Source: Terriglobia bacterium
Lineage (GTDB): Bacteria; Acidobacteriota; Terriglobia; Terriglobales; Acidobacteriaceae
NCBI GenBank assembly: GCA_020073665.1
Contig: JAIQEU010000008.1
Coordinates: forward strand, 29,748-69,747
DNA length: 40,000 bases
Direction of reading: 5' to 3'
Part shown: positions 1-40,000 of the stretch, one piece after another
How positions within the stretch are numbered: the first letter of the stretch is position 1
Layout of the letters: each line of letters begins with the position of its first letter
Translations under genes and position numbers: made by a program
Notes under the pieces: model-generated
The model's database searches: none
Seen by the model: only the letters and a program-made list of their open reading frames with translations
Told to the model about the DNA's origin: nothing

Positions 1-721
1 TGATCAGTGGTGTCCGCGCAGTCGAAGTGACGATCTGACAAGGGCGCAGCCACTCGCGGAGATGGTCTGGCTCACCGATGGTCGCGGAAAGTAGGGCGAT
101 TCGCGGCGGAGACGTTGTAGAAAGAAGCGAAGCGACCAGCAGTTCCAGCGTCGGTCCTCGGTGTGGGTCTCCGAGGAGGTGAGCTTCGTCAATCACGAGA
201 GACCCGATACTCGAAACCCATGCGCCGTTTGCGGGATTTCGCAGGATGGCATCGAGACGCTCAGGAGTCGCAATAATGATTTCGCCTTCAGACGGTGGAG
301 GTGATGAAGGGAACTCCCCATTCAGTCGGTAGTCTCCGGTCGAGATTCGAACCTTCGGGACCTGCTCTAATACGCCCTGACTCAGAGAGGTGAGAAGCTC
401 GGTCAGTTCGTCGGTCTTTTCTTGTGCCAGTGCCCTTAGCGGTTCAAGCAAAACTGCCCGTCGGCCCTGGAAAACGGCATCCAAGAGGATGATGTAGCCG
501 AGTAGACTCTTCCCACTATTTGTGGGAGCGCAAACGATTAGGTGCTGGCGTGATTCGAGGATCCGCGCTTGTTCGAGGGCGAGCTGTTGAACCGGTCGTA
601 GCTGGGAACTTCGTGTGAGCTTCTGGATGATCATGGACCAATGGTCCGAGACCTGCGAAATCCTTTCTCCTCCTTTCGCCGGGACAGGAGATCCGGAGCG
701 ACCGGCATCAAGCCGTCTCAT
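1..721 (-). CDS. SF2 DEAD/DEAH-box helicase (Ski2/Lhr-like), N-terminal part; C-terminus lies beyond the left window edge
   Basis: Absent from the ORF track because there is no stop in the window. My translation of the minus strand from ATG 721..719 gives MRRLDAGRSG...HLIVCAPTNSGKSLLG (motif I), LLEPLRALAQEK (Ia), ATPERLD (Ib), LVIDEAHLL (DEAH, motif II) and LLSATIG (III). The ATG overlaps the TGA of the upstream HTH gene (ATGA at 718-721). The listed 4..192 ORF is an off-frame shadow. Confidence 0.8.
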   Translation of the reverse strand, partial: MRRLDAGRSGSPVPAKGGERISQVSDHWSMIIQKLTRSSQLRPVQQLALEQARILESRQHLIVCAPTNSGKSLLGYIILLDAVFQGRRAVLLEPLRALAQEKTDELTELLTSLSQGVLEQVPKVRISTGDYRLNGEFPSSPPPSEGEIIIATPERLDAILRNPANGAWVSSIGSLVIDEAHLLGDPHRGPTLELLVASLLSTTSPPRIALLSATIGEPDHLREWLRPCQIVTSTARTPLI

Positions 722-1299
722 CTCTCCTCCAGCAGACGACGTAGGGCTGGGTAAAGCTCGCGGATTTCTTCCGTAGGCAGAGCGTCGATACGACGGCGCA
801 GCCAGCTCCGACGGTCTGTCATTGATACGGGTTCCGTTGACAAAAAGATCGGATCCTCGTGGAGATCAGTAATCGGCGGCAGGCCGAAGTACGAGACTAT
901 GTGGCGAAGCGTAGAAGGTTGCGGTTCGAAAGAACCGTTGAGCCAGCGAGAGATTGTTGTTGGGTCGACATTTAACTCGCCCGCAAGGGACTTCTTGCCC
1001 CCATGACCAAGTGACCCCAACAAAAATCGTAGGTTCTCCCGCAAAACGTTGTGCCCCGCATAGGCGAAACCTTGAAATCGCAAGTTTTCAGTCTCATCGG
1101 CCAACTCAAAGGCCCCTCCGATTTTGCGCAGGTCATTGTCTGAAACCTGCTCATCCGCCAATAGCCCTCTAACAAGCGACTTCGCCGTTTGGGGGTCGAG
1201 TGAAGCGCGCCTCGCGAGCCACGAAGTCCACTCAGATCGCGGGACATCGTTCCGATGCAACAGGTATCGCACATTCACCGAAACGTGGTCGCTCATCAA
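718..1299 (-). CDS. Tandem helix-turn-helix (XRE-like) DNA-binding protein, putative regulator of the island
   Basis: 193-aa ORF. The second half, KKSLAGELNVDPTTISRWLNGSFEPQPSTLRHIVSYFGL, fits the XRE/Cro-type HTH pattern. The first half (VNVRYLLHRNDVPRSEW...DPQTAKSLVRGLL) looks like a degenerate second copy. It is translationally coupled to the downstream helicase. Confidence 0.6.
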   Translation of the reverse strand: MMSDHVSVNVRYLLHRNDVPRSEWTSWLARRASLDPQTAKSLVRGLLADEQVSDNDLRKIGGAFELADETENLRFQGFAYAGHNVLRENLRFLLGSLGHGGKKSLAGELNVDPTTISRWLNGSFEPQPSTLRHIVSYFGLPPITDLHEDPIFLSTEPVSMTDRRSWLRRRIDALPTEEIRELYPALRRLLEER

Positions 1300-1315
1300 G
1301 TTCCCTTAGCGTGAC

Positions 1316-1368
1316 GCATATGTAACACTTAATAAATATGCATTTTAGCTTATAATTGCAAATTATAA
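1316..1368. promoter_or_regulatory. Two palindromes in the AT-rich divergent intergenic region; candidate operators or promoter elements
   Basis: GCATAT-N14-ATATGC lies at 1316-1341 and TTATAAT-TGCAA-ATTATAA at 1350-1368. TATAAT hexamers occur at 1351-1356 and 1364-1369. The region sits between the divergent HTH gene (start 1299, minus) and the helicase gene (start 1413, plus). Confidence 0.3.
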
Positions 1369-1412
1369 TAGACATTCTTATGCAGTATGCCGCATCTTGG
1401 AAGTGAGGAACA

Positions 1413-3809
1413 ATGCCTGAGCCGCTTGAGATCGAGTTGAATCCAGCCCAGCGGGAGATCGTCGAGAGGGGCCTCCTTACTAGCGGTTTCAGCTGCGTTC
1501 TTCAAATGCCCACCGGCGCCGGCAAAACATGGCTTGCGGAGCAGGCGATTCTTGCAACGCTCCGTAATGGGCAGCGTGCCGTCTACATTACCCCTCTCCG
1601 CGCACTCGCCAACGAATTGGTAGAGAAGTGGAGGCAAACGTTCGAGGAGTTCGAGGTAGGCGTCTTCACCGGGGAGTATGGCCAGCGCCAGGCGTACCCG
1701 GTCCCATTCTCCAGAGCTCGCTTACTCGTGATGACGCCTGAGCGCCTTGACGCCTGTACGCGTCACTGGCGCAGTCACTGGGGATGGCTACCAGATGTTG
1801 GCCTGCTCGTCGTTGACGAGTTGCATCTGCTTGGCGAAGCTAGGCGAGGACCACGACTTGAAGGGGCAATCCTGAGAGTCCGACGTCTGAATCCGTTCCT
1901 CCAGATCCTTGGACTCTCCGCGACTTTGGGCAATCGATCCGAATTGGCAGACTGGCTGGCCGGAGTGCATTACGAGAGCGACTGGCGCGCAATTCCCGTC
2001 TCATGGCGATGTGTCCGTTACGAGCGAGCCGCCGACAAGCCGCGGATCCTCCGCGAGCAAATCGAACGTTGCATCGCCGGCGGCGGGCAAAGCCTCGTTT
2101 TTGTCCAATCTCGACGCCGAGCAGAAGATCTGGCACTTGAACTCGCCGAATCTGGACTAGCAGCGGGGCATCACCATGCTGGCCTAGACTCCGAGGACCG
2201 GCGACGGCTGGAGCACGAGTATCGCTCCGGTGGCATCCGCGTCCTCGTCTCAACAGGCACCTTAGAGATGGGGCTCAACCTACCAGCCCGCCAGGTCATT
2301 CTTTATGATCTGCAGAGCTTCGATGGTAATGACTTCGTTCCCCTTTCGACCAATACCGTGTGGCAACGCGCTGGGAGAGCGGGTCGTCGTGGCCTCGATA
2401 CTCATGGTGAGGCTGTTCTACTTGCCCCGTCATGGGACCGGAGCGCGGAGCGATACGCAAGAGGGCGGTTCGATCGTGTGCTCTCAGGTCTATCCGACAA
2501 GCACTTCCTCGCAGAACAAGTGCTTGCGGAAGTCTGGAGCGGCCTCGCGAGGACCCGTTCACAACTCAAACGGGCGCTACAGGTGTCACTCGCGGCCCAC
2601 CAGAACCGACTTCCTTCAGTAGACCGAATTGTCGACGAGATGGTTGAAGCTGGGATGATGGTGGAGGTCAATCAAGATGGGTTGCGTAACACGCCTGTCC
2701 TCAAGGAGACGAGACTCGGACGTATTGCAGTCCGACAGATGCTGACCCCCTCGACAGTCGTATCGCTCGCAAAGGCGTTTGGTGCCAACCCCGAAAGGCC
2801 GGAACCTGCGTTTACCTTTCTCGATATCTTGCTGGTCTGCGCTCAGACCGACGACTGCGAACCCCTTATCCCTGTCGACTTCGAGGAACTGGAAGATCTA
2901 GGAGCGCGGCTCGTGCGTGAACACTCGACGTTACTCTCGGGTGCCCACCCAGTAGTGATGGAGAGATTCCAGACTAGGGGACGAAGACTGCTGGCAGTGA
3001 TCAAGACGGCTCTCATCGCCCGGCAGTGGACCCGCACAGGTGACACGGATCCCGTCGCAAAAAGCTTCGGATGCTATGCGTTCGAGGTGCGAAGACTCAG
3101 CGAGAGCTTCGGGAGGCTGCTTTCTGCCGCGACCGCCCTGGCGGCGCCGTCCGGTGAGAAGGATGCCAGTGACGATGAATACGTTCGGGCCCTGCTCGAC
3201 GAAGGTCCGCCCCTGCTCGAGCGCATCAAGGCCTTGGCATCAATGATCGGCAACGGTCTAGACGAACAGACCGTGACTCTCACTTTCATTCCCGGTCTTG
3301 GCGCGAAATTGGCGCGTCGTCTTCGGGACGCGGGAATTACCGACATCGAGGAGTTGGCTCTCGTCGAATCAGATGAGCTAGCGAAAGTGCGCGGTCTCTC
3401 TCGTGACCGGGCGAGTCGGTGGGTTGGCGAAGCAGCCAACCTGATCCGAAGAAGGTCGGCACTTACCTTCCGTGAATTCAGCACAAAGGTGCAGGCCTCG
3501 GTCTCCACTTGGCCAGCTAACATTGATCAGTATCGACTTCGGCGCGCACTTGATCTCACTGTGCGACGGAGGAGTGACTGTTATCTAGTCTCTGGTGGAC
3601 TGGAGCCCCATCGAGTGCGGATGGACTCCGTAAAGTTGTCCTGTGACTGCGCCGACTTCGCAAAAGGGGAGAACTGCAAGCATGTGCTCGCGACAAGCCT
3701 CAAGCGCCGAGATCCTGTTGTTGTTTCACTCGTTGAGCGGCTCAAGACCGTAGCGACTTCGAGCGAGCTCGACCTCTTTCAGCTTTGGTTTGATGGAGGA
3801 AGAAGATGA
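1413..3809 (+). CDS. Ski2/Hel308-like DExH helicase with C-terminal helix-hairpin-helix and SWIM zinc-finger domains
   Basis: 798 aa. Helicase motifs: QMPTGAGKTWLA (I), YITPLRALANE (Ia), VVDELHLL (II), GLSATLGN (III), VSTGTLEMGLNLP (V), WQRAGRAGRRG (VI). GLGAKLARRLRDAGITDIEELA is HhH-like. CDCADFAKGENCKHV matches the SWIM CxC..CxH pattern. A GAGGA Shine-Dalgarno precedes the ATG. Confidence 0.9.
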   Translation: MPEPLEIELNPAQREIVERGLLTSGFSCVLQMPTGAGKTWLAEQAILATLRNGQRAVYITPLRALANELVEKWRQTFEEFEVGVFTGEYGQRQAYPVPFSRARLLVMTPERLDACTRHWRSHWGWLPDVGLLVVDELHLLGEARRGPRLEGAILRVRRLNPFLQILGLSATLGNRSELADWLAGVHYESDWRAIPVSWRCVRYERAADKPRILREQIERCIAGGGQSLVFVQSRRRAEDLALELAESGLAAGHHHAGLDSEDRRRLEHEYRSGGIRVLVSTGTLEMGLNLPARQVILYDLQSFDGNDFVPLSTNTVWQRAGRAGRRGLDTHGEAVLLAPSWDRSAERYARGRFDRVLSGLSDKHFLAEQVLAEVWSGLARTRSQLKRALQVSLAAHQNRLPSVDRIVDEMVEAGMMVEVNQDGLRNTPVLKETRLGRIAVRQMLTPSTVVSLAKAFGANPERPEPAFTFLDILLVCAQTDDCEPLIPVDFEELEDLGARLVREHSTLLSGAHPVVMERFQTRGRRLLAVIKTALIARQWTRTGDTDPVAKSFGCYAFEVRRLSESFGRLLSAATALAAPSGEKDASDDEYVRALLDEGPPLLERIKALASMIGNGLDEQTVTLTFIPGLGAKLARRLRDAGITDIEELALVESDELAKVRGLSRDRASRWVGEAANLIRRRSALTFREFSTKVQASVSTWPANIDQYRLRRALDLTVRRRSDCYLVSGGLEPHRVRMDSVKLSCDCADFAKGENCKHVLATSLKRRDPVVVSLVERLKTVATSSELDLFQLWFDGGRR

Positions 3810-4717
3810 TGGTTTCGGGCAAGCTCCACACATCTCTCAATACTGCACACGGAGCCATCCGACTTCCTGCCTACGTGCCGGTCACCACCTTCGGAGCGAA
3901 ATACCCGTTGGACGACTTGGTGCGTCCATACCTACCTAGACTCGCACAGGCAGCAATGGTCAGCTTTCATTACGCTAGACAAATGACGGAGCGCCCTGCA
4001 CTGCCGCTTTTTGTGGACTCGGGAGGATTCGCCTCCCTCTTCCAGAATGCGACAGTACTAATGGTCGGCGGACTAGGTGTGCTCAAGACGAAGACGGAAG
4101 CCAGCACCGAGACGCTTCATCCTCGCGATGTGCTCGAATTTCAGGAGAAACATGCGGACGTCGCGTTTTCCCTCGACTTCCCGATTCCGCCATCGATGTC
4201 TTCGCACGAAGGTCGCCGACGCCTGGGCCTCACGGTAGCAAATGCCCGCTGGGCTATCGAAAACCGGCGACGTAAGGACATGCCAATCTTTGCCTGCGTA
4301 CAGGGTTGGGACGTCGACAGCTACGCTCAGTGTGTGGAAGCCTACGCCGGACTGCCTTTTGATGGAATAGCGATTGGGGGTCTAGTACCACGCGTGCACG
4401 ATCTCGCCAACGTGCTACGGATCGTTAAGGCCGTTCGTGCCGTAGTGCCGAACAAGCCATTGCACGTGTTCGGTCTTGGTAAACCGGGCATCGTCGAGGT
4501 TCTCTTCAAACACGGCGTGCACTCGGTGGATTCGAGTTCGTATGTGAAACTTGCAGCCGACGGCAGGCTCTGGGGGCACCCCACTATGAAACTTGAAGAT
4601 GCGTCTCCCGCTGAACGACTCAACTTGGCCCTCTGCAATCTTGCTACAGCAGCCCAACGAGCTCTGCCGCTTTCAACTTCGCACCTTTTATTCAGTTCTC
4701 GATTGTGGGAGCAGTAG
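3806..4717 (+). CDS. Short TGT-family transglycosylase paralog (DpdA/ArcTGT-like catalytic core, no Zn-binding tail)
   Basis: 303 aa. All TGT core motifs are present in order: LFVDSGGFASLF (cf. bacterial TGT DSGGFQ), AFSLDFPIPP, GIAIGGLVP, HVFGLGKP, HSVDSSSY (nucleophile-Asp region). No CxCxxC...H motif follows. The start overlaps the helicase stop (ATGA at 3806-3809). Confidence 0.7.
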   Translation: MMVSGKLHTSLNTAHGAIRLPAYVPVTTFGAKYPLDDLVRPYLPRLAQAAMVSFHYARQMTERPALPLFVDSGGFASLFQNATVLMVGGLGVLKTKTEASTETLHPRDVLEFQEKHADVAFSLDFPIPPSMSSHEGRRRLGLTVANARWAIENRRRKDMPIFACVQGWDVDSYAQCVEAYAGLPFDGIAIGGLVPRVHDLANVLRIVKAVRAVVPNKPLHVFGLGKPGIVEVLFKHGVHSVDSSSYVKLAADGRLWGHPTMKLEDASPAERLNLALCNLATAAQRALPLSTSHLLFSSRLWEQ

Positions 4718-4749
4718 TCTGTGGTTGGATCACGGCGGCTCCGACCGAT

Positions 4750-5769
4750 CTACGGATAGCGCAAAGGAACGCCTTTGCCTCCATTGGGCGTCGGGCAATC
4801 CCATCGAAAGTCACAGATCCTGCAGTCCTGATCGCTGATGCACGCTGAATCCGCCGCTGGCCAATGGTTCAACAATCGAGCTTCCTCGATGGCGGCTACC
4901 GTCGTGGTGAATTCACTCATCGCGGCGGCGATGTCGGCGGAACCCAAACCATTAGAGACGCTGATCTCAAGTGTAGCGTTCACGGGCCGAGAAGTTGGGC
5001 AAGTCGGACCGTCAAGCTCACTGAGCAGGTAAATTACAACCTGTTTCGGCAGGATTCCATGCTTCAGCTCGTAGAGCTTTGCATACACCTGCATCTGAAA
5101 TCTATACGTCTGCAAGTCTGAAGGCGTCATGACCACACGGCTCGTTCCTTTGTAGTCCCAGATCTCGCAGTCGCCAGGCCCTGAGCCACCGTTGGGGTCG
5201 TCAACTAACAGATCCACGACCCCGTGCATTATGTGCGTGGTCTGGTCTGCTTGCAGCCGATGCTCCGTATCGCGCACCCTTGGATAGAGAGTCGGTCCTT
5301 CTAGCTTGTCGAAGTACTGCAGAAGCCGGATGACCCGAACCCGCTGATCCCTTGTAATGGCTCTGATGCCCTGGCTTTTGAGGCCGTTCTCGACTTCCAA
5401 GAAGTAACGAACGATCTCGCTTGGGGGGGGAGGCGGGGGGCTACCTGCCTTAAACGCAGCGTCTGCTGAAGTCAGGTAGCTTTCCAGGTCGGAGTCAGGG
5501 ACGACGATACCACCACCGGGCAACGTGCCTTTGGTGTGCGGGTCAGTTACACCATGAAAATGACCGTGGCACCGATCCAAGACCTGATGCAACACCGTTC
5601 CGAAGTACAGCTGGGTCTGGTGTGCCGGTGCGTAATCATGAACGTGCACTGAGCCGTATTGACGAGGGCACTTTCTGAACCCGACGATATCTTGGGTGAC
5701 GCTGTACCGTCGTTTAACAATCGGACCTGGAAGTGGGGTGACTACAACTCCAGAAAATGGTCCTGGCAT
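4750..5769 (-). CDS. Cas4/AddB-like PD-(D/E)XK nuclease with 4-Cys Fe-S cluster signature
   Basis: 339 aa. N-terminal YSVTQDIVGFRKCPRQY. Nuclease motifs GVVDLLV, EIWDYKGT and QMQVYAKLY (QxxxY). C-terminal CRICDFRWDC (C-x2-C-x5-C). A GAGGT SD lies 8 nt after the UvrD stop. Confidence 0.75.
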   Translation of the reverse strand: MPGPFSGVVVTPLPGPIVKRRYSVTQDIVGFRKCPRQYGSVHVHDYAPAHQTQLYFGTVLHQVLDRCHGHFHGVTDPHTKGTLPGGGIVVPDSDLESYLTSADAAFKAGSPPPPPPSEIVRYFLEVENGLKSQGIRAITRDQRVRVIRLLQYFDKLEGPTLYPRVRDTEHRLQADQTTHIMHGVVDLLVDDPNGGSGPGDCEIWDYKGTSRVVMTPSDLQTYRFQMQVYAKLYELKHGILPKQVVIYLLSELDGPTCPTSRPVNATLEISVSNGLGSADIAAAMSEFTTTVAAIEEARLLNHWPAADSACISDQDCRICDFRWDCPTPNGGKGVPLRYP

Positions 5770-5777
5770 GATTTACC

Positions 5778-7982
5778 TCAGATGATTTGGGTACTTCGAC
5801 GAAAAGCTGCATAATCGCGACTGGGTACAGCCACGTGATTCTTCAACTGCGCCGGAGTGGCAACTAGGATCAGCGCGTATTCGGCACGGGAGTACGCAAC
5901 GTAGAGTAGCCGTATGTCATCCTCTATTGCAAGATCCGCCGGCGGTTGCGCGCTCCGCGGGTACAAGTCGTTCCGAAATGGTGCCAGCTCATGCTCCAAT
6001 CGCTGAGCTGCGCCCACTCTGCCCTTATCACCTAGCTGCGCGACGATCACGAACGGAAACTCGAGCCCCTTGGATTGATGGATCGTCATTACGGGCAGAT
6101 ATCCCTGAGGGACGATGACGTCCTCATCTTCGTCGTCATCAATTCCTGCATCAACCAGATAACTTACAAACGTCTGGAAGAAACGCCCCATAAACGCCGG
6201 GTCTATCGACGTCCCTGTGGAATCGGCGCGAAGTGAATCCAAGTTAAAGCTATGGTAGCTGTCAAACAGCCTCGTGAGTTTACCAAGCCGCAAGTTCCTT
6301 GCAGGATCCTGTCGCCAAGTTCGGAACGGCTCCAGCGAAAGGATGCGGAAAAGAATCTCATGAAGAGTGACGTCCAGGAACTTGTCGGGCTTCGCGGCAC
6401 ACTCTTGCTGGAGTGCGACATTGCTCTTCGAAACATAATCGTCAACTTGGTGCCGCACGGTGGGGATGGCCGCGAGCGCCTGATCCAGTGCAGTGATCCA
6501 CGCATTCACGTCGGCGACCCAGTCGGGTGTGTTGCCGTTCGGCAAGCGAATGGTGGTGAACGTATGGTTCCAGTCGATGGTATGGACGAGTACAGCGAGG
6601 AGGCACTGAATCTCCTCGGCCTCCATGAAAGTCTTGGAGCGTGGGTTGTAGACAGGTATCCCTCGAGCGTTAAACGCGGTCAGGTAGGGGCCTGCATTGC
6701 CAGGCGAATCCTTGGCGCTCCGGACAAGAAGCACACATTGACTGTAGTCGGAGATCACACCATCGGCCATTAGGTGATCCCGAAGCAGTAAGGCGACCGC
6801 ATCCGGCAGGTGAGCCGCTCTCGCTCGCGTCAGCCAGCTAACAGCCGGATACGTGCCGGTGATCGCCGACTTCCCGATCACAGGCAACTTGCCTGGTGCG
6901 CGAACGCCGGGACGCCTCATCTCGACGAACGAGTCAATGTAGGCGTTGAAGAAACCAACGATATTCGAATGTGAGCGGTAGTTGTCAACGAGTTGGACCG
7001 GGGTTGGGGACACTCCGAATCCAGCATTGCACGCCTTGTCGAAGTTGACCATGCCGGCCACCGTCCCGCCACGGAACCGATACAAGGCCTGGTCATCATC
7101 CCCGACAACCGTCAGGTTATGTGGCGAACGTCCGGCTAGAGCGAGGTAGATCCGCTCCTGCAGCGGGTTGGTGTCTTGATACTCGTCCACCAGAGTATAG
7201 TTGAGGCAGGGTGTCTTCCCCACGACCCCATCCAGGAGTTGTCGACCTGTTGGTTGCTGCAAGAATTCCAAGAATCGCTGTTGCAGGTGAGCAAAATCAC
7301 AACGGTATCGGCTGTGCAACGCCTGAACGTATTGCTCATAAAGATGAGCAAGCACCGACCAATATCCGCCTGCGCTCTTCATTTGGGCGATATCGACCAC
7401 GTCCTCTACGATGTGGTTGAACAACTCTGCGCCCGCCTTGCCGCGTTTCCATTGGCTCGGAACGTAGTTCTTATCGCGCCAGTCCGGAACCACATAGTCG
7501 AAAAATCGCCAGAAGGCAACGTCCGGATGCTTGGTGATTTGGGAATAAAGGTACACGAAGATGTGCTGTTCGACCTGATCTAACAACCGAACGTTCTGGT
7601 ATCCCGGGTATCGGTACTCCTGAAGAATGTCATTGCACAGGCTATGAATGGTTCCGATTCGCAGATCCGACACGTCAATAGCAGTCAAGCTTGGCTCTGC
7701 AGTACGAAGCGCCGCCATGTAGGAGGCTAGACGATCGGCCAAGTTGCGAGCCGCTTTTACAGTGAAAGTGGTCATCAGGACCGATCGAGGATCGACCCCA
7801 TCCACGCAGAGCAGACGCAAGGCTCGCGTGACCAAGACCTCACTTTTGCCCGAGCCGGGTCCGGCAATCAGCCAGAGGGGACCGGATGGATGGTCCACCG
7901 CCGTGCGCTGGCTGCCGTTGAGTGGATACCCCCGGCCAGATGCGCCGTCAAGAATCTGATGAAAGCCCGCAAGCGGGATCAC
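5778..7982 (-). CDS. UvrD/Rep/PcrA-family SF1 helicase
   Basis: 734 aa. LIAGPGSGKSEVL (Walker A), LVDEYQDTNPLQ (II), VGDDDQALYRFRGG (III), TIHQSKGLEFPFVIV, LLYVAYSRAEYALILV (VI). The GTG start overlaps the stop of the upstream 716-aa gene (GTGA at 7979-7982). Confidence 0.9.
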   Translation of the reverse strand: MIPLAGFHQILDGASGRGYPLNGSQRTAVDHPSGPLWLIAGPGSGKSEVLVTRALRLLCVDGVDPRSVLMTTFTVKAARNLADRLASYMAALRTAEPSLTAIDVSDLRIGTIHSLCNDILQEYRYPGYQNVRLLDQVEQHIFVYLYSQITKHPDVAFWRFFDYVVPDWRDKNYVPSQWKRGKAGAELFNHIVEDVVDIAQMKSAGGYWSVLAHLYEQYVQALHSRYRCDFAHLQQRFLEFLQQPTGRQLLDGVVGKTPCLNYTLVDEYQDTNPLQERIYLALAGRSPHNLTVVGDDDQALYRFRGGTVAGMVNFDKACNAGFGVSPTPVQLVDNYRSHSNIVGFFNAYIDSFVEMRRPGVRAPGKLPVIGKSAITGTYPAVSWLTRARAAHLPDAVALLLRDHLMADGVISDYSQCVLLVRSAKDSPGNAGPYLTAFNARGIPVYNPRSKTFMEAEEIQCLLAVLVHTIDWNHTFTTIRLPNGNTPDWVADVNAWITALDQALAAIPTVRHQVDDYVSKSNVALQQECAAKPDKFLDVTLHEILFRILSLEPFRTWRQDPARNLRLGKLTRLFDSYHSFNLDSLRADSTGTSIDPAFMGRFFQTFVSYLVDAGIDDDEDEDVIVPQGYLPVMTIHQSKGLEFPFVIVAQLGDKGRVGAAQRLEHELAPFRNDLYPRSAQPPADLAIEDDIRLLYVAYSRAEYALILVATPAQLKNHVAVPSRDYAAFRRSTQII

Positions 7983-10129
7983 TTCGATACTCCTTTAGCT
8001 CCTTTAAGCGGCTCAAGGGCATCGGTCAGTGCATCTAATTCAGCGATTTCGAAGATGCCAGAGTACCCAGCTTCGAGTAGATTTATCTTGCTGTCAACGG
8101 GCCAGTCGCCGTCAACCACCAAGAAATGTTGGCCAGGATTTGATTCAGCTCCAAAACACGAGTCAACTTGACAACGCAAGTGGACAGACCTCAACCGAGA
8201 GGCTAGCTCTTTGACCTTGTGATCTATATTCTTGGCCCCAATAACAGCCTGAGTTTGTATGATCGCCCCAGTCATTCCGTCCTGCCCCGTCGTTTCCGTT
8301 GTCAATGCTGCCCGGCTCCATCCGCGCTTTACAGATAGGCCATTGAATGCCCCGCGCAGGGTCGGTCCCTTCTTGAGGGAGGGTAGGCTGCGCAGCAGTA
8401 GGAACGAGATCGGTTCAAGATCTGGAGCAGCAATGATTCTCATAGCCTTCTTGTACCGGTAGTTCACCTCGACCACAACTGGGTCAAGCGCCTTTCGTTT
8501 ACCAATCGCTTCCCAAACGCACTCCGCGAAGAGGGGCCAGATCGCTTCGTAGAAGTCAGATTCAGCAAGCTCAGTGCCGTTGGAGAAAAACTGGCCGACT
8601 GGGACGCCGGCGATCAAGTGACTCGTCAGCGCGCCGAGGTTGTTCATATAGGCGTAGGGTCTCAGCGAGTGCCCAAAAACGGCAGCGAACTTGGCGGGCA
8701 ACGCGGTCGTGATATGTTGCATGCTACCCAAGTCGTAGAACGCGAACAATACGTCTGGTGGCCAATTGTGCATGTCCTCCACGACTGACTGATGCGCTGG
8801 ACGTCGGCCGGGATCGAGGAGGTCCTCAGTCAACCTCGTGATGAAGGTTGCTTTGTCAGTGAGCCCAACGAAGCGTGATCCAACATACTCGACCTTCCGC
8901 CTAATCCGCTCCGGGTCGGCCAAATCTGCAAGTACCCAGTGCATCGAGTAAGCGGTGCGGTAGCTCGTGAAAAGGTCCTCTACCGCGCGCCGGAGGCTGG
9001 CAAGGTCTTCAGATTTTACGTAGCGAAGGCCCAATATGAACTGCTTTAGGTCTGGATTCCATTCCGCGTGCTCAAGACCCGCCGCGCCGCTCAGGAGGTA
9101 AACGGGCTTACGCTTAACCATCTGAACGGGTACGCTCGCCAGCTGGTTCCGCAAGGCGTCGATTTCCGCGTCGTCGACGCTTTTTGTTGCACCGAGTATG
9201 CCGCGCAAGGCCTTCCAAGAAAACCTAGGATTCGAGGTTAGAATCGACCAAAGAGCTGCATCAGGGTCGACACGGGATCCAAACATTCGGGCTACCAACT
9301 CACGGATTATGAACGCCTGCTGAAGCCCTTTCCTGTAACGTGTTTCCGTGGGATGAAGTGCAACAGATCTCTTACGTCCTTCCCAGCAAACGTCTTGGAG
9401 CTTCGTTATGGCGGCGGGGGTATATCGAGGACTTGGGCCGCTCGCGAGAGCTGTTTTGAGCAGCCTGGCTGCCCGGTCCACTCCTTTACGAACTGACTTA
9501 CTCTTCTTGTAAAGCGCCTCCCAAACAGAGTTGTAGACCTGGCGACGCTTCCTGGCGCTCCCCGGTACCGCTTCCGGAAGCGCAGAAGCGAATTCCTCTA
9601 TTGGCAAGTATTCCTGCGGAAACAGGATGCTTGAGTCAAAAGAAACGGCTAGCATCGATCCGTTTGCCGGGCTCCAGCCGTGTAACGGAATCAGTTCCTG
9701 CGAATCAACTACTCGACGTGGTTGTTGGTCCGGGTCTAACGCAACAAAGACGAGATTTATAGAAAGAAAATCTCGGCCAAACTGTGATTTATATTCGAAA
9801 TGGTCCTCCACCGTGCGCCAAAATTTTCTGTGGGAGTCTCTGGGGTTGCTCCAGTGAGTCACATGAAGACAGGCGACTGGGTGGCCTCCGTCTAGCACAA
9901 AGAAGTCAGGACTGTACCAAGGACCATATGGCAACCGTTCCCGCTCCGAGAAGGCATGGCACTCAACTGAGTGAAGGCAGATGCTCTTATCGACGTGACA
10001 CAATGCCTCCTGATGTTTTTCATATAGGTACTGGCGTCCAGAGCCGTCCGTCCACTGATCCCGATACCCCAGCTGTCTTAGCAGGAACTCGCCAAAGGCC
10101 TCGTAGGATCTCCCAGTGACGTCAGCCAC
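7979..10129 (-). CDS. Large hypothetical protein (716 aa), function unknown; weak nuclease-fold hints only
   Basis: Long uninterrupted ORF, translationally coupled to the UvrD-like gene. I recognise no NTPase, methylase or ParB motif. N-terminal SPDFFVLDGG...ACLHVTHW and C-terminal IIQTQAVIGAKNIDHKVKE are only vaguely restriction-endonuclease-like. Confidence 0.75.
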   Translation of the reverse strand: MADVTGRSYEAFGEFLLRQLGYRDQWTDGSGRQYLYEKHQEALCHVDKSICLHSVECHAFSERERLPYGPWYSPDFFVLDGGHPVACLHVTHWSNPRDSHRKFWRTVEDHFEYKSQFGRDFLSINLVFVALDPDQQPRRVVDSQELIPLHGWSPANGSMLAVSFDSSILFPQEYLPIEEFASALPEAVPGSARKRRQVYNSVWEALYKKSKSVRKGVDRAARLLKTALASGPSPRYTPAAITKLQDVCWEGRKRSVALHPTETRYRKGLQQAFIIRELVARMFGSRVDPDAALWSILTSNPRFSWKALRGILGATKSVDDAEIDALRNQLASVPVQMVKRKPVYLLSGAAGLEHAEWNPDLKQFILGLRYVKSEDLASLRRAVEDLFTSYRTAYSMHWVLADLADPERIRRKVEYVGSRFVGLTDKATFITRLTEDLLDPGRRPAHQSVVEDMHNWPPDVLFAFYDLGSMQHITTALPAKFAAVFGHSLRPYAYMNNLGALTSHLIAGVPVGQFFSNGTELAESDFYEAIWPLFAECVWEAIGKRKALDPVVVEVNYRYKKAMRIIAAPDLEPISFLLLRSLPSLKKGPTLRGAFNGLSVKRGWSRAALTTETTGQDGMTGAIIQTQAVIGAKNIDHKVKELASRLRSVHLRCQVDSCFGAESNPGQHFLVVDGDWPVDSKINLLEAGYSGIFEIAELDALTDALEPLKGAKGVSK

Positions 10130-10159
10130 GGTTTACACCTCCGGTGTGCCGTCGAAATT

Positions 10160-10481
10160 CTAGTAATTGGACCGGCAGCAAAATATCCCTGAGACTTGAC
10201 GATAGCAGCATTTGTCGCTGCCCAACACCTGAGTTCTTGGGCGAAGTCGCCAATGTTGGTTATCTGGTAGGTGTTGGGCAGCGATCAAATCTCTGAAAAT
10301 GTTGCACAGGACTTCGCGGAGGATCTTGCCCAATCGCGGGTAGGTACTGCAGACCACACCACAGATAGCCGAGGATGTCACCTGTCAGACTGTAGCTCGG
10401 AAGCTCGTAGGCCCGTTCCCGGACTCTTAAGTCGATGATGCGCCATCGATACACTCCGTTCAAAGGTATGTGATCTGCCAT
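10160..10481 (-). pseudogene. Possible frameshifted remnant of a second Cas4-like nuclease N-terminus
   Basis: In the 432-bp gap between herA-like and the 716-aa gene, one minus-strand frame reads ...ELPSYSLTGDILGYLWCGLQY. Residues 22-38 of the 4750..5769 nuclease read YSVTQDIVGFRKCPRQY (9/17 identical by eye). The sense then continues in another frame (YPRLGKILREVLCNIF, cf. FGTVLHQVLDRCH). Confidence 0.25.
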
Positions 10482-10561
10482 TTCGGCCCGGTGGTATTCT
10501 CTTTGCGATCCCATCCGGCGCCGATATTCTGCGTCGACGATCCGTAGACCTCCACTTGCGC

Positions 10562-12373
10562 TTACCGGGCATTGGTCCCTCGGAGGTCGTCGAAATCTAA
10601 GACCTGTGCGGGTAGCGCGATGTCTCGAAGGCTCGACGACAACAGCAGTTGGCCCTTATCAAGAACCTGTAACTCCTGCGCAAACCCGCCGATATCCGAG
10701 GATGCCGTCCGCACAGCCTCTCGACGTTCATCGGCATTGCCGAGAGCCATGGTGATCTGCGTATTGAGTTGTGTTAAGACACCAGGATCGATCTCAGACA
10801 CTTGTTGACTGACGATGCCTAGGCCGATGCCGAACTTCCGCCCCTGCCTACTGATGTCGCGGAAGATACTACCAAAGCGCATCCGCGCCGGGTTGAGCAC
10901 GCTCGGCGCCTCCTCGACCAAGATATGAACCAGAGGTAGCTCGTCCGGCGTTCGAACGCGTTCACCATCGAGATATGGGAGCTCGCCGCGGTCGAGGTGG
11001 GCAACGAGCGCCTGAGCGAGGCTCCGTTGGCCTACGCGCCCGTTCGCTTCATCGACTCCGAGGGCCACGAGGATCTCACTGCGGAGTCGGTCGGCGGAAT
11101 CTGCGAGACGAAGTGCCCGGCGAAGCGCGAAGAGCGAGCGCGCAACAACGGTGTTCAGGAGAAACTGCTCCAGCTCGCCAAGAAGAGTGGTATCGACCAC
11201 AAGAACACGGCCACGCTCAAGAGCGCACAGGATATCCGGCAGAAGTGAATCGTAAGTAAATCCCATTTCTGGATCGAAGCGTGAAACCAACCTGGTGTTG
11301 CCGTGCGTCAAGAACCCAAGCCGTCGCTCCACGGCCGAGATTGTGCCGGGCAAGTACTCAGTGTTGGCCTCACAGTCGCCGCCGACGGCACCTGAAAAAA
11401 GCTGTCCCACCCACCGTTCCCCATGTTCCGCGAAGAGCTGGCGCGCGAAGGCGATTTGCTGCTCGGAGAAATCCAGGATGCTGACAAGGTCATCAGGCGT
11501 GACTTCTGCCCTCGAGAGGCGTACGCGCGCCTCAAGGGGATCTTCGAGACCATCGCGAGCGGTGAGATAGTAGAAGGGCGCGACGAGGTCGGTGCGTTCG
11601 GCGTCTGAATAGGCACGCACGATGCCCCGGACACCGTCCGCGCCGCCGACTGCGGCGTGCCATGTGCGGAACTCATCGTGAGGATCGATGGCGAAGACCG
11701 AAGCCCTCGGCCCGATCGTGACGCCGGCATGGACTGCGCGGTTGTGCTCAAGCACCCCGTCGATCAGGACCATGATCAGGTTGCTCTTGCCGCAACCGGT
11801 GCGGCCAAAGACACCGATGTGGTGGGACAGGGCAGCCACAGGGAGGCGAACGGGGACAGCCAGCAGAGGCCGCTCACCCGCGAGCAGGTGGCCTATTACG
11901 AGCCCTGTGTCACCGAGCTGTGTCCGAAGAAGCTCGAACACCACTTGCCCTGATTCGGACCGGTCGGGGTCGACTCGGAACACGTCTGTCAGGTGCTGTG
12001 GGAGTCTCCGTGGTCGGTTGAACGACCACCCCTGCCGATCGCTTACATACTCTGCGTAGCCAAGGACCAAGCCTCGCAGCTCCACGAGCTGCTCCTCGGA
12101 CAAGTCCTCGGCGAAGTACGAGTCCGGCATTGTGAGCTTGTTGCGCGCCACATCGCTCATCTCCAACGTGCGGTTGAGGATGTTGGCATACTCGGTGGCG
12201 CGGAAGACGTAGACCCGGTCAGGCCCCCGCCGACACGGGAGGAGGAAGAGGTCACCGATGGCGACGTCCCCGTTGCGAGCGACAACCGTCAGTTGTGATG
12301 TGCTGCTCTCGGCTAGGACACCGAACCGCGGCCCCAGTGCTCGGACGAGTGCTTCGAGTGTTGCCAAACTCAT
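10562..12373 (-). CDS. herA: HerA-like (FtsK/HerA superfamily, DUF87-type) hexameric ATPase
   Basis: 603 aa. N-terminal HAS-barrel-like segment (VVARNGDVAIGDLFLLPC...VYVFRATEY). Walker A GVFGRTGCGKSN. Walker B LVHILVEEAPSV. GIGLGIVSQQVSEID. An AAAGGGGA SD lies after the nurA-like stop. Confidence 0.85.
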   Translation of the reverse strand: MSLATLEALVRALGPRFGVLAESSTSQLTVVARNGDVAIGDLFLLPCRRGPDRVYVFRATEYANILNRTLEMSDVARNKLTMPDSYFAEDLSEEQLVELRGLVLGYAEYVSDRQGWSFNRPRRLPQHLTDVFRVDPDRSESGQVVFELLRTQLGDTGLVIGHLLAGERPLLAVPVRLPVAALSHHIGVFGRTGCGKSNLIMVLIDGVLEHNRAVHAGVTIGPRASVFAIDPHDEFRTWHAAVGGADGVRGIVRAYSDAERTDLVAPFYYLTARDGLEDPLEARVRLSRAEVTPDDLVSILDFSEQQIAFARQLFAEHGERWVGQLFSGAVGGDCEANTEYLPGTISAVERRLGFLTHGNTRLVSRFDPEMGFTYDSLLPDILCALERGRVLVVDTTLLGELEQFLLNTVVARSLFALRRALRLADSADRLRSEILVALGVDEANGRVGQRSLAQALVAHLDRGELPYLDGERVRTPDELPLVHILVEEAPSVLNPARMRFGSIFRDISRQGRKFGIGLGIVSQQVSEIDPGVLTQLNTQITMALGNADERREAVRTASSDIGGFAQELQVLDKGQLLLSSSLRDIALPAQVLDFDDLRGTNAR

Positions 12374-12384
12374 TCCCCTTTCTA

Positions 12385-13596
12385 TCAGTGTCCGGTGGGT
12401 TGGGAGGCGTCCCGGAAGAGCGAGCGCTTGAGCCCGGCCCTCACGGCCTCGTCGATGAGCTGTTTCCGAAGCACCACACGCTCGGACTCTGTCAGTGATG
12501 CCCGGTCATGACCGGCCTTTACGGGATACGGATACCCGTAGCAGCGTTGGTCATGAGCACAGTAATCAAGGGACTGGAAGAGCTGTCTTACCTGCTCCTC
12601 GTCGCGCAGGTGTTCATCCCAGTACTTCGCGTCTAGGTCGACCCGCAGCACGGGCACGTTCCGATGAAATCGAACCAGGTAAGTTACCGCACCAGCCGGA
12701 GGCACTCGCCGGCCCTCCGTCGAGGGCAGGGCCCATCCCTCAACCTCCTCGGATGGGATCTTCAAATACCAGTGCTCAGGTGCCTCGGTCGCTCCTGTAC
12801 CGGCAACATCACGGACGGCATCTTCGATGAACCCTATTCCTGGGAGCCCGTGCGACTTCGACAGGCCAACGAGAACAACACCACGCTGTCGTGCCTCGAC
12901 ACAGCAGAGACGCTTCAGGTGCTCGTAGAACAAGCTCACGTCTCGACGCGTGACCAGCGGAAGTGTGAGAGTGCTGTCAAAAACGAGGATCCGACGAACC
13001 CCTGCCTCCTGAGGTGCGCGCCGCAGAAGGCGCAGGGCCATTGCCAACTCGCCCGTCGTCCGTAGCTGGATAGCTACATTCGAGGAGTCCGATGCGTTGG
13101 GCCGAATCATCTGCTCGACGAGCTGGTCGATCGGAGTGTGTCGTCCGCTGAACGCTTGCTTTAGCTCCTTGTAGTCTGAGGCACTCACCACCTCACGCAC
13201 TGCCATTCCACACAGCCGGGCGAATGCCGCGTTCCACGTATCAGAGCGGCGCTGTTCCGACTCGGGGATCCAGAATGCATCGAACAAGGCTGGAAGCCCA
13301 AGGTCTATCTCTCTTAGCCCATGTACGTTATCAGTCGTGTAGACGGATCCTTGGGCCACCGTCAGGTAGACGAATGAGTCTCCATAGGCCAGCGCAGGGA
13401 AGTCGCCCGAACCGTCGACGCCCGCGCATTGCAGGGCTTCTGACGTCGTCGTGTGTTCAAAGAAGTGCACGGACTCGCGCAATCGTCGCGCAGCATCATC
13501 TCCGAGCTTGGCCGACCCCTCCCATGCGCTCATTTCGTTGGCTACCTCAGCCAGTCGCGAGCGGACCGCGCTCCGCAGGTGGAGATCGAACTTCAC
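12385..13596 (-). CDS. nurA: NurA-like nuclease partner of HerA
   Basis: The ORF track gives 12385..13782, but its first 62 codons overlap the upstream gene. A GTG at 13596..13594 overlaps that gene's TGA (GTGA) and is preceded by GGAGGA. I take this as the start (about 403 aa). It contains a CAGVDGSGDF (DGS) motif typical of NurA and sits immediately upstream of herA-like. Confidence 0.6.
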   Translation of the reverse strand: MKFDLHLRSAVRSRLAEVANEMSAWEGSAKLGDDAARRLRESVHFFEHTTTSEALQCAGVDGSGDFPALAYGDSFVYLTVAQGSVYTTDNVHGLREIDLGLPALFDAFWIPESEQRRSDTWNAAFARLCGMAVREVVSASDYKELKQAFSGRHTPIDQLVEQMIRPNASDSSNVAIQLRTTGELAMALRLLRRAPQEAGVRRILVFDSTLTLPLVTRRDVSLFYEHLKRLCCVEARQRGVVLVGLSKSHGLPGIGFIEDAVRDVAGTGATEAPEHWYLKIPSEEVEGWALPSTEGRRVPPAGAVTYLVRFHRNVPVLRVDLDAKYWDEHLRDEEQVRQLFQSLDYCAHDQRCYGYPYPVKAGHDRASLTESERVVLRKQLIDEAVRAGLKRSLFRDASQPTGH

Positions 13597-15620
13597 GCTG
13601 AATCCTCCAGAAGCGACAGCTCCAGCTGCCGCCCGGGAAGTCCATGGGTGTCGCCGCAGAGCGCCTGATAGATCAGGCGATAGAAGACATAGGTGTTGTG
13701 GAAGCCGCGGCGCCGATTTCGGTTGTTGCCACGGAAGATGATGACTTCTACGCCGTCCTGCCGGCATATAGAGCAGTTGCACTGCTCCCAGGGACGTTTC
13801 TCCAAGGTGTTCCTGTATGGGCCGGACAAGTCTACGCGATCCGCGGTCACCAATCGGTCGTACTCGAGCAGGGCGTTCAGTGCAGCATCAAGCGATTCCT
13901 TGCGTGCCGCCCAAGCCCGCACAACTTTGAGCGCCGTCTGCTCAAGCCGCGCGATACTCCCGTCATCGAGGCCCGCATGCTCGCTCATCCGTTTCGCCCG
14001 GAAGCTCTTGCCTGCCTCAGGGATACGCAACGCTGCGAAGCTCTCATTTGGCATCACGTAGCTGGTCGTGGTGCGCATCCATGCTTGACGAAGAAACGAC
14101 GCGCTGTCCACCGACCTGACGCCCAGCTTGGCGAACACCGATAGAGCAGAAAGGCGAGCGAGTCCAAAAAGATGAATCCGCACCGATGGGGACACCACCT
14201 CATGAACGGCTCGTAGTGTTTCGATGATATCTGGCGTCGAGGAGCGAACTAGGCCGCCGAGTCCAATGTATTCGTAGCCCATCGCCACGTACTTCTTGGC
14301 GGCGGCAGCGTAGCTCTTGGGATCCCACCCCTGAACGGCACCGACCGGAGTCCAAGGGAGCTTCTCCTCGCGGTGTTTCTTCAGGAACTCAGCAGCGTTT
14401 TCGATGGTGAGTTCATACCGTGCCTTCTTATCGGACTCTGTGGCAGTGAGGATCAAGTGGTCCAGTGAGACACCAAAGTCGAAGTCAAGCCGCGTGTAGT
14501 AGTCGAGAACCTCGTCGGTCGTGTAGGGAGGCACCTTCTCGTTGATGTATCCAAAAGCACCACAGTCACCCATGATCGGGAACTCCCGTGGCACTCGAAG
14601 GTAACGGTGAACTCCAAGTCGATTGATGCGCTCCTTCTTCTTCTTGCTCTTTTCCGCGACTACCTTTGAGATCAGAATTCCGTCGTAGTTCGGCTCGGGG
14701 TATATCTGGTGGGCATAGACCTCGTTGGACCAGTCTCCGCAGCCACTAGAATGAAGGTCGTTCTCAAAATCGAAGTCCGGGTCCACCAAGTCATCCCATT
14801 CAGGGATGAAATACATCAGGTTTTCGCGCTGTGGCTTGTTCCACCAACCGGTTGGGATCTCAATAACCCGATCAACCGCAGGATTCGATCGGGCCTGTCT
14901 ACGAGGGTCCATCGGAGCCGCCGCATGCCTCACCTTAAGTAATTCAAGGACGTTGCTACCTTCCACGATGAGTTCTTGAAGTGTAATTTTCCCCGATGCT
15001 AAACCCTCGAGCACACGACTGACTACCTCACCCTTCAGACCCACCAAGCCGCAAGAGAATCGCTTCGCGTCCTGATTGCCCAATTCAATCTTGTGTAGCT
15101 TCTGGACAGAGGGCAGGCGCTTTGCAGCACGATGCCCGCAAAAAAAGATGCATGGACCGCCGATGTTCAAATTGCTGTCTAGTTCACATGCTTCAAGGTA
15201 GTCATCCCCGAGAAGCACGAAGATCAACTCTGCCGGCTTTGCTAATAAGTCATGGGTGTCTGAGGGAAGGTGCAGCCGGCGAGCCCAGGCCCTTCTTTGC
15301 TTAGTCGACATGCCAATAAAAGTGGCCTCATAGGGCGCCATTCTTCGAGAACCCGGGACCAGCCCGTAACCAGCAGAGACGATCCACGTCTCCGTCGAGA
15401 TGCCCGACTGGGAGTTGGACTCAACCGCCCGCAGGCCACGCAGCAGTCGTTGATGCTGCAATCCGCTGTACAGCTCAATGGCAGGCGTAAGAAACGCCCC
15501 AAGTTCGCTTTCGCGTGCGGCAACGTGTGCGGGTCCCTGTTCAAAATCGGCGAGCGTCAGCTGCCGATCGTGGCTAACACCCTTCTCTCCTGTACAGGAG
15601 GTGACAATACGGATGAGCAT
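13593..15620 (-). CDS. dpdA: Fusion protein: N-terminal ~270-aa domain of unknown function + canonical DpdA-type TGT domain with Zn site
   Basis: The C-terminal two-thirds carries IMGDCGAFGY, GVSLDHLIL, YIGLGGLVRS, HLFGLARL, RSVDSASF and the TGT zinc motif CNCSIC-x22-H (CxCxxC...H). The N-terminal part reads IVTSCTGEK...AIELYSGLQH...WIVSAGYGLVPGSRRMAPYEATF, which from memory recalls the YaaA/DUF328 or DUF6884 SAxYGL pattern (unverified). The track start at 15647 is TTG, so I prefer ATG 15620 (MLIRIVTSC). Confidence 0.8.
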   Translation of the reverse strand: MLIRIVTSCTGEKGVSHDRQLTLADFEQGPAHVAARESELGAFLTPAIELYSGLQHQRLLRGLRAVESNSQSGISTETWIVSAGYGLVPGSRRMAPYEATFIGMSTKQRRAWARRLHLPSDTHDLLAKPAELIFVLLGDDYLEACELDSNLNIGGPCIFFCGHRAAKRLPSVQKLHKIELGNQDAKRFSCGLVGLKGEVVSRVLEGLASGKITLQELIVEGSNVLELLKVRHAAAPMDPRRQARSNPAVDRVIEIPTGWWNKPQRENLMYFIPEWDDLVDPDFDFENDLHSSGCGDWSNEVYAHQIYPEPNYDGILISKVVAEKSKKKKERINRLGVHRYLRVPREFPIMGDCGAFGYINEKVPPYTTDEVLDYYTRLDFDFGVSLDHLILTATESDKKARYELTIENAAEFLKKHREEKLPWTPVGAVQGWDPKSYAAAAKKYVAMGYEYIGLGGLVRSSTPDIIETLRAVHEVVSPSVRIHLFGLARLSALSVFAKLGVRSVDSASFLRQAWMRTTTSYVMPNESFAALRIPEAGKSFRAKRMSEHAGLDDGSIARLEQTALKVVRAWAARKESLDAALNALLEYDRLVTADRVDLSGPYRNTLEKRPWEQCNCSICRQDGVEVIIFRGNNRNRRRGFHNTYVFYRLIYQALCGDTHGLPGRQLELSLLEDSA

Positions 15621-15688
15621 TGTTGGTCTATTTGGACATTTGAACAAGGTCTACAACACAAGGGCACAAACCTGCCCTAGATCACAAT

Positions 15689-16531
15689 TCACGCGCAAGT
15701 TTGTTCTTCAACAGCCAAGTCCTTGGCAACTGTGCCTTCGGGACGCACCCATTCCACACTCGCAAAAGCACTGTGGTTATGGATGCTTTCTTGGTTCAAT
15801 GCATCGATCCGGAACCAGGCGATTCGCAAATCATTTCTTAGCGCAAGAGCGACATTGCGCACCATGTCTTCGACGAAAACTGGATTATCAAACGCCTGCA
15901 TTGTCACGTGTCGTTCATCCGCACGTTTGAGAAGAGGATACACGGGAGCAGACGCAGACTGCTCCGCAATATCGATCAGCTCCTCAAACCAAACCAAAGC
16001 GAAGTTGTTTTCCGGATCACGAACGGTTTGCACCTCAATCGTAATGTAGCCACGCTGATTGTGGGCTCCGTAGTCGCTGATGGCCTTACTACAAGGGCAA
16101 AGACTCGTGACGGGCACTCGAACTCCAAAGACGAACTCGTCCTTCCCACCGTTAACCGCAGCATCAAAGGAGCATTCGTAGTCCATTAGTGCACTTGCAC
16201 CACTGACCGGGGCTCGGCGCTCCAGGAAGTAGGGAAACACGAGATGAATATGCGCACTCTCCGCATCAAGCTTCTTTCGCAGATCTCGGAGGATGTTGGG
16301 AACGGTACGCATTGTAATCTCGCCACGGTGCTCATTCAGAACTTCGATGAAGCGACTCATGTGAGTTCCCTTGAATTCGTGCGGCAGATTAACCGACATC
16401 TTCAGGACCGCCACGGTGTGCTGCTTTTGGTGTTCGCGATCAAGGACGACTATTGGGTACCTGAGCCCAGACACCCCGACCTTATCCAGAGCCACCTCAC
16501 GGCTATCACGTCTACCTTGGACATCTTCCAT
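15689..16531 (-). CDS. folE2: GTP cyclohydrolase I type 2 (FolE2/MptA family)
   Basis: 280 aa. LDKVGVSGLRYPIVVLD...VLKMSVNLPHEFKGTHMSRFIEVLNEH is the characteristic FolE2 N-terminal signature. The start shares one nt with the queD stop (TGATG). Confidence 0.9.
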   Translation of the reverse strand: MEDVQGRRDSREVALDKVGVSGLRYPIVVLDREHQKQHTVAVLKMSVNLPHEFKGTHMSRFIEVLNEHRGEITMRTVPNILRDLRKKLDAESAHIHLVFPYFLERRAPVSGASALMDYECSFDAAVNGGKDEFVFGVRVPVTSLCPCSKAISDYGAHNQRGYITIEVQTVRDPENNFALVWFEELIDIAEQSASAPVYPLLKRADERHVTMQAFDNPVFVEDMVRNVALALRNDLRIAWFRIDALNQESIHNHSAFASVEWVRPEGTVAKDLAVEEQTCA

Positions 16532-16896
16532 CAGTTCTCATCCTCTCCAGCGTAAATACATCCGCTGCTGCAGGTCTCACGGACGACAACGCAGCTCAGC
16601 AAAGGCAACGCCGACGTCAACCGCTTCCATATCCATCTTGACAAGTTCTCACTCGTAGGATTCGCCAGACCATCGATTTCATTGAGGTAGCTATGGTCCA
16701 ACTCATCATGTAATGGCTGGAACGCTTTCTTAATCTCCCCGAAATCTATCACCCATCCGACTGAATCTCTTACAGATCCACGCACGTGAATTTCGACACG
16801 AAATGAGTGCCCATGGAGTCGGCCACATTTGTGACCAGGAGGAAGATTAGGCAAGCGATGAGCCGCTTCGATCGTGAACTCCTTGAAGATTTCCAT
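16531..16896 (-). CDS. queD: 6-carboxy-5,6,7,8-tetrahydropterin synthase
   Basis: 121 aa. FTIEAAHRLPNLPPGHKCGRLHGHSFRVEIHV matches the QueD/PTPS His/Cys pattern. Confidence 0.9.
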   Translation of the reverse strand: MEIFKEFTIEAAHRLPNLPPGHKCGRLHGHSFRVEIHVRGSVRDSVGWVIDFGEIKKAFQPLHDELDHSYLNEIDGLANPTSENLSRWIWKRLTSALPLLSCVVVRETCSSGCIYAGEDEN

Positions 16897-16911
16897 CGAT
16901 CGTCCCTCCTT

Positions 16912-17550
16912 TTACGGAATGTTTAAGAACTTGTGCGTCTGAAGACTAAGCCTCCAGCGCGGGTGCTCTAGGCAGTAACTCAATGCCAACCTTGTGTTGA
17001 CTTCTCGTCTAGCGCCGTCCATCGGCTGTAGAAAGAAATGTTGAAAATCCAGTTGCTCGTACAATTCCGGGCTCGCGTCGTCTTGAGGAAAAACAAGTTT
17101 CAATTCATGTCCGGAGCAAAGTTTCAGCTCCGTCCGCGCTTTAGGGCTGACGCATATCCAATCAATATCGGGACTTGCGACCTGTGTCCCATTGGTTTCG
17201 ATAGCAATCTCGAAACCCACTCGATGGAGAGCATCGATCAGAGGCTGATCCAATTGCAGAAGGGGTTCTCCGCCAGTGCACACGACAAATGGCTTGGAAA
17301 ATCCTCGGCGTTCCGGCCATGCCTTAGCGACTGCGGTGGCTAAGGCGTCCGGAGTGTCGAAACGACCACCCCCCGCTCCATCAGTTCCAACAAAATCCGT
17401 ATCGCAGAACTGGCAAACAGCTCTGACACGATCTTCTTCGCGGCCGGACCAAAGGTTGCAGCCCGAGAATCTGCAAAAGACAGCTGGCCGCCCGGTTTGT
17501 GCGCCCTCACCTTGCAGCGTGTAGAAGATCTCTTTTACCGTGTAGCTCAT
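16912..17550 (-). CDS. queE: 7-carboxy-7-deazaguanine synthase (radical SAM)
   Basis: 212 aa. [24 protein letters not shown]-x14-CQFCDTDF gives a Cx14Cx2C cluster motif, as in the Burkholderia-type QueE. Confidence 0.9.
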
Positions 17551-18266
17551 GCTGATACCTGGGCAAGACGATACCGGGTTGGATCAACAACCCCAGCTTC
17601 AAGAAAACCCTTTCTCCGTAACTGGCACGAGTCGCACAATCCGCATGCTTCTCCAAGTCCTGAAGGATCGTAGCAACTACTCGTGAGCGAATAGTCGATT
17701 CCCAGTTCAATCCCCTTCCGAATGATGTCAGCTTTCGAGAGATTAATCAGCGGTGCGTGGATCGTGACCCTTGTTGTCCCTTCTACTCCAGTTCTGGTCG
17801 CGAGATTGGCCAGTGTCTGGAACGCTTGGATAAACTCGGGCCGACAATCAGGATAGCCACTGTAATCAAGGGCATTGACTCCGATGAAGATATCGCCGCA
17901 TTGCAGAACCTCTGCCCACGCTAGGGCAAAAGAAAGAAAGATGGTGTTCCGCGCCGGCACATATGTGATCGGTATTCCTTCGGACATCTCCTCCAGTCGA
18001 CGCCCTTTGGGAACATCTATGTCGCTGGTCAGAGCTGACCCCCCAAAGGATCGCAAATCAATGTCGATGATCGTGTGTGCTTCAACTCCGAGCTTTACAG
18101 CGATTCTTCGGGCGGCCTCGATCTCAATCTCGTGTCTTTGCCCGTATCGAAAACTGAGTGCGTAGGGTCTGAAACACAACTCCTTAGCAACGGCTAACGT
18201 CGTCGTGGAATCTAGACCCCCGCTGAGCAGTACCACTGCGCGCCGATTTTGCATAACTCTCCTCAC
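17547..18266 (-). CDS. queC: 7-cyano-7-deazaguanine (preQ0) synthase
   Basis: 239 aa. [15 protein letters not shown]-loop. C-terminal Cys cluster [14 protein letters not shown] overlap with queE. Confidence 0.9.
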
Positions 18267-18508
18267 CCGACTCCGTTAAAGAGCTTCATTTGATCCCGGT
18301 CGGGTCCCTGAATTGGCTCCAATCGGTTTGCGAATGCACGGACTGCCTCAAATTCTGCAGCTGTAAAGACAGTCATCTTTCGGAACCGATGACCAAGTGG
18401 GATGTCCCCAGTCTTTCTCCATCGCCAGAGCGTCGTGCGCGACACCGAGAGCGATTCCTCGATTTCGCCTACCGTGAAGTATTGCGTTCCTTCAATTAGG
18501 ACTGGCAT
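18263..18508 (-). CDS. Small MerR/excisionase-type (AlpA/HTH_17-like) DNA-binding protein, first gene of the que operon
   Basis: 81 aa. [27 protein letters not shown] is a typical excisionase-family HTH. Its stop overlaps the queC start by 4 nt. Confidence 0.7.
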
Positions 18509-18584
18509 GCGATCTAGGCTTCAAGTATACGTCACAATCTGTTGCGATGCGTTCCAAGTGTTCCATTATGTTACATTGCGTTGC

Positions 18585-18612
18585 ATTATAGCCCAAGCAA
18601 GTGCAGATTCAA
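18585..18612 (-). promoter_or_regulatory. Candidate sigma70-type promoter for the HTH-queC-queE-queD-folE2 (and downstream) operon
   Basis: The minus strand reads TTGAAT (18612..18607), a 16-nt spacer, then TATAAT (18590..18585). It lies about 75 nt upstream of the ATG at 18508, inside a visibly AT-rich 360-bp intergenic region. Confidence 0.35.
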
Positions 18613-18867
18613 GGGAAAAATTCAGGTCGTTAGTCTTGGGTTTTATGCCTTATTTTCAATTACTTAATGATGGATGGCGTTCCACGGGCGGGTGCTCAAA
18701 CGACATCGGTCTCTCGGGCCACCCCTGCTGCACCGATTTCAAGCACTAGGGTAGACCTGGAATCCGTGGCTAAGAAACATCAGTTAAACAAACGCTCGCG
18801 CCGTAAAATCGTCTGCCAACAAATCAGTCACTTGCGATGGCTAAACGAGCCGGTGCGACTAGGGGTT

Positions 18868-19446
18868 TTACGTACGCTGTTGGAGTGTCTTATGCACAGT
18901 CGAGGCAGACACGCCCAGCTGCGCTGAAATTGTGCGTATGGATGCTCCCGAAGCCCGGAGGCGAGCAATCCTGCTGCAATCCAGTGCTAGCGGCGGGCGG
19001 CCCAAGATCTTTCCCTTGATCTTCGCATTCCGCAGCCCAGCCCGAACACGCTCTTGAATCAACGAGCGTTCAAACTCCGCCATCGCACCAATGATCTGGA
19101 ACATCAGCCTGCCAGACGGCGTAGATAGGTCAAGATTGTCACGGAGGCTGACAAAAGCAATGCCATAGCTATCAAGGTCTGCGAGGGAGTTGACGAGGTG
19201 CTTGAGCGAGCGCCCGAAGCGGTCAACCTTCCAGCACAGCACGACGTCGAAATGCCGCCTGTGGGCATCGGCCATAAGGCGATTCAATTCGGGCCGAGAC
19301 TCTTTGGCTCCCGACACCCCGTTATCAACGTACTCCGCGAACACCTCCCATCCGCGCCGGGAAGCGTACTCCCGCAAATCTGATAACTGCATTTCCGGGC
19401 TTTGCCCGTTTGTTGTGCTGACTCGGGCATAAATCGCAACTCGCAT
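18868..19446 (-). CDS. Serine recombinase (resolvase/invertase family) with C-terminal HTH
   Basis: MRVAIYARVSTTNGQSPEMQ (catalytic Ser region), VVLCWKVDRFGRS and AEFERSLIQERVRAGL. C-terminal GASIRTISAQLGVSASTVHKTL HTH. The track start (19467) is TTG. ATG 19446 is preceded by GGAGGAG, so I use it. Confidence 0.9.
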   Translation of the reverse strand: MRVAIYARVSTTNGQSPEMQLSDLREYASRRGWEVFAEYVDNGVSGAKESRPELNRLMADAHRRHFDVVLCWKVDRFGRSLKHLVNSLADLDSYGIAFVSLRDNLDLSTPSGRLMFQIIGAMAEFERSLIQERVRAGLRNAKIKGKILGRPPLALDCSRIARLRASGASIRTISAQLGVSASTVHKTLQQRT

Positions 19447-19586
19447 CGATCTCCTCCTCGACGGCAAGTGACAGCTGTGCCGCTTTGCTCTTTGACTCTA
19501 CCGAGACGCGAATCCGTGGAGCTACAGGTCCAGGAAGCGATACGCCCCTAACCGACTAGCAAAACAGAACCGTAACTTGACCAAGA

Positions 19587-19862
19587 ATGCCGCTAGCAAG
19601 AAAAGTCGCCCTTCGGGTCAACGGTAGGCACGTGAACAAGGCGACGGTCCGCCGTAAAGAAAAGGAACTAGAGATGGTCATCGCGGACCCGCTTATAGGT
19701 GAGTTCGTGATTGACGAAAGTTTCACACTTGAACTACTGGAGCTTCTTCACCCGCACGAAATCCGAAGCAGACTGCCAAACGGCGGCTGGAGGAAAGTCT
19801 CGCTGCGAATATTGATTGCGCTGTTAAGGAGCGGAGTGGTTCGCGTAGCGCAGGAGACCTAA
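19587..19862 (+). CDS. Small hypothetical protein (copy A of a duplicated ~46-aa module); may start at ATG 19674
   Basis: 91-aa ORF. Its C-terminal 46 aa (FTLELLELLHPHEIRSRLPNGGWRKVSLRILIALLRSGVVRVAQET) recur at 20954-21094 with mostly synonymous differences, which argues that it is coding. Confidence 0.45.
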   Translation: MPLARKVALRVNGRHVNKATVRRKEKELEMVIADPLIGEFVIDESFTLELLELLHPHEIRSRLPNGGWRKVSLRILIALLRSGVVRVAQET

Positions 19863-20164
19863 TCGTGATAGCTGACGACCAGCCGTGCGCCCCGCGTCAC
19901 ACCTCCAGGTCTCAATTTCCGGATGGCGCGTAATCCGTCCGCAAAGCCTGGAAAGACCTACGAGACATTTGTAGTCGAACGATTTCTCAATAGGTTGCTT
20001 GAGCAGGTGGGCCTGGCATTTGAATTGTGCAACGCCGCCGGCATCCATTTGCCATTTTGCCTAATGTAAACGTGGGTGAAATGGAGTGTCCCGCTGAAGC
20101 TTGCGTTTGGATCGGGTACCCGCGTGCTGCCGGCCGGCGACCCGTGCTAACATCGTTGGCCGCC

Positions 20165-20905
20165 ATGGTTACCGTTGCTTCCGCCCGTGCACTCGTCTCC
20201 CCCGCGGCGCGCGACCGCAAGTTCTACACCGGCATCGCAATCGTGATGCTGTTCACCGCTCTGGTTGGCTTCTCGCGGACATACTTCCTCGGCCTGATCT
20301 CCGGGCACGCGACGACCATCACCGGCCGCGTTCCGAACGCGACCGTGCACCTGCACGCACTGCTGTTCATGTCGTGGCTGGTGCTGTTCATCGTGCAGAC
20401 GAGCTTGATCGCGACGCACCGCGTGAAAGTGCATCGCAAGCTCGGCTACTTCGGGGTGGCTCTGGCGGCGGCAATGATCGTGGTCGGCGGCCGCACCGCG
20501 GTCGAAGCGGCGCGGCTCGGCGCGGTCCCTCCGGGCGCCAAGCCGTGGAACTTCATCGCCATCCCCTTCGGCGACATCACGAGCTTCGCCATCTTCTTCC
20601 TCTGCGCCGTCCTCTGGCGCAACGACAAGGACAAGCACAAGCGCCTGATGATCCTCGCCTCCACCTGCCTGATGGCCGCGGCGCTGGTGCGCTGGCCCGG
20701 CGTCCTGGCCCTTGGAGCACTGGTCTCCTACGGCCTCATGCTAGTGTTCCCCATCGCCGGCGCGGTGTACGACCGGTGGTCACGCGGGCGCGTCCACCCG
20801 GTGTACTGGTGGGGGCTGGCGCTGCTCGTGCTGGGCGTCGCCGCGCGCGTCGCTCTGCTCGGCAGCCCGACTTGGGCGCACGCCACGCAGTCGCTGTTCG
20901 GCTAG
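20165..20905 (+). CDS. Polytopic membrane protein, unknown function
   Basis: The ORF 20027..20905 has a GTG track start. ATG 20165 (MVTVASARALV...) precedes about 6 hydrophobic segments (IAIVMLFTALVGF, LLFMSWLVLFIVQ, GVALAAAMIVVGG, FAIFFLCAVLW, ILASTCLMAAALV, LALLVLGVAARVAL). It is visibly more GC-rich than its flanks. Confidence 0.6.
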   Translation: MVTVASARALVSPAARDRKFYTGIAIVMLFTALVGFSRTYFLGLISGHATTITGRVPNATVHLHALLFMSWLVLFIVQTSLIATHRVKVHRKLGYFGVALAAAMIVVGGRTAVEAARLGAVPPGAKPWNFIAIPFGDITSFAIFFLCAVLWRNDKDKHKRLMILASTCLMAAALVRWPGVLALGALVSYGLMLVFPIAGAVYDRWSRGRVHPVYWWGLALLVLGVAARVALLGSPTWAHATQSLFG

Positions 20906-21094
20906 CCTGCACCTTCCTGCTACCTAGGTGATCCCATATCTGTCACCGATCATTTCACTTTGGAACTCTTGGAACTTCTGCATCCGGATGAAGTGCGACA
21001 AAGGCTGCCAAACGGCGGCTGGAGGAAGGTTCCGCTGCGGATACTGATTGCGCTGCTACGGAGCGGCACGGTCCACGTTGCGGAGGAGAGCTAA
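20906..21094 (+). other. Copy B of the small-ORF module; no ATG/GTG start, in frame directly behind the TAG of the membrane-protein gene
   Basis: Positions 20954-21094 translate to FTLELLELLHPDEVRQRLPNGGWRKVPLRILIALLRSGTVHVAEES*. By hand count this is 110/141 nt and 38/46 aa identical to copy A. There is no stop between TAG 20903-20905 and this segment. The only in-frame alternative start is TTG 20960. Confidence 0.35.
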
Positions 21095-21159
21095 TGTCGA
21101 TGGGCCATGACGACGGTTTCGCTCCCGTTGTAGACCTCATTTAACTTCCGGCTTGCCCG

Positions 21160-21831
21160 TTACACTTGTGCGGATGTCTCGTCCGGCTGTCGCAAACGAT
21201 CGATCCAATATGCCCAACCGAACACGATCGGGAAGAGAATGAGATCGACCGTCACAAGAACGTGGACGCTTGGTGGTGGCTCGCCGTTGAAGCTGAGTAA
21301 CCAAAGCGCAGTGAACACCACAATGAATGTCCAGAGTACGAGATGACCAGCGAAACCGCGCGTGTGCGTCGCGCGCAGATACAGAATGATCCCGATCACC
21401 CAAAGTCCGCCTTCGACGATCAGTAATCCGAGTGGGGAGTTGTAGAGGCCGAGACCGTAATAACGATGAAAGCCGGGTGCCAGAGGCATATCCGGCCTGT
21501 GGCTGGCCCAATCGAGGACCCAATGGCTCAGTACAGCTGCGAACAGGACCCAGGCGCCGCGCCCGTAGCGACGAGTTAGCCAATAAGCAGCGGCGAGGAG
21601 CGCGCCCCAAACAACGTCCATCACCAGGCTGTGGCTCCAGGCAAAGTCATAGAGGTTCAGCGCGTTCACGCGGGTAATGCCGGGTCGAATGCTGATGTGC
21701 TCAATGCCGACGGCGACGAAGACGAAGACCAACAGATCGGCCAACAGGGCAGCGAACATAAGGGTGCCGACGGAAGTTTTTGGCGCCCAGCGTTTAGCTC
21801 CGAAACCGATCGCGAAGTGTCCGACGAACAT
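21160..21831 (-). CDS. Membrane protein, possibly membrane-bound metal-dependent hydrolase (YdjM/DUF457-like)
   Basis: MFVGHFAIGFGAKRW... with several TM segments and SHWVLDWASHRPD His-rich motifs. I take the start at ATG 21831 rather than the 21888 track start. Confidence 0.5.
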   Translation of the reverse strand: MFVGHFAIGFGAKRWAPKTSVGTLMFAALLADLLVFVFVAVGIEHISIRPGITRVNALNLYDFAWSHSLVMDVVWGALLAAAYWLTRRYGRGAWVLFAAVLSHWVLDWASHRPDMPLAPGFHRYYGLGLYNSPLGLLIVEGGLWVIGIILYLRATHTRGFAGHLVLWTFIVVFTALWLLSFNGEPPPSVHVLVTVDLILFPIVFGWAYWIDRLRQPDETSAQV

Positions 21832-22028
21832 GCGCTTTCTCTGATCGCGCCATGGTAAGACAAAACAACTTGTCCGTATAGTCGGCAAGCAAGAAACTGA
21901 GAATGCGTCCGATGACCTCCGTATTGGCGGTCACCCAGCAAAGGAATATCGCTACGGTTCACGGCCCCCATCTTCCCAAGGCCGACTATACTGCGAGGTA
22001 TCCCGTGACAACAGAGGACGATCCGAAC

Positions 22029-22598
22029 ATGAATACCATTGCAAAAGGAGACGTATCGGGACAGACCAAAGTAAAACCTATTCAAACAGTCGCCTTGATT
22101 GCACTTTCGATCATCACTGTGTGGACGCTCTACATGGTTCCGTCGTGGCAGGCGCTTGGAGATCCGTTTCTCCTTGCCGCTGTCGCCACGGCGGTTACCG
22201 TCGCTTGCCTTTGGCTGACGCGTTGGCGGGGATCGCGGGCGGTAAAGTTTGAGCGAGCATGGCTTGCCGCTTTTCTTGTGGGCATGCCTCTCGTCTATGC
22301 GATGGGCTGGTTCGCGGCACGAGACCACGCAGCGAGTTCGTGGATATGGGTGGAACTTCTGGGTTTGGCGCTTTTTGCTGCTTTCGCTGCACTCGGTTTA
22401 AAGAACTCGCCCTGGTTCCTTGCTATAGGAATCGCAGGCCATGGATTGGCTTGGGATTCTTGGCACTATAAGAACTCGGCTTATGTCCCGGATTGGTACG
22501 CAGTTGCCTGCCTGCTCGTGGACTTGGCGCTCGGTGCCTATGTGGCCGCGCGTATCCCCGCCTACAGAGAGGCGCGGCGCATAGCGAAAAAGAACTAA
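22029..22598 (+). CDS. Membrane protein, unknown function
   Basis: From ATG 22029 (MNTIAKGD...) there are 5-6 hydrophobic helices (IALSIITVWTLYMV, LLAAVATAVTVACLW, AAFLVGMPLVYAMGW, LLGLALFAAFAALGL, FLAIGIAGHGLAW, VACLLVDLALGAYVAA). Confidence 0.55.
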   Translation: MNTIAKGDVSGQTKVKPIQTVALIALSIITVWTLYMVPSWQALGDPFLLAAVATAVTVACLWLTRWRGSRAVKFERAWLAAFLVGMPLVYAMGWFAARDHAASSWIWVELLGLALFAAFAALGLKNSPWFLAIGIAGHGLAWDSWHYKNSAYVPDWYAVACLLVDLALGAYVAARIPAYREARRIAKKN

Positions 22599-23323
22599 GA
22601 CGCAGCTGAGGGGGCGTCGCATTCCCAACGCCTATTCTGCTGACTAAAGACGATATCCTTGCGGGCAATCCTCTCTACGCGCCTATCCCACAGCATAACC
22701 AGAGCCTCTTTGTCATCAGCCTGCTCGACCACCGCAATTCCACGCCCCAACAATGCCACCCGGTCACCCTTCTTTGGCTTTCGTTCTTCTTGCTGTCGCA
22801 GGTAGTGCTCTCCCCGCAAGCTGATGATGTAATCCAATCCCTCAGTGTCATAGCCCTGGCCGTGCTGCCAAAGTCGCATGCTTTCCCTGTTGTGAAGCAC
22901 GAAGATGTCGATGCCGAACGCAATCAACGCGAGCAGGCGGGCGTTCAACTCTGCCAAGCTGAAGGGTAAGAGGGAAAGCGGCAAACTTAGACTTTTCGGG
23001 TATGCGAATTGGGAACGCCACCCAAGTTTATGCTCTACGACCATACCCCAAAGATAGACTTCGCCGCAGATGCCGCCATCCGCGTAGCCTATTTGCCGCA
23101 GGTGCTCACTATTCTTCGCCGCATAAATGCCGCATGTGCATTTCCGATGCGGGACTTCGTTGTCAGCCTCCACCATATGGCGAGCAGCGGGTGCGACGCG
23201 GCACCGCGCCTCAAGATGCTGCCCCGGAAGCCACGGCTCGCCGTTGAGTGATTGCAGACCCGTTTCTTTCCAGCGCCAAACCCGGTAGGCAACAACTGGC
23301 GAGATGTAATCGGGAATCTTCAT
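22595..23323 (-). CDS. Hypothetical protein (phage/island-associated)
   Basis: 242-aa ORF. CTCGIYAAK...GEVYLWGMVVEHKLGWRSQFAYP resembles a motif I have seen in mobile-element hypotheticals (memory only). ATGA coupling to the upstream 43-aa ORF. Confidence 0.65.
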   Translation of the reverse strand: MKIPDYISPVVAYRVWRWKETGLQSLNGEPWLPGQHLEARCRVAPAARHMVEADNEVPHRKCTCGIYAAKNSEHLRQIGYADGGICGEVYLWGMVVEHKLGWRSQFAYPKSLSLPLSLLPFSLAELNARLLALIAFGIDIFVLHNRESMRLWQHGQGYDTEGLDYIISLRGEHYLRQQEERKPKKGDRVALLGRGIAVVEQADDKEALVMLWDRRVERIARKDIVFSQQNRRWECDAPSAAS

Positions 23324-23451
23324 TGAGCGACGGGAACGTGCTCCGGCCCAGGCTGTCGCGCTACAACGGGTTCCGGCTCACGCGCTGGCTGCTTCACCGG
23401 AACCTCAAGCGGTTCGACGATCACGGTCCGTAGCGGCTCACCAATCTGCAT
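23320..23451 (-). CDS. Small hypothetical protein (43 aa)
   Basis: Below the ORF-track size cutoff. My translation is MQIGEPLRTVIVEPLEVPVKQPAREPEPVVARQPGPEHVPVAQ*. Its stop overlaps the ATG of the next gene (ATGA). Confidence 0.4.
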   Translation of the reverse strand: MQIGEPLRTVIVEPLEVPVKQPAREPEPVVARQPGPEHVPVAQ

Positions 23452-23692
23452 GTGTGCTCCCCTAGCTCCTCGCCTCAATTCGTCGGTAGGTTGCAGGTAT
23501 GAGAAACGTCGCGGTCCTTCCTCCGGTCAAGAACGAATTGCACAGTGCCCTGCTGAATCTCACTGAGTTCAGAAAGTTCGCCACTCACGAGCTAATTGCG
23601 ATGGCGCGTGCCCTACCAGGCGGCACAAAGGTCCACATCCCAGATCGCCTCACGGCGATTGCGCTGCTGCTGGGGACTCGTGCCGCTGGCGA

Positions 23693-23881
23693 CTAGGGGA
23701 GAATCTTCCCCCGGATGACATTCGTCGTACGAACTTGCCCCTGATTGTCGCGGACGCTGATCGTCTGAAAGACTGGATGGCCGCGATCGTACATCGTGTT
23801 GGTGGTGATGACTTCTCCTGCACTTGTCTGCGCGGTATTGATCTCTCCAATGAGTTCTCCCCAGTTGTTGCGAATCTGCAT
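23693..23881 (-). CDS. Small hypothetical protein (62 aa)
   Basis: The ATG at 23881 directly abuts the stop of the upstream 108-aa ORF (23882). The composition is non-repetitive and protein-like. Confidence 0.45.
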   Translation of the reverse strand: MQIRNNWGELIGEINTAQTSAGEVITTNTMYDRGHPVFQTISVRDNQGQVRTTNVIRGKILP

Positions 23882-24208
23882 TCAAACCTCCGTGATCATG
23901 TGCTCTTGGAAAAGTTGATGGATCTCCCGGAATCGTTCCCGGAAGTATGATTCTTCGTGCGCAGGGTAGCCGTGCGTCTTCTTGAAATGAGCCAAGGCTC
24001 TTTCAGTTAGCTCTGCCCACTTGCCTCCGTCGACCAATCGTGCACATTGTGCACAAGCAGCCCACGCGCCGATGGATTCGTGCGAGAACATAGCGTGCTT
24101 CAGCCACATGAAATTTCGGCAAGCGTAGAGCCGATGGGTCGGTTCGGCTGTACAGAAGTCGCAGCACTCCCGACCCGGGAACGGCTCAATTGCGATTATT
24201 CCCGGCAC
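23882..24208 (-). CDS. Cys-rich hypothetical protein (108 aa)
   Basis: ECCDFC...YAC...ACAQCARL suggests a zinc-binding module. It is tightly packed with its neighbours. Confidence 0.6.
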   Translation of the reverse strand: MPGIIAIEPFPGRECCDFCTAEPTHRLYACRNFMWLKHAMFSHESIGAWAACAQCARLVDGGKWAELTERALAHFKKTHGYPAHEESYFRERFREIHQLFQEHMITEV

Positions 24209-24211
24209 TCG

Positions 24212-24523
24212 TCACTTCCGCATTGCGGAACCTAGCGCAGCCTGGAACTTTTCGGCTGGTATGCCCGCCGCTGCCCTCTGCGCCCACGTCATTTTTGGCC
24301 CGCGTTCTCCGTACACCCGAACGAATTGCTCTGCGGTCGGCCTGCCAGCAAGCTGAAAGAGTCGGATACCTTCAGAGCGATTCACGCCAGCAGATTTATG
24401 CGCTACGCTTGCTTTACTGGCGGCACCCGCTTTTCGGCTAGCTGCCTTACGCATTCCCCTTGTCGTTTGCCGAGTGCGCTTGATTTCGGATTTCTTCCTG
24501 GTCACTCGATCTTTCTTTTTCAT
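24212..24523 (-). CDS. Hypothetical protein with highly basic N-terminus (103 aa)
   Basis: MKKKDRVTRKKSEIKRTRQTTRGMRKAASRKAG... is a Lys/Arg-rich tail, followed by a globular C-terminus. Confidence 0.55.
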   Translation of the reverse strand: MKKKDRVTRKKSEIKRTRQTTRGMRKAASRKAGAASKASVAHKSAGVNRSEGIRLFQLAGRPTAEQFVRVYGERGPKMTWAQRAAAGIPAEKFQAALGSAMRK

Positions 24524-24639
24524 TGGGCCTCCCTGCGTGTACTAAGTAGTACACATGCGCTCGGTTAAGATACCTGGGAGCGGGACGAAGGTAAAGTTGA
24601 GAATTTTGCACGTAAGGGAGAGCTAGAGAAGAGAAGCCA

Positions 24640-25128
24640 ATGATGAAGAACTCAAAGCATTCCGACCCAGCGGAGCATAGCGCATTAATGCGGCTGTTTT
24701 ACCGCAACTGGCGCCCCACGCGTCTTGGCCGCTGGGTGAATCGTTTGATGTGCTGGTGGTCCGCCCTCGGGCTGCCACCCAGGCTGTGCTCGAAGTTTAT
24801 GGCCGCACATCCGGCCGCAGACGCTCGAACCCCGTGGTGATCGCCACCGTAGAGGGCAAACGTTACCTCGTATCGATGCTCGGTCCGGACTCTGATTGGG
24901 TGAAGAATGTCGAAGCCGCGCATGGCGATGCCGTTATCCGTCAGGGACGCCGACTCCGAGTTCACCTCGTGGCAGTCCTGCCCGGAGCAGAGGGCACCCA
25001 TCCTCCGAGAGTACGTGCGAATCGCGCCCAGCGGCCGACAGCACTTCCCGCTCCCCGTCGGCGCACCACTGTCCAACTTCGAGCAAATCGCCGGGAGCTA
25101 TCCTGTGTATCGGATCGATCCCTCGTGA
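24640..25128 (+). pseudogene. Nitroreductase / deazaflavin-dependent oxidoreductase-like (DUF385-type) gene broken by two frameshifts
   Basis: The sense runs in frame 1 (MMKNSK...RLFYRNWRPTRLGRWVNRLMCWWSALGLPP). It moves to frame 3 near 24780 (AVLEVYGRTSGRRRSNPVVIATVEGKRYLVSMLGPDSDWVKNVEAAHGDAVIRQGRR). It returns to frame 1 near 24980 (PEQRAPILREYVRIAPSGRQHFPLPVGAPLSNFEQIAGSYPVYRIDPS*). The family assignment is from memory of the GR.SG...P..W..N pattern. Confidence 0.5.
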
Positions 25129-25171
25129 AGGCAACTCATTGCTGCGTCTGGCCCGCCTTCAATCTGTGCCC

Positions 25172-25513
25172 CTACAGCCAGTGAGCAAGGTGGCGGAGTT
25201 CAGCGGGAGCCGCACTGTCGCCCCTCTCCCATGCTTCGGCAAACGGACTGCAATTGCTGAAACGATCCGGCGCGATGAACCCCGAGTCGTCAGCGGCCCA
25301 CTTGTAGGAGAAAGATGAATCCAACCCGCCACACGCCGTGGAGTATTTTCCCAGCACAAAAATACACTGCCCATGCGGTCTTGTGAAACGGTAGCCCGCA
25401 GGTTTGCCGTCGAACTTAAACGTGTCACTACTTCCTAAGGAACCGATCAACTGGCGGACGAGAGAGCTTTTCCCGCTGCCGTTCGTCCCTCTTATATTGA
25501 GGATGGTAGACGC
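25172..25513 (-). CDS. P-loop NTPase fragment without a canonical start codon
   Basis: Directly after the helicase TAA (25516..25514), in the same frame, the sequence reads ASTILNIRGTNGSGKSSLVRQLIGSLG... (Walker A). No ATG, GTG or TTG lies upstream of the P-loop. The track's TTG start at 25450 would lose it. Confidence 0.45.
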   Translation of the reverse strand, partial: ASTILNIRGTNGSGKSSLVRQLIGSLGSSDTFKFDGKPAGYRFTRPHGQCIFVLGKYSTACGGLDSSFSYKWAADDSGFIAPDRFSNCSPFAEAWERGDSAAPAELRHLAHWL

Positions 25514-28069
25514 TTAGACGGCTGAAGCCTTCGCCTTTTTACTCAGGCGGTTCAACGCCTGGACAGCTTTGATGGCTAGCGTCCGGCGACTGTCTTGTTC
25601 TGAAAATGCACTTGTGGGAACCACACCGTCCACGGCGCACTCCGCCAGCGTCCTCTTGTCTTCAATACGCTTCATCCGGATTTCATCCCAAGACCAAGGT
25701 TTGCCGTGGTTGTCTATGACTACATGCGGGATGACGACCTGGACGATGCCTATGCCACCTTGGCGGTATACACGGCCCACGATCTGCGTGTAGGCTGCAT
25801 GCGTCCAGGGGAGGCTAAGGAGGACGAGTTGGACACAACGTTCCTGTAGACCGTCAACACCAACGCTGATGGCGCGGGAGCCGATAAGGACGTCAATCTC
25901 GCCCGCGATGAATTGCCTCTTGATTTCCTCACGCTCCAAACTATCGGTGTCCCCGACGTATTCGCCCACGGTGAACCCGAGGGACTCTACGAAGGCGCGG
26001 GCTGTACCAACCATCCCTTCCACATATTCCAGGTAGAGGATGGTGCCCGGCTTGATTCGGTCTTTGACAAGTTCCAGCTTGGCAGGGAGCAAGATTTGCT
26101 CGATGGGCAGAATGTCGTCAGCCATCCGCAAGGCAGAGAACAAGTCATCCCGTTGGGTATTAATCTTCACCGTCTCCTCGGTCTGCTCATATTTGGGGAT
26201 ATACCGAACACCGGTCTGGCGTAGAACCTCGAAGAGATCAAGTGCGTTTGAGACCGTAGACCTCGTCTTGAGCGACAGTTTCGTTTGCTTGATGGCTTCC
26301 AGGAGCGAGATGCCTTCCCGCAGTTCGTTGATGACGGGCGTGGCCGACATACCGAGCACGCGTGTCTTGGGGAGATAGGAGAGCATATTGCGTATGACGA
26401 AACTCCGGTTGCTGGCTTCTCCACCGCGTTGCTTGATCATCTGCACTTCGTCCAGAACTACAAAATCCGGGCGGAGGGCGATGACCTTTTCCACCATGAC
26501 GTGGGCATTGCCAGTCTGGAACCGCTCATAGTTCAAGATCAGGAAGGCGCCCGGCCCGCGCTGCACGTCGGCAATCTTGGTGAAGACTCGGCAGCCGGGG
26601 AACGTCTCCTGTAGCTGCTCCTTCCAGCCCAGCACCGTGCTGTTCGCGGCTAAGACGGCGGTTAGCTCGGAGCCGATAACGTAGGCTGCCAGTCCGGCGG
26701 AATCGGTCTTCCCGGCTCCGGTACCCGACCAGTTGCCAAAGACCCGGTCCTTCTTCAGCCGCCACGCCACATACTTCTGCATCGGACTTGGCGGTACCGG
26801 CTTGCCGTTCTTGCGCAGTCCCCACCAAGGTGTCGCGAGGGATTCCACGGCGGTAACTTCCTCAAGGAATCGGCGACGAATCTCTTGGAAAAATTCACCA
26901 CCAACCTCGTGGCCAAACAAGGCCAGCACAGGGACCGCGTCCCCTTCCCGGAACCACTTGGCACGTAGAGCCGCGAGTTGGCTCTCCATTATGTGGTGGA
27001 GCGTGTCGGCACTGATATGCAGACCCTTCATCCGGTCAGCTAGGTGCGGGTGGATTTCTGGCTCAGGCGATTCATAATCACTTTCTTGGATGGTGTCGTC
27101 TTCATCGTCTAGACCGTTGTCAGAATGGTCCAGTTCGGGTAGTTCCCCTGCGCGCAGCGTCTGCAGAATCCCTGCAACGGTATTTGTGTTTCGCATATTC
27201 CCGAGACGAGGAAGCAGCCCGGCTTGCCGGAGAATCTTCACGACATCGGCGTCGGACAATTCGGGAAGAAAGGCTTGTATGTCGCGGAGATAAGTCTGGA
27301 CGACTTCCTTCGTCCACAAAGGAGCTACATCCAGGTAGTCCGCCCATCCCTTCCACTCATCCTTGTAGACGGTTTCTGGGGAGCGCGGTACGTCGGAAGG
27401 AAGGACAACCTTCTCGTATTTCTTGGAAGAAGGGATACTCATGCTCCGTGCCCACTCCTTGGCTTCTTCAAACGGGCGGTACGTCTTTTTGAAGATGATG
27501 CCGTATCTCTGTTGAATCGCCTGTACCCTGTTTGGGGTGCTACCACACATCTCGGCGATAGCATCTATCACAGAGCCTTGTATGGTGCGGTTGGCTTCCT
27601 GTTCCCGCAAGGCCAGCACAATCTCTTCAACCTTCTCCTTGGGGGTTTGACGATATTTCGCCAAGCCATTTCGGGTCGCAGCGTTGGCGACGAAGTTTTC
27701 GTCAACTTCACACAGTTCGGCCACTTTCTCGTAAGTCAATTTCGGTTGCGTCTTCAGGAGGTCAACAACTTTTGCTAGAACCTCGGGCGGATACTTGAGC
27801 CTTCGTAGCCTGATCTGTTCCCGACGCTCCGGCGTGAACTGGGCCAACTGCTTGGCGCGGCACGCTGGGTCAGCATGCAGCTTGCGCATGTGCTCTACCA
27901 CACCCTTCCATTTCCGATTCAATCCGTGCTTGTGGGCAAGGGAGGAGACAACACCCGAACTACACCCGGCCAATTTGCCGATCTCGATGTAGTTCATGTC
28001 AGGGTTGGCGCGGAGTAGTTCCAGGGCCTTCGCTTTGATCGCGAACGGTGTGTGAACTCCGCTTGGCAT
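25514..28069 (-). CDS. Phage-type SF2 (SNF2/DEAD-like) helicase with N-terminal HTH repeats
   Basis: 851 aa. WSGTGAGKTDSAG (I), FVVLDEVQMIK (II), GMSATPVINE (III), LLSLPWTHAAYTQIVGRVYRQGG (VI). The N-terminus has three HTH-like repeats (YIEIGKLAGCSSGVVS, YEKVAELCEVDENFV, IDAIAEMCGSTPNRV). The segment PFEEAKEWARSMSIPSSKKYEKV...PETVYKDEWKGWADYL resembles the so-called integrase repeat unit (memory). Confidence 0.9.
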   Translation of the reverse strand: MPSGVHTPFAIKAKALELLRANPDMNYIEIGKLAGCSSGVVSSLAHKHGLNRKWKGVVEHMRKLHADPACRAKQLAQFTPERREQIRLRRLKYPPEVLAKVVDLLKTQPKLTYEKVAELCEVDENFVANAATRNGLAKYRQTPKEKVEEIVLALREQEANRTIQGSVIDAIAEMCGSTPNRVQAIQQRYGIIFKKTYRPFEEAKEWARSMSIPSSKKYEKVVLPSDVPRSPETVYKDEWKGWADYLDVAPLWTKEVVQTYLRDIQAFLPELSDADVVKILRQAGLLPRLGNMRNTNTVAGILQTLRAGELPELDHSDNGLDDEDDTIQESDYESPEPEIHPHLADRMKGLHISADTLHHIMESQLAALRAKWFREGDAVPVLALFGHEVGGEFFQEIRRRFLEEVTAVESLATPWWGLRKNGKPVPPSPMQKYVAWRLKKDRVFGNWSGTGAGKTDSAGLAAYVIGSELTAVLAANSTVLGWKEQLQETFPGCRVFTKIADVQRGPGAFLILNYERFQTGNAHVMVEKVIALRPDFVVLDEVQMIKQRGGEASNRSFVIRNMLSYLPKTRVLGMSATPVINELREGISLLEAIKQTKLSLKTRSTVSNALDLFEVLRQTGVRYIPKYEQTEETVKINTQRDDLFSALRMADDILPIEQILLPAKLELVKDRIKPGTILYLEYVEGMVGTARAFVESLGFTVGEYVGDTDSLEREEIKRQFIAGEIDVLIGSRAISVGVDGLQERCVQLVLLSLPWTHAAYTQIVGRVYRQGGIGIVQVVIPHVVIDNHGKPWSWDEIRMKRIEDKRTLAECAVDGVVPTSAFSEQDSRRTLAIKAVQALNRLSKKAKASAV

Positions 28070-28107
28070 CGCTTCTCTCCTGGAACTAACCTAACCGAGC
28101 CGGGTAC

Positions 28108-28446
28108 TCATGGATTCCCTCGCGGACGAAGAACACACAAGAGACCCCAGACACCTTCCGTGATTGGGAAATTGCCGCGTAGCTCGTGAACGTCAGCGAG
28201 GATCACATCAGTCAGTCGGTAATCCACGGAAACCCGGTATTTGGGGAAGTACAGTTCCCCGCGTTTGAAGCCAAAATGTCCTTGTCGGCGACGCATCGAG
28301 GCGTCTTCGACATGCCGCATAGCGAGGGTCTGGTTGGGACCTGCGGGCATCGCGCTTTGGATCTCACGAGCAAGCGTCCGTGCACAATTGCGCAGCGAAT
28401 TCATGCGACGCTTCTGCGCTGGCGGGGGTGTGTGTTGTGCGGACAT
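28108..28446 (-). CDS. Hypothetical protein (112 aa from ATG 28446)
   Basis: The track ORF 28108..28575 overlaps the upstream gene. The internal ATG 28446 (MSAQHTPPP...) lies 16 nt after that gene's stop. Confidence 0.5.
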   Translation of the reverse strand: MSAQHTPPPAQKRRMNSLRNCARTLAREIQSAMPAGPNQTLAMRHVEDASMRRRQGHFGFKRGELYFPKYRVSVDYRLTDVILADVHELRGNFPITEGVWGLLCVLRPRGNP

Positions 28447-28462
28447 TTTGTCTGCTTTGTGC

Positions 28463-29380
28463 CTAATCCTCGAGCTCGAAAGCCTTGGATTTGGGTAGCT
28501 CGATGCCGGAGGCGGCGGCCTTCGCCTTGGGGCAGACGTCGTGAACCCAGCCACGGTCGAGCTTGATTTCAGCATCCGGCTGACCGCAATCGACGCAGAT
28601 GGTACCCGGCGGAGGGAAGAAGCTCGACGCGGCGGAATCTCCTAAGCTCTCACTGGCAGGGGCCGCCACAGCTTTCGCTCTTGGCAGGTCGTGGGGCTTC
28701 TTCGCGGCCTTGGCGTAGAATTTGTCGTACTGCGCTTCGACGGTCTCGTAAGCCTTCAGGGAGAACAGCGTCTTACCCTTCCAAAAGTCGTTCTTCTCTT
28801 TCCACTGCATCACGCAAAGGAACTTGCGCTCTTGGTCTGGGTTCAGCTTAAGCTCGTCGAGCCAGGAACCCGAAACATTGAATGCATGGGGTTTGGGTTT
28901 TGCTGTTTCCTGTTCTCCTGTTGAGCTGCTGCTCTCGTCAACCGTACCTGTAGCTGTATCTGTATCTGTATCTATACTGTTTACAGATAGGCTGGCTGCG
29001 GCTGGTTGCGGAATGTCAAACTGTTCATTACAAGGAATTAAGAGACCGCGTGTCACCAGCGCCTGTAGTGCGTGTGTGGCGCGTCCACGCTCCGTGTGGT
29101 CCACGTCCAGTTGGCGTAGTATCCACATGTAGTCATTGGGTAGGTTGCGTCCATGCTTCCCCCGTAGGCGTCGGCAGGCGTCGAACAGGTAACGCCCGAT
29201 GATGCTGAGCGCAGCGTACTGGCTGTCGGTTTCCTTGTCGCAGTAGTCGCGAATGTAGGGGCGGGCGCGGCCTTCCAGACTCTTTCCGTTCTTGTCCGTC
29301 GTCGACTGGAACTTTGCCCAGTTGCGAATCGCCAGGTATGGCAGCTTCGGAGATTCGTCCTGTGTCTTTTTGTCGGCCAT
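28463..29380 (-). CDS. Hypothetical protein, possibly a replication/organiser-type protein (weak)
   Basis: 305 aa. An N-terminal conserved-looking domain (LPYLAIRNWAKFQS...ALSIIGRYLFDACRRL) is followed by an acidic low-complexity linker (IDTDTDTATGT). The C-terminus has a CVDCGQP...HDVCP zinc-like pair. Confidence 0.7.
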   Translation of the reverse strand: MADKKTQDESPKLPYLAIRNWAKFQSTTDKNGKSLEGRARPYIRDYCDKETDSQYAALSIIGRYLFDACRRLRGKHGRNLPNDYMWILRQLDVDHTERGRATHALQALVTRGLLIPCNEQFDIPQPAAASLSVNSIDTDTDTATGTVDESSSSTGEQETAKPKPHAFNVSGSWLDELKLNPDQERKFLCVMQWKEKNDFWKGKTLFSLKAYETVEAQYDKFYAKAAKKPHDLPRAKAVAAPASESLGDSAASSFFPPPGTICVDCGQPDAEIKLDRGWVHDVCPKAKAAASGIELPKSKAFELED

Positions 29381-29390
29381 GGTGATCTCC

Positions 29391-29630
29391 TTATTTTCCC
29401 TGAGCGGTCACGGGGGCCATAGTTACGGCGGTAATGCTCTTCGCCTTCCGACCACGGGGCCGAGATATCCGGTACTTCTCCACAATCCGTTTGATCGGCC
29501 ATTCGCTCACACCGAACAATCTGCCGATTGCTTCATAGCTCAGGTCCGGCCGCTGGAGCAGGATCGTGACGATCTCCTGCTCTTTTGCCAACCGGGCCAT
29601 CTTCAAACTGTCTTTTAACCCAACGGGCAT
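29391..29630 (-). CDS. Small HTH DNA-binding protein
   Basis: 79 aa. LSYEAIGRLFGVSEWPIKRIVEKY is HTH-like. The C-terminal tail is basic. Confidence 0.6.
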   Translation of the reverse strand: MPVGLKDSLKMARLAKEQEIVTILLQRPDLSYEAIGRLFGVSEWPIKRIVEKYRISRPRGRKAKSITAVTMAPVTAQGK

Positions 29631-30095
29631 TTGCTTCGTCCTTCAGGCTGGTTGCCTACTTATAGGCTGGGAGCGGCAGGATCTCGCGATTGGCGAATTC
29701 AGGCTGGCAAACTTGCGATTTTGGGATCGTATCTGCTGTGTTGGTTAGATACACGGCAGCATCCGAGCACGAGCTGCCAAACAGAGAGAACTTCCAAGCA
29801 GATCACCGCGACGCCAAGAGGTGGATTGCTGTGGCGGAAGAGCGGCTACGGAAGGCAGAACAATCGCTGAACGTCCTATGAAACCACATCGGCTCCCTTG
29901 GTCAACTTCTGGTCAAGCAATCTCTTGATCTGCTGGAACTGTTCCAGCAATTCCGGCTTCACGTCAATAATGTCCGCTTCCAGCATCAAGATCACGATGG
30001 AGGTGTAGTAGCTGAGTGGCATCCCACCAATGCGCTTGTTGAGCCGAGCCTAACCCAGCCATGCCGTGCCACGCCTCAAAAGTGGCTCAAAAGCG

Positions 30096-30509
30096 TTACA
30101 TCCATCTGTTTTTGCGCCGCTCGTAGCTTCGCCTGCGGTCGTACGTTTCTCGTTTCGCTATGCGGACAAGACCAGCGATGTCCGGGTGCTTCTTAAGCTG
30201 TTTGGCCTTCCAGATTTCCTGCTGGCGTGGGCTTGGGTTGGTGCCAAAGAACGCAGCAGCTTCGTGCTCAAACTCTGCAATCTCGGCAAGCATCTCTATG
30301 CCATCTTCAGCGGTAGTGTTCTTAAGCCACCACCAGCTACCCGCAAAAGGTTCGGCCCTGATACCGAGTTCTTTCTTAGCGGCGAACATAGCACCGCGAC
30401 TAATGCCTTCTTTCTGTGCGTCCGCCAATAACTCGTCGGACTTGAGTGCATAGGCACGGCGAAACTGTGACCTGAGAAAAGCAGATGCGCGATCAATTTG
30501 TTGTGCCAT
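30096..30509 (-). CDS. Hypothetical protein (137 aa)
   Basis: Long ORF in the co-oriented block. Its stop lies 1 nt from the next upstream gene. Confidence 0.6.
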   Translation of the reverse strand: MAQQIDRASAFLRSQFRRAYALKSDELLADAQKEGISRGAMFAAKKELGIRAEPFAGSWWWLKNTTAEDGIEMLAEIAEFEHEAAAFFGTNPSPRQQEIWKAKQLKKHPDIAGLVRIAKRETYDRRRSYERRKNRWM

Positions 30510-30510
30510 T

Positions 30511-30912
30511 TCACCTCTGATCCTTCACCTTGGTCCCGCCAAACTCACCGATCACATAGTCGCCTTCGTTGCATTGCTTCCGCAGGCCATGCAAGAACTG
30601 GATTAACCCAAGGCTGCGCTCGTCGTAGGGAGGAAGGACGTGAAACCCGGTCGCGTCCTCAGATGGAATTTCCATCATTAGAGCAACCGCGTGGAATCCC
30701 TCTGCCATGTCACCCGCGATGGCTTCGTATTCCTTGGGCAATCCCTCGGGACGGCTGACAGTGCGACCGCTTGTCTGACCCCTGTCAGGCAGCTTGCGCA
30801 GAAGAACCACGGAGAGACGCGCCATGTTGGGACGTTGCTTCCACACATAGCGCACGTGCTTCTTCAGTTCTGGAATCGTGATTGCGTCTGCTTGTGTCAC
30901 TTCGTAGGTCAT
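30511..30912 (-). CDS. Hypothetical protein (133 aa)
   Basis: ATG 30912 is preceded by GGAGGAG and overlaps the stop of the upstream ORF (ATGA). The track start at 30969 is less likely. Confidence 0.6.
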   Translation of the reverse strand: MTYEVTQADAITIPELKKHVRYVWKQRPNMARLSVVLLRKLPDRGQTSGRTVSRPEGLPKEYEAIAGDMAEGFHAVALMMEIPSEDATGFHVLPPYDERSLGLIQFLHGLRKQCNEGDYVIGEFGGTKVKDQR

Positions 30913-31094
30913 TGTGATTCTCCTCCGTAGAGCTTCCGGTACTTTCGCCAGAACATGCCAATCTGCCACTGCAAATCAGACACTTGAGCATCCAAGTCGT
31001 CGTCCTTACCAACGAAATCCTTCAGGCAAGCGACCAAGATGTGCAAGTGATTGATGTCGTTCACTAACGTGTCTCCCCAGATCGGCTTAGGCAT
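30909..31094 (-). CDS. Hypothetical protein (61 aa)
   Basis: Overlapping start/stop codons with both neighbours. Confidence 0.45.
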   Translation of the reverse strand: MPKPIWGDTLVNDINHLHILVACLKDFVGKDDDLDAQVSDLQWQIGMFWRKYRKLYGGESQ

Positions 31095-31326
31095 TGCGCA
31101 CCTCCGGCTTGTAGATAGTGATGGACTGGTTCCAGATCGCCTCCATCATGCGTCTGGTTTCCCGAGGAGCTTTCATCTCGGACCACGGAGTCTTTCCATC
31201 GTGCATGATGATTCCTCCGGTCGGTGGGTGGTATCGGACTTCCCATCCCATAGCTTTCGCCATGGCGAGGTCCTGCTGCGCTTTCGCGCTGGATATAAAA
31301 CCGTCGTGGAACGGGTTGTATTTCAT
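31087..31326 (-). CDS. Hypothetical protein (79 aa)
   Basis: ORF in the co-oriented block. GGAGGA precedes the ATG (31326). Confidence 0.5.
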   Translation of the reverse strand: MKYNPFHDGFISSAKAQQDLAMAKAMGWEVRYHPPTGGIIMHDGKTPWSEMKAPRETRRMMEAIWNQSITIYKPEVRNA

Positions 31327-31400
31327 CGCATCCTCCGTGTGGGCTGATTGCCCTTACACAGACAACCTACGGAGGATTTCGGAAAAACGTCTAAGGAGGG

Positions 31401-31796
31401 CTAACTGCTTGATTTGGCGGGGCGTCGGTGGGGTTGGCTCTGGTCGTGGAAACACTGGCATTGGATACACCAAGGATGGGCTTCCTTGATCTCGTAATTG
31501 CCAGTGATACGGATCAGATGGGTGTCGAAGGCGACCACGTTCACATTCATCTCCCTACCGCTCTTCTCCAATACAACCTTCCGCTTGTCCTTCTTGAGTA
31601 CGGTGTAAGCCTCGTACGGGCAGCCTTCCGTTGTGTGACAGAGTCCCAGTTGCATGCCCAGCGTGAGCTCAACGCCCTGTAGTGGCACCCATTCGGTAGA
31701 GCCACATGGCTGCGCTTCCACCTTGGCATCCTTACCAACAACGACGCGCTCGGGGAGGTCCGTGCCTTCCTTCAGGTCGATGAGGTAGACGCCCAT
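31401..31796 (-). CDS. Hypothetical protein (131 aa), Cys/His-rich C-terminus
   Basis: ORF with HPWCIQCQCFHDQ near the C-terminus. Confidence 0.55.
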   Translation of the reverse strand: MGVYLIDLKEGTDLPERVVVGKDAKVEAQPCGSTEWVPLQGVELTLGMQLGLCHTTEGCPYEAYTVLKKDKRKVVLEKSGREMNVNVVAFDTHLIRITGNYEIKEAHPWCIQCQCFHDQSQPHRRPAKSSS

Positions 31797-31880
31797 AGCC
31801 TTAAGTCTCGCTGACCCTCGTCATCGCGGGCAAGGTTACGGAAGTTTTGGGGCGGTCGTTAGCCGCCCCGTTGCGTTGTC

Positions 31881-32108
31881 TTAGGCTACGGCTGGCAATA
31901 AGGCCGCGCCCGCGTCTAGAATCTCGCCCAGTTGGTCGTCGGTAAAGTCTCCAACTGGCCCGGTTACGCCCTCGGGTAGTCCCTCGCGGTATACCCAGGT
32001 GTAAAGAGTCGAGAATCCGAGATGCGCTTCCTCGGCGTCGCTGGCAAAGTCTTTGGCGATGTCGCGTGCCTCCTGCTTTGCCGTCTCTACTTCTTGTAGT
32101 GTTGCCAT
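31881..32108 (-). CDS. Small acidic hypothetical protein (75 aa)
   Basis: The internal ATG 32108 (MATLQEVETAKQ...) is preceded by AAAGGAG. The longer track ORF (to 32243) overlaps the integrase 3' end. Confidence 0.45.
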   Translation of the reverse strand: MATLQEVETAKQEARDIAKDFASDAEEAHLGFSTLYTWVYREGLPEGVTGPVGDFTDDQLGEILDAGAALLPAVA

Positions 32109-32239
32109 GGTGCTCCTTTCTGTGCCCCAGATTGGGGATACAGGGAGATACCAAGGCGAATTGGGCTGTCTGGATTGTCTCGACAATTTCTTTTTTCCTA
32201 TATTCCAGATCTCCGCCAGAACTCCGTCTCCGCCGTGGT

Positions 32240-33376
32240 TCACGCAAACATTGCAAACGTCCCGTTTACCTGCTGCCGACTGCGGTCGCTACGGGCGTCC
32301 TCGCCTTCCAGATAGGCCAGGGTCGTGGTCAAATCCGAGTGGCCGAGTCGCTTCTGGATGGTCCGCGCATCCACACCCGCCTTGTGTTGCAGGGTCGCGT
32401 AGGTCTTGCGGAATTTGTGGAGCTTGAACTCGTCGTGTAGTCCCGCTCGCTTCGCCAGATACTTCAGCTTCCGGAGCATATGGCCGTCGGCTTTGCCCTC
32501 GGCCTGTGGGAAAATCAGGCTGCCCTTGGTTGCCAGCATCCTCTTCTTTAATGCGGCCACGAGGAAGTCGGGCAGGGGAATCTCGCGTTCTTCGTAATCC
32601 TTGGGCTTCCAGTGCTCCTTAGCCTTCACGGTGAACAGGCCGTCCACGAAGTCTGCGTCGTTCCATTCCGCATACATCACTTCCTGCTCCCGCGCTCCTG
32701 TGCACAGGAAGAACTGAAACAGGATCCATTCCTCTGGTGTCGCCGCCGCGAACAGAGTTTTCAATTCATCTGGCCTGTAGGCGCGGACCTTCTGCTCGAC
32801 GTACTTGATACGGATCGTCACTTCCTTAATTCCGAAGTGCCGCAGGAATGTGACTACCTCACCCACCCGGTTGTGGATGGTGCGGTCACCGAGACCTTCC
32901 TTCCGCAGGTACCCGACGAAGTCATAGAGGTGCTGCGTAGTGACGTTTGCAAGGAGAGAGTTGCCGCTGGAGGCATAGAACTGCTGGAGGGTGTAACGGT
33001 AGCCACTCGAAGTCTTCGAGGACTTGTGTTCAATGTTCTCGATGTACTTGTCGATCGCAGCGTCCAGCATCAACTCACCGCTGGGCTGGATGGGCTTCAA
33101 AGGCCGGGGTTGAGGCGCGGGCAGGTTGAGGTTGCGGGAAATCACCGTACCGATGTCGGGCTTCTGTTTGCAGGACTCGGTGATGAGTTCGGTCAGCTTC
33201 TTTAGAGACGCGGCCTGGGCTTCCTTATAGGACTTCACGTCCAGCTGCTCCCACCTGCGCTTGCCGTCCTGCGTGTAGCGCAGGCAGAAGGTTGTGTCGG
33301 GTGAATAGGCCGCTCGGGGCGAGGCTGGTTTGTATTTGCGGGTGCCGCTTTCGCGGGTGTAGATGGCGACGTTCAT
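32240..33376 (-). CDS. Tyrosine recombinase / phage-type integrase
   Basis: 378 aa. C-terminal catalytic signature: GAREQEV (Arg I region), HKFRKTYATLQ (H-x-x-R), RLGHSDLTTTLAYL (His, Tyr). It is adjacent to a tRNA gene. Confidence 0.9.
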   Translation of the reverse strand: MNVAIYTRESGTRKYKPASPRAAYSPDTTFCLRYTQDGKRRWEQLDVKSYKEAQAASLKKLTELITESCKQKPDIGTVISRNLNLPAPQPRPLKPIQPSGELMLDAAIDKYIENIEHKSSKTSSGYRYTLQQFYASSGNSLLANVTTQHLYDFVGYLRKEGLGDRTIHNRVGEVVTFLRHFGIKEVTIRIKYVEQKVRAYRPDELKTLFAAATPEEWILFQFFLCTGAREQEVMYAEWNDADFVDGLFTVKAKEHWKPKDYEEREIPLPDFLVAALKKRMLATKGSLIFPQAEGKADGHMLRKLKYLAKRAGLHDEFKLHKFRKTYATLQHKAGVDARTIQKRLGHSDLTTTLAYLEGEDARSDRSRQQVNGTFAMFA

Positions 33377-33486
33377 TGGTATCAGCTCCGTGAGCTAATA
33401 CCGTCGTGAGCGGGATTCCCTGAATATCGCGGTAGCCGCGTACGGTAGCCGCCAAGAAATCTGCTCTAAGTCCTTCAGAATAAGTA

Positions 33487-33576
33487 TGGCGGAGAGAGTG
33501 GGATTCGAACCCACGTTAGAGTTTCCCCTAAACACGCTTTCCAAGCGTGCGCCTTCAGCCACTCGGCCATCTCTCC
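33487..33576 (-). tRNA. tRNA-Ser (anticodon GGA), CCA encoded
   Basis: The reverse complement is GGAGAGATGGCCGAGTGGCTGAAGGCGCACGCTTGGAAAGCGTGTTTAGGGGAAACTCTAACGTGGGTTCGAATCCCACTCTCTCCGCCA. It folds by hand into a 7-bp acceptor, an anticodon stem CACGC/GCGTG with loop TTGGAAA, a long variable arm and a T-arm GTGGG-TTCGAAT-CCCAC. Confidence 0.9.
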
Positions 33577-33633
33577 GTACCTACGTTTGCTGCCACCTTA
33601 GGTAGGTTGGTATTCCCAGCCACCAACGACCAG

Positions 33634-34113
33634 CTACCCTTCTTTCTCATGCAACTGCTGCGCCAGGTAATTCTCGATGCCCATCTCGCTGATGGCGTGC
33701 AGTTGTCCCTCCAGCCAGTCGATGTGCTCTTCTTCGTCGGTCAGGATGCCTTCCAGCAGTTCGCGCGAGCCATTGTCGCCCGCCTTCACGCAGGTTTCGA
33801 TGCCCTCATTCAGGCGCTTCACCGCGTCGTACTCCACCTGCAGATCGTTCTGCAGTTGCGCCTTCACATTGGGGCCAATGTTGATCTTGAAGTAGTCGCT
33901 CATGTTGGGAGTGCCGTCCAGATAGAGGATGTGCTCCATCAACTTCTCGGCGTGCGTCATCTCCTCGATCGACTCCTTGCGCGTGTGTTTCGCCAGCTTT
34001 TCGTAGCCCCAGTTCTCGCACATCTCGGCGTGCAGAAAATATTGATTAATAGCTGTGAGTTCCGCCTTAAGAACCTGGTTCAGCACGGCAATGACTTTGG
34101 CATCACCTTTCAC
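33634..34113 (-). CDS. bfr: Bacterioferritin
   Basis: 159 aa. MKGDAKVIAVLNQVLKAELTAINQYFLHAEMCENWGY...EEEHIDWLEGQL is near-textbook Bfr, with the Met haem ligand region and the di-iron ligands E/ExxH. Confidence 0.95.
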   Translation of the reverse strand: MKGDAKVIAVLNQVLKAELTAINQYFLHAEMCENWGYEKLAKHTRKESIEEMTHAEKLMEHILYLDGTPNMSDYFKINIGPNVKAQLQNDLQVEYDAVKRLNEGIETCVKAGDNGSRELLEGILTDEEEHIDWLEGQLHAISEMGIENYLAQQLHEKEG

Positions 34114-34141
34114 AGTTCACCTCGTGGGAAAGTTAGTCCAT

Positions 34142-34207
34142 GGTAGTTGGTAGCTGGCAGCAGGTACTGGGAACACGGAGCTTGCCAGTTCCCGGCTGCC
34201 AACTACC
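34142..34207. repeat. Heptamer-periodic array forming an imperfect hairpin
   Basis: GGTAGTT GGTAGCT GGCAGCA GGTACTG GGAACAC spans 34142-34176. It faces CAGTTCCCGGCTGCCAACTACC at 34186-34207, whose reverse complement is GGTAGTT GGCAGCC GGGAACTG. Confidence 0.6.
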
Positions 34208-34301
34208 CGCCCCCCACTGCCAAAACGCAGCTCGTACAGGGAAAATGGCTCAAGATGAATATAGCATTCGGTGAGAAAGAGAGGATAGGCCCGGCCGAGG
34301 A

Positions 34302-35114
34302 CTACGAGGTTTTATCTGGGCCCGACGCGCCCGCGCCGGCGGCCGCGGCCATGCTGTTTCCGTTGCCCGCAACGGGATCCGCAGGGGCAGCTTTGGCGGG
34401 ACCGTCGAACACGATCCGGTTGTTCAGGCAATACAGCGCCAGTTCCAGCCGGTCCGCCACGCCCAGCTTGTCATACACTTTTCGCAGGTAGTTCTTCACC
34501 ACTTGTTCGGTGGTCCCAACACGTATCGCGATTTCTTTGTTCTTCATCCCCTGGGTCACGCAGGAGACGATCAGTGATTCCTTCGGGGTCAACTGCACCT
34601 TGGGGCGAGAGCTGGTTGGACGCCCGCCCTGGCTGCGATAGGCGGCCAGAACCCACTGAATTCCCCGAGCATCGAGCCAGGGCTCGCCAGCCGCGACCTT
34701 GCGCAGGCAATCTACCAGGAACTCCGGTTCCACTTCGCGCGACACAATACCGAAGGCGCCGCGGCGGAACAGTTCCAGGGTGAGTTCTTCATCCGGCTCC
34801 GGCGTCAGCACCACCAGTCGTACCGTAGGCGCTTGCCGCAGCAGGTCAGAAACCGCTTCCGCCGGATTAGGAGCGAGAGCGGCTTCGAAAATCATGATGT
34901 CAGCAGAAAATTTCTTGGACGCGGAAAGCGATTGCGATAGCGTTTCCGCCTGGCCGACCACACGAATGTCGTCTTCCAGGGCAAATATCTTGCGCAGTCC
35001 GGCGCGAAAGATCGCCTGCGTGTCAGCCACGATCACCCGGATGAATTGGCCGTTGCCACCACCCTCGTGCGGCTGTTCGACGTTATCGTCCACGCTGACC
35101 GGAATGCTTGCCAT
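34302..35114 (-). CDS. LuxR/NarL-family response regulator with atypical receiver domain
   Basis: 270 aa. The C-terminus LTPKESLIVSCVTQGMKNKEIAIRVGTTEQVVKNYLRKVYDKLG is a LuxR HTH. The receiver-like N-terminus aligns by eye to NarL but has E at the phospho-acceptor position (ADIMIFEAALAP) and R for the conserved Lys (GIVSREVEP). Confidence 0.8.
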   Translation of the reverse strand: MASIPVSVDDNVEQPHEGGGNGQFIRVIVADTQAIFRAGLRKIFALEDDIRVVGQAETLSQSLSASKKFSADIMIFEAALAPNPAEAVSDLLRQAPTVRLVVLTPEPDEELTLELFRRGAFGIVSREVEPEFLVDCLRKVAAGEPWLDARGIQWVLAAYRSQGGRPTSSRPKVQLTPKESLIVSCVTQGMKNKEIAIRVGTTEQVVKNYLRKVYDKLGVADRLELALYCLNNRIVFDGPAKAAPADPVAGNGNSMAAAAGAGASGPDKTS

Positions 35115-35131
35115 TCGTTTCCTTCGAACCC

Positions 35132-35536
35132 CTAGTGGCGCTCAAACCTGTACTCATCGATCACCACGCCCACACCGCGGCGGCCGTGCTCTTCAAAGCT
35201 GCGCACTACCCGGCCGCGGCAGCCCAGCTGCACATCGGCTTCGGATCCCACCACGTCCGCGGGAAGCGAAATCGTGAAGTCCACCATCGAGCCCACCGGC
35301 ATATCCGCCTCTACCTGGAACAGCACTCCGTTGGCAGAAATGTTTTGTGTTTCGGTGTGGCTGTCGCCGCCGCTCGATTTCACGGAAACCGGCAGCTTGA
35401 TGGGGAAGCGCACCGCACTCTGCATGTCCGGATAGCGCCCGCGCCGGGGCTGAGCCGGCGACGAGTCGGGGTTGCCAGCCTTCGAGGACATGCCGGGATT
35501 CCGGTTTTTGTCCGCAGATGGGTCGTAGTTCGACAT
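35132..35536 (-). CDS. PilZ-domain protein
   Basis: 134 aa. PRRGRYPD...VRFPIKLPVSV...ETQNISANGVLFQVEADMPVGSMVDFTISLP contains the (D/N)xSxxG motif. The RxxxR motif is imperfect. Confidence 0.6.
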   Translation of the reverse strand: MSNYDPSADKNRNPGMSSKAGNPDSSPAQPRRGRYPDMQSAVRFPIKLPVSVKSSGGDSHTETQNISANGVLFQVEADMPVGSMVDFTISLPADVVGSEADVQLGCRGRVVRSFEEHGRRGVGVVIDEYRFERH

Positions 35537-35671
35537 TACGCCGCAGCTTACACCCCGGAATCAACCCAGCAAAGTTACCGAAGTCATGGAACTAGTTGTG
35601 CGTAAGCACTTAGGATTCAGGGGATTACGGGGGATTTTGGAGGGAATGTGAGCAGTGTCACCGACAGACTC

Positions 35672-35702
35672 AGCAACTAGCAACTAGCAATAAGCAACTA
35701 GC
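35672..35702. repeat. Left terminal inverted repeat of the four-helix-bundle cassette (AGCAACT heptamer array)
   Basis: The sequence is AGCAACT AGCAACT AGCAATA AGCAACT AGC. It is the reverse complement, with 2-3 mismatches, of 36111-36145. Confidence 0.7.
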
Positions 35703-35721
35703 CTATTCCAAGGAGAACACA

Positions 35722-36090
35722 GTGAAAGACTTCAGGCAGCTAAAGGTCTGGGAAAAAGCGCATCATCTCGCCCTAGGGATCTACAGAGTGACGGTTAACT
35801 TCCCTCGAGCCGAGCTCTATGGACTCACCAGCCAGATGAGACGCTGCAGCGTTTCTATTGCCAGCAACATCGCCGAGGGATGTGGGCGAAGAGGGAACGC
35901 CGAGTTCCACCGCTTCCTTCAAATGGCGATGGGCTCTGCCAGCGAACTCGACTATCAACTTGTACTTGCACGCGACTTGAACTATCTGGCGGACTCTGAA
36001 TATCGACGATGCTTCAGCGTTTTGCTAGAGGTACAACGGATGTTGTCCTCGCTCCTGCAGAAAGTCGCAAGCGAACGAGCCGTGACTTAA
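35722..36090 (+). CDS. Four-helix-bundle protein (23S rRNA intervening-sequence protein family)
   Basis: 122 aa. FRQLKVWEKAHHLALGIYRVTVNFPRAELYGLTSQMRRCSVSIASNIAEGCGR...ASELDYQLVLARDLNYL is the family signature. GTG start with an AAGGAGA SD. Confidence 0.85.
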   Translation: MKDFRQLKVWEKAHHLALGIYRVTVNFPRAELYGLTSQMRRCSVSIASNIAEGCGRRGNAEFHRFLQMAMGSASELDYQLVLARDLNYLADSEYRRCFSVLLEVQRMLSSLLQKVASERAVT

Positions 36091-36110
36091 AGGAATGCCA
36101 GAAGCGAGCA

Positions 36111-36145
36111 GCTAGCTAGTTGCTCATTGCTAGTTGCTAATTGCT
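36111..36145. repeat. Right terminal inverted repeat of the four-helix-bundle cassette
   Basis: The sequence is GCTAGCTAGTTGCTCATTGCTAGTTGCTAATTGCT. Its reverse complement is AGCAATTAGCAACTAGCAATGAGCAACTAGCTAGC. Confidence 0.7.
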
Positions 36146-36149
36146 GCCT

Positions 36150-37535
36150 TTAGAATTTCGTCACTTCCGTGAAATTAAACTCCCGCACTTTCATCGCCGG
36201 CACCACCATATCGAACGACTCCTCCCCGCTGGCCCGCACCGGCATCCCCATCTCTTCTACATTCGAAAGCATGTGCAGCAGGCTTTCGTTGAAGCGGAAG
36301 TTGCGCACGCCGTGACGAACCTTGCCCTCTTCCACCAGAAAAGTGCCGTCTCGGGTCATGCCGGTCAGCAGCTTTTCATAAGGATCAACTTCCCGGATGT
36401 ACCACAGACGCGTCACCAGCACGCCCCGCTCGGTTGATGCGATCATCTGGTCAATCGTTTTGGGATCCTCGGGCGCGCCGAAGACGATATTCATGGGCGC
36501 TTCCCCCATCTCGTTGGGGACGGGAAAGCCGTGGCCCGTGGGCTCGATCAGGCCGACCTGGTCTTTGTATTCGGAAGCTTTCATCTTCTCGGCCGTAGCC
36601 CGCGCGTACACCAGCCGCTTTACCACTCCCTTCTCCACTAACAGCAACCGCTGGCGGCGAATCCCTTCGCCGTCGAATGGAGATCCCGACTGCAGCGGAT
36701 GGGCAACATCGTCCCAGATATCGATGTTCCCCCCAAACAGCTTCATACCCACGCGCTGGTTGAGAAACGAACGCTGGTCGAGCACCGCCAGCCCGCCAAA
36801 GTCGTAGAACATGAAGCCGACCATGTCGAGCACGGCGGCCGGTTCCAGGATGACGGTGTACTTCCCTGCCGGGATCTCACGCGGAGCCGCGGAATGAAAC
36901 GCCTTGCGTGCCGCGAGTTCCGCCAGCGCGATGGGATCCAGGTTCGCCACATCCGGCGAGTTGGCCTTCTGCCATCCCGAGGAATCAGCCCCCAGCATGG
37001 TGATGGAAACCTCTGACGAGGTCTGGGTGTGCCAGTCGGCGAGACCGCGTGAGTTGAAGATGCCTTCGACTGACTCTGAATTGGAAAAGATGCCGGCGGT
37101 GGTCAACTTGCGTTTCTGAGCGATAGCAACAATCTTGCCCACCACTTCCGCGCGCTGCTCGGGAGTAATCGCTGCCGTCTGCGCGAAGTGGCGGCTGGGA
37201 ACTGCCTGTGTGGGCCCCGCACTCCTGCCCGCGTCCGGCATCGGCAACAAGTCCGCATCGGGATGCTGCACCTTGGCCAGGTCCTCGGCCGACCGCACCA
37301 CACGCTTTACACTCTCATCGTCGAACTTGTTGGTGGTGGCACGGGCCGTCCGCCCGCCAAACGCCGCCCGCACCGAAACCGAAATGTTCTCTTCCGCCAC
37401 ATTCTGGTGGATGGTGTTGTTGGCAAAACGTGTGAGCGCATTCCTTCCGCCATAGAAAATGGCTTCCACCTCGTCGGCCGTGGAATGCTTCTTGATACGC
37501 TCGAAAATGTCAGCGGCTTGATTCTTGTCTAGCAT
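36150..37535 (-). CDS. pmbA: TldD/PmbA-family metalloprotease, PmbA (TldE)-like subunit
   Basis: 461 aa with TldD/PmbA-family architecture, lacking the HExxxH of TldD. It lies directly downstream of tldD. Confidence 0.8.
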   Translation of the reverse strand: MLDKNQAADIFERIKKHSTADEVEAIFYGGRNALTRFANNTIHQNVAEENISVSVRAAFGGRTARATTNKFDDESVKRVVRSAEDLAKVQHPDADLLPMPDAGRSAGPTQAVPSRHFAQTAAITPEQRAEVVGKIVAIAQKRKLTTAGIFSNSESVEGIFNSRGLADWHTQTSSEVSITMLGADSSGWQKANSPDVANLDPIALAELAARKAFHSAAPREIPAGKYTVILEPAAVLDMVGFMFYDFGGLAVLDQRSFLNQRVGMKLFGGNIDIWDDVAHPLQSGSPFDGEGIRRQRLLLVEKGVVKRLVYARATAEKMKASEYKDQVGLIEPTGHGFPVPNEMGEAPMNIVFGAPEDPKTIDQMIASTERGVLVTRLWYIREVDPYEKLLTGMTRDGTFLVEEGKVRHGVRNFRFNESLLHMLSNVEEMGMPVRASGEESFDMVVPAMKVREFNFTEVTKF

Positions 37536-37652
37536 TCAGCATCCGCACTCAACCCTTGCAATGTAACCTTGTCATCCTGACCCTGAGCAAAGCGAAGGGG
37601 AAGGACCTGCTTTGTTTCTCTCTCTGTGTCTCTGTGCTTCTGTAGTGAAAAA

Positions 37653-39119
37653 TCAGTTCCCCTTATACGCCGACCCCACCTTGATATTCGTGAATCGCGC
37701 CGGAGCCGCTCCGTGCCCCGTCCCCATCACCTGCTGCGGCTGCCCTTTGCCGCAATGCGGAGTCCCCCACAGCACCCATTCGTCACGCGAGCAGATCGCA
37801 TCCATCGAGTTCCAGAAGTCCGTAGTGATGCCAGAATAAGAGGAGTTTTTCAGGAGGCGGGTGCGTTTGCCGTTTTTGATCTCCCATCCGGCTTCGCAGC
37901 CGAACTGGAAGTTGTAACGCTTGTCGTCGATTGACCAGGAACGGTTGGTTTCCATGTAGATGCCGTGGTCGGTGGAGGCAATCAGCTGCTCCAGGGCCAA
38001 CGGCTTTTCGCCTGGCAGAATGCTGATGTTGGTCATGCGGATGAGAGGCAGCCGGTTCCATCCCTCGGCGCGCAGCGTGCCTCCGGAACGATTCGCGCCG
38101 ATGGTGTGCGCTGTCTCCCGCGAACTCAGGTATCCCGTGAACAGGCCGTTGCTGATGATCGGCGTGCATTGCGCGGGCACGCCTTCTTCATCGAAGGCAA
38201 ACGTGCCCAGCCCGGGACCGTGCTCCTGCCGGGCATCGGCCACAATGTTGACCAGGTCACTGCCGTAGCGCAGCGTGCGCAGCTTGTCGAGCGTGAGGAA
38301 CGACGTCCCGGCAAAGTTGGCTTCCATGCCCAGCACCCGGTCGAGTTCAATGGGATGCCCCACCGACTCATGAATCTGCAAACCGAGCTGCGAGCCGTCG
38401 AGAATAATGGTGAACACACCCTCGGGACACTGCTCGGCCTTGAGCAGCGCCACCGCTTCTTCGCCTACGCGCCGGGCGTTCTCCACCAGCTTCAGCTCGT
38501 GGACCAGTTCGTAGCCTTTGTTCTGCCACTGTCCGCCATACGAGTTGGGATATGAACGCTTCTGGATCTCGCTTCCGGCAAACGCATACGCCGCATAACC
38601 CACGCCCGTGGTGTACTTCGTCTGATGGAGGTTCGCGCCTTCCGACGAAACGAACCACTGTTCCTCGCGACGACAATTCAGATTGGCCTCGGCCAAAGTC
38701 ACGCCCGCTACCGAACGCAGTTCGGAATCGATTTTGAGCAGTAGCTCGAGATTCTGCTCAACCGAGGTAGCAAAAGGATCGATCTGAATGGGCGTGGTCC
38801 ACTCGGCCGTGACGGCCTTCTCGGGCGCAAGCCGGATGTCATGCTGCTTCACCCGCGCCGAAGCCTTGGCGATCTCGACCGCGCGCGCAGCGGTAGCTTC
38901 GACCGCCGCCCGGCTCAAATCGTCCGAAGCCGCAAACCCCCACGCGCCGTCGGCAATGACGCGAACCCCGATCCCCAGCGATTCCGAATCCGATGCGCCG
39001 CCAAGTTTGCCGTTCTTGGTGGAAAGCGCCCGGCTGCAGTCGTCGGCCAGGCGGGCGTCGGCGTAGGAAGCGCCACGCAACGCAGCGACATCGAGAGCCC
39101 AGTTGCCGATCTCTTTCAT
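37653..39119 (-). CDS. tldD: Metalloprotease TldD
   Basis: 488 aa. It has the HESVGHPIELDR (HExxxH) motif and TldD-like N- and C-terminal conservation. Confidence 0.9.
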   Translation of the reverse strand: MKEIGNWALDVAALRGASYADARLADDCSRALSTKNGKLGGASDSESLGIGVRVIADGAWGFAASDDLSRAAVEATAARAVEIAKASARVKQHDIRLAPEKAVTAEWTTPIQIDPFATSVEQNLELLLKIDSELRSVAGVTLAEANLNCRREEQWFVSSEGANLHQTKYTTGVGYAAYAFAGSEIQKRSYPNSYGGQWQNKGYELVHELKLVENARRVGEEAVALLKAEQCPEGVFTIILDGSQLGLQIHESVGHPIELDRVLGMEANFAGTSFLTLDKLRTLRYGSDLVNIVADARQEHGPGLGTFAFDEEGVPAQCTPIISNGLFTGYLSSRETAHTIGANRSGGTLRAEGWNRLPLIRMTNISILPGEKPLALEQLIASTDHGIYMETNRSWSIDDKRYNFQFGCEAGWEIKNGKRTRLLKNSSYSGITTDFWNSMDAICSRDEWVLWGTPHCGKGQPQQVMGTGHGAAPARFTNIKVGSAYKGN

Positions 39120-39156
39120 GACGGAAATTCAAATCTACCACAGCGGCACGACGCGC

Positions 39157-39184
39157 CCGGTACCCGGTACCTGGTACTCGGTAC
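39157..39184. repeat. Tandem heptamer repeat x4 in the tldD-asnA divergent intergenic region
   Basis: The sequence reads CCGGTAC CCGGTAC CTGGTAC TCGGTAC. Confidence 0.7.
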
Positions 39185-39306
39185 TGTCTCCCCGCTCACT
39201 AATCCCTGTGACCTACCGCACAGACCCCCCGCCCGTCCCGGACTCCAATAGACGGTTGGGCAATCGTGTGCCGGCGGAGGACTCCGTCTGCCAAGGAGAG
39301 CATTTC

Positions 39307-40000
39307 ATGAGCACGCTTGTACTGGACAAAAAAGCCGACCTGGCCGGGCCGGGTATCGGCGATTACATTGAACTCGAAAAAATACTTCCCAAGGATTACC
39401 GTTCCCTGCTCACTCCCAAAGAGACGCAGCAGGCCATCTTTCAGGTGAAACGCTACATCGAAGACAACCTCTCGAAGGAACTCAACCTGATGATGGTCGA
39501 AGTGCCGCTGATCGTGGACGTCGAAAGCGGCGTCAACGACATGCTGGACCGCGACGGCTCCCGCACCCCGATCCAGTTTCACATTTCAAACGACCGCGAC
39601 AAGCATCCCCTCGATGCCCAGGTAGTGCAGGCCGCGACCAAGTGGAAAAGAGTCGCGCTGAAGCAGTTCGGCTGCAAAGTGGGCGAAGGCATCTGCACCG
39701 ACATGCGCGCCGTGCGCAAGGACTATTTCCTCGACCACGATCACTCCGCCTATGTTGACCAGTGGGACTGGGAGCGGGTAATTACCGCCGAGCAGCGCAA
39801 CCTGGACTTCCTGAAAGGCATCATCGCGAAAATCTGGAAGGTCATCGTGGGCGCCGAGAAGTTCGCCCAATCAATGTTCCCGCAGCTGAAAGATTTCCGT
39901 TATCCCGACCTGCCGGAAAAGCTGGAGTTCTTCCACGCCGAGGAAATTCTCGACATGTTCCCGGACCTGCCGCGCAAGCAGCGCGAGACCCAGATCCTGC
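39307..40000 (+). CDS. asnA: Aspartate-ammonia ligase (asparagine synthetase A), 5' part; continues past the window end
   Basis: Absent from the ORF track because there is no stop in the window. My translation from ATG 39307 (AAGGAGAG SD) is MSTLVLDKKADLAGPG...VEVPLIVDVESGVNDMLDRDGSRTPIQF...VVQAATKWKRVALKQFG...HSAYVDQWDWERVI. It matches the AsnA SVYVDQWDWERV signature. The minus-strand ORFs 39199..39870 are shadows of it. Confidence 0.85.
   Translation, partial: MSTLVLDKKADLAGPGIGDYIELEKILPKDYRSLLTPKETQQAIFQVKRYIEDNLSKELNLMMVEVPLIVDVESGVNDMLDRDGSRTPIQFHISNDRDKHPLDAQVVQAATKWKRVALKQFGCKVGEGICTDMRAVRKDYFLDHDHSAYVDQWDWERVITAEQRNLDFLKGIIAKIWKVIVGAEKFAQSMFPQLKDFRYPDLPEKLEFFHAEEILDMFPDLPRKQRETQIL

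What the first reader, a model, noticed from the sequence alone, without database searches (positions are those of the whole stretch)
1413..4717. Second writer-like pair: Ski2/Hel308-type helicase with SWIM finger coupled to a Zn-less short TGT
The 303-aa TGT paralog keeps the catalytic-core motifs (DSGGF, LDFP, GGL, GLG, VDSSSY) but lacks the C-terminal zinc subdomain. Its ATG overlaps the stop of a 798-aa DExH helicase that carries HhH and SWIM (CxC..CxH) DNA-binding modules. Two diverged TGTs in one island, each paired with a different ATPase, suggests a division of labour. The two could act on different sequence contexts or strands, as insertion versus removal, or as a catalytic writer and a modification sensor. 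This is inference.
Basis: partly seen in the sequence, partly recalled or inferred. Interest (0 to 1): 0.65.

Follow-up and report, generated by a model that had tools for sequence, protein, structure and literature searches.

The report
Helicase-coupled zinc-less DNA transglycosylase module
A short, zinc-free relative of the enzymes that swap guanine for 7-deazaguanine is always encoded next to, and sometimes fused with, a Hel308-type DNA helicase. The pair sits in a widespread, apparently undescribed variant of the "Dpd" DNA-modification defence island that lacks the usual helper protein DpdB.

Summary
ORF 1413..3809 is a Ski2/Hel308-type DExH helicase with HhH and SWIM modules. ORF 3806..4717 is a 303-aa TGT-fold protein with every catalytic residue and no zinc subdomain, and its start overlaps the helicase stop.

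The pair is not a curiosity of this window:
- The helicase sits immediately upstream of the short TGT in 28 of 29 loci from about ten phyla.
- Eight database representatives are single-chain helicase–TGT fusions, in both domain orders.
- The pair is half of a four-gene core: HEL2 (cut by the window edge), an HTH regulator, HEL1 and sTGT.
- That core belongs to a ~18-kb island with a PD-(D/E)XK nuclease, a UvrD helicase, a HerA–NurA (TdpAB-like) pair, a DpdC–DpdA fusion and the preQ0-synthesis genes. There is no DpdB.

HerA pairs with a NurA-like nuclease, not with DpdA.

My best reading (confidence about 0.5) is a helicase-driven DNA guanine/preQ0 transglycosylase acting on the modification side, possibly substituting for DpdB. 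A sensor or effector role is not excluded. I found no published description. I rate it a new variant of a known kind.

The parts
1..721 (-). HEL2: N-terminal ~240 aa of a second Hel308-like DEAD/DExH helicase (~780 aa in relatives). It is truncated by the window's left edge and is co-oriented with the HTH gene.
   Evidence: tblastn of 12 HEL2 homologs from related loci onto window 1-1400 gave 46-68% identity over residues 1-240. The full-length L002 homolog has DEAD and Helicase_C domains. HEL2 is present in 23 of 35 loci.
718..1299 (-). HTH193: Xre-type helix-turn-helix regulator, divergent from HEL1-sTGT.
   Evidence: Pfam HTH_3 27 bits (cutoff 23) and sub-cutoff HTH_19 at residues 88-142. 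A homolog lies divergent from HEL1 in 23 of 35 loci.
1300..1412 (.). AT-rich divergent intergenic region with a promoter-like site (TTAATA-16-TATAAT, 1329-1356, + strand) and a perfect palindrome TTATAATT-gca-AATTATAA (1350-1368). It is a candidate operator for the HTH protein.
   Evidence: The function is inferred. Related loci have AT-rich regions, some with palindromes, but no shared sequence.
1413..3809 (+). HEL1: 798-aa Ski2/Hel308-type DExH helicase with a C-terminal HhH domain and a SWIM zinc finger (CxC...CxH, 'SCDCADFAKGENCKH').
   Evidence: Pfam, NCBIfam Hel308 models below cutoff and PDB sequence search. Helicase motifs and the SWIM Cys/His are conserved in 20 homologs.
3806..4717 (+). 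sTGT: 303-aa (302 from the second ATG) zinc-less TGT-superfamily transglycosylase, translationally coupled to HEL1.
4750..5769 (-). PD-(D/E)XK (Cas4/AddB-like) nuclease with a C-terminal Cys cluster.
   Evidence: PF12705 52.7 bits. It recurs with UvrD in related loci.
5778..7982 (-). UvrD/PcrA-type superfamily-1 helicase.
   Evidence: PF00580 170 bits and PF13361. Present in 14 of 35 loci.
7979..10129 (-). 716-aa protein of unknown function. It is a divergent member of the c5_590 family that follows UvrD in 11 related loci.
   Evidence: No Pfam, NCBIfam, PADLOC or PDB hit. Collinear N- and C-terminal similarity to L009 c5_590, E = 2e-6 and 0.002. Clustering.
10562..12373 (-). HerA/FtsK-type translocase ATPase.
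   Evidence: PF01935 56.6 bits and PADLOC HerA models. 52-83% identical homologs in 12 loci.
12385..13596 (-). NurA-like nuclease (~403 aa; the mechanical ORF extends to 13782). It is the partner of HerA.
   Evidence: 16 of 25 homologs hit Pfam NurA, best E = 1e-7. AF2 pLDDT 88.6. Foldseek top matches are TdpAB chain G 8wfd, NurA 2ygk and HerA-NurA complexes.
13593..15647 (-). DpdC(DUF6884)-DpdA fusion. This is the canonical zinc-containing DNA-guanine transglycosylase of the island.
   Evidence: NF041059 DpdA 436 bits (cutoff 200). PF21818 DUF6884 34.5 bits. PADLOC DpdC at E = 6e-9 on residues 13-180. 267 bits to S. Montevideo DpdA 7UI4.
15689..18266 (-). preQ0 biosynthesis genes: FolE2 (15689..16531), QueD (16531..16896), QueE (16912..17550), QueC (17547..18266).
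   Evidence: All are above the curated NCBIfam cutoffs.

Best explanation
HEL1 and sTGT form one machine, together with HEL2 and under an HTH regulator: a Hel308-type helicase coupled to a catalytically competent, zinc-less guanine transglycosylase.

The machine belongs to a DpdB-less variant of the Dpd 7-deazaguanine restriction-modification island. In that island a DpdC-DpdA fusion and FolE2/QueD/QueE/QueC supply the classical writer and preQ0. HerA-NurA (TdpAB-like) and UvrD-PD-(D/E)XK are the likely nucleolytic effectors.

Proposed mechanism:
1. The helicase translocates 3'-5' on DNA and opens or presents it. The HhH and SWIM modules hold the DNA.
2. sTGT flips out a guanine and displaces it through Asp242, with Asp71 acting as general acid/base.
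3. sTGT then installs preQ0 in its ArcTGT/DpdA-like pocket.

The module therefore acts on the modification side. It would be either a second writer with its own substrate context (unwound, single-stranded or replicating DNA) or the ATP-driven helper that replaces DpdB.

Shown: the gene structure, domains, active-site conservation, loss of the zinc site, conserved adjacency, fusions and island membership.
Inferred: DNA as the substrate, preQ0 as the base, the helicase's role, and the relation to DpdA.
For: 1. Physical coupling.
- HEL1 is immediately upstream of sTGT in 28 of 29 loci with at least 2.5 kb of upstream sequence, across Acidobacteriota, Proteobacteria, Myxococcota, Bacteroidota, Cyanobacteria, Verrucomicrobiota, Chloroflexota and others.
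- The stop and start overlap or lie within 50 nt in 20 of the 23 HEL1-sTGT pairs listed.
- Single-chain fusions exist in both orders. P0258 is DEAD-Helicase_C-HHH_5-SWIM-TGT. Seven others are TGT-DEAD, and six of those seven continue through Helicase_C. D. gobiensis also has a fusion.

2. Catalytic competence.
- Profile alignment to solved TGTs maps D71 to D102, D124 to D156/D130, Q166 to Q203, GGL to GGL229-231 and D242 to D280/D249.
- These positions are invariant in 119-120 of 120 homologs.
- The fold is confident.

3. A preQ0-type pocket. sTGT has GGLVP, LDFP and DSSSY. ArcTGT has GGVVP, LDIP and DSASY, and S. Montevideo DpdA has GGMVP. The preQ1 enzyme bTGT has GGLAVGE instead (alignment).

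4. Link to 7-deazaguanine.
- The island carries FolE2, QueD, QueE and QueC.
- A Vut_1/YhhQ-type transporter follows sTGT in L027 and L028.
- DpdC-DpdA abuts the module on the Nostoc and Picosynechococcus plasmids.

5. DNA rather than tRNA.
- The partners are Hel308-type helicases with HhH and SWIM.
- The neighbours are nucleases and DNA helicases.
- There is no PUA or zinc tRNA-binding module.

6. Complementarity with DpdB. Fusion-type DpdA islands that have a DGQHR/DndB-type DpdB (Allocoleopsis, Scytonema) have no second TGT. Those without DpdB (this type, Paenibacillus, haloarchaea) have a second short TGT plus an NTPase. No DGQHR protein is in the window.

7. HerA is taken. It pairs with NurA, which leaves DpdA without a dedicated ATPase.

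8. Orphan and minimal modules on mobile elements. An sTGT sits among orphan methyltransferases on the Nostoc MS1 plasmid. HEL1-sTGT occurs alone in L008 and L025. This is how modification genes behave, not toxic effectors.

9. Open question in the field. Gedara et al. 2023 (PMC10164549, Discussion) proposed that DpdB's ATPase might provide a helicase-like local opening of DNA.
Against: - No experiment bears on this family.
- The island already has a complete DpdA, so a second writer is not obviously needed.
- sTGT is grouped with the helicase and nuclease half of the island, and it sits in an HTH-controlled divergent operon pair. That resembles the controller-regulated restriction side of restriction-modification systems.
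- The DpdB exclusivity rests on few independent cases: two with DpdB and three lineages without.
- In 7 of 18 wide-flank loci no DpdA, HerA, NurA or Que gene was within 10 kb. At least one of these, L001, appears to carry the NurA homolog farther along the same contig, judged by the matching contig length of 267278.
- Pocket arguments rest on motif comparison, not on a docked model.
- One representative, P0037, has Asn in place of the nucleophile Asp.
Confidence: 0.5

Rival explanations
1. Restriction-side sensor or effector. The helicases feed incoming DNA to sTGT, which attempts guanine displacement at target sites. Sites already carrying 7-deazaguanine are chemically refractory. Unmodified foreign sites are converted into covalent enzyme-DNA intermediates or abasic sites. 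Those lesions stall replication or recruit HerA-NurA and UvrD-PD-(D/E)XK.
For: - sTGT lies with the helicase and nuclease genes and is convergent with the PD-(D/E)XK-UvrD operon. DpdA lies with the preQ0 genes.
- An HTH regulator sits in a divergent arrangement, as controller proteins do next to restriction genes.
- HEL1's best defence-library hits are BrxHI and Hachiman HamB, helicases of restriction-like systems. HamB is also a PDB hit.
- From established TGT enzymology, guanine exchange is reversible but 7-deazaguanine insertion is not. This would give built-in discrimination between self and non-self.
- Antiviral DNA glycosylases are now known (bioRxiv 10.1101/2025.10.29.685425).
Against: - The pocket motifs are those of preQ0-inserting enzymes. 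In a cell that makes preQ0, an active TGT would write rather than damage.
- The orphan sTGT on the Nostoc MS1 plasmid and the HEL1-sTGT modules without a nearby DpdA (L008, L025, Deinococcus plasmids) would be self-toxic under this model.
- The second TGT is complementary with DpdB, which is a modification protein.
- No precedent exists for a TGT acting as a hydrolase or suicide crosslinker.
Confidence: 0.2
2. Accessory subunit of DpdA. sTGT heterodimerises with the DpdC-DpdA fusion, as QTRT2 does with QTRT1 in eukaryotic TGT. It positions DNA delivered by the helicases, and DpdA does the chemistry.
For: - TGTs work as dimers, and the eukaryotic enzyme uses a paralogous second subunit (established knowledge; QTRT1 structures were hit).
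- Long and short TGT pairs recur in three unrelated island types.
- dpdA abuts the module on cyanobacterial plasmids.
Against: - All catalytic residues are under strict conservation.
- The tight linkage and the fusions are with helicases, not with DpdA.
- The module occurs without a nearby DpdA.
Confidence: 0.12
3. An RNA or tRNA-modifying TGT whose Ski2-like helicase partner remodels RNA. The location inside a defence island would be incidental, or would serve translation-level defence.
For: - The Ski2-like superfamily includes RNA helicases such as Brr2, Mtr4 and Ski2.
- Motif details resemble ArcTGT.
- Public annotation calls it tRNA-guanine transglycosylase.
Against: - It scores far below the ArcTGT and bTGT equivalog cutoffs: 73 versus 350 and 52 versus 307.
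- It never groups with bTGT or with ArcTGT alone.
- It lacks the zinc, PUA and C-terminal tRNA-binding domains.
- The helicase's closest prokaryotic relatives are Hel308 DNA helicases, and it carries HhH and SWIM DNA-binding modules.
- The neighbours are DNA nucleases, DNA helicases, DpdA and plasmid replication genes.
Confidence: 0.06

Closest known systems
Dpd system of Salmonella Montevideo (dpdA-K; Thiaville 2016; Yuan 2018; Gedara 2023, PMC10164549)
   Same: - It is a genomic island that couples preQ0 synthesis genes, a DpdA DNA-guanine transglycosylase, a DpdC-type domain and several helicases and nucleases into a 7-deazaguanine restriction-modification system.
- The window's 684-aa protein is a bona fide DpdA (436 bits; 267 bits to 7UI4).
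   Different: - There is no DpdB.
- DpdC is fused to DpdA.
- None of the DpdD-K proteins is present as such. PADLOC gives only weak DpdF hits to HEL1.
- In their place are two Hel308-like helicases, a second zinc-less TGT, UvrD plus PD-(D/E)XK, HerA-NurA and a c5_590-family protein.
- The GATOR-GC survey of dpd islands required dpdA and dpdB together, so it would not have captured this type.
TGT superfamily enzymes: bacterial TGT, archaeal ArcTGT, bDpdA, phage DpdA1-4
   Same: The TIM-barrel fold, the three catalytic or recognition Asp residues, the Gln/GGL pocket, and a double-displacement chemistry implied by conservation.
   Different: - The whole zinc subdomain is missing.
- It is about 26-30% identical to each group in the core.
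- It is below every equivalog cutoff.
- It forms its own lineage with Deinococcus relatives. The deep position is unresolved: sister to bDpdA in 54% of bootstraps and to haloarchaeal short TGTs in 37%.
- tblastn found only four weak TGT-like matches in phage records (23-25% identity); the one inspected in annotated context is an ordinary bacterial-type tgt-yajC, and no phage DpdA was detected. Structural matches to viral TGT-like proteins are weaker than those to cellular TGTs.
TdpABC phosphorothioate system (An et al. 2025; PDB 8WFD; cited in PMC12914056)
   Same: A single-gene writer sits next to a HerA-like and NurA-like complex. The island's NurA-like protein has TdpAB chain G as its best structural match.
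   Different: - The mark here is a 7-deazaguanine base, not phosphorothioate.
- This comparison concerns the neighbouring HerA-NurA pair, not HEL1-sTGT itself.
Hachiman (HamA-HamB) and BREX BrxHI helicases
   Same: They are defence-associated Ski2/Hel308/Lhr-like helicases. They give the best PADLOC hits for HEL1, at 1e-39 to 1e-37.
   Different: - The partner here is a TGT-fold enzyme, not a HamA nuclease or BREX components.
- HEL1 adds a SWIM finger.
- The matches cover only the helicase core.
BREX-related capture (BRC) system with HerA, GNAT and TGT (PMC12839542), and the haloarchaeal and Paenibacillus two-TGT islands seen here
   Same: TGT homologs are recruited into composite defence islands with NTPases. 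The haloarchaeal and Paenibacillus islands also combine a long DpdA-type TGT with a short second TGT plus an NTPase.
   Different: - Those short TGTs keep the CxCxxC zinc motif.
- They belong to other lineages, at most 27% identical.
- They pair with STAND, BREX-type or P-loop NTPases, not Hel308 helicases.
- There is no PglZ or BrxC here.

Membership tests
TGT superfamily (PF01702 / TIGR00449) | Sequence match above the curated cutoffs | tested here: met
   PF01702 83.5 bits against 26.3. TIGR00449 82.1 bits against 47.6.
TGT superfamily (PF01702 / TIGR00449) | (beta/alpha)8 TGT fold | tested here: met
   AF2 pLDDT 89.9. Foldseek gives probability 1.0 and TM 0.65-0.74 to bTGT, QTRT1 and ArcTGT.
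TGT superfamily (PF01702 / TIGR00449) | Catalytic Asp nucleophile, general acid/base Asp and base-recognition Asp | tested here: met
   D242, D71 and D124 align to D280, D102 and D156 of Z. mobilis TGT. They are conserved in 119-120 of 120 homologs.
TGT superfamily (PF01702 / TIGR00449) | Structural zinc site (CxCxxC...H) | tested here: not met
   There is no CxCxxC in the window protein or in any of 120 homologs. The chain ends about 60-74 residues after the nucleophile.
Bacterial DpdA (NF041059 / PF23859) | Equivalog or family score above cutoff | tested here: not met
   NF041059 60.5 bits against 200. PF23859 19.7 bits against 27. The neighbouring 684-aa protein scores 436.
Bacterial DpdA (NF041059 / PF23859) | Large Ins8 insertion carrying the zinc site (Gedara 2023) | tested here: not met
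   This region is absent. The alignment stops at the barrel.
Bacterial DpdA (NF041059 / PF23859) | Monophyly with bDpdA | tested here: inconclusive
   bDpdA plus the haloarchaeal long form is a clade with 99-100% support that excludes sTGT. sTGT is its sister in only 54% of bootstraps.
Bacterial DpdA (NF041059 / PF23859) | Inserts preQ0 into DNA | not testable with these tools
   This needs biochemistry or LC-MS of DNA from knock-outs.
Bacterial tRNA-guanine(34) transglycosylase | TIGR00430 above cutoff and the preQ1 pocket GGLAVGE | tested here: not met
   51.9 bits against 306.75. The pocket is GGLVPR. It grouped with bTGT in 0 of 500 bootstraps.
Archaeosine tRNA-guanine(15) transglycosylase | TIGR00432 above cutoff and C-terminal tRNA-binding or PUA domains | tested here: not met
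   73.4 bits against 350. The 303-aa protein has no C-terminal domains. It grouped with ArcTGT alone in 0 of 500 bootstraps.
Hel308 DNA helicase (for HEL1) | Equivalog score above cutoff | tested here: not met
   The best models score NF002654 338 against 887 and NF040935 208 against 1200. HEL1 is Hel308-like, not an ortholog.
Hel308 DNA helicase (for HEL1) | Two RecA lobes plus ratchet domain 4 and a C-terminal HhH/HLH domain | tested here: met
   DEAD, Helicase_C and HHH_5 are above cutoff, with a weak Helicase_dom4_arc hit at 472-587. A. fulgidus Hel308 scores 233 bits. The extra SWIM finger is not part of Hel308.
Canonical Dpd island (dpdA-K) | DpdB (DGQHR/DndB-like ATPase) encoded with DpdA | tested here: not met
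   No PADLOC, NCBIfam or Pfam DpdB, DndB or DGQHR hit on any island protein. The only DGQHR-coding DNA match lies antisense to an unrelated gene.
Canonical Dpd island (dpdA-K) | DpdA plus DpdC with access to preQ0 genes | tested here: met
   A DpdC(DUF6884)-DpdA fusion and FolE2, QueD, QueE and QueC.
Canonical Dpd island (dpdA-K) | DpdD-K restriction genes | tested here: not met
   There are only weak DpdF (79 bits) and DpdE (25 bits) helicase-core hits to HEL1. No DpdD, G, H, I, J or K was found.

The most novel reading that the evidence does not exclude
The HEL1-sTGT-HEL2 machine is the self/non-self interrogator of the island. Hel308-type motors thread DNA past a TGT that tries to displace guanine at target sites. 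7-Deazaguanine-modified self sites cannot react. Unmodified invader sites become covalent enzyme-DNA adducts or abasic sites, which license degradation by HerA-NurA and UvrD-PD-(D/E)XK. This would be the first use of transglycosylase chemistry as a restriction sensor or effector.
Probability: 0.17. Interest if true: 0.9.

Novelty: new variant of a known kind. Interest (0 to 1): 0.66.

Why it matters
How DpdA-type enzymes reach a guanine buried in duplex DNA, and what DpdB's ATPase does, are open questions. Gedara et al. 2023 explicitly raise a helicase-like opening step.

This family offers a natural experiment on that question. It is a TGT coupled to, and sometimes fused with, true helicases, and it sits in islands that lack DpdB. 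It also:
- adds a distinct zinc-less lineage to the TGT superfamily;
- defines a Dpd-like island type that dpdA+dpdB-based surveys miss;
- shows that pairing a long DpdA with a second short TGT and an NTPase has arisen in at least three forms (bacterial Hel308 type, Paenibacillus type and haloarchaeal type).

Cultured, transformable hosts carry it on small plasmids, for example Picosynechococcus PCC 73109 and Nostoc NIES-3756. The writer-versus-sensor question is therefore directly testable.

Tried and rejected
- A single-sequence scan of reference genomes found nothing. The alignment-based rescan worked.
- Literature probes found no description of a Hel308-SWIM plus short-TGT module. The terms were DpdA+helicase, DpdA+HerA, Hel308+transglycosylase, TgtA5, DUF6884, anti-phage+TGT+helicase+preQ0 and HerA+NurA+deazaguanine. 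Thiaville 2016 is not held, so I cannot exclude that a figure there or in the 2016 review shows such genes unlabelled. The Microcoleus/Allocoleopsis PCC 7113 cluster shown in the review turned out to be a DpdB-containing type without sTGT.
- The BRC system (PMC12839542) was considered and rejected as the same thing. The window has no PglZ, BrxC, STAND or GNAT, and BRC has no Hel308 helicases.
- The phage DpdA1-4 affiliation was rejected. tblastn found only bacterial-type tgt genes in phage records, and BFVD structural matches are weaker than those to cellular TGTs.
- 'HerA is DpdA's ATPase partner' was rejected in favour of a HerA-NurA effector.
- L019 and L024 were examined as possible 'sTGT as sole TGT' islands. 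L024 is disrupted by an IS element and L019 is ambiguous.
- A conserved operator in the HTH-HEL1 intergenic region was sought. Only AT-richness and locus-specific palindromes were found.
- No intrinsic terminator was found after sTGT.
- The 716-aa protein and c5_590 remain unidentified.
- The deep branching of sTGT could not be resolved with 154 core columns and NJ.

Full report
**Observation**

The first is 1413..3809 (+), 798 aa. The second is 3806..4717 (+), 303 aa. The junction reads GGAGGAAGAAGATGATG. The helicase TGA stop overlaps both candidate sTGT start codons, and a Shine-Dalgarno-like GGAGG precedes them. Public gene calls use the second ATG, giving 302 aa.

The helicase (HEL1) has DEAD, Helicase_C, HHH_5 and SWIM domains above the Pfam cutoffs, and its motif II is DELH. 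It hits the archaeal Hel308 models best, although below their equivalog cutoffs. Its closest solved relatives are A. fulgidus Hel308, ASCC3 and Brr2.

The short protein (sTGT) passes the general TGT models: PF01702 at 83.5 bits and TIGR00449 at 82 bits. It fails the equivalog cutoffs for DpdA (60 against 200), ArcTGT (73 against 350) and bacterial TGT (52 against 307).

**Is sTGT a real, active-looking enzyme?**

- A profile of 24 homologs aligns to solved TGTs so that D71 matches Z. mobilis D102 (general acid/base) and D124 matches D156, or ArcTGT D130 (base recognition). Q166 matches Q203, G191-G192-L193 match G229-G230-L231, and D242 matches the nucleophile D280, or D249 in ArcTGT.
- Across 120 cluster representatives these positions are 120/120, except D242 at 119/120. 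None of the 120 has a CxCxxC motif. The chain ends 60-74 residues after the nucleophile.
- An AlphaFold2 model is confident (pLDDT 89.9, pTM 0.88). It matches bacterial, human and archaeal TGT structures at TM 0.65-0.74 normalised to the query. Matches to viral TGT-like predictions are weaker, at TM 0.42-0.61.
- Pocket motifs resemble the preQ0 enzymes. sTGT has GGLVP, LDFP and DSSSY. ArcTGT has GGVVP, LDIP and DSASY, and S. Montevideo DpdA has GGMVP. The preQ1 enzyme has GGLAVGE instead.

**Phylogeny**

I built a neighbour-joining tree on 154 core columns. sTGT and its Deinococcus relatives fall outside the bDpdA clade, which includes a haloarchaeal long form and has 99-100% support. sTGT grouped with bTGT or with ArcTGT alone in 0 of 500 bootstraps. 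Its deep position is unresolved: sister to bDpdA in 54% of bootstraps and to haloarchaeal short TGTs in 37%. Core identity to every other group is 26-33%. An exhaustive search of 1.84 billion representatives found 81 family members at E <= 1e-30.

**Linkage to the helicase**

An alignment-based scan of one genome per species returned 28 loci from Acidobacteriota, Proteobacteria, Myxococcota, Bacteroidota, Cyanobacteria, Verrucomicrobiota, Chloroflexota, Desulfobacterota and others. After adding metagenomic and plasmid loci, HEL1 lies immediately upstream of sTGT in 28 of 29 loci with at least 2.5 kb of upstream sequence. The genes overlap or are separated by less than 50 nt in 20 of the 23 pairs listed. 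HEL1's helicase motifs and its SWIM Cys/His residues are conserved.

The strongest evidence comes from fusions. P0258 (1004 aa) is a single chain with the order DEAD, Helicase_C, HHH_5, SWIM, TGT. Seven other representatives begin TGT then DEAD; six of them continue with Helicase_C, four with HHH_5, and one carries a SWIM finger. A Deinococcus gobiensis plasmid gene is a TGT-DEAD fusion.

**The real unit is larger**

Unbiased clustering of ORFs in all loci shows a core of HEL2(-) HTH(-) | HEL1(+) sTGT(+). On cyanobacterial plasmids the order is HTH(-) | HEL1, sTGT, HEL2 with overlapping genes. In the window, HEL2 is present but cut by the left edge. Bases 1-721 on the minus strand encode its first ~240 residues, 68% identical to the L002 homolog.

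The recurrent neighbours, in the window's order, are:
- a PD-(D/E)XK nuclease;
- a UvrD helicase;
- an unknown c5_590-family protein, of which the window's 716-aa protein is a divergent member;
- HerA;
- a ~403-aa protein;
- a DpdC(DUF6884)-DpdA fusion, scoring 436 bits on NF041059 and 267 bits to S. Montevideo DpdA;
- FolE2, QueD, QueE and QueC.

A serine recombinase follows at 18868..19467.

**The HerA partner**

The ~403-aa protein has no direct Pfam hit. However, 16 of 25 homologs match the NurA domain. Its confident model (pLDDT 88.6) best matches chain G of TdpAB (8WFD), followed by NurA and HerA-NurA complexes. TdpABC is a phosphorothioate restriction-modification system. In it, TdpC writes the mark and the HerA/NurA-like TdpAB is the machinery modulated by the mark (PMC12914056, citing An et al. 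2025).

So the ATPase next to DpdA is most plausibly part of a nuclease effector and not DpdA's helper.

**No DpdB, and a complementary pattern**

No island protein matches DpdB, DndB or DGQHR models. I compared islands that have a fusion-type DpdA:
- Allocoleopsis PCC 7113 and Scytonema NIES-4073 encode a DndB/DGQHR protein and no second TGT.
- The type described here has a second short TGT plus NTPases and no DpdB.
- A Paenibacillus plasmid has a 307-aa TGT plus a P-loop NTPase, DpdJ and DpdK.
- Haloarchaeal plasmids have a 344-aa TGT plus a BREX-type ATPase.

The Paenibacillus and haloarchaeal short TGTs keep CxCxxC and belong to other lineages. The sample is small. Even so, it suggests that a second TGT plus an NTPase substitutes for DpdB. 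A published survey of dpd islands required dpdA and dpdB together, so it would miss all of these.

**Contexts without DpdA**

- Nostoc sp. MS1 carries an orphan sTGT beside dnaB, among orphan methyltransferases.
- HEL1-sTGT stands alone in mobile-element contexts in L008 and L025.
- Deinococcus ficus has the order UvrD, hypothetical, sTGT-like, helicase, next to a plasmid replication gene.

Of 18 loci with wide flanks, 11 show HerA, NurA, DpdA or Que genes within reach. A Vut_1/YhhQ-type transporter follows sTGT in two marine loci.

**Mechanism**

I commit to a modification-side role with confidence of about 0.5. HEL1, with HEL2, would open or present DNA. sTGT would then exchange guanine for preQ0. 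It would act either as a second writer with its own substrate context or as the ATP-driven replacement for DpdB. This fits the invariant catalytic site, the preQ0-type pocket, the fusions, the DpdB complementarity, the orphan and minimal modules on mobile elements, and the suggestion by Gedara et al. that a helicase-like step may be needed.

The main rival, at about 0.2, is a restriction-side sensor or effector that exploits the irreversibility of 7-deazaguanine insertion. It is favoured by the gene's position among helicases and nucleases, by the divergent HTH with a palindrome over the -10-like element, and by the resemblance of HEL1 to HamB and BrxHI. It is disfavoured by the DpdA-less occurrences.

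An accessory-subunit role analogous to QTRT2 (about 0.12) and an RNA or tRNA role (about 0.06) are less likely.

**Novelty**

Searches of the held literature found no description of this module. RefSeq names the genes only generically. PADLOC and NCBIfam have no specific models for them.

The chemistry and the overall logic are those of the known Dpd systems. I therefore rate it a new variant of a known kind, with a distinct new TGT lineage. Thiaville 2016 could not be read.

Noticed in passing
window 1-721 (minus strand): A second Hel308-like helicase gene (HEL2) runs off the left edge of the window. It belongs to the same conserved core as the finding.
   Followed up: yes
window 10562-13596 (minus strand): HerA plus a ~403-aa protein that turns out to be NurA-like. 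Its best structural match is TdpAB, the HerA/NurA-like machinery of a phosphorothioate restriction-modification system. It probably forms the island's nucleolytic effector next to DpdC-DpdA.
   Followed up: yes
L046 (Paenibacillus sp. 37 plasmid) 14989-22843; L035 and L036 (haloarchaeal plasmids) 6991-13058: Other island types also combine a long DpdA-type TGT with a second short TGT (zinc motif retained) and an NTPase. Fusion-DpdA islands that have a DGQHR/DndB (DpdB) gene (L045, L047) lack a second TGT. This may be a mutually exclusive pattern, but the sample is small.
   Followed up: partly
L033 (Nostoc sp. MS1 plasmid pNSMS101) 19971-20906: An orphan sTGT (55% identical) with no helicase. 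It sits beside dnaB in a region rich in orphan DNA methyltransferases, AlkB and DUF1392 genes, which looks like a plasmid self-protection or anti-restriction region.
   Followed up: no
L027 ~10900-11400; L028 4570-5043: A Vut_1/YhhQ-family membrane protein (the queuosine-precursor transporter family) lies directly downstream of sTGT in two marine gammaproteobacterial loci.
   Followed up: partly
L044 10001-11020 (protein P0037): This sTGT representative has Asn instead of the nucleophile Asp (VNSSSY). In the same locus DpdA appears split into 407-aa and 241-aa ORFs. This could be decay of the island or long-read assembly error.
   Followed up: no
L010 7951-9986; L024 15074-16159; L026: These loci are disrupted copies. 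L010 has a 2-kb insertion with two ORFs between HEL1 and sTGT. L024 has a DDE_3 transposase inside the island. L026 has fragmented HEL1 and HEL2.
   Followed up: no
window 1350-1368: A perfect palindrome, TTATAATT-gca-AATTATAA, overlaps the -10-like hexamer of the only promoter-like site between the divergent HTH and HEL1 genes. It is a candidate operator. No shared sequence was found in other loci.
   Followed up: partly
window 14000-20000: GC content drops to 0.52-0.54 over the DpdA and preQ0-gene part of the island. It is 0.56-0.62 on either side. This hints that the island is a mosaic of modules with different histories.
   Followed up: no
window 18868-19467; 22595-33376: A serine recombinase borders the island. 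Farther right there are an 851-aa SNF2-like helicase (25514..28069), small phage-like ORFs and a tyrosine integrase-like ORF (32240..33376). This suggests an adjacent integrated mobile element.
   Followed up: no
L001 2073-3700; L043 1670-2997: Nmad2 and Nmad3 (nucleotide-modification-associated domains) plus a DEAD helicase lie a few kb upstream of the HEL2-HTH-HEL1-sTGT core in two related metagenomic contigs. They could be a neighbouring system or an accessory module.
   Followed up: no

Follow-up and report, generated by a model that had tools for sequence, protein, structure and literature searches.

The window, by which we mean the whole 40,000-nucleotide stretch of DNA analyzed here, carries three closely spaced genes on its minus strand. 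In order of transcription these encode a fusion of a DpdC-like (DUF6884) domain with the DNA-guanine transglycosylase DpdA, the presumed writer (13593-15620), a 403-residue NurA-family nuclease (12385-13596), and a 603-residue HerA-type hexameric translocase ATPase (10562-12373). The open reading frame of the fusion comprises 684 codons, and its sequence most likely starts at the ATG at 15620 (MLIRIVTSCTGEK), in agreement with the N-termini of homologues. Its TGA (13595-13593) overlaps the GTG start codon of nurA (13596-13594) to form a GTGA; the junction reads ctGGAGGAttcagcGTGAag on the minus strand, with a GGAGGA 7 nt upstream of the GTG. The nurA frame stops at 12385 and the ATG of herA lies at 12373, leaving an 11-nt spacer that contains the Shine-Dalgarno sequence aaGGGGa. 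The first-pass annotation, which had proposed the overlap at 13593-13596 with its upstream GGAGGA and a herA gene starting 11 nt past nurA with a ribosome-binding site of its own, is thus exact at both junctions. Homologues also back the GTG start: a database protein with 100% identity has 403 residues and aligns from residue 1, as do relatives of 398-410 residues.

Identity of the three proteins

The DpdA domain of the fusion scores 436.5 bits against NCBIfam NF041059 (cut-off 200) and matches DpdA from Salmonella Montevideo (7UI4) with an E-value of 2e-78, the equivalents of Asp95, Asp130, and Asp256 all being present. The N-terminal domain is recognized by DUF6884 (34.5 bits, cut-off 30) and by the PADLOC model for DpdC (6e-9), and bears CxxxK and SAxxG motifs; it is a putative preQ0-to-ADG hydratase domain of the DpdC type. 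The fusion architecture is kept in 13 aligned sequences, in which a CxCxxC...H motif is invariant.

HerA is identified by PF01935 (5e-15) and by PADLOC HerA models (2e-19) that cover its C-terminal ATPase part, and its top match among PDB sequences is the HerA of the Thermococcus kodakarensis HerA-NurA complex (6.5e-15). The Walker A motif (GRTGCGKSN; G190, K196, S197) and the Walker B residues E487-E488 are conserved in at least 97-98% of 41 sequences. The NurA of the window falls under the Pfam NurA threshold, and Pfam, NCBIfam, and PADLOC scans gave no match for it, but PF09376 matches 17 of 24 members of its family. The AlphaFold2 model (pLDDT 88.6) has NurA proteins as its best 13 PDB fold matches, with E-values down to 1.4e-9, and a profile of the family retrieves NurA from an archaeal nurA-herA-mre11-rad50 operon (locus L118; E 2e-52). 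Identity to the proteins of that operon is 30% for NurA and 40% over 593 residues for HerA. Across 160 sequences of the NurA family, conservation reaches 98% or more at D61 (within GVDGSGD), E96, D207, H249, D320, H348/D349, and H363, which are putative catalytic residues. The earlier assignments to HerA and NurA, together with the Walker A and DGS motifs claimed for them, are therefore upheld.

Other genes of the island

Upstream of the trio on the same strand lies a set of preQ0 genes, headed by a gene for a small excisionase- or MerR-like protein (18263-18508; Pfam HTH_17, 6.7e-7) with a sigma-70-like promoter match just upstream (18612-18585; TTGAAT-16-TATAAT). It is followed by QueC, 7-cyano-7-deazaguanine synthase (17547-18266; PF06508, 1e-75), the radical SAM enzyme QueE, 7-carboxy-7-deazaguanine synthase (16912-17550; TIGR04508, 352 bits, cut-off 240), QueD, 6-carboxytetrahydropterin synthase (16531-16896; PF01242, 5e-36), and FolE2, GTP cyclohydrolase IB (15689-16531; PF02649, 1.5e-94). 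HTH_17 homologues also lie upstream of queC in L016, L039, L068, L074, L121, and L122.

Downstream of herA, still on the minus strand, a non-coding scar (10130-10561) holds relics of the start of another lineage's PD-(D/E)XK gene and of a herA 3' end; its tblastx matches are PD-(D/E)XK gene starts in 12 loci and also herA 3' ends. The scar separates herA from the gene for a conserved 716-residue protein (7979-10129; the c6/716 family), which normally comes after herA and, by BLAST, follows it in 22 of 32 loci. This protein had no match in Pfam, NCBIfam, PADLOC, or PDB sequences, and its AlphaFold2 model (pLDDT 90.2) had none in a PDB fold search, but it shows full-length homology to the ~584-residue post-herA protein of other loci (hhalign 99.7%, E 3e-25). 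The operon continues with a UvrD/PcrA-type SF1 helicase (5778-7982; PF00580, 1.4e-49, and PF13361), found in 16 of 28 genome loci seeded on NurA, and its partner, a PD-(D/E)XK nuclease (4750-5769; PF12705, 7.6e-14), whose gene comes after that of UvrD in most loci.

Convergent with this operon, the plus strand encodes a Hel308/Ski2-like SF2 helicase (1413-3809; NF002654, 1e-100; DEAD, Helicase_C, HHH_5, and SWIM domains), which carries an HhH domain and a SWIM zinc finger at its C-terminus, and a second, small TGT-family protein of 303 residues (3806-4717; PF01702, 2e-23). The ATG of the small TGT overlaps the helicase stop codon (ATGA) and is preceded by GGAGGA. Equivalents of D102, D156, and D280 of the Zymomonas mobilis TGT are present, leaving the catalytic residues intact; D71, D124, and D242 are conserved in 15 sequences, and the zinc subdomain is missing. 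The two genes adjoin each other in L001-L004, L013, L022, L029, L031, L032, L037, and L057, and further in L075, L081, and L111. Divergent from the pair lies a gene for an Xre-type HTH protein (718-1299, minus strand; HTH_19/HTH_3 matches), a possible regulator that can be assigned to the system less confidently; homologues adjoin the Hel308-like gene in L004, L022, and L029. HerA had been described as the sole ATPase of the translational unit, which is correct for the tightly coupled trio but not for the system, where UvrD is encoded on the same strand and the Hel308-like helicase is coupled to the second TGT.

A PADLOC scan of the open reading frames in the window returned no DpdB, as the first-pass annotation had supposed. 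The context is that of a mobile island: a tyrosine integrase gene adjoins tRNA-Ser, a resolvase is encoded as well, and copies occur on plasmids. On balance, we regard the locus as an island integrated at tRNA-Ser and as the core of a Dpd-like restriction-modification system that dispenses with DpdB.

Conservation of the linkage

The linkage is conserved in other genomes. HerA follows NurA in all 40 loci with room downstream, 15 of 17 genome loci have a spacing of -11 to +13 nt from DpdA to NurA, and, among 54 metagenome loci for which only the fusion served as seed, 23 have nurA as the gene immediately after DpdC::DpdA. The set of 80 metagenome loci was not drawn at random but comprises the relatives of the window fusion with the highest scores. 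Linkage to DpdC::DpdA or to the small TGT spans at least seven phyla, plasmids, metagenomes, and the whole depth of the bacterial NurA family; the DpdA-NurA-HerA adjacency persists to about 27% NurA identity (L121), and, outside the cyanobacteria, most loci keep the DpdA-NurA junction extremely tight, including L003, in which a TGT::DUF6884 fusion of reverse order serves as the writer.

This distribution bears on the idea that NurA-HerA is a housekeeping or island-borne module for DNA repair by end resection, functionally unconnected to the deazaguanine genes. The pair is indeed close kin to the archaeal nurA-herA-mre11-rad50 repair operon, and PGAP annotates one homologue as "DNA double-strand break repair nuclease NurA". 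However, a repair module is hard to reconcile with the breadth of the linkage and the conserved stop/start overlaps, Mre11/Rad50 is absent from every bacterial NurA-HerA locus examined, and the family is tiny and patchy (124 representative clusters among 1.84 billion), as in a mobile defence gene. We consider this explanation very improbable.

The tight junction, retained even with the L003 writer, could reflect physical cooperation of the writer with NurA-HerA. Another reading is a single translocating complex, in which HerA would pass DNA along the writer as well as NurA and which would either modify hemimodified or self DNA or degrade unmarked DNA, NurA-HerA being loader and effector at once. 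Most loci show close translational coupling of all three genes, NurA/HerA excludes both DpdB and DpdJ/K, and the 716-family protein, which travels with HerA, could be an adaptor. Nevertheless, we find an integrated complex unlikely: the cyanobacterial loci separate the writer from NurA-HerA, and insertions of 1.2-3.4 kb between the coupled genes occur in L001 (DpdA-NurA, 1167 nt) and in L015 and L031 (NurA-HerA), loci that still look intact. In a Picosynechococcus plasmid, DpdC::DpdA lies beside the Hel308-small TGT pair and a separate block holds MazG-NurA-HerA-716 followed by UvrD and PD-(D/E)XK; a Nostoc plasmid likewise has DpdC::DpdA beside Hel308-small TGT, with MazG-NurA-HerA-716 in a separate block.

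Exchange of partners around the writer

DpdC::DpdA fusions occur with three types of partners. The full trio-bearing set consists of the preQ0 genes, DpdC::DpdA, NurA, HerA, 716, UvrD, and PD-(D/E)XK, with an oppositely oriented Hel308-small TGT pair. A second type, seen in Allocoleopsis, Scytonema, L085, L094, L095, and L113, has hypX and DpdB, in some cases together with UvrD/PD-(D/E)XK and DpdJ/K. The third, from Paenibacillus sp. 37 and 11 metagenome loci, has the small TGT, hyp246, a KAP P-loop NTPase, and hyp935-DpdK-DpdJ; all 12 KAP loci contain the small TGT and none contains HerA or DpdB. Within flanks of at most 10 kb, neither DpdB (by tblastn) nor DpdJ/K was found in any of 69 NurA/HerA loci, and since many contigs are short, these absences are not absolute. 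DpdB and the small TGT were together in none of six loci.

Two readings of the trio had been offered in the first-pass annotation, namely that HerA, alone or with NurA, takes the place of DpdB, or that the pair degrades unmodified DNA. In the former, the motor would load on or remodel DNA and supply the ATP-dependent step for the exchange of guanine for preQ0 by DpdA, with NurA as a structural partner or nicking helper. Canonical DpdA requires the ATPase DpdB (PMC10164549), which was found in neither the window nor the 69 loci, and the DpdA-NurA-HerA junctions overlap or span at most 13 nt in most loci, an adjacency that holds in L003 and L121. Nonetheless, replacement of DpdB fares less well, and we hold it to be unlikely, because fusions of the same clade occur without either DpdB or HerA, in the loci with the small TGT, KAP, and DpdJ/DpdK; because the cyanobacterial plasmids keep the writer apart from NurA-HerA; because NurA conserves its putative catalytic residues so strongly, when a mere loader would need none; and because a better-placed ATPase, the Hel308-like helicase coupled through ATGA to a catalytically intact TGT, had been overlooked. 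Phage DpdAs are not known to require DpdB. The phage DpdA gene sets of PMC6884629 make no mention of it.

The second reading fits better, because NurA-HerA occupies the position of DpdJ/DpdK without co-occurring with them (0/69). The equally complete exclusion of DpdB (0/69) leaves room for a role in modification, so that an effector and a DpdB substitute are not cleanly separated by this pattern. With that qualification, we lean towards NurA-HerA being the restriction effector.

Proposed mechanism

By homology, FolE2, QueD, QueE, and QueC make preQ0, with which the fusion would mark host DNA as dPreQ0/dADG. NurA-HerA, the 716-family protein, and the UvrD/PD-(D/E)XK pair would together form the restriction arm and degrade unmarked DNA processively. 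An ATP-dependent helper role like that of DpdB would fall more probably to the Hel308-like helicase, coupled as it is to the small TGT, than to HerA. The DpdA-NurA overlap and the 11-nt spacer before herA may ensure that the nuclease is made only with, and after, the protective writer, much as in operons where the modification gene precedes the restriction gene, and may also fix the stoichiometry. Since NurA-HerA needs DNA ends, another endonuclease would have to make the first cut; no obvious one was identified in the system, where the PD-(D/E)XK and 716-family proteins are candidates.

Relation to known systems

We found no description of a deazaguanine writer combined with NurA-HerA in the searchable literature, in keeping with the earlier remark that the combination was unfamiliar. 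The locus represents a mobile island with genes for deazaguanine marking, of a type present in at least seven bacterial phyla, in which a NurA nuclease and a HerA motor, akin to those that degrade DNA ends in archaea, stand in place of the customary helper and restriction genes. A published survey demanded dpdA plus dpdB (PMC12235509) and therefore could not detect this type. With the canonical Dpd system (dpdA-K; Salmonella Montevideo and others), the window shares a DpdA orthologue in which the catalytic Asp residues are identical, a DpdC-type domain, preQ0 genes in the island, a mobile genomic setting, and a restriction side with several helicases and a nuclease. It differs in lacking DpdB and DpdD-K, with merely weak generic helicase matches to DpdF models, in having DpdC fused to DpdA, in its restriction side of NurA, HerA, 716-family protein, UvrD, and PD-(D/E)XK, and in the added small TGT coupled to the Hel308-like helicase.

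The archaeal HerA-NurA pair (Sulfolobus, Pyrococcus, T. kodakarensis; also Deinococcus) has the same two families, gene order, tight linkage, and NurA fold. In T. kodakarensis, dsDNA is threaded through the HerA hexamer into the NurA dimer and both strands are destroyed in an ATP-dependent manner, a mechanism presumably shared by the window pair, and an antiviral role has been proposed by the same authors (PMC12977600). Unlike its archaeal relatives, the window pair lacks Mre11/Rad50, is carried by a mobile island or by plasmids, and has its genes linked to that of a DNA base-modification enzyme.

The sole published co-occurrence of a HerA/FtsK translocase with a TGT that we found is BREX-related capture (BRC; NAR 2026, PMC12839542), a proposed defence locus with HerA/FtsK, joined by TGT in part of the systems, which like the window has no DpdB. 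However, BRC lacks DpdC, NurA, UvrD, and preQ0 genes, its HerA is more like DndH than like the archaeal protein, and its core of PglZ, DUF6079 (BrxC-like), STAND NTPase, DUF4007, and GNAT is entirely absent from the window. The anti-phage systems SIR2-HerA and DUF4297-HerA are likewise bacterial defences in which a HerA hexamer is partnered by a neighbouring effector enzyme, but they are two-gene systems without a DNA-modification module, and the effector in the window is NurA instead. BRIGADE, a haloarchaeal Dpd-like system (bioRxiv 2025, PMC12458937), likewise combines a deazaguanine modification cluster with a non-canonical restriction set, but it uses YprA-family helicases with PLD or PD-(D/E)XK nucleases, is confined to haloarchaea, and has neither HerA nor NurA. 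Finally, the UvrD-family helicase (5778-7982) followed by the PD-(D/E)XK nuclease (4750-5769) pairs the same activities as AddAB/RecBCD; in the window, where Chi recognition or an AddB-like partner was not identified, the two are separate small genes, and as a module they are exchanged between Dpd-like loci.

A Dpd-like locus without DpdB

To our knowledge, Dpd is the only restriction-modification system that exchanges a DNA base, and the source of the writer's power and the way in which the restriction side recognizes and kills unmodified DNA are both still open questions. The locus analyzed here keeps an orthodox DpdA and has discarded DpdB and all of DpdD–K, carrying HerA–NurA and a UvrD/PD-(D/E)XK pair instead, together with an added second TGT that is coupled to a helicase. 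Most likely, what is new here is a DpdB-less Dpd-like system with a NurA–HerA restriction arm and with the helicase-coupled second TGT on its writer side. The biochemistry of HerA–NurA, a motor-nuclease that destroys dsDNA, and of UvrD with PD-(D/E)XK is already well understood, and because such enzymes replace DpdB and DpdD–K, the system offers a simpler and dissectable model for both questions.

The writer and its junctions with NurA and HerA

The writer is a fusion protein. Its ORF spans 13593–15647 on the minus strand in the mechanical ORF list and ends in a TGA at 13595–13593; the start is most probably the ATG at 15620, because the N-termini of homologues read M(K/R)ILV(I/V)TSCTGEK. Residues ~278–660 make up a DpdA domain, which scores 436.5 bits against the NCBIfam equivalog NF041059 (cut-off 200), matches the PADLOC DpdA model at 1.8e-119, and aligns with the crystal structure of Salmonella Montevideo DpdA (7UI4) at an E-value of 2e-78 in phmmer. 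The alignment retains the equivalents of Asp95 (MGDCGAF), Asp130 (SLDH), and Asp256 (VDSAS), which act in DpdA as the general acid/base, the base-recognizing residue, and the nucleophile, respectively (PMC10164549). The zinc motif CxCxxC...H (C614, C616, C619, and H641) is invariant across 13 fusions. Residues ~10–180 match DUF6884 (34.5 bits, threshold 30) and the PADLOC DpdC model (5.9e-9), and contain the CxxxK and SAxxG motifs given for DUF6884 by the Pfam curators (PMC11701544). DpdC, the hydratase that converts preQ0-DNA to ADG-DNA, is present as this N-terminal domain, with its activity being predicted. One of the compared loci, L003, has the reverse order: a 445-aa protein (446–1783) with an N-terminal TGT and a C-terminal DUF6884 domain (8e-42), located 24 nt upstream of NurA. 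This predicted TGT::DUF6884 protein is an independent second route by which the writer has been joined to a DpdC-type domain.

Both downstream junctions can be read directly from the window sequence and are as described in the first-pass annotation. The NurA-like gene begins at a GTG (13596–13594) that shares the bases GTGA with the fusion's stop codon, has GGAGGA 7 nt upstream, and ends at 12385. It is followed by an 11-nt spacer, which contains the Shine–Dalgarno-like aaGGGGa, and by herA, running on the minus strand from an ATG at 12373 to 10562. The GTG start is preferred over that of a 465-codon ORF, because an identical database protein has 403 residues and more than 100 homologues, 398–410 aa in length, can be aligned from residue 1.

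HerA is recognized by PF01935 (5e-15; 56.6 bits, Pfam threshold 23.2) and by several PADLOC HerA models, and its Walker A motif GRTGCGKSN (G190-x4-G195-K196-S197) and Walker B EE (E487-E488) are kept in 41 relatives. As the NCBIfam HerA equivalog models score far under their cut-offs, the protein represents a distinct clade.

Identity of the middle protein

The identity of the middle gene is the most uncertain of the three. The protein, including the longer 465-aa ORF, gave no Pfam, NCBIfam, or PADLOC matches, and the family alignment used as a profile found nothing among the PDB sequences, so the assignment rests on a fold search and on the family's own profile. The AlphaFold2 model (pLDDT 88.6, pTM 0.88) has NurA as all of its top 13 Foldseek matches in the PDB, comprising structures from Sulfolobus, Thermococcus, Pyrococcus, Deinococcus, and Thermotoga (2ygk at E 1.4e-9, 9x1n, 3tai/3tal/3taz, 7f6d, and 1zup), at modest TM-scores of 0.45/0.55; PIWI/Argonaute and RNase H folds come next. 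Searched against 1.84 billion representative proteins, the family profile retrieved P0165 at an E-value of 2e-52, which is the first gene in an archaeal nurA-herA-mre11-rad50 operon (locus L118). The window proteins are 30% (NurA) and 40% (HerA, over 593 aa) identical to this archaeal pair. Moreover, the Pfam NurA family PF09376 is matched by 17 of 24 family members, with a best value of 1e-7. Among 160 sequences, D61, E96, D207, H249, D320, H348/D349, and H363 are conserved at ≥98%. D61, in GVDGSGD, is located on the model's first strand and corresponds to the D-G-S Asp (D49 in TkoNurA); it is the sole catalytic residue that can be assigned with confidence, the others being putative. Four independent lines thus support placing the predicted protein in the NurA family, an assignment made in the first-pass annotation and not overturned by the profile searches, in which most relatives tested, but not the window protein itself, match PF09376.

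Conservation of the linkage

The linkage, for which the first-pass annotation had suggested a co-occurrence check, is conserved in other genomes. A scan seeded with NurA and limited to one genome per species gave 28 loci, distributed over Pseudomonadota, Planctomycetota (Singulisphaera), Myxococcota, Verrucomicrobiota, Acidobacteriota, Cyanobacteriota, and Bacillota (Paenibacillus tyrfis and Ca. Avispirillum). In all sets combined, HerA lies downstream of NurA within 4 kb in 40 of the 40 loci with sufficient room, mostly at a spacing of −5 to +13 nt. The DpdC::DpdA fusion directly precedes NurA in 17 genome loci, and the distance from its stop to the NurA start is −11 to +13 nt in 15 of these, with overlaps of −1, −4, −8, and −11 included. 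A second set consisted of the best 80 metagenomic relatives of the fusion; of the 54 loci having at least 1.3 kb downstream, 23 carry NurA immediately after the fusion, in a sample biased towards close relatives of the window fusion. Even for P0174, a relative that scores under archaeal NurA against the family profile, the gene order is HTH-QueD-QueC-QueE-FolE2-DUF6884::TGT-NurA-HerA-UvrD, with NurA and HerA overlapping by 4 nt. Judged from gene order, the linkage extends over the entire bacterial family.

The wider gene set

Clustering of ORFs across loci yielded a recurrent set comprising preQ0 genes (FolE2, QueD, QueE, and QueC in the window), DpdC::DpdA, NurA, HerA, a domainless protein of 580–720 aa, a UvrD-family helicase (5778–7982), and a PD-(D/E)XK nuclease (4750–5769), as well as a Hel308/Ski2-like helicase followed by a TGT-family protein of ~300 aa, the two generally being encoded on the other strand. 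In the window, this helicase (1413–3809, plus strand) has HhH and SWIM zinc finger elements, and its stop codon overlaps the ATG of the 303-aa small TGT (3806–4717, plus strand) in an ATGA (ggaggaagaagATGA), a coupling of the same kind as that between DpdA and NurA. The equivalents of the three catalytic Asp residues of Z. mobilis TGT, D102, D156, and D280, are present in the small TGT and conserved in 15 sequences, while the zinc subdomain is missing. The pair is conserved together with the system.

The domainless protein of the window has 716 residues (7979–10129, minus strand) and is a full-length homologue of the ~584-aa "c6" protein that other loci encode (hhalign 99.7%, E 3e-25). It had no match in Pfam, NCBIfam, PADLOC, or the PDB sequences, and its AlphaFold2 model (pLDDT 90.2) no significant fold match in the PDB. 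This protein accompanies herA. A PD...(E/D)...K-like pattern is invariant at its N-terminus but was insufficient for the protein to be called a nuclease. The 430-nt gap after herA (10130–10561, minus strand) contains a relic of the N-terminus of a PD-(D/E)XK gene from another lineage (~10344–10439), 50–79% identical at the amino acid level to the beginning of this gene at 12 loci, and a short relic of the herA 3' end (~10155–10214). These resemble a scar left when a c6-UvrD-PD-(D/E)XK module was exchanged for the present 716-UvrD-PD-(D/E)XK module, which is 57–63% identical to those of L015 and L087 and only ~27% identical to that of most loci. Scans for terminators and promoters performed no better than on shuffled sequences and are given no weight here, beyond the mention of a single promoter-like site ahead of the HTH gene.

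Exchange of partners among DpdC::DpdA loci

Comparison of plasmid records and metagenome loci bearing the same DpdC::DpdA fusion revealed at least three architectures. Type B has a ~280-aa protein and DpdB (DGQHR), with DpdJ/DpdK-like proteins and/or UvrD and PD-(D/E)XK (Allocoleopsis pMIC7113.07, Scytonema plasmid1, and loci L085, L094, L095, and L113). Type P, found in Paenibacillus sp. 37 pART37 and 11 metagenome loci, combines the small TGT with a 246-aa protein, a KAP-family P-loop NTPase, a 935-aa protein, DpdK, and DpdJ. Type N, that of the window, has NurA-HerA-716-UvrD-PD-(D/E)XK with the Hel308-like helicase and the small TGT.

Several of these components do not occur together in flanks of up to 10 kb, within which all absences were judged: tblastn with reference proteins found DpdB or DpdJ/K in none of 69 NurA/HerA loci, the small TGT is present in none of six DpdB loci, and the KAP loci have the small TGT in 12 of 12 and NurA/HerA or DpdB in 0 of 12. 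For DpdB, two references were used, and the same references recover it in the six other loci. PADLOC likewise gave no DpdB match among 15 window ORFs, and the absence of DpdB implied in the first reading is thereby borne out. From these counts, the small TGT and its neighboring NTPase (Hel308-like or KAP) alternate with DpdB. The small TGT has a KAP P-loop NTPase as its neighbor in related loci and never occurs with DpdB; it may be the actual DpdB substitute, or else a partner subunit of DpdA. NurA–HerA, in turn, alternates with DpdJ/DpdK, which are restriction-operon genes of canonical Dpd (PMC10164549; PMC12235509). Dpd-like systems would accordingly be assemblies of interchangeable writer-helper and killer modules.

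The modules can also be separated. On the complete Picosynechococcus and Nostoc plasmids, DpdC::DpdA adjoins the block of Hel308-like helicase, small TGT, and second helicase, and MazG-NurA-HerA-716 is found elsewhere on the replicon, in Picosynechococcus followed by UvrD and PD-(D/E)XK with toxin–antitoxin genes inserted, and in Nostoc with restriction genes inserted between NurA and HerA. An initial classification of the cyanobacterial loci as NurA–HerA without DpdA was dropped, since the complete plasmids also encode DpdC::DpdA, at a distance of over 10 kb. The Nostoc insertion (L031, pNOS3756_2, 15351–18677) is a restriction endonuclease/LlaJI cassette, and the Picosynechococcus plasmid (L030) has toxin–antitoxin pairs and an AbiEii gene among the system genes. 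The system tolerates splitting, and both loci behave as defense-island hot spots.

Cyanobacterial loci have a small MazG-type nucleotide pyrophosphohydrolase gene immediately before NurA, and several others have one immediately before DpdC::DpdA (L029 9585–9827, L030 13615–13839, L031 13569–13886, L034 12592–12909, and also L043, L054, L098, and L100). The gene is found in a DpdB-type locus as well and is absent from the window; its product could clean up the deazaguanine nucleotide pool.

Role of NurA–HerA

Two readings had been put forward at the outset: that HerA, with or without NurA, replaces DpdB, or that NurA–HerA is the effector against unmodified DNA. Our results favor the second. We lean, on balance, towards NurA–HerA acting as the part of a modification-dependent restriction system that destroys DNA, because it alternates with DpdJ/K, is separated from the writer on plasmids, has a conserved putative NurA active site, and has a precedent in Thermococcus kodakarensis. 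The HerA–NurA complex of that archaeon degrades both strands of dsDNA from the ends in an ATP-dependent manner, and its authors favor antiviral defense over end resection (PMC12977600). The loci described here give bacterial NurA–HerA a concrete biological context and support the antiviral, rather than the recombinational, proposal for the archaeal complex. The translational coupling between DpdA and NurA is best read as expression logic, whereby no nuclease would be made without the writer, and not as evidence of a shared catalytic cycle.

The idea that HerA loads the writer is unlikely in view of the DpdJ/K alternation and the plasmid layout, even though NurA–HerA never occurs together with DpdB and the DpdA–NurA junction is kept in L003 despite its reverse-order TGT::DUF6884 writer. 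The same two observations would also fit a single machine in which HerA–NurA is docked on DpdC::DpdA and the 716-family protein, one ring translocase threading DNA past both the base-exchange enzyme and the nuclease so that it is either marked with deazaguanine or shredded. We regard such integration as improbable; if it were true, the HerA ATPase would supply the long-sought counterpart of the step performed by the DpdB ATPase.

Relation to known systems

Full-text literature searches gave no account of the system, in line with the initial impression that the combination was undescribed. Canonical Dpd (dpdA–K) has DpdB, a ParB/DndB-like DGQHR ATPase, beside DpdA, whereas the window system has none; the canonical restriction genes DpdD–K (SNF2 DpdE, DpdF, DpdG–I, YprA-type DpdJ, and PLD DpdK) are reflected in the window only by weak, generic helicase likeness to the DpdF and DpdE models. 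DpdC appears to be shared, as the fusion domain. The nearest descriptions are BRC and BRIGADE. BRC (BREX-related capture) combines a DndH-like HerA/FtsK with PglZ, DUF6079, STAND, and DUF4007, a subset also having GNAT and TGT (PMC12839542). HerA/FtsK and TGT thus co-occur in part of BRC, but its partner genes are all missing here: Pfam and PADLOC scans of the window genes found no PglZ, DUF6079/BrxC-like protein, STAND NTPase, or DUF4007. BRIGADE, from haloarchaea, is Dpd-like and based on YprA helicases (PMC12458937). In SIR2-HerA and DUF4297-HerA, the effector is SIR2 or DUF4297, neither of which was matched by Pfam or PADLOC, whereas the neighbor of the window HerA is NurA-like.

An earlier survey of HerA/FtsK "capture" systems mentions neither TGT nor Dpd (PMC10853773), and the large GATOR-GC survey of dpd required both dpdA and dpdB (PMC12235509). 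An early review reported that 92% of dpdA genes are accompanied by DpdB (PMC5699537), and a system of the window type would hide among the remaining 8%. Surveys that require dpdB, as well as the current PADLOC rules for Dpd, will miss such systems.

Distribution and the probable genomic island

The NurA family is small and patchy, and it is located on mobile DNA; its 124 representative clusters include many fragments. Viral contigs contained no relatives in a scan for the family, so a phage-borne version is without support; the two cyanobacterial plasmids also bear the system. In the window, a tyrosine integrase gene (32240–33376) lies directly beside a tRNA-Ser(GGA) gene (33487–33576), and the sequence to the left of the latter, over a length of at least 33 kb, has the look of an island that integrated there. 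A search of the window for a further att copy of this tRNA's 3' end, which would mark the island's far boundary, found none.

Two further features of the island were noted. Just past a resolvase gene (18868–19467), a 143-nt direct repeat with 78% identity (19721–19863 and 20953–21095) brackets a GC-rich, unannotatable ORF of 292 codons (20027–20905). Elsewhere, an 851-aa helicase-C-containing protein (25514–28069, minus strand) has weak DpdF/DrmD-like matches, and Singulisphaera encodes a homologue at L002. The 851-aa protein may be part of a second defense system or a further component.
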